A stretch of DNA of 32,000 nt from Methylorubrum extorquens. GTDB lineage: Bacteria > Pseudomonadota > Alphaproteobacteria > Rhizobiales > Beijerinckiaceae. The position numbers were made by a program, and so were the translations under genes. Within the stretch, counting starts at the first letter, position 1. Each line of letters opens with the position of its first letter. Positions 1 to 32,000 of the stretch are shown piece by piece. Under the pieces are notes generated by a model. That model saw only the letters and a list, made by a program, of their open reading frames with translations, was not told the DNA's origin and searched no databases. The stretch is taken from positions 5,160,001 to 5,192,000 of the forward strand of contig LT962688.1 in NCBI GenBank assembly GCA_900234795.1, in the 5' to 3' direction.

Positions 1-517
1 ACCGGAGCCGAGCGAGCCTGGACAGCGCCTCCGTCCCGGCGAAAAAAGGGGCTCTGCCACTGGCCCGAACCCGACGGACCGGGGCAAGCCGGGCACGAAG
101 CGGCACCTCGTCACCGATGCCCGCGGCACGCCGCTTGGCCTCCTCCTGACGGGCGCCAATCGGCACGACAGCCCGCAGATGGCGCCCACCCTCGATGCCA
201 TTCCGCCGCTGAGCACGGGTCGGCGCGGCCGGCCGCGGCACCGGCCGGACAAGCTGCACGCCGACAAAGCTTACGACGCGAGGATCCGGCGGCAGGAGTG
301 TCGTGCACGCGGCATCGTCCCGCGCATCGCCCGCAAGGGTGCTGAGAGCAGCGAGAAACTCGGCCGTCACCGCTGGGTCGTCGAGCGGACCCACGCTTGG
401 TTCAACCGCTTCCGCCGCCTGCCCGTGCGCTACGAACGCCGACACGACATCTACGAGGCCTTCACGACCCTCGCTGCAAGCCTCATCACCCTGAACCAGA
501 TCAGGCGGTTCTGTTAG
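1..517 (+). CDS. IS5-family (IS427-like) DDE transposase, C-terminal part; 5' end lies outside the window; reading frame changes inside an A6G4 tract (42-51)
   Basis: Frame 3 (3-50) reads ..LDSASVPAKKG. Frame 2 (50-517) continues GSATGPNPTDRGKPGTKRHLVTDARGTPLG..HADKAYD..RHRWVVERTHAWFNRFRRLPVRYERR, the typical IS5/DDE_Tnp_1 core and C-terminus. Confidence 0.8.
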   Translation, partial: PEPSEPGQRLRPGEKRGSATGPNPTDRGKPGTKRHLVTDARGTPLGLLLTGANRHDSPQMAPTLDAIPPLSTGRRGRPRHRPDKLHADKAYDARIRRQECRARGIVPRIARKGAESSEKLGRHRWVVERTHAWFNRFRRLPVRYERRHDIYEAFTTLAASLITLNQIRRFC

Positions 518-526
518 GCGCTCTTA
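1..526 (+). mobile_element. Right part of an IS5-family element; putative right terminus GGCGCTCT at 517-524
   Basis: The transposase stop at 515-517 overlaps GGCGCTCT. Its reverse complement AGAGCGCC recurs about 45 nt upstream of an IS-leader relic at 18474-18481. Confidence 0.5.
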
Positions 527-1179
527 AATGCCACGGTCCCAGAACCCTCAGCACCCACCGAAACAGCCAAGCCCCACATCATCGCGGTTTAAGCCCCTCC
601 AGCGGTCAGCCGCCCCTTATCGAAGACACATCGAAAGGGCTGCTTGGGGTGGAGGCTGTGTGAAAACGTTGAGGCCATAGAAGGATCTTCCCCTCTCACC
701 CCCTGTGCAGCGCCGGCATAGCACCCCGATGGCATCTTGGTTGCCAGCCAGAATGCTCGAATGTCGGCAACGCAGAAGATTGTTCTACAATTTCGGCGCG
801 CGCATGAGTTTTCACACAGCCTCGGTGGAAAGCGGCGGCTCGACAGATGGACGCCGAGCGGCTGGATTGCGCCATTAACGGACCTTCACCTTCGAGCTGC
901 GCAAAGGCTGCTCTTGGTAGGAGAGCAGCCCCTCAACAACTGAAGCAAGGTCCTCCGAGCGTCTGCAATGTTGGTTCGATCGGCTCAAGGCCAAGAACGC
1001 AGCGATGTTCGCCTGCACGAAGGTCCTGAAGAAACTCCGTGAATAACCTCCAAATGCGTCTGATGAAGTTCGGCCGGCAAACGCCGTAGAGCCCGCGATA
1101 GAGCTCAATCCCGCCATGGCCTTGGCAGTGTCGACGCCTATCCGACCCTTCTCCATCGCGCCGAGCCCGAGCCAGGCAC

Positions 1180-1296
1180 CAGGCGTGTGCGCAGGGCCCA
1201 GATGTGCTTCGGCTTCAGCGGCGGTTTGGGTCCGACAATACCGCCGCGGTTCCAGGGAACACGTGTGCTGGTGGGAACGGTAACGACTTCGGGCAT
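1180..1296 (-). pseudogene. Tyrosine recombinase/integrase, N-terminal 39-codon fragment
   Basis: ATG at 1296 is preceded by AGGAG. MPEVVTVPTSTRVPWNRGGIVGPKPPLKPKHIWALRTRL matches the N-terminus of Rhizobiales site-specific integrases (..GQKPPLKPKxIWAIRxRL..). Similarity stops after RTRL and a stop codon follows. Confidence 0.5.
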
Positions 1297-1890
1297 GACA
1301 GGCTCCTGAGTTGAGGAGCTCGTCATGAGGAACCTGTTGCTGCCGATGGGCCCAATGTCGAATGACGGATCTTTGCAGCACAAGCCGACATTGGCGTCGG
1401 CGGGCCCGGACCGCTGCTACCGATCCTGAGGAGCCATTTGGTGTCTCGTCAATGAGGGGCCGCTGACAGAGGCATAGCGGACCTGCCAGCGATCGCAGCT
1501 GAGCTTGGCTGTCCCAATGAGTGCCAGAGCTTCGAGCGGACAAGACGCTCCAGAATGCCAAGCCAACCGCTTGGAACGGGCTGAGCGGGCGTCCGGAACG
1601 TTCCGGCAGGCCTTGCCCACTCGGAACGTCAGACAGACGGTGCGCTGCCGGACCGAAGGCGCGCCGCTGTCCCATTCGGTCAAGCTGCCTTGCTCAGCTT
1701 CGGTATGCTGCCGCGCGCCACGACCCGATCTGGATCTCGAAGTGCACCCTGATCGAGCTGACGGTTAGCGAAGCCGATCCGGCTGCGAACCCAGACCGGC
1801 GACGGGGCTCAACCTCCAGATCACGTCAGAGGCGGAGCGCAATTTTTCACGAGGCGCCCTGCCTGAGCTGGCGGCCTCCAGGAGGCGGTC

Positions 1891-3351
1891 ATGGATGTCA
1901 CTAGACGGATCTTCGCCACGGGCGCAGCCGCGATGCCCTTCCTTGGTGCGAGCATGCCCTACGCGCGGGCTCAGAGCACGGCACAGATCGCGCAGAGCAA
2001 AGCCGAATGGCCTGACCTCGAGGAGGCCAAAAACATTGCCGAAGAAGGTTTCATCTACGGTTTACCACTCGTAATGATCTATGCGGTTATGCAAGAGTTT
2101 GCCGTCGACAAGAACTCGGGCCAGTTCAAGGCGCCGTTCAACGAAATTCGCAACATGCACCACGTCGCCACTCCAGAGGATACGGCTGTCATCACGCCAA
2201 ACAGCGACACGCCTTACTCGATGATCTGGCTGGATTTGCGCGCTGAACCGATGGTGATCTCGGTGCCGACGGTGCAAAGGGACCGCTACTACGCGGTCCA
2301 GCTCATCGACTGCAATACCTACAACTATGGCTACATCGGAACCCGAGCCACGGGTACGGAGCCGGGCGACTATCTGGTGATCGGTCCCGGCTGGAGAGAT
2401 GAGACGCCCACCGGGATCAAGAAGGTCTTCCGATCGACAACTCCCTTTTCCCTCGCGCTGGTCCGCACTCAACTCTTCAACCCCGACGATATGTCGAAGG
2501 TCGAGAAAGTTCAGGCCGGGTACAAGGCGCAGCCGCTGTCGGCGTTCCTCAAGCGGCCGGCTCCGCCTGCCGCGCCGAAGATCGACTTTTTCCCCGCCAC
2601 CACGGCTGGCATCAAAGATAACTTCTTCCAGTATCTCGACGCTGCCCTGCAATACGTTCCTGAGACGCCAAGGGACAAGGCGATCCGCGCGAGACTTGCG
2701 AAGATCGGCATTGGACCCGGCAAGACCTTCGCGTTCAAGGATTTATCGCTTGAGCACAAAGCCGCAATCCTGGCAGCCATGAAGCAGGGCGATGACAAGG
2801 TCGATAGTTGGCTGGCCAGGGGAAACAAGAACATTAACGGCTGGAACGTGGGCGCGTTCTTTGGCGACGAGGCCTTCTACAACGGCGATTGGGTGATGCG
2901 GGCAGGATCTGCCAAAGGCGGTCTCTTGGGCAACGATGCCGTAGAAGCGATGTATCCCTACACCCGAACAGACGTGACCGGTGAGCCACTCGATGGCAGC
3001 AAGCACAAGTACAGGATTACCTTCTCGCCTGGCCAACTGCCGCCAGTGAATGCGTTTTGGTCTGTCACGATGTACGACGGTAAGAGCCAGCTACTGGTCA
3101 AGAACCCGATCCATCGCTACCTCATCAACTCTCCGATGCTGCCGGGGATGAAGAAGGACGCGGATGGCTCGCTGACGCTTTACCTTCAGAAGGACAGCCC
3201 TGGTGTGGATAAGGAAGCTAATTGGCTTCCGGCGCCGGACGACAAAATCTATCTCGTCATGCGCCTATATTGGCCGAAAACTACGCCGCCTTCGATCCTA
3301 CCCGCGAGTGAAGGGACATGGCAGCCGCCCGGAGTGAAACGCGTCTCATAA
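1891..3351 (+). CDS. DUF1254/DUF1214 domain protein with a twin-arginine signal
   Basis: GGAGG lies 6 nt upstream of the ATG. N-terminus MDVTRRIFATGAAA..ARAQS. DUF1254-type block TPNSDTPYSMIWLDLRAEPMVISVP..RYYAVQLID. DUF1214-type block FWSVTMYD..ANWLPAP..YLVMRLYWP. Confidence 0.85.
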   Translation: MDVTRRIFATGAAAMPFLGASMPYARAQSTAQIAQSKAEWPDLEEAKNIAEEGFIYGLPLVMIYAVMQEFAVDKNSGQFKAPFNEIRNMHHVATPEDTAVITPNSDTPYSMIWLDLRAEPMVISVPTVQRDRYYAVQLIDCNTYNYGYIGTRATGTEPGDYLVIGPGWRDETPTGIKKVFRSTTPFSLALVRTQLFNPDDMSKVEKVQAGYKAQPLSAFLKRPAPPAAPKIDFFPATTAGIKDNFFQYLDAALQYVPETPRDKAIRARLAKIGIGPGKTFAFKDLSLEHKAAILAAMKQGDDKVDSWLARGNKNINGWNVGAFFGDEAFYNGDWVMRAGSAKGGLLGNDAVEAMYPYTRTDVTGEPLDGSKHKYRITFSPGQLPPVNAFWSVTMYDGKSQLLVKNPIHRYLINSPMLPGMKKDADGSLTLYLQKDSPGVDKEANWLPAPDDKIYLVMRLYWPKTTPPSILPASEGTWQPPGVKRVS

Positions 3352-3384
3352 CGCATGGACACTCCATAACGCCCAATCCGCGAA

Positions 3385-3411
3385 GGTCCGCTTCTGAGGC
3401 CGAAGCAGACC
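3385..3411. terminator. Hairpin between convergent genes (possible bidirectional terminator)
   Basis: GGTCCGCTTC-TGAGGCC-GAAGCAGACC gives a 10-bp stem with one mismatch. There is no U-tract. Confidence 0.3.
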
Positions 3412-3536
3412 ACCAATACACTGTACGGCTCATCGGCGCGCTTACGGCGCCTGCGCACGAATCCTGCGTCTCGGGTGGGTGCTCTCAGCAGGAACGAAGG
3501 CCAGCAGGACGAGCGGATCCGACCCGACGCCGCCCG

Positions 3537-4550
3537 TCAGTACTTCGTGACGAGCGGCTTGGTCTCGGCAACCGGCTTTGGCGGGGCGACCCAGAGCGGG
3601 GCCGAGATCGAAAGGTAAGTCGCCGTGCCGGTGAAGCGGTTCTTGACGTCGAGCTCGCGGAAGAACCGGACGTTCGTCGAGACTGGGATTTCACCCAGCT
3701 TGAACGTGTAGCCAATCTGGGCGCCGAGCGACGTCACTCGGCCTTTGAACGGACCAATCCGGTTGCCCGAGCCGCTGTCGCCGGTCAGCTGATCGTAGTA
3801 GTAGCCGACAAGACCGACCGACAGTTCCTTGCTCAGGTACTTCGAGGCGGACCACTCCAGGTGGAACTCGGTGCCGGTGAGGTACTGGGTCGCCGGGTTG
3901 ATCCAGTTGAAGGTGATGCCAGGCACCACTGAGAGCTCGTAGCCGAGCACCGGATCGAGGTAGGTGAGCGCACCGCTGAAGTCGATCGCCGGGCGGTTGA
4001 GCGCGATGTTGGAGAGCTGGCCGTTCTCAAAGGAGCCGGACGGCACGACACCCAGCAACGTCGTACTCCAATGGAAGTTCGCGGAGTGCCAGCCTACGAA
4101 CGAGGCGAGATAGATGTCTCCGACGTTGAAGATGGCGTCTCGCTCGCGACCGGCGATGATGCGGTCGATGCGCGGTGAGGAGAGAACCGCCCCGGCGCTC
4201 ACGTTGGGCGTGCCGAACGGAATGGTGATGGAAAACCCGAGATTGCCGCCCAGGATCTCGACTGGCGTGACCCAGATCGGCGTCGCGAAGTTCGCGCTGA
4301 AGTCGATCTTGACGTTCGCGGCTACAACGCCACCGCCCTGGAAGACACGCCCCCCGCCGAGGTTGCCCGAATAGTAGTAGGTCTCGCTCTCGAAGTAGAA
4401 GCCGGGCGGCGGCGTCACGCCCGCGAGAGGGCCGCGATTGCCCAGCACGTAGATGCCTTGCGCATATTCAGCCGCCTGTGCATCCGGCGTGGCCTGCAAC
4501 GCCGCAGCGCTCAAAAGCGCAAAGCAAAGGGGTCGCCAAGATTTCAGCAT
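3537..4550 (-). CDS. Outer-membrane channel of the MetA-pathway/SphA-like (Phenol_MetA_deg) family
   Basis: Signal peptide MLKSWRPLCFALLSAAALQATPDAQA. Gly/aromatic-rich beta-strand pattern (PPPGFYFESETYYYSG..), terminal aromatic residue (..KY), and a paralog at 27941-28962. The ORF track starts at a TTG at 4565; ATG 4550 is preferred. Confidence 0.8.
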   Translation of the reverse strand: MLKSWRPLCFALLSAAALQATPDAQAAEYAQGIYVLGNRGPLAGVTPPPGFYFESETYYYSGNLGGGRVFQGGGVVAANVKIDFSANFATPIWVTPVEILGGNLGFSITIPFGTPNVSAGAVLSSPRIDRIIAGRERDAIFNVGDIYLASFVGWHSANFHWSTTLLGVVPSGSFENGQLSNIALNRPAIDFSGALTYLDPVLGYELSVVPGITFNWINPATQYLTGTEFHLEWSASKYLSKELSVGLVGYYYDQLTGDSGSGNRIGPFKGRVTSLGAQIGYTFKLGEIPVSTNVRFFRELDVKNRFTGTATYLSISAPLWVAPPKPVAETKPLVTKY

Positions 4551-4986
4551 GAGCGCGCCCCCCAAAAGTCAGGCTGTTACATTCAAGCTCCCCGAAGCGC
4601 CAATAAATTACAAGCATCAATTTTGCACAGGCGCGCACCTCATGCGGTGGTGTTGCAAGATTGTCCCTCGATCCGGCTCGTTGATGCACTCACGGCAGTC
4701 CCCTGCGCCTAACGTCGAGAGAGCTAGAGGCAGCAGCCCGCATCCAAGTAGGGTCGATTAGTGCGATTAATAAGGCGGCGTTTGTCCCATAGGATCAAGC
4801 AGGATCTCCCTGCAGCCGTACCGTGATGCTGCCGAGCTCACCTGAATCGTACGGGGGCCCTCGGATTTGCCGCGGGCGCGTTGCCGTGCGCTCCACCTGC
4901 TTCCAGTGCGCTGAGCCTGCGAACGGCGTCAGCGCCCGTTGCCTATGCGGCCAACATGACTGGCTGCCTGCATCAGGACTTACCCG

Positions 4987-5274
4987 ATGGTCCGCTACGC
5001 CAGCCTCGCGCTCATCCTGCTGACCACCTCGGCCACCTGGGGCGGCGAAATTCCGCGCTATGACATCGAGGCAACCTGCCGAGCGGCCCCAACCCTGCAG
5101 GGCAACGCCGGAAACACGGATCGGAATTGCATCAAGGACGAGACGCAGGCCCGCACGCAGCTCGGCCAGCAATGGGCCGGCTTCGACGCGCGACAGCGGG
5201 ACGAATGCGTCCGGGAGGCGGGCCTCGGCGGATCGCCGAGCTACGTCGCCCTGCTGACGTGCCTGCAGATGTGA
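4987..5274 (+). CDS. Small secreted four-cysteine hypothetical protein
   Basis: Signal-like MVRYASLALILLTTSATWG, four Cys residues, high third-position GC. Confidence 0.55.
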   Translation: MVRYASLALILLTTSATWGGEIPRYDIEATCRAAPTLQGNAGNTDRNCIKDETQARTQLGQQWAGFDARQRDECVREAGLGGSPSYVALLTCLQM

Positions 5275-5370
5275 ACCGATGGAGAGGCACACGGGCTGCT
5301 GGGAGGCTCGTTCGGCTCCCTAGCGAACACCGCGGATACGGATACTGACCTGATCGTTCGGATTGCGCCC

Positions 5371-6477
5371 ATGGAGCCCCAGCCGTATTCCGTGACGCAC
5401 ACCTCGACCTTACGCCGAAGGGACTGCCTTCCAGCCAGGGATCTTGGCCTCCATCCAACCAGCCTGCCCGACGGCACCTCGGGCTCCATCCAATCGGCTC
5501 TTGCACAGGAAGACGCTCACCTGTTGCGGGACCTCGGTGCCGATCCCACTCCCCCCATCCAGGCTACAGGTCTGGGCCCCGCCATGTTGGCCGACCCGAA
5601 CGCGATCCTCCCGCTGGGGGCGTTCTGCGAGCTCATCGCCCGCACCGGGGCCTGCACGGGCTGCCCGCATTTCGGGCTGCTCCTGGGCGAGAGAGTGCGC
5701 CTGACCTCTCTCGGGCTGATCGGATCCCTGTTGCTGCACTCCGAGACCGTCGGTGACGCCCTGCGCAGCCTCATCCGGCATGCCGAGATGCATTGCGTTG
5801 GCGCCACAACCGCTCTGACCGCCAAGGACGGTACGGCCGTGTGGAACTGCGTGGTCTACGAGCCCGGCACGCGCTGCGCCGACCAGATTGCCGATGCCGC
5901 CGCCGCGGCGGGCACCAACGTGCTGCGGGCACTGTGTGGCCCGGACTGGTCTCCCGACGAGGTGCTCCTGCCGCGCGCGGTGCCGGCGGATGAGCTGACC
6001 TACCGCCACGTTTTCGGGGCACCCGTCCGGTTCAGTCGCGAAGCGGCGGCCCTGGTCTTCCCGGCCTCTCAGCTCGAACAGCCGATCCCGGGTGCGGACC
6101 CCGTGGTCCGGCGAGCCTTACAGGACAGGTTGCGGGTTGAAACGCGCAGGTCCGCCCTCGACTTCACGACGCGGCTCCGGCAATTGCTCCGAACCGAGCT
6201 GATGCACGGCGGCGGCTCCGCAGAGAGGATCGCAGGACTTCTCTCTATGCACCGGCGGACCCTGAGCCGGCGCCTGGAGGCGGAAGGAACGACGTTCCGC
6301 GCCGTGGCGCACCAGGGGCGTTTCGAGATCGCCCGCCTGTTGATCGAGCACACCGACATCCCATTCGTGCAAATCGCGACGGCGCTCGGCTTTTCCGAGG
6401 CCAGTGCCTTCACGCGAGCCTTCCAGCACTGGTCCGGGGACAGCCCGAGCGCCTGGCGCGCGGGACACCGGCCATAA
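5371..6477 (+). CDS. AraC-family transcriptional regulator
   Basis: C-terminal double HTH: ..IAGLLSMHRRTLSRRLEAEGTTFRAV..IPFVQIATALGFSEASAFTRAFQHWSGDSPSAWR. The N-terminal part resembles the AraC-type effector-binding domain. The exact start is uncertain. Confidence 0.85.
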   Translation: MEPQPYSVTHTSTLRRRDCLPARDLGLHPTSLPDGTSGSIQSALAQEDAHLLRDLGADPTPPIQATGLGPAMLADPNAILPLGAFCELIARTGACTGCPHFGLLLGERVRLTSLGLIGSLLLHSETVGDALRSLIRHAEMHCVGATTALTAKDGTAVWNCVVYEPGTRCADQIADAAAAAGTNVLRALCGPDWSPDEVLLPRAVPADELTYRHVFGAPVRFSREAAALVFPASQLEQPIPGADPVVRRALQDRLRVETRRSALDFTTRLRQLLRTELMHGGGSAERIAGLLSMHRRTLSRRLEAEGTTFRAVAHQGRFEIARLLIEHTDIPFVQIATALGFSEASAFTRAFQHWSGDSPSAWRAGHRP

Positions 6478-6527
6478 GCGGCCGCCAAGCTTCTCAAGGG
6501 CCTCATTCAGCATAACCAGGGGACTTG

Positions 6528-6607
6528 CCCTATATCATCAAGGCATTGACCGAAAAAATCATGGCCCTTTCACCAAAATGCAGGGAGGTGTCCCTATTGA
6601 TCAAGCA
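6528..6607. promoter_or_regulatory. Pair of 16-18-nt direct repeats in the araC-FGE1 intergenic region (candidate operator)
   Basis: CCCTATATCATCAAGGCA (6528-6545) and CCCTATTGATCAAGCA (6592-6607), in a locally AT-richer stretch that contains TTGACC (6547-6552). Confidence 0.3.
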
Positions 6608-6834
6608 CGGTTCCGCGGGTCCCCCATTGTGATGCTGCTTCGTGACCTGCGCAGCCCCGCGCAGGGTGCAGGGCAACCGCCTCGCGCGGCGATTGGCTGA
6701 GGAACGTCCTGATCGCCGTCGGTCTTGCCGCTGACCTGCTTGCGCTTTGCCAAGGGTGCCCATGCTGCACCGGTGAACGGCCACCGACTGAAGCTGCAGA
6801 GCGCGCGAAGGATTGAACCCAGAGGGATCGAACC

Positions 6835-7812
6835 ATGACGTCCGGGCTCGTCGGTGATGCCGTTCTCGCGCCAAAGCCCGCCGATCGCCCCGGCATGCGC
6901 TGGATCCCCGGTGGGACCTTTCGTATGGGCTCCGACCGGCACTATCCCGAGGAAGCCCCGGTTCATCGGGTCACCGTGGATGGCTTCTGGATGGACCAGA
7001 GCCCGGTCACGAATCGGCAGTTCCGGCGCTTCGTTCACGCCACAGGCTACCGCACCGTCGCCGAGATTCCGCCGGATCCGAAGGACTATCCCGGCGCGCT
7101 GCCGCATCTGCTGTTTGCTGGGTCGCTCGTCTTCGTGCCGCCACGCGGGCCCGTCGACCTGCGTCATTGCAGCCAGTGGTGGCGGTTCCTGAAAGGGGCG
7201 GACTGGCGCCATCCCTATGGCCCGGGCAGCTCGATCAAGGGCCTCGACGAGCACCCGGTGGTGCACGTCGCCTACGCCGATGCCGAGGCCTACGCAGCTT
7301 GGGCCGGTAAGGCGTTGCCGACCGAGGCCGAGTGGGAGTTCGCCGCGCGTGGCGGCCTCGACGGGGCGGAGTTCGCCTGGGGTGAAGAGTTCACGCCAAG
7401 CGGCCGCCTGATGGCTAACACCTGGCAGGGCGACTTTCCCTACCTGAACACCGCCGATGGCTCTTTCCGGCGGACGACTCCGGTGGGCGCCTTCCCGCCG
7501 AACGGCTACGGCCTCCTCGACATGATCGGCAACGTCTGGGAGTGGACGGCGGACTGGTTCGCGCAGCGGCATCAGGCCGACGCCCCGAAGGCCTGCTGCA
7601 TCCCCCAGAACCCGCGCGGCGGACGGGAGGCGGACAGCCTTGACCCTCGTGATCCGCAGAGCCTGATCCCGCGCAAGGTGGTGAAGGGCGGCTCGCATCT
7701 CTGCGCGCCGAACTACTGCCGGCGCTACCGCCCCGCCGCCCGCCACCCCCAGCCTGTCGACACATCGATGAGTCACGTGGGCTTCCGGACCATCATCAGG
7801 GAGAGGAACTGA
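6835..7812 (+). CDS. Formylglycine-generating enzyme (FGE/SUMF1 family), copy 1
   Basis: GTFRMGSDRHYPEEAPVHRVTVDGFWMD..PVTN..F, GNVWEWT, KGGSHLCAPNYCRRYRPAAR (Cys-x4-Cys pair). No signal peptide. Confidence 0.9.
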   Translation: MTSGLVGDAVLAPKPADRPGMRWIPGGTFRMGSDRHYPEEAPVHRVTVDGFWMDQSPVTNRQFRRFVHATGYRTVAEIPPDPKDYPGALPHLLFAGSLVFVPPRGPVDLRHCSQWWRFLKGADWRHPYGPGSSIKGLDEHPVVHVAYADAEAYAAWAGKALPTEAEWEFAARGGLDGAEFAWGEEFTPSGRLMANTWQGDFPYLNTADGSFRRTTPVGAFPPNGYGLLDMIGNVWEWTADWFAQRHQADAPKACCIPQNPRGGREADSLDPRDPQSLIPRKVVKGGSHLCAPNYCRRYRPAARHPQPVDTSMSHVGFRTIIRERN

Positions 7813-7814
7813 CC

Positions 7815-15934: not shown

Positions 15935-17250
15935 AGTCAATGGGCGGCAGCTCAATCCAGAGCGTTCGACGCTTTCGGGTGCCTGCGTTCTCTACGTGCT
16001 CGTGCGGCACTTGATGGGGTCAGCTGGGTGCAAAGCGGCTCGGTTGAAAGCGCAGTCGGCGCAAGGCCGCATGCTACAGAATCGGCGCCATCTTCTGCTC
16101 CCTTCCTCGGGCGTCGCTCCCGCTCGGGAGCTCGGTTCGGCCTCCTGTCCGGTGATGTCAGCCGCTACGCAGGTCGGAACTCGGTGCCCTGCCGCAGCAT
16201 CGCGTGCATGATGATCGCTAGCCGGCGCGCGAGAGCGATGCGGGCCTTGCGCATCGTAGAGCGCTTCGCGATGGCCAGAGCCCAAGCCTTCAGCTTCAGG
16301 GGCTGCCTGCAGCGCGTCAGCATCACGTTGGCGGCTTCGTACAGCAGCGTTCTGACCCGCCGGTCGCCGCACTTCGAGATGCTACCGGTGTAGTCGACCT
16401 CGCCCGATTGGTAGCGTCGCGGAACAAGGCCAAGATACGGACCGACGTCGCGGGAGCGCCTGAAGCGCTCAGGATCATCGACGGCTGCCGTGAAAGCGAG
16501 CGCGGTGAGTTGACCGACGCCCGGGATCGTCATCAACCGCCGGCAGGCATCTGAGGCTCGGACCATCCGCTTGATATCTGCATCGATGGCGGCGACAGCT
16601 GCCAGCACGGCAGCTCGTGCTCCGATCAGGCCGCGCATGGCGGCGGACAGTCCAGCGATCCCCTCGCTCGAACGCAGAGCCTGCTCGATGAACGCAGGGC
16701 TGAGCGCCCGCGGTAGCCGCACCCCGAACACGACGGCAAGACCGCGGATCTGGTTCTCCAGCGTGACCCGCTGGCCGACCAGCTTCTTGCGCGCGATGAT
16801 CAACGACCTCACGGCGTGTGCCGGCAGCGACTTCACGTGCACCGGCTTGAAGAAGCCTGTTCGTGCCAGATGAGCCAGACCGCGCGCATCGTTCCGGTCG
16901 GTCTTGTGCGTCGTAAGCGACTTCAAGGCTTGGTAAGCCTGCCGGCTCTCGACGCAGACGACCGGCACACCATGGTCGGCCAAGCCGTGGAACAGCATTG
17001 GAGCCATCCGGCCTGTCTCGAACACAGCCCGACGGCAGGCAGGCGCCTTCGCGAGTTCCTGCGCGATGTCGGCAGGCGTAGAGGCCACCTTCGCCTGATG
17101 GGTAACTACTCCGTCGCGGTCGACCACGCAGACGTGCGTCTCCTCCATCGAGACATCTAGGCCAGCGAAATACTCCATAATCAGCCTCCTCTTCCGGCAG
17201 CGGAGCCGATCCTATCGACTTCCGCAGAAGAGCTGCCGCCCATTACCCGA
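15935..17250 (-). mobile_element. IS110-family element with subterminal inverted repeats (IS1111-like layout); the ends are approximate
   Basis: A perfect 15-bp inverted repeat, AATGGGCGGCAGCTC (15939-15953) and GAGCTGCCGCCCATT (17230-17244), brackets the transposase gene. The 5' leader is short (about 70 nt) and the 3' non-coding end long (about 230 nt). Confidence 0.7.
16165..17178 (-). CDS. IS110-family transposase
   Basis: MEYFAGLDVSMEETHVCVVD.., HKTDRNDARGLAHLARTGFF, LMTIPGVGQLTALAFTAAVDDPERF, GLVPRRYQSGEVDYTGSISKCGD. GGAAGAGGAGG lies upstream of the ATG. Confidence 0.9.
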   Translation of the reverse strand: MEYFAGLDVSMEETHVCVVDRDGVVTHQAKVASTPADIAQELAKAPACRRAVFETGRMAPMLFHGLADHGVPVVCVESRQAYQALKSLTTHKTDRNDARGLAHLARTGFFKPVHVKSLPAHAVRSLIIARKKLVGQRVTLENQIRGLAVVFGVRLPRALSPAFIEQALRSSEGIAGLSAAMRGLIGARAAVLAAVAAIDADIKRMVRASDACRRLMTIPGVGQLTALAFTAAVDDPERFRRSRDVGPYLGLVPRRYQSGEVDYTGSISKCGDRRVRTLLYEAANVMLTRCRQPLKLKAWALAIAKRSTMRKARIALARRLAIIMHAMLRQGTEFRPA

Positions 17251-17251
17251 T

Positions 17252-17431
17252 GTTGAAAAACTCCGGGACCGTGCGCCAAGCGTCGCCCAGCACAGGTCGC
17301 CGTAGAATATTTGTCTATTATCAGTGATGCGATGCGACGATAACCGCGTATCCTAAGCAATTCAGGAGCAGGATCTTCTCCCGAAAACGCGGCTGGCGGT
17401 GCTGCTTCGAGCCGATCCCGAGTTTTTCAAC
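17252..17431. repeat. Imperfect inverted repeat enclosing a 147-bp AT-richer segment, directly abutting the IS110-family left end
   Basis: GTTGAAAAACTCCGGGA (17252-17268) pairs with TCCCGAGTTTTTCAAC (17416-17431): 16 matching positions with a one-nucleotide bulge. Confidence 0.6.
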
Positions 17432-18005
17432 GAAATCCGCCAGCAGCTGACATTCGCCTAGGAGCAGCGGAAAGTCTGCTCTTGGTGCAGGAGCCTACTT
17501 CGATGCGCATGGCGCCAAGTTCAGCTCCCGCAGAGATCGAAGCCGTAGGAAATAGCTCGGCTGCCTCCGCGTTGCGCAATCCTTGGACAATGTCATGCAC
17601 TATGTAGCCGAGTTCCTGACCGAGTAGGGTGATGACACCTGACGGGACACGGCCTCGGCGGACCTGGGGCATTTGGACCAGCTCGGGGCAATCAAGCGAG
17701 TAGGAAGAGGTGGCTTCCGACCCGAGAAGAGACGGTCTCGTCTAGCGGCTGGCCCCCCATCGCCCTGGCGGGACGAGGCTTCACAGTCCGAGACGCTTTA
17801 GCGGGGATCGCCAGCACCTTCGTGTCGATGAACGCTGCAGCCGCCCGAATGGTGGAGGCGGTTATACGGCACACCGACTTGGGCTGCCGCCGCGACCGGC
17901 TGCTCCAGACCTAGGCAGTGCTGGACTGCCTCGACTGGTTTCGGGGACCACGGAGCAACGAACGGCTAGAGGACGCGAATGCCTGGGCGCCTTGAAGCTC
18001 AGTAC

Positions 18006-18369
18006 TTACCGGCGGAAGCGACCACCACCGTGGAAGCCTCGGCCGCCATGAAAGCCGCCGCCTCTGTAGACGCTGACGCGTCGACCGTAGGCGCCTCGCG
18101 CACCGTAGACCCGGCCGCCACGATACCCATAGACCCCGCCGCGGCGGTAGCCGTAGACCGCCCGCCCGCCATAGTAGGCTGGGCCGCCATAGTATCCGCC
18201 GTAGACGTTCCGCCGGCACCCGCCGTACGGACCACGGTGGAAGCCGATGCCGCAGCCGCCGGCCGCCTCAGCCACGCCGACACCGATCCGTCCCCTTCTC
18301 CACTGAGCCCAGGCTGAGCCAGGCTCCGAAGAGCAAGGCGGTGAACGCCACCAATCTCATGCGTCGCAT
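18006..18369 (-). pseudogene. Gly/Tyr/Arg-repeat small secreted protein (GCG..CRxN prefix plus YGG repeats), with the signal peptide out of frame
   Basis: 18275-18006 encodes ..AAGGCGIGFHRGPYGGCRRNVYGGYYGGPAYYGGRAVYGYRRGGVYGYRGG... A signal-peptide ORF MRRMRLVAFTALLFGAWLSLGS (from 18369) sits in a different frame and stops at 18268-18270. Confidence 0.5.
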
Positions 18370-18473
18370 CCCGTACACTCCAGCGTCAGCCGGGGCAGGC
18401 CGAGTAAGTGGTCGCGCCGGCGCTCCCACCACCGTTCGCGGCTCGTCGTGAGGCGCGATGGGGCCTGTGGACT

Positions 18474-18560
18474 AGAGCGCCGCGTCCGGGAAGTGTCATC
18501 GCTGTAACAGTAACAATGATGACTTCCGGCCTCATGCCGGCCGAGGATTTGCCGAAGTCA
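18474..18560 (+). mobile_element. Relic of an IS5-family left end (terminus-like AGAGCGCC, leader motif, degenerate orfA start) upstream of aqpZ
   Basis: AGAGCGCC (18474-18481) is the reverse complement of the putative right terminus at 517-524. CTGTAACAGTAACAATG (18502-18518) matches the leader at 27757-27773. The following GGCCTCATGCCGG resembles TGGCTCATCCCGG at 27792-27804. Confidence 0.3.
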
Positions 18561-18620
18561 GGATCCCGGCGAAGCAGTCGAGCCTGCGCGTCCCCGATCC
18601 GCGGAGCTGAGGAGGCTTCC

Positions 18621-19355
18621 ATGGACATCCGCAAGTGCGCGGCAGAGGCCATCGGCACGTTCTGGCTCACCTTCGCGGGCTGCGGCAGCGCCGTTATCGC
18701 CGCCGGCTTCCCTGAGGTCGGCATCGGGCTGCTCGGGGTCTCCGCCGCCTTCGGCCTGACCGTGGTCACCATGGCCTACGCCATCGGCCACATCTCAGGC
18801 TGTCATCTCAACCCGGCGGTCACCTTCGGCCTCGCCGCAGGGGGACGCTTCCCGACACGCGACATCCCCCCTTACGTGATCTCGCAGGTCATCGGCGGCG
18901 TGGTCGCCGCGGCGCTGCTCTATGCCATCGCCAGCGGATCACCCGGGTTCGATGTCGCCAAAGGCTTCGCTGCCAACGGCTACGGCGAGCACTCGCCGGG
19001 GCAGTATGGACTGTTCTCGTGCCTCCTAGCCGAGGTGGTGCTCACGATGATGTTCCTGTTCGTCATCATGGGAGCGACCCACGGTAAGGCGCCAGTCGGC
19101 TTCGCGCCGTTGGCCATCGGGCTCTGCCTCACGCTCGTCCACCTCGTCGGCATTCCGGTCACGAACCTCTCGGTCAACCCAGCACGGAGCACCGGGCCGG
19201 CCCTGTTTGCGGGCGGCGGGGCCATTGCGCAGCTCTGGCTGTTCTGGGTCGCGCCGATCCTCGGCGGGGTGCTCGGCGGGATGCTCTACCACTGGATCAG
19301 CGCGGAACCCTCGGCGCAAGTCACCGGCGTCGTGCCACCCGCACCTGCGGAGTGA
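18621..19355 (+). CDS. aqpZ: Aquaporin Z
   Basis: GAGGAGG lies before the [28 protein letters not shown].., two NPA boxes (HLNPAVTFG and [10 protein letters not shown]). Confidence 0.92.
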
Positions 19356-19356
19356 C

Positions 19357-19402
19357 GGAACGGTAAGCCGGATTTCAGCCAGAGGCCGGCTGCGGCCGTT
19401 CC
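19357..19402. terminator. Extended hairpin after aqpZ
   Basis: GGAACGG..AGCCGG-loop-CCGGCT..CCGTTCC. There is no clear U-tract. Confidence 0.35.
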
Positions 19403-19422
19403 ACGTTGCCGATAAGCAATCC

Positions 19423-20409
19423 ATGCCGGACGCGCCTACCCTCGAACGACCGATCCTCGCGCCAGATGCGGATTCCGGCATGGTCTACGTGCCAGCTGGC
19501 ACCTTCCGGATGGGATCGAACCGGCACTATCCCGAAGAGGCGCCCGTCCATCGCGTGCGCGTCGACGGGTTCTGGATCGACCGCACCCCGGTCACGAACG
19601 CGGAGTTCCGAGCCTTCGTCCGGGCCACGGGTCACGTGACGGTGGCGGAGCAGCGGCCGGACGCGAAGGACTACCCGGACGCGCTGCCGCACATGCTGCA
19701 GGCCGGCTCGCTCGTCTTCAAGCCACCGAAAGGCGAGGCCGACCTGAGGGACTGGGGCTCGTGGTGGAGGTTCAGGTTCGGGGTGCACTGGCGCAAGCCG
19801 TACGGGCCGGGTTCCTCGATAGCAGGCCTCGACGAACATCCGGTCGTTCACGTCGCTTGCGCCGATGCCGAGGCGTACGCAGCCTGGGCGGGCAAGGGAA
19901 TGCCCACCGAAGCCGAATGGGAATACGCCGCCCGTGGAGGCCTGGATGAGGCTGAGTTCGCCTGGGGCGACACCCTCGCACCCGGCGGCCGGCACATGGC
20001 CAACACCTGGCAGGGTGCCTTCCCCCACCAGAACCTGGCCGAGGACGGCTTCGAGCGTACATCGCCGGTCACCGCCTTTCCGCCGAACGGCTACGGGCTC
20101 TTCGACATGATCGGTAACGTCTGGGAGTGGACGGGCGACTTCTTCGCGGACCGACATCCTGCCGATGCATCGAAAGCCTGTTGCATCCCGCGGAACCCGC
20201 GGGGCGGCCGCGAGGACGGGAGCTACGACGCAAACCAGCCCGCGATCAGGATACCACGTCGGGTGCTCAAGGGTGGCTCACACCTCTGCGCACCGAACTA
20301 TTGCCGCCGCTACCGGCCGGCGGCTCGCCATCCGCAGGCGGTCGACACATCCGCCAGCCATATCGGCTTCCGCTGCGTTCGTAGGACGGACAGCATCGAT
20401 GAAAGGTGA
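19423..20409 (+). CDS. Formylglycine-generating enzyme (FGE/SUMF1 family), copy 2
   Basis: GTFRMGSNRHYPEEAPVHRVRVDGFWID, GNVWEWT, KGGSHLCAPNYCRRYRPAAR. About three-quarters identical to FGE1 over the first conserved block (40 of 51 residues, counted by eye). Confidence 0.9.
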   Translation: MPDAPTLERPILAPDADSGMVYVPAGTFRMGSNRHYPEEAPVHRVRVDGFWIDRTPVTNAEFRAFVRATGHVTVAEQRPDAKDYPDALPHMLQAGSLVFKPPKGEADLRDWGSWWRFRFGVHWRKPYGPGSSIAGLDEHPVVHVACADAEAYAAWAGKGMPTEAEWEYAARGGLDEAEFAWGDTLAPGGRHMANTWQGAFPHQNLAEDGFERTSPVTAFPPNGYGLFDMIGNVWEWTGDFFADRHPADASKACCIPRNPRGGREDGSYDANQPAIRIPRRVLKGGSHLCAPNYCRRYRPAARHPQAVDTSASHIGFRCVRRTDSIDER

Positions 20410-20492
20410 CGACCGAGACTAACGGGAAGCTTCACGCGAGGCACATCCGTCGTGCCGAGCCACAACGTTCGTACGAGACGTGGGGATCGGAA

Positions 20493-22880
<2,388 letters not shown>

Positions 22881-22940
22881 TCGATGGCGCGCCGAGCGTC
22901 GCTTTGCCTTTGATTCCATGACATGCGGGAGGAGCAGACT

Positions 22941-23081
22941 ATGAGCGAGCTTAGGCGGAATCGCTTGGCCGCAGGACTCGGCTCGATCCTCCCCGAGATG
23001 ATCGCTGCGCATTCTGCGAGGGTGCAGACGGCGGACAAACGGATCGGGCTGGTCGCGGCCCCTGAGGAGACATCGCGATGA
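22941..23081 (+). CDS. 46-codon ORF, translationally coupled to the downstream DUF1254/DUF1214 gene (speculative)
   Basis: GGGAGGAG lies 7 nt upstream of ATG 22941. The stop TGA (23079-23081) overlaps ATG 23078 (ATGA). It is below the ORF-track length cut-off. Product: MSELRRNRLAAGLGSILPEMIAAHSARVQTADKRIGLVAAPEETSR. Confidence 0.3.
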   Translation: MSELRRNRLAAGLGSILPEMIAAHSARVQTADKRIGLVAAPEETSR

Positions 23082-24445
23082 TCTCCCGCCTCCTCATCCT
23101 TGGCCTCATCGGCACCCTGTTCTCGGGTGCGGTCAGGGCTCAGCAAGCAAGCGTCGGCGAAGCCCGAGCCACCGCCAAGGAGGCGTACGTCTATGCCTAT
23201 GCGATGCTGGAGAACTATCAGACGTTCCACAAGCAGGTCGTGGACGACAAAGCCTCTGAGTACGTCGGCGGCTTTGGCCGCTTCCGGCACTACGCCCAGG
23301 CCTTCACACCCGAAAACCGCGACGTCGTCACCCCGAACAACGACACCCCGTATTCCTGGGCTTGGCTCGATCTGCGCGCCGAGCCCTGGGTGGTGAGCGT
23401 CCCGGCCGTGCCGGACGAGCGCTACTACGTGATGCAGTGGTTCGACCTCTTCACCCACAACTTCGCCTACATGGGCTCCAGGACCACCGGCAACGGGGCC
23501 GGCAACTACCTGTTCGCCGGGCCACGCTGGAACGGGAGCGTGCCCGAGGGCATCCGTCAGGTGTTCCGCGCCGAAACGGAGATCGTCGGAACCCTCACCA
23601 GGACGGCGTTGGTGGGACCGGAGGATGTGCCGAACGTGCGGGCGGTCCAGCGCGGCTACCGTCTCCAACCCTTGAGCGAGTTCGAAGCATTTCGCCCCCC
23701 GGCACCGGCCCCGTCCGCCAACTTCCCTGCCTACGACCGCTCCAAGGCCCGCTCCGAGGACTTCATCGGCTACCTGAACGTCCTGCTGCACTTCGCGCAG
23801 CCGCCGGACCCGAGCGAGGTCGATCTGATGCGGCGGTTCGCACGGATCGGCATCGGTCCCGGGCTGCCATGGGACAAGTCGAAGCTGGACCCGGCGCTCC
23901 TCGAAGCCATCAAGGCCGGGGCGTCCGACGGTCAGGCCGCCATCGACGCGCAGGCGGCCAAGACGTTCGATTCCGGTCCCTTGTTCGGCACCCGGGCATT
24001 CCTGGAGAACGACTACATCCGGCGCGCCATGGGTGCCGACAAGGGCCTGTACGGCAACTCTCGCGAGGAGGCTTGGTACGGCGGCTTCGTCGGCAACGGC
24101 GCCAAGCTGTCGATGATGCGCTTCGCGGCGGACCAGCTGCCGCCCGCGCGGTTTTTCTGGTCGCTCACGCTCTACACCCTGCCGGACCGCGGCCTCTACG
24201 CGAACACGGAGAAGCGCTACTCCCTAGGCGACCGCAGCAAGGGCCTGGTCTACGGCCCGGACGGCTCCCTCACGGTCTACCTGGGACACCAGTCGCCCGG
24301 GCCGTCGCATGAGGCGAACTGGATTCCGGCGCCGCAAGGCCCCTATTCGCTCGTCGCCCGTGTCTACGGGCCGAAGCCGGAGCTCCTGTCAGGGCAGTGG
24401 AAGCTCCCGCCGCTGGAGCCCGTCGCGTCCTCCGAACGCCCTTAG
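23078..24445 (+). CDS. DUF1254/DUF1214 domain protein with a Sec signal
   Basis: MISRLLILGLIGTLFSGAVRAQQ, TPNNDTPYSWAWLDLRAEPWVVSVP..RYYVMQWFD, FFWSLTLYT..ANWIPAP..YSLVARVYGP. Confidence 0.85.
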   Translation: MISRLLILGLIGTLFSGAVRAQQASVGEARATAKEAYVYAYAMLENYQTFHKQVVDDKASEYVGGFGRFRHYAQAFTPENRDVVTPNNDTPYSWAWLDLRAEPWVVSVPAVPDERYYVMQWFDLFTHNFAYMGSRTTGNGAGNYLFAGPRWNGSVPEGIRQVFRAETEIVGTLTRTALVGPEDVPNVRAVQRGYRLQPLSEFEAFRPPAPAPSANFPAYDRSKARSEDFIGYLNVLLHFAQPPDPSEVDLMRRFARIGIGPGLPWDKSKLDPALLEAIKAGASDGQAAIDAQAAKTFDSGPLFGTRAFLENDYIRRAMGADKGLYGNSREEAWYGGFVGNGAKLSMMRFAADQLPPARFFWSLTLYTLPDRGLYANTEKRYSLGDRSKGLVYGPDGSLTVYLGHQSPGPSHEANWIPAPQGPYSLVARVYGPKPELLSGQWKLPPLEPVASSERP

Positions 24446-24456
24446 GATGCCAAGTC

Positions 24457-25326
24457 ATGGGGGCAGGTTTGCGCGTCGACCGGAGATCATCGCTGATGCG
24501 AGGGGGGCTCCTCGCCCTTACGCTGACCGCACTCGTTGCCACGCCGGCTGAGGCGGGGACCAGCTCAATAGACGGAGGGCGGATCCGGGTCGTCTACGAG
24601 GCTCCGAAGAAGGCGGCCTACCGCGAGATCCACGACACCATGCGGCAGCGCCGTGTCCTGGAGCGGGTCGGTGCCATCGTCGGCCTCGTTCGGCTGCCGA
24701 CACGGCTGACCTACCGGCTGAAGGAATGTGCCGGCGAGCTCAACGCCTGGTACGCTCCGGAAAACCGCAGCATCACCATCTGCTACGAGCTTATCGACAG
24801 CATCGTTCGCGCCGCCCCTGAGAAGAGATCTCCGGCCGGCGTAACCCGCCATGAGGCGATCCGGGGACCGGTTTTCCAGATCCTCCTGCACGAGAGCGGC
24901 CATGCTCTGTTCGACCTGCTGGGCATCCCGATCCTCGGGCGCGAGGAGGACGCCGCCGACCAGGTCGCCTCGCTGATCCTCCTTCACCTGTCGCCAGCCG
25001 ACGCGCGCATGGTCGTGGCGGGAAGCGCCTACTTCTTCGCGACGACGGCCAAGGGCGAGCCGGTCGACAAGGGCGCCTTCTCCGACGAGCATGGCCTGTC
25101 CTGGCAGCGCTTCTACAATCTTGCCTGCCTCGCCTACGGCTCGGACAAGCGGCGCTACCGCGCCGTGCTGACCAAGCAATACCTGCCGAAGGAGCGGGCC
25201 GAGAGCTGCGAGGAGGAGTACGGGCAGGTCGCCTTCGCCTTCGCGAAACTCATCGGTCCGCATCTGCGTGCGCGACTCAAGGACGGCGAGCGCCTTCGGC
25301 GCGCCTTCCGCTCCGCCCTCATATGA
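24457..25326 (+). CDS. DUF4344-like putative secreted metallopeptidase (HExxH)
   Basis: Signal-like LLALTLTALVATPAEA. CAGELNAWYAPENRSITICYELID and LLHESGHALFDLLGIPILGREEDAADQVA resemble the DUF4344 family. The start could also be 24496. Confidence 0.7.
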   Translation: MGAGLRVDRRSSLMRGGLLALTLTALVATPAEAGTSSIDGGRIRVVYEAPKKAAYREIHDTMRQRRVLERVGAIVGLVRLPTRLTYRLKECAGELNAWYAPENRSITICYELIDSIVRAAPEKRSPAGVTRHEAIRGPVFQILLHESGHALFDLLGIPILGREEDAADQVASLILLHLSPADARMVVAGSAYFFATTAKGEPVDKGAFSDEHGLSWQRFYNLACLAYGSDKRRYRAVLTKQYLPKERAESCEEEYGQVAFAFAKLIGPHLRARLKDGERLRRAFRSALI

Positions 25327-25577
25327 GGTTCGCCACGATGCCGCTCATCGACATCTTCACCTGGGCCGTCCTTCTGGTGGTAGCCGCCACCCTCGTTGCA
25401 ACGTTCGTCGCCCTTGGCGTCATGCCGGGTCGCATTGCCCGCAAGCGCGGCCACCCCTGGGCGCAGGCGGTAGCCATCGGAAGCTGGGCCACGCTTGTCT
25501 TCGGCTTCGTGTTCTGGCCTCTGATCCTGATCTGGGCCTACGTCGACGTCCCAGCCAAGCGGGAGACGGTCCGATGA
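25323..25577 (+). CDS. DUF3302 (YiaW-like) small inner-membrane protein
   Basis: MPLIDIFTWAVLLVV..GRIARKRGHPWAQAVAIGSWATLVFGFVFWPLILIWAY resembles E. coli YiaW. The start overlaps the upstream stop (ATGA); an alternative ATG lies at 25338. Confidence 0.7.
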   Translation: MRFATMPLIDIFTWAVLLVVAATLVATFVALGVMPGRIARKRGHPWAQAVAIGSWATLVFGFVFWPLILIWAYVDVPAKRETVR

Positions 25578-26509
25578 TCATCGTCCTGCTGAACAGCTAC
25601 ATCGCGCTCCTGGTCCTGTTCGTCTGGCTCGGCTTCGTCCGCCTGAACCTGTTCTGGAAGCTCTCGCCGGTCCTCGTGCTTCTTGCCCTGCTCGTCGGGC
25701 TGTTCATTCCGATGGGATGGGGGGCGCCGTGGGGCCCGGCGGCAGTCATCCGCAACTCGGTCCAGATCATCCCTTCCGTGGCCGGCGAGGTCGTCGACGT
25801 ACCGGCTGCCGCGAACAAACCCGTCAAGGAAGGAGACGTCCTGTTCCGCATCGACCCCGTTCCCTACAAGTCGCAGTTCGATGCCATCGATGCCCAGCTC
25901 AAGCTGGCGCAGACACGCCTCGCCGAGATGACCCAGTTGCAGAACCGGGGGACCGGCCGCGGCTTCGACGTCGAGCAGCGCCAGTCCGAGGTCGACCACC
26001 TGAAAGCGCAGCTTGAGGGTGCCAAGTGGAACCTCGACAAGACGACCGTTCGGGCGCCGGCCGCCGGCTACGTGACCAACCTGGCGCTCCGGAAAGGCGC
26101 ACGGGTCACCGCGCAGTCACCAGTGATGGCCTTCATCGACACCTCCGAGACGATCCTGGGTGCGGAGATCCCGCAGATTGACGCGCGCTACATCGAACCC
26201 GGGCAACCTGTCGAGGTCACATTCAAGGCCTTCCCGGGCGAGGTCCATGCCGGCCGGGTCGAGGCGGTGCTGCAGGCCATCGCGACGGGACAGGCTCAGC
26301 CCGGCGGGCTCGCGGTCGCGCCATCAGAGATCCACTCTGCTCCCTTCGTCGTCCGGTTCAAGCTCGATGACCCAGAGGTAGCCCGCCGCCTTCCGGCGGG
26401 CAGCAGCGGCACGGCCGCCGTCTACACCGAGCACGTTCAGGCTGCGCACGTGATCCGGAAGGTCGTACTGCGGCAAACCGCGATCCTGAACTACGTCAAC
26501 CCGTTCTGA
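25574..26509 (+). CDS. HlyD-family membrane-fusion/periplasmic adaptor protein (YiaV-like)
   Basis: The ATG overlaps the DUF3302 stop (ATGA). An N-terminal TM segment is followed by VAGEVVDVPAAANKPVKEGDVLFRIDPVPY, a coiled-coil (QLKLAQTRLAEM..) and TTVRAPAAGYVTNL. Confidence 0.85.
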   Translation: MIIVLLNSYIALLVLFVWLGFVRLNLFWKLSPVLVLLALLVGLFIPMGWGAPWGPAAVIRNSVQIIPSVAGEVVDVPAAANKPVKEGDVLFRIDPVPYKSQFDAIDAQLKLAQTRLAEMTQLQNRGTGRGFDVEQRQSEVDHLKAQLEGAKWNLDKTTVRAPAAGYVTNLALRKGARVTAQSPVMAFIDTSETILGAEIPQIDARYIEPGQPVEVTFKAFPGEVHAGRVEAVLQAIATGQAQPGGLAVAPSEIHSAPFVVRFKLDDPEVARRLPAGSSGTAAVYTEHVQAAHVIRKVVLRQTAILNYVNPF

Positions 26510-26538
26510 ACGCGCCGTTGCGTGACAGGGAGAGAGCC

Positions 26539-27615
26539 ATGAAGAGGATCGTTCTTGCAGCGCTTGCCACGGCCTCTCTCGCCTTCGCCGCCCACGCGAG
26601 GGACGCACCCACGCAGGATCCGGCCCCAGGTCAGGGTGCCGGACCATCCGATGCCAAAGGTAGCCCCGTGCCCGTCACGCCCGACAACTTCGTCCGGGCG
26701 GAGAGCGACCTCTACTTCGGCAACATCGTCAAGGATGGCGGTCTCGGCCAGTTCGTCCACCGACGCGAGCCGGCGGCCATCGACAACCAGACGATCATCC
26801 GGCTCAACCGGGACACCCTGTACTCCGCGGCGGTCTTCGACCTCGACGCAGGTCCGGCGACCGTCACGCTGCCCGATGCGGGCGGCCGCTTCCTGTCGAT
26901 GCAGGTGATCGACGAGGATCAGTACACCCCGCCTGCCATCTACGAGCCGGGCCCGCACACGCTCACGAAGGACAAGGTCGGAACACGCTACGTCTTGGTC
27001 GGGGTGCGAACCCTGGTCGATCCCGGGGAGCCTGCCGACCTCGCCAAAGTCCATGGCCTGCAGGATGCGATCAAGGTCGAGCAGCCCGGCGGCCCGGGCA
27101 AGTTCGAGGTGCCCGCCTGGGATCCGGTGAGCCAGAAGAAGATACGCGAGGCGCTGCTCGCGCTCGCCACGACGGTCGTGGATACTAGCAGGGCCTTCGG
27201 CATGAAGGATCAGGTCGACCCGGTCCAGCGCCTCATCGGCGCAGCCTCGGCCTGGGGTGCCAATCCACCGAAGGATGCCACCTACCTCAACGTCGTACCG
27301 GCGCAGAATGACGGAAAGACCGTGTACCGGCTGATCGTCAAGGACGTGCCGGTACACGGCTTCTGGTCGGTCAGCCTCTACAACGAGAACGGCTTCTACG
27401 AGAGGAACGAACTCGGCGCCTACACCCTCAACTCCATCACCTCGAAAAAGGGCGCGGACGGCTCGGTCGACATCCAGTTCGGCGGCTGTGACGGCAAGAT
27501 CACAAACTGCCTACCGACCCCGCCGAAATGGAACTACATGGTCCGCCTGTACCGACCCGGGCAGCAGATCCTGGACGGAAGCTGGAAGTTCCCCGAGGCA
27601 CGGCCGGCGAGTTGA
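26539..27615 (+). CDS. Short-form DUF1254/DUF1214 domain protein, secreted
   Basis: MKRIVLAALATASLAFAAHA signal. FVRAESDLYF..NRDTLYSAAVFDL..PDAGGRFLSMQVID (DUF1254-like). GFWSVSLYN..WNYMVRLYRP (DUF1214-like). Confidence 0.8.
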   Translation: MKRIVLAALATASLAFAAHARDAPTQDPAPGQGAGPSDAKGSPVPVTPDNFVRAESDLYFGNIVKDGGLGQFVHRREPAAIDNQTIIRLNRDTLYSAAVFDLDAGPATVTLPDAGGRFLSMQVIDEDQYTPPAIYEPGPHTLTKDKVGTRYVLVGVRTLVDPGEPADLAKVHGLQDAIKVEQPGGPGKFEVPAWDPVSQKKIREALLALATTVVDTSRAFGMKDQVDPVQRLIGAASAWGANPPKDATYLNVVPAQNDGKTVYRLIVKDVPVHGFWSVSLYNENGFYERNELGAYTLNSITSKKGADGSVDIQFGGCDGKITNCLPTPPKWNYMVRLYRPGQQILDGSWKFPEARPAS

Positions 27616-27770
27616 CCGTCAGACCGGAGCACAGCATCACACGGATCATTGACCGTCCGGACGCCAATCCAGCCCTTGAAGCCGTTGCGTGTACGGCGCC
27701 GGCAGATCTTCCATGGAGTGCCCATGGTTCGGAAGGCGAACCCCGCGAAGTCAAGGCTGTAACCGTAACA

Positions 27771-27911
27771 ATGCGGAGTGGCCCGTGGCCGTGGCTCATC
27801 CCGGAGCGACTGTGGCAGACGAGCCATAGACTGGCAGGAAGCCAAGAGCGCAGGTTTGGCGCGGTTGGCACGGGCCTTTCTCGGATGCCGGCTGGCCACC
27901 TTGAGGCCTAA
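27771..27911 (+). pseudogene. N-terminal relic of an IS5-family (IS427-like) orfA
   Basis: MRSGPWPWLIPERLWQ..ERRFG.. resembles the PW(L/I)(I/V)xDELW..RRFR N-terminus of the IS5-type transposases to which the 1-517 fragment belongs (assigned from memory). It is preceded by the leader motif CTGTAACCGTAACAATG. Confidence 0.35.
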
Positions 27912-27940
27912 CGTCTGATGTAGTTCGGGGGAGGCGAGAC

Positions 27941-28962
27941 ATGGGGTCGTGTGCACGTCGCCTCGTCGGCGGTTTGATCCTCGGAGCGTTGATCGCCTCA
28001 TCGGGCGCCAAGGCTGCCGAGGGCGGCCTCAGCTTCTACATCGAGGGGCAGTCCGTCCCCCTTGGCGGCATCGTGCCGCCGCCGGGCCTCTACTTCGACA
28101 GCACGACCTACTTCTACAACGGCAAGCTCGGCGGCAACCGGAGCACCCAGCTCGGCGGCAACGTCGTCGCCAACGCCAACGTCAACCTCGTGGCCAACTT
28201 CGCGACGGCCCTCCGGGTCACGCCGGTGCAGGTTCTCGGGGGTGAACTGGCCTTCGCCTTCGTGATGCCCTTCGGCGAGCCGGTTGTGCGTGCCGGCGTC
28301 CTGCTCAACGGCCCCTCGTCAATCAGGCGCTGGGCCGGCCGGTAGGCGCCTCGGTGAGCGATGCCAGTCTAAACCCGGGCGATCCCATCCTATCGGGGAG
28401 CCTCGGCTGGCATTCCGGCAACTGGCACTGGAAGGTGACCGGTCTGCTCAGCATCCCAGCCGGCGGCTACGAGCCCGGGCAGCTCTCGAACATCGCCCTC
28501 AACCGATACATCGGCGACATCTCGGCCGCGGCGACCTACCTCGACCCGGTCATCGGTATCGAACTCTCGGCTGCTGGGGGTTTCACGCTCAACGGCAGGA
28601 ACCCCGCGACACGGTACGTGACGGGCCACGAGTTCCACGTCGACGTCTCGGCCTCGAAATACCTGACCAAGGAGCTGTCGGTCGGCGTCATCGCCTCGCA
28701 CTACCAGCAGATCACGGACGACAGCGGACCCGGTGCCCGGCTCGGTCCGTTCAAGGGCCGGGTCACGGCGGTTGGAGGGACGGTCGGTTTGACGGCCCCC
28801 TTCGGCGGAATCCCGATTTCCGCCCGCGTTAAAGTGCTGCGCGAGGTCGAGGTGGAGAACCGCTTCCAGGGCACCATCGGCTTCCTGGAAGTCTCGTTCC
28901 CGCTCTGGGTGGCGTCACCGAAGGCAGCGCCTGAGGCCAAGCCCTTGCTCGCCAAGTTCTGA
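27941..28962 (+). pseudogene. MetA-pathway/SphA-like outer-membrane channel, disrupted by a 1-nt frameshift in a C4 run (28312-28315)
   Basis: ORFs 27941-28345 and 28354-28962 together align end to end with the 3537-4550 protein. Adding one C at 28312-28315 restores ..VLLNGPLVNQALGRPVGASVSDASLNPGDPILSGSLGWHS... Confidence 0.8.
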
Positions 28963-29093
28963 GCGTTCGTTGGGGCTCGGTAGGACCGGATTTGGCGTGA
29001 ATACCCATGGAAGCGCCTAGAGGCCTTTTCCGGCGCGGCAGGGCAGTTAACAGTTACGAGCCGGCGGCGGGCTTGCCGGCGTCTCGGCCGGAC

Positions 29094-29915
29094 TTAATGC
29101 ACGACGTTCGCGACCCGGCGGGCCACCGCCTCGGCCCTCGTGTTGATTCGTGCGGCCACCGGCGGATCCTCATCGACCTGATCGACGAAGTCCGAACCCC
29201 TGATCTCCCCGCTGCGCAGGTCGGAGAGCGACCAGGCATAGCGGCGGCCCTCGGCTATCCCATGCACGGAAACGTCGAGGGCGTAGACCGACTCGGAATG
29301 GCGGAGAAGGTCCTGGATGGCCTGGGCAGGGGCCCTGCGCTCGGGATGCGGGATCACGAAGACCCGGAACCCGTGGCCGGCGGCGGCTCGGACAACCGCC
29401 TGCACGAACATCTCTCCAGTTGCCATAGCGCATCGGTCACGCTGGTCGGTCCGGTGAATGACGACCAGTGAGATCCTGGCCTGGCCGGACCGGGCATGAA
29501 CCGCGTCCGGGGCTTCCACCATGGGTTCACGAACGGACGTTGGCGCGGCCTTGGCCGACACGAATTCGGGGATATACGAACCAGGGCGGAGCACGATACG
29601 GAACGGGTCGGCCGCGCCGGGACCCTCATAGTACACCGCGAGTGCTGTCCTTATCCGGGTCGCTTCAATGCGAACGATGGGATCCGTACTCGGATCGAAG
29701 CACGGACCGCGCCCGAACACGTCCACGCCTATGGCGTAGGCCTTGATGCGTTCGGCGCGCCCGGACAGGGTCTCATTGACCACGAAGGCCAGAAAGCGGC
29801 GGTTTCGCTCGGACAATCGGAGAGCGCTTCCTGCCAGTAGGGAGCGCATCGCTTCCTCGACATCCGCTCGCGCGAGCGTAGCGGCTGCAATCGGTGACGA
29901 CGGGCCGGCTTCCAT
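29094..29915 (-). CDS. Hypothetical regulator-like protein (a module found after the wHTH in cyclase/TPR regulators, plus a TolB-N-like domain)
   Basis: GGAGG lies before the ATG. ERNRRFLAFVVNETLSGRAERIKAYAIGVDVFGRGPCFDPSTDPIVRIEATRIRTALAVYY..LRPGSYIPEF. This is pattern recognition only; no DNA-binding domain was seen. Confidence 0.5.
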   Translation of the reverse strand: MEAGPSSPIAAATLARADVEEAMRSLLAGSALRLSERNRRFLAFVVNETLSGRAERIKAYAIGVDVFGRGPCFDPSTDPIVRIEATRIRTALAVYYEGPGAADPFRIVLRPGSYIPEFVSAKAAPTSVREPMVEAPDAVHARSGQARISLVVIHRTDQRDRCAMATGEMFVQAVVRAAAGHGFRVFVIPHPERRAPAQAIQDLLRHSESVYALDVSVHGIAEGRRYAWSLSDLRSGEIRGSDFVDQVDEDPPVAARINTRAEAVARRVANVVH

Positions 29916-30015
29916 CGGAACCTCCGCAAGATGCGACCGACCCGGAAGATACTGCCTACAACTTCAGATAAGCTCACCCGCATTCGCGAGGCAAGCCTAA
30001 ATTCATGTTAAGAGG

Positions 30016-30261
30016 TCATTCCGCTTTGCGGAGGATGTCTTTTTCGACCTCGGCCGCGAGCACCCGATACTCGCACGTCCGATCTGGTGCGGCTGGGTCG
30101 TTCGACTTCGCCCAGAACTCCACCGCGGCGCACGCCGCCTCGTAGGCCTCGCACAGTTCCAGGAAGTAGGGGTCATCCGCGGCCAGACGGCGGAACGCGG
30201 CACGGCGCTGCGGGTGCCGGAGCATGAGCCTCGCCAGGCCGCGTCGTTCAGAACAACCCAT
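30016..30261 (-). CDS. Small hypothetical protein
   Basis: ATG at 30261 (the ORF track starts at a TTG at 30294). MGCSERRGLARLMLRHPQRRAAFRRLAADDPYFLELCEAYEAA... No family recognised. Confidence 0.4.
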   Translation of the reverse strand: MGCSERRGLARLMLRHPQRRAAFRRLAADDPYFLELCEAYEAACAAVEFWAKSNDPAAPDRTCEYRVLAAEVEKDILRKAE

Positions 30262-30597
30262 CGCAGTCTCTGGGCAGGAAAGCTGTCCGCGCAAGCCGGT
30301 GACCCGTCATCATGCGCCTGGATGGCGCGTGCGGGGATTGTTACGGTTACGAAGCTAGAAGGGTTTCACGCTGCGGTGCATTCCCGTACGGCAACCTACC
30401 GTCCCTCGCAGGGAACACGTGGACAGCCACTGCTAGGGAGCACTCTTCTGGATGTGGCTGCCTCTGGGTTGTCCGCTTAGTGGAGTGGAGCGGGCCTCTC
30501 TGCTGGGACAGCGCAAGGTCCGGAAGGGGTCATTCGGCACCCTGGAGGGCGACCATCCTGCTGGCACGCCGCGGCCATTTCCACCGCGGCGTCCGGT

Positions 30598-30747
30598 TCA
30601 GATTTCGGTCTGCTCTGAGAGGATCAGCGCGTCGTCAACCTCAATGCCGAGATAGCGAACCGTGCTCTCCAGCTTGGTATGGCCAAGGAGCAGTTGGCAG
30701 GCTCGGATATTGCCGGTGCGCTTATAGACCAGCGCGACCTTCGTGCT
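30598..30747 (-). pseudogene. Tyrosine integrase, C-terminal 49-codon fragment
   Basis: STKVALVYKRTGNIRACQLLLGHTKLESTVRYLGIEVDDALILSEQTEI is the typical C-terminus of Rhizobiales site-specific integrases, including the catalytic-Tyr region (VRY). Confidence 0.65.
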
Positions 30748-30864
30748 GTCCGAGCGAACATGCTCGGGCACGCCGCGCAGGATGAACAGGTCGGACAAGA
30801 CGTCGATCACGTCGGCTGCCTTGAGCTTGCGCGCGACCCGGATCGCCAAGCACTCGCTGTGGAT
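30748..30864 (-). pseudogene. IS3-family orfB internal fragment, fused in frame to the integrase fragment
   Basis: IHSECLAIRVARKLKAADVIDVLSDLFILRGVPEHVRSD matches the IS3 integrase-core segment just before the usual DNGPEF. Confidence 0.65.
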
Positions 30865-31231
30865 TGGCTTTGAAGCAGGGCCTAGGGAAAAACAGAAGTA
30901 GAACGTTGTTATTGCGAGCAGAATCGAGAAGAAAACATAGGCCTGATCGGCGCCGATCGGGAGACCGCCTAAAACTAAAATTCGTCCGTTTGTTGGGGAT
31001 GTTACTCCCGCCCGAGAGGGGGCCGGTTCTACCCCTATCTACACGCGAGCTCAGCCTTGGCCGCCAGTGCCGGTATCAAGCGCCCGAGCATAGCCAGAAC
31101 AGCTATGATCGCTCGGCTTGGATCGGCACCTCGCCTCCATCGAGCTGAACAATGTCTACCTATTCCGGAACCTGAGGCGTGCGGCCGCGTAATTTATCAA
31201 GACTTCGGTGTTTCGGCCCTGAGGGGTTAGC

Positions 31232-31870
31232 ATGCGCTCCCGTTCGCTCGCTGCATTGTCGAGCTCGTTGCTGACGGCGGTGCTCTCTCTTCCTGCCGTG
31301 GCCGACGTCCGCATTAGGATCGATCAAACCAGCCAACGGATGTCTGTCTCCGTTGATGGGCAGCCGCTCTATCACTGGCCAGTGTCAACCGGATTGCAGG
31401 GACACAGAACCCCAAACGGATCATTCAGGGCCTTGCGACTGGAAAGGGTCTACTTTTCTCGCAAGTACGACAATGCACCGATGCCTCATGCCGTCTTCTT
31501 CACATCGGTCGGGCATGCGATTCATGGCACTCGGCACGTCAGACAGCTCGGCCGGGCGGCGTCGCACGGATGCATTCGCTTATCGCCCTCAAATGCTGCA
31601 GCACTGTTCAGCATCATCGAAGCTGAGGGTTCAGGAAACACACGGATAACAATAGTAGGAAGCGATCCACTGGTTGCCGGCAATAGAGCACGTGACTTTA
31701 GGACCGCGGCACATAGGCGGCGTTATGATTATAGTGCTGTGCCCGCAGGGTTGCAGATTCAGGCGGAACCCGTTCACGGCTATTACACTCGCGTTCCGGT
31801 CGGCCCATCCTACCGACACCCGGCATACGTGCCCTATGAGTTCGATCCGGGCGACGACAGCCTCGAGTAG
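31232..31870 (+). CDS. L,D-transpeptidase (YkuD) family protein
   Basis: Signal MRSRSLAALSSSLLTAVLSLPAVA. Catalytic motif HGTRHVRQLGRAASHGCIRLSPSNA. Confidence 0.85.
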   Translation: MRSRSLAALSSSLLTAVLSLPAVADVRIRIDQTSQRMSVSVDGQPLYHWPVSTGLQGHRTPNGSFRALRLERVYFSRKYDNAPMPHAVFFTSVGHAIHGTRHVRQLGRAASHGCIRLSPSNAAALFSIIEAEGSGNTRITIVGSDPLVAGNRARDFRTAAHRRRYDYSAVPAGLQIQAEPVHGYYTRVPVGPSYRHPAYVPYEFDPGDDSLE

Positions 31871-32000
31871 TGGGTACACCCGCAGCGGCTTCTCGGCGTT
31901 CCAGTTAGCAAGTTTTCGGAGACGGGGCTGTTCGCCTTCGTGTTCCTGGTCACCGCAGCAGATCACGCGGTGACTGGCTACAAACTGCTGGTCCCGTAGA

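Follow-up and report, generated by a model that had tools for sequence, protein, structure and literature searches.

A putative regulon of exported and membrane proteins in Methylorubrum extorquens with a shared 11-bp site and a candidate regulator

The 32,000-nucleotide stretch of Methylorubrum extorquens DNA analyzed here (the window) shares 99.3% identity with Methylobacterium sp. Leaf121, a strain from a culturable collection of Arabidopsis leaf isolates, and the host is practically the same strain. A preliminary description had placed a run of eight same-strand open reading frames (ORFs) between positions 19423 and 27615. Profile searches bear out its Pfam assignments (FGE, Sulfatase, two DUF1254/DUF1214, DUF4344, DUF3302, and HlyD), and the junctions read as described, with GTGA at 20406, ATGA at 23078, 25323, and 25574, an 11-nt gap before 24457, and a 29-nt gap before 26539. 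The proposed tight coupling of the run holds for these junction coordinates, but not for the 46-codon ORF, the ATGA start of DUF3302, or the optional GTGA overlap of the sulfatase. The run also does not begin at the gene for the formylglycine-generating enzyme FGE2, as had been supposed. The gene aqpZ (18621–19355, forward strand; 244 aa; Pfam MIP, 5e-49) probably opens the transcription unit, because it lies 67 nt upstream of FGE2 on the same strand and bears a conserved operator-like site. The segment from 19423 to 27615 is thus probably the distal part of an aqpZ-led unit that comprises aqpZ, FGE2, sulfC, DUF1254/DUF1214a, DUF4344, DUF3302, HlyD, and DUF1254/DUF1214b, and the run from aqpZ to DUF1254/DUF1214b would be co-transcribed. 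Neither a promoter consensus scan of the region (0 promoter-like sites) nor a terminator scan (terminator-like sites at chance level, not above shuffled sequence) was informative. A weak terminator-like hairpin directly 3′ of the sulfC stop codon (22885–22901, forward strand) is not evidence of termination, since such sites are no commoner here than in shuffled sequence. The aqpZ product matches the NCBIfam aquaporin Z equivalog (382.9 bits, cutoff 256) and by this assignment is a water channel rather than a solute importer. The gene is first in the cluster in loci L001, L006, L007, L086, L087, and L179, and joins the gene set only in Methylobacterium. All cluster products except FGE are predicted from signal and hydrophobicity analysis to be exported or membrane proteins.

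FGE2 (19423–20409, forward strand; 328 aa; PF03781, 2.3e-79) has no signal peptide and retains the catalytic C-x4-C cysteine pair followed by RYR (CAPNYCRRYR, within GGSHLCAPNYCRRYRPAAR). The next gene, sulfC (20493–22880, forward strand), encodes an S1 (formylglycine) arylsulfatase, 795 aa long and predicted to be exported, that matches PF00884 over the whole profile (1.2e-56). Its formylglycine motif, C/S-x-P/A-x-R, is present as CSPTR within LCSPTRAALLSGR (residues 126–138), and its C-terminal tail is concanavalin/LamG-like, with a weak match to Laminin_G_3. The sequence matches 67 solved sulfatases, the best being 7all (1.3e-54) followed by the Pseudomonas aeruginosa arylsulfatase 1hdh (9e-53). 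Two starts had been offered for this gene. The GTGA overlap at 20406–20409 gives way to ATG 20493, from which a Sec signal peptide is predicted and which agrees with the 795-aa gene call in the 99.3%-identical contig; because sulfC starts there, FGE2 and sulfC are separated by 84 nt and do not overlap. Together these two genes form a swappable cassette that is exchangeable between strains. In L086, the closest non-conspecific relative, FGE2 and sulfC are missing: the block at 19403–22924, bounded by blastn, is replaced by ~20 nt, and both flanks are 92–96% identical. In L001, L006, L007, and L087 this position is taken by a sulfatase of the sulfB type, accompanied in some cases by a HAD hydrolase.

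Downstream of the cassette, the 46-codon ORF at 22941–23081 (forward strand), which had been counted as a member of the run, has no support as a protein-coding gene. It is open in L086, and its Shine-Dalgarno sequence, ATG, and ATGA overlap are preserved there. Its substitutions, however, are spread over the codon positions (13/15/12; of the codon changes, 24 are nonsynonymous and 4 synonymous), as compared with 7/7/33 in the adjoining DUF1254 gene. In addition to this lack of coding constraint, the ORF has no Pfam or NCBIfam family match and is missing from the orthologous loci other than L086. It may serve as a translated spacer.

The following gene encodes the long form of the DUF1254/DUF1214 pair (DUF1254/DUF1214a, 23078–24445, forward strand; 455 aa), with a signal peptide and matches to PF06863 (5.6e-47) and PF06742 (1.1e-24). 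It aligns over its full length with PDB 3u07 (VPA0106; 2.9e-40), and a 62%-identical orthologue adjoins an arylsulfatase in Rhizobium tumorigenes. The short form, DUF1254/DUF1214b (26539–27615, forward strand; 358 aa), also has a signal peptide and a Pfam match, which covers only profile positions 2–58 of DUF1254; its orthologues are paired with the long form in R. johnstonii, R. tumorigenes, and Microvirga. Between the two lies DUF4344 (24457–25326, forward strand; PF14247, 5.6e-54), an exported HExxH protein of 289 aa and a putative metallopeptidase. Across 29 sequences, His145, Glu146, and His149 of the HESGH motif at residue 145 are invariant, as are residues Glu163 to Asp168, the GREEDAAD motif, and four Cys residues. 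A Foldseek search of the PDB with the AlphaFold2 (AF2) model (pLDDT 84.6) gave no match below 1e-3 and only weak gluzincin matches, of which the M61 aminopeptidase 7xyo is the best (0.033) and M1, thermolysin, and collagenase structures score ≥0.7. Linkage of DUF4344 to the gene set is confined to the Methylobacterium orthologues, and more than 70 other DUF4344 loci do not have these neighbors.

The gene for DUF3302 encodes a small inner-membrane protein of 79 aa with two hydrophobic segments (25338–25577, forward strand; Pfam, 4e-25). Its start is most likely ATG 25338; the ATGA overlap at 25323, which had been proposed as the start, is unlikely, as this upstream ATG is out of frame in L001 and L087 and the gene calls of relatives are all 79 aa. 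The HlyD/MFP-family periplasmic adaptor (25574–26509, forward strand; 311 aa; Pfam) has an N-terminal membrane anchor and contains HlyD_D23 (4e-16), HlyD_3 (5e-13), and Biotin_lipoyl_2 (1e-7) domains. It also matches NCBIfam RND_mfp TIGR01730 (8e-31; 107.2 bits, cutoff 94.9); its similarity to MdtN, EmrA, and AaeA is weaker and falls below threshold. Its start overlaps DUF3302 by 4 nt (ATGA 25574), an overlap kept in L001, L087, L090, L091, and L183. The YiaW/YiaV-type arrangement recognized earlier, with the DUF3302 gene directly upstream of and overlapping the MFP gene, is therefore confirmed. As in the Escherichia coli pairs YiaW–YiaV and YibI–YibH and in AaeX–AaeA–AaeB, a small two-transmembrane gene overlaps the gene for a membrane-anchored HlyD-family adaptor of ~310 aa. 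No pump gene is linked, as is also the case for YiaWV and YibIH, whereas AaeA works with AaeB. Unlike all of these, the pair here lies within a sulfatase/DUF1254 regulon. The literature yielded no functional study of YiaWV or YibIH, and no inner-membrane transporter (ABC, RND, MFS, or FUSC) or TolC-family factor was found in the window or in L001, L087, L179, L090, L091, or L183.

An 11-bp site, GTWAC-N-GTWAC (extended form YGTWAC-N-GTWACR), lies upstream of aqpZ, the MetA-like gene, and the small81–REG pair in the window and is a putative operator. The first copy, GTAACAGTAAC (18504–18514), is 107 nt upstream of the aqpZ ATG, is nested in the longer inverted repeat GTCATCgctGTAACaGTAACaatGATGAC, and occupies an equal position in L001, L086, L087, and L007. 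The second, GTAACCGTAAC (27759–27769), precedes the MetA-like gene by 172 nt, and its position is also occupied in L001 and L087. The third, GTTACGGTTAC (30340–30350), is ~80 nt upstream of small81–REG, with counterparts in L001, L087, and L088. A degenerate operator-like site with one mismatch, TTAACAGTTAC (29047–29057), sits between the convergent ends of the MetA-like gene and REG; at the equivalent position L087 has an exact site (16477). A 16-bp pattern, allowed ≤2 mismatches, has 3 matches in the window against 0 expected from shuffles. In metagenome loci anchored on REG, 41 sites occur in 494 kb (83 per Mb), as compared with 3 in 1.33 Mb (2.3 per Mb) of control loci from similar taxa; the metagenome sites cluster 65–520 nt before REG and again shortly after its end. 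In Rhizobium, Agrobacterium, Bosea, Hansschlegelia, and metagenome contigs, genes for sulfatase, MetA, DUF1254/DUF1214, DUF3302–HlyD, hydrolase, and MoxR–VWA proteins have this site upstream of them, and in all REG or gene-set loci examined it is located in the promoter-side intergenic region of the units.

The run had been described as ending next to a MetA/SphA-like outer-membrane channel gene. The family and position are correct (MetA/Phenol_MetA_deg, 27941–28962, forward strand), but the PF13557 barrel is not intact: as compared with L001 and L087, one nucleotide is missing from a C-run at ~28312, and this splits the domain over two frames. The Leaf121 gene has lost a different nucleotide, at window position 28061. 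An intact MetA-like paralogue is present at 3537–4565 in the window. MetA-family channels (PF13557, including P. aeruginosa SphA) are generally tied to hydrophobic compounds, and in P. aeruginosa SphR–SphA an AraC regulator is found beside a sphingosine-induced MetA-family outer-membrane protein. The likeness to that system lies in the use of a MetA/Phenol_MetA_deg outer-membrane protein as a regulated entry point for lipophiles. The first cluster of the window, where an AraC gene is divergent from a MetA-like gene, shares the SphR–SphA gene layout as well. In contrast, the MetA-like gene of the run is preceded by GTWAC-N-GTWAC and not by an AraC gene, and no sphingosine-metabolism genes accompany it.

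The joint recurrence of DUF3302–HlyD, MetA, and DUF1254/DUF1214 in several loci, the exported or membrane-bound nature of the products other than FGE, and the tie of MetA-family channels to hydrophobic compounds are all consistent with a single trans-envelope machine, in which HlyD and DUF3302 in the inner membrane would reach the MetA channel and a sulfated, hydrophobic substrate would be processed on its way through by DUF1254/DUF1214 and the sulfatase. The apparatus put forward in the preliminary description is nevertheless a conjecture, because neither the cluster nor the relatives examined offer the HlyD adaptor an inner-membrane transporter or a TolC-type duct. Moreover, L083, L092, L103, and L104 keep the sulfatase and MetA without DUF3302–HlyD, and MetA stands apart from the aqpZ unit under an operator of its own and is frameshifted both here and, at another site, in Leaf121. 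Such a machine is accordingly quite unlikely.

The divergent unit consists of small81 (30016–30261, reverse strand) and REG (29094–29915, reverse strand). The former encodes a soluble protein of 81 aa that has an invariant LCEAYE motif and no Pfam match and is always directly upstream of REG. The latter encodes a cytoplasmic protein of 273 aa, a candidate regulator with no sequence match in Pfam, NCBIfam, or the PDB; none of 30 family members has a Pfam match. In the AF2 model (mean pLDDT 83.3), the N-terminal domain is arranged as helix-helix-helix-hairpin. In hhalign alignments, the motif IVRIEATRLRSAL...GSYxPxF brings the third helix into register with the recognition helix of PhoB/OmpR and the hairpin into register with the wing. 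These comparisons with winged-helix domains are not statistically significant (P = 0.098 and 0.014), and there is no Trans_reg_C match. On the basis of the model, the N-terminal domain is predicted to be winged-helix-like, with three helices and a β-hairpin. The Foldseek matches cover only the C-terminal domain, which is TolB-N/PelC-like (2e-5), a fold that resembles those of periplasmic lipoproteins. The predicted N-terminal architecture and an operator of two adjacent 5-bp half-sites are features shared with the winged-helix domains of OmpR, PhoB, and CadC. REG differs from these proteins in having neither a receiver domain nor a transmembrane segment, in its TolB-N/PelC-like C-terminus, and in its obligate small partner protein. 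The N-terminal domain is also found in ~600-aa TPR proteins with the same motif nearby. REG is proposed to bind GTWAC-N-GTWAC and would thereby regulate its own gene too, although the factor that binds the site could also be one encoded elsewhere. Whether REG and small81 constitute an undescribed two-protein transcription-control module, with a winged-helix-like domain fused to a TolB-N/PelC-like domain, recognizing YGTWAC-N-GTWACR and governing a Hyphomicrobiales regulon of exported enzymes and DUF proteins, is in our judgment an even call.

The co-occurrence of these families was examined across Hyphomicrobiales. The set of aqpZ, FGE, sulfatase (with or without HAD), DUF1254/DUF1214, DUF4344, DUF3302–HlyD, a further DUF1254/DUF1214, and MetA recurs in shuffled order in at least six Methylobacterium/Methylorubrum loci. 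Subsets comprising sulfatase, MetA, long and short DUF1254/DUF1214, DUF3302–HlyD, and a HAD or α/β hydrolase are found on Rhizobium and Agrobacterium plasmids, in Bosea and Hansschlegelia, and on JGI, NCBI, and metagenome contigs (among them L099 and L102–L104). The carriers of the set are alphaproteobacteria of soil and plants. R. johnstonii has an arylsulfatase, an α/β hydrolase, a MetA ‘transporter’, small81–REG, and long and short DUF1254, and R. tumorigenes has a partial set as well. A. tumefaciens has three DUF1254/DUF1214 genes, a ‘transporter’, HlyD–DUF3302, a hydrolase, an arylsulfatase, and MoxR–DUF58–VWA. The expected co-occurrence is therefore seen, but not as a fixed eight-gene operon: no other genome was found with identical gene content and order, the contents overlapping while order and cassette differ. 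No paper linking these families was found in the literature.

Variation of this kind could also arise in a mosaic island without functional unity, where recombination and insertion sequences had juxtaposed the genes and the short gaps reflected compact packing. Two IS110-family transposase genes at 14491–17178, the varying presence of the FGE2–sulfC cassette between close relatives, and the differing gene order between species point in that direction. Against this, rearrangement has not separated these gene families in at least four families of Hyphomicrobiales, and the same rare 11-bp site precedes all of them (83 versus 2.3 per Mb). The motif and neighborhood data largely refute a mosaic origin, which we regard as extremely improbable. 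Because the gene families recur and share a rare site associated with REG, their functional linkage as a regulon is supported. We consider it fairly probable that the aqpZ unit, the MetA-like gene, and the divergent small81–REG unit form one regulon of exported and membrane proteins, each unit with the 11-bp site and run by REG.

In such a regulon, formylglycine sulfatases would be matured by cytoplasmic FGE and then exported through Sec. They would be joined by periplasmic HAD or α/β hydrolases, the DUF1254/DUF1214 pairs, membrane-anchored DUF3302–HlyD, and a MetA-family outer-membrane channel, and, outside Methylobacterium, by a MoxR–DUF58–VWA (Bat-like) operon. Methylobacterium would have gained aqpZ and the DUF4344 zinc hydrolase, with the sulfatase/FGE module open to exchange between strains. 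The most likely role would be periplasmic processing of esterified organic compounds, sulfate esters foremost, that enter via the MetA channel, and a sulfated, hydrophobic substrate is plausible. The Pseudomonas sulfate-ester utilization loci (atsA, atsRBC, atsK, sftR, and sftP) similarly comprise a regulated cluster around a formylglycine arylsulfatase, with a dedicated outer-membrane entry protein and a regulator, and a P. aeruginosa arylsulfatase is the second-best solved relative of sulfC. Here, in contrast, the sulfatase is exported, a MetA-family barrel would take the place of a TonB receptor, there is no ABC importer, and the candidate regulator is not LysR-type. Nothing in the Pseudomonas loci corresponds to DUF1254/DUF1214, DUF4344, DUF3302–HlyD, aqpZ, or the Bat-like genes.

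If the ‘sulfatases’ of this alkaline phosphatase superfamily were mainly phosphodiesterases or phosphonate-monoester hydrolases, then together with periplasmic HAD phosphatases the set could scavenge phosphate. In most loci the gene after the sulfatase encodes a HAD-IB hydrolase, metallophosphoesterase and PPK2 genes are neighbors in some, and NCBIfam gives a weak match, below threshold, to the phosphoric/sulfuric ester hydrolase PehA. Some formylglycine enzymes do have phosphoesterase activity, as in the PMH enzymes of Rhizobium and Burkholderia. The best solved relatives, however, are true arylsulfatases (1hdh, human ARSA, and steryl-sulfatase). The operator also differs from a Pho box, and there is neither a linked PhoB-type element nor a linked pst/pho gene, so that phosphate scavenging is very improbable.

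Sulfate esters may not be the defining substrate, because some REG loci do not have a sulfatase: none lies within 10 kb at L093 (Hansschlegelia), L099, L102, or L183. No clear sulfur-economy signature was seen in Cys and Met content either. Dispensability of the sulfatase would be expected if the regulon instead served envelope stress or maintenance, that is, homeostasis of the cell’s own envelope and periplasm for example when cells on leaf surfaces face desiccation or osmotic or oxidative stress, with sulfatases as an accessory module. Aquaporin Z leads the unit in Methylobacterium. Outside Methylobacterium, in Bosea, Agrobacterium, Rhizobium, and metagenome loci, a Bacteroides-type Bat operon (MoxR–DUF58–DUF4381–VWA–VWA, in some cases with BatD) with the same operator comes after sulfatase genes; this operon is absent from the window. 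Genes for DUF2721, a LolA-like DUF2092, a Na/H exchanger, and PPK2 occur in some loci. A stress regulon accounts for aqpZ and the Bat-like operon no less well than nutrient scavenging does. Nevertheless, sulfatase and FGE are the commonest cargo beside REG (9 of the 13 loci with enough flank), and the chaperones, proteases, and lipid-synthesis genes typical of known envelope stress regulons do not occur. A stress function is thus unlikely, and periplasmic processing of esterified compounds under REG is the preferred reading.

DUF1254/DUF1214, DUF4344, DUF3302 with YiaV-type adaptors, and the Bat-like MoxR–VWA operon are widespread families for which no functional study was found in the literature. 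The shared operator and candidate cognate regulator turn guilt by association into a testable link for all of them at once. The swapping of sulfatase/FGE modules within a fixed regulatory scaffold bears on the prediction of organosulfur turnover by plant-associated bacteria. Finally, if the proposed control by REG and small81 is correct, five orphan families would gain their first shared physiological context, and, given the TPR proteins with the REG N-terminal domain, the regulator family would extend far beyond this regulon.

The families assigned in the preliminary description to the plus-strand run at 19423-27615 of the window (~65% GC) are borne out by Pfam: FGE (FGE2), Sulfatase (sulfC), DUF1254+DUF1214 (the long DUF1254/1214a), DUF4344, DUF3302, HlyD and a second, shorter DUF1254/DUF1214 (DUF1254/1214b). 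The junction sequences also agree with that description. FGE2 carries the catalytic CAPNYC...RYR motif and sulfC the CSPTR motif, and the nearest solved relatives of sulfC are 7all and the P. aeruginosa arylsulfatase 1hdh. A signal peptide or membrane segments are predicted in all products but FGE. DUF1254/1214a aligns over its full length with the unannotated structure 3u07, and the DUF1214 domain has been speculated to be a glycoside-hydrolase-like jelly-roll (PMC4634964). DUF4344, which is listed among type IV secretion effector domains (PMC6536674), has as invariant features HExxH, GREEDAAD and four Cys. Its predicted model is confident (pLDDT 84.6) and its similarity to gluzincins weak; neither a Foldseek search of the PDB with the model (below 1e-3) nor a sequence search of the PDB gave a match. 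Window positions 19094-32000 share 99.3% identity with contig LMNP01000023.1 (Methylobacterium sp. Leaf121) and with a Logan assembly of run ERR1103851. An Rfam scan of the whole window returned no family, scans for promoter and terminator consensus sequences gave nothing exceeding shuffled sequence, and Megablast matches to plasmids were confined to single genes (71-81% identity).

Several boundaries of the run differ from those first proposed. The run does not open at FGE2: aqpZ, which lies 67 nt upstream on the same strand and scores 383 bits against the NCBIfam aquaporin Z equivalog (cutoff 256), is the first gene of the cluster in all relatives. We infer that aqpZ through DUF1254/1214b form one transcript. 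Of the two sulfC starts originally offered, the GTGA overlap with FGE2 was rejected in favor of ATG 20493. From this ATG the product has a Sec-type signal peptide, and the near-identical contig is annotated with it as the start; the spacing between FGE2 and sulfC is therefore 84 nt. A DUF3302 start at an ATGA overlap did not hold, since the upstream ATG is out of frame in the Methylobacterium/Methylorubrum loci L001 and L087 and the relatives are all called at 79 aa; the start is most likely 25338. A 46-codon ORF, previously counted among the genes, is open in the related locus L086 too, where its Shine-Dalgarno, ATG and ATGA overlap are all kept. Its 40 substitutions relative to L086 fall 13/15/12 by codon position, and 24 of the codon changes are nonsynonymous against 4 that are synonymous; the same comparison gives 7/7/33 for the adjacent DUF1254 gene. 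The ORF was rejected as a gene on this substitution pattern, it has no family match and is missing from other orthologous loci, and it is at most a translated spacer. Two very long minus-strand ORFs were also rejected as genes, being shadow ORFs typical of high-GC DNA: 20577-23012 (811 aa) opposite sulfC, and 6601-7902 (433 aa) opposite FGE1 of an upstream cluster. The latter has no Pfam match and matches the compared loci only where antisense to FGE genes. A MetA-like gene does stand at the end of the run, as described, but it is frameshifted, a C-run at ~28312 being short by 1 nt relative to L001 and L087. The Leaf121 copy has a separate 1-nt deletion at window position 28061 (99.3%-identical assemblies); either this copy has decayed independently in each strain, or both deletions are sequencing errors at homopolymers.

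The linkage proposed for these families stands in part: they co-occur in other genomes, but their order is shuffled, the cassette is variable and linkage to DUF4344 is confined to Methylobacterium/Methylorubrum. In a first neighborhood survey anchored on DUF4344 (80-82 loci), cluster neighbors were present only at close Methylobacterium/Methylorubrum orthologues (~70% identity or more), and none occurred at >70 other DUF4344 loci (other Alphaproteobacteria, Burkholderiales, Anaeromyxobacter and others). DUF4344 was therefore rejected as the core of the system. Many Methylobacterium genomes encode several copies of it (at least four paralogues in M. nigriterrae and M. oxalidis), it forms tandem pairs in L002 and L024, and an AraC-family gene is nearby in 13 of 82 loci.

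Within Methylobacteriaceae the gene set recurs in different orders: aqpZ, FGE, sulfatase, HAD, DUF4344, DUF3302, HlyD, a gap, DUF1254/1214, DUF2721 and MetA in L001; aqpZ, sulfatase, FGE, DUF1254/1214, a small gene, DUF4344, DUF3302, HlyD, two DUF1254/1214 genes and MetA in L087; and aqpZ, sulfatase, HAD, FGE, DUF4344 and MetA in L006 and L007. In L086, the closest non-conspecific relative, both flanks are 92-96% identical, and aqpZ is followed directly by DUF1254/1214a, DUF4344, DUF3302 and HlyD; the segment at window 19403-22924 (FGE2 and sulfC) is absent. Other species have at this place a different sulfatase, with ~72% DNA identity to sulfB, a sulfatase type of the window's first sulfatase cluster. 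The FGE/sulfatase pair is thus a cassette that is exchanged while the scaffold around it stays stable. Several of the same genes are also combined on plasmids of R. johnstonii, R. tumorigenes and A. tumefaciens, drawn from an arylsulfatase, an alpha/beta hydrolase, a MetA-type 'transporter', long and short DUF1254/1214, DUF3302-HlyD and a MoxR-DUF58-DUF4381-VWA-BatD operon, and a Microvirga plasmid carries DUF3302-HlyD followed by short and long DUF1254/1214 genes. These loci hold a conserved, rearrangeable gene set for exported proteins, and chance juxtaposition of the genes is effectively excluded.

The preliminary description had read the run as a trans-envelope apparatus for a sulfated, possibly hydrophobic substrate, a machine that the gene content does not support. 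The HlyD adaptor exceeds the threshold of the generic RND_mfp model, and its similarity to AaeA, MdtN and EmrA is weak. Together with DUF3302 it forms a pair of the YiaW/YiaV type, which falls short of a complete tripartite exporter, as no pump or TolC-type gene is linked to the adaptor in the window or the relatives examined.

A further sulfatase cluster, the first along the window, occupies 1891-13615. Its first gene is a DUF1254/1214 gene (1891-3351), and next to it on the minus strand is a MetA-like gene that is intact (3537-4565). Genes for an AraC regulator (5371-6477) and for FGE1 (6835-7812) come next. Of the remaining four, two encode sulfatases whose motif is the variant CTAGR (7815-9668 and 9721-11442), one a HAD-IB hydrolase that has a signal peptide (11467-12519) and one a membrane protein with an LssY_C domain (12716-13615). 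In other Methylobacterium species, unlike the window, a sulfB-type sulfatase and HAD lie within the aqpZ operon. Two IS110-family transposase genes (14491-15780, plus; 16165-17178, minus) separate the two sulfatase clusters and may have taken part in the rearrangement that parted sulfB-HAD from the aqpZ unit.

During reading of the junctions, TGTAAC(A/C)GTAACAAT was seen upstream of both aqpZ and MetA. The 16-bp pattern, with up to two mismatches allowed, matched the window three times, against an expectation of zero in shuffles: at 18504, 107 nt upstream of aqpZ; at 27759, 172 nt upstream of MetA; and at 30340, ~80 nt upstream of a divergent minus-strand pair encoding two soluble proteins, small81 (30016-30261, 81 aa) and REG (29094-29915, 273 aa). 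The core of the site is GTWAC-N-GTWAC, in which GTAAC and GTTAC are mutually reverse-complementary; no exact copy occurs in the cluster at 1891-13615. L001 and L087 have the core at all three equivalent positions, and L086 and L007 have it upstream of aqpZ. In the Rhizobium/Agrobacterium loci it precedes the arylsulfatase and MetA; it also stands between DUF3302-HlyD and the hydrolase, and between the regulator operon and the DUF1254 operon divergent from it. In Bosea, Hansschlegelia and three further contigs it lies upstream of sulfatase, hydrolase, MetA, DUF1254, DUF3302 and MoxR units. One rare site is therefore common to the promoter regions of the set, with the consensus YGTWAC-N-GTWACR from 68 distinct sites. 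Readings of it as a Zur, PhoB, LysR (T-N11-A) or ECF-promoter site would fit its spacing and sequence poorly.

At aqpZ the operator is nested in a longer inverted repeat, GTCATCgctGTAACaGTAACaatGATGAC (18490-18530), whose outer arms (GTCA...TGAC) recur in L007, L001, L086 and L087; this outer repeat may form a hairpin or act as another element for protein binding. Relatives conserve the 1.2 kb ahead of the operator at 85-92% DNA identity (window 17427-18330; L001 3525-4708; L086 1661-2750). There it contains a divergent 120-128-aa hypothetical gene, weakly similar to window ORF 875-1675 (minus), which may be a further unit using the same operator.

The rare site is associated with the Pfam-less two-gene module small81-REG. 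Control loci (~75 unrelated DUF4344 loci, 1.33 Mb) held 3 motif copies, or 2.3 per Mb, and 80 metagenome loci anchored on REG homologues (494 kb) held 41, or 83 per Mb. The metagenome sites cluster 65-520 nt ahead of the REG reading frame and directly behind it, and this clustering persists where the homologous N-terminal domain belongs to a TPR protein of ~600 aa. The site therefore travels with the REG protein family, which is the main argument that REG would bind it. The pair lies beside the cluster in Methylobacterium, R. johnstonii, Bosea, Hansschlegelia and several uncultured genomes. Within 10 kb of REG, in the gene tables of 13 orthologue loci with enough flank, a sulfatase occurs in 9, FGE in 8, MetA in 9, DUF1254/1214 in 7, DUF3302-HlyD in 6 and MoxR/DUF58 in 6; DUF4344 and aqpZ occur in 3, all Methylobacterium. 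None of these neighbors accompanies remoter REG-like proteins (33-38% identity). A YkuD-family L,D-transpeptidase gene just past the pair (31232-31870) is not conserved with the cluster.

Neither REG nor small81 matched Pfam, NCBIfam or the PDB with single sequences or a profile, and searching for homologues with just the N-terminal domain of REG yielded nothing beyond short fragments that lack annotation. AF2 models REG as a two-domain protein (mean pLDDT 83.3). Its C-terminal half is an alpha/beta domain similar to PelC, LpoB and the N-terminal domain of TolB (Foldseek 2e-5), and the N-terminal domain, with three helices and a beta-hairpin, appears to be like OmpR/CadC-type winged helices in topology only. 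When hhalign compared the domain with PhoB, OmpR and CadC, or with winged-helix domains from the loci, the alignments were in register, IVRIEATRLRSAL and the hairpin matching the PhoB/OmpR recognition helix and wing, but fell short of significance (P = 0.098 and 0.014). We therefore only infer DNA binding by REG, which would make it a DNA-binding regulator. The N-terminal domain also heads proteins of ~550-650 aa with C-terminal TPR repeats (L115, L125, L133, L138, L153, L157, L124 and L130), one with a weak FlgO-like middle domain, and a small81-like gene and the GTWAC-N-GTWAC site are often close by. The regulator family seems to extend far beyond the sulfatase regulon.

The commonest cargo of the set is a sulfatase with FGE and a second hydrolase. 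The favored role is periplasmic processing of esterified compounds, sulfate esters above all, for which the MetA channel would be the way in. An envelope stress or maintenance regulon agrees with the evidence as well, given the aquaporin Z gene in the unit, the Bat-like operon (MoxR-DUF58-VWA genes outside Methylobacterium) and the loci that have no sulfatase. As a sign of sulfur starvation, Cys and Met content showed no sulfur economy and did not discriminate. The nearest described kind is the Pseudomonas ats/sft sulfate-ester utilization cluster. The likeness goes no further than the type of arylsulfatase and the overall plan, in which a cluster under regulation includes an entry protein in the outer membrane. 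In keeping with the earlier statement that no described pathway joins these families, literature searches on Methylobacterium sulfatases, YiaW/YiaV/YibH/YibI and the family names found no paper linking them. What is new here is a probable sulfatase-centered regulon with a candidate new regulator, a new operator and several orphan families.
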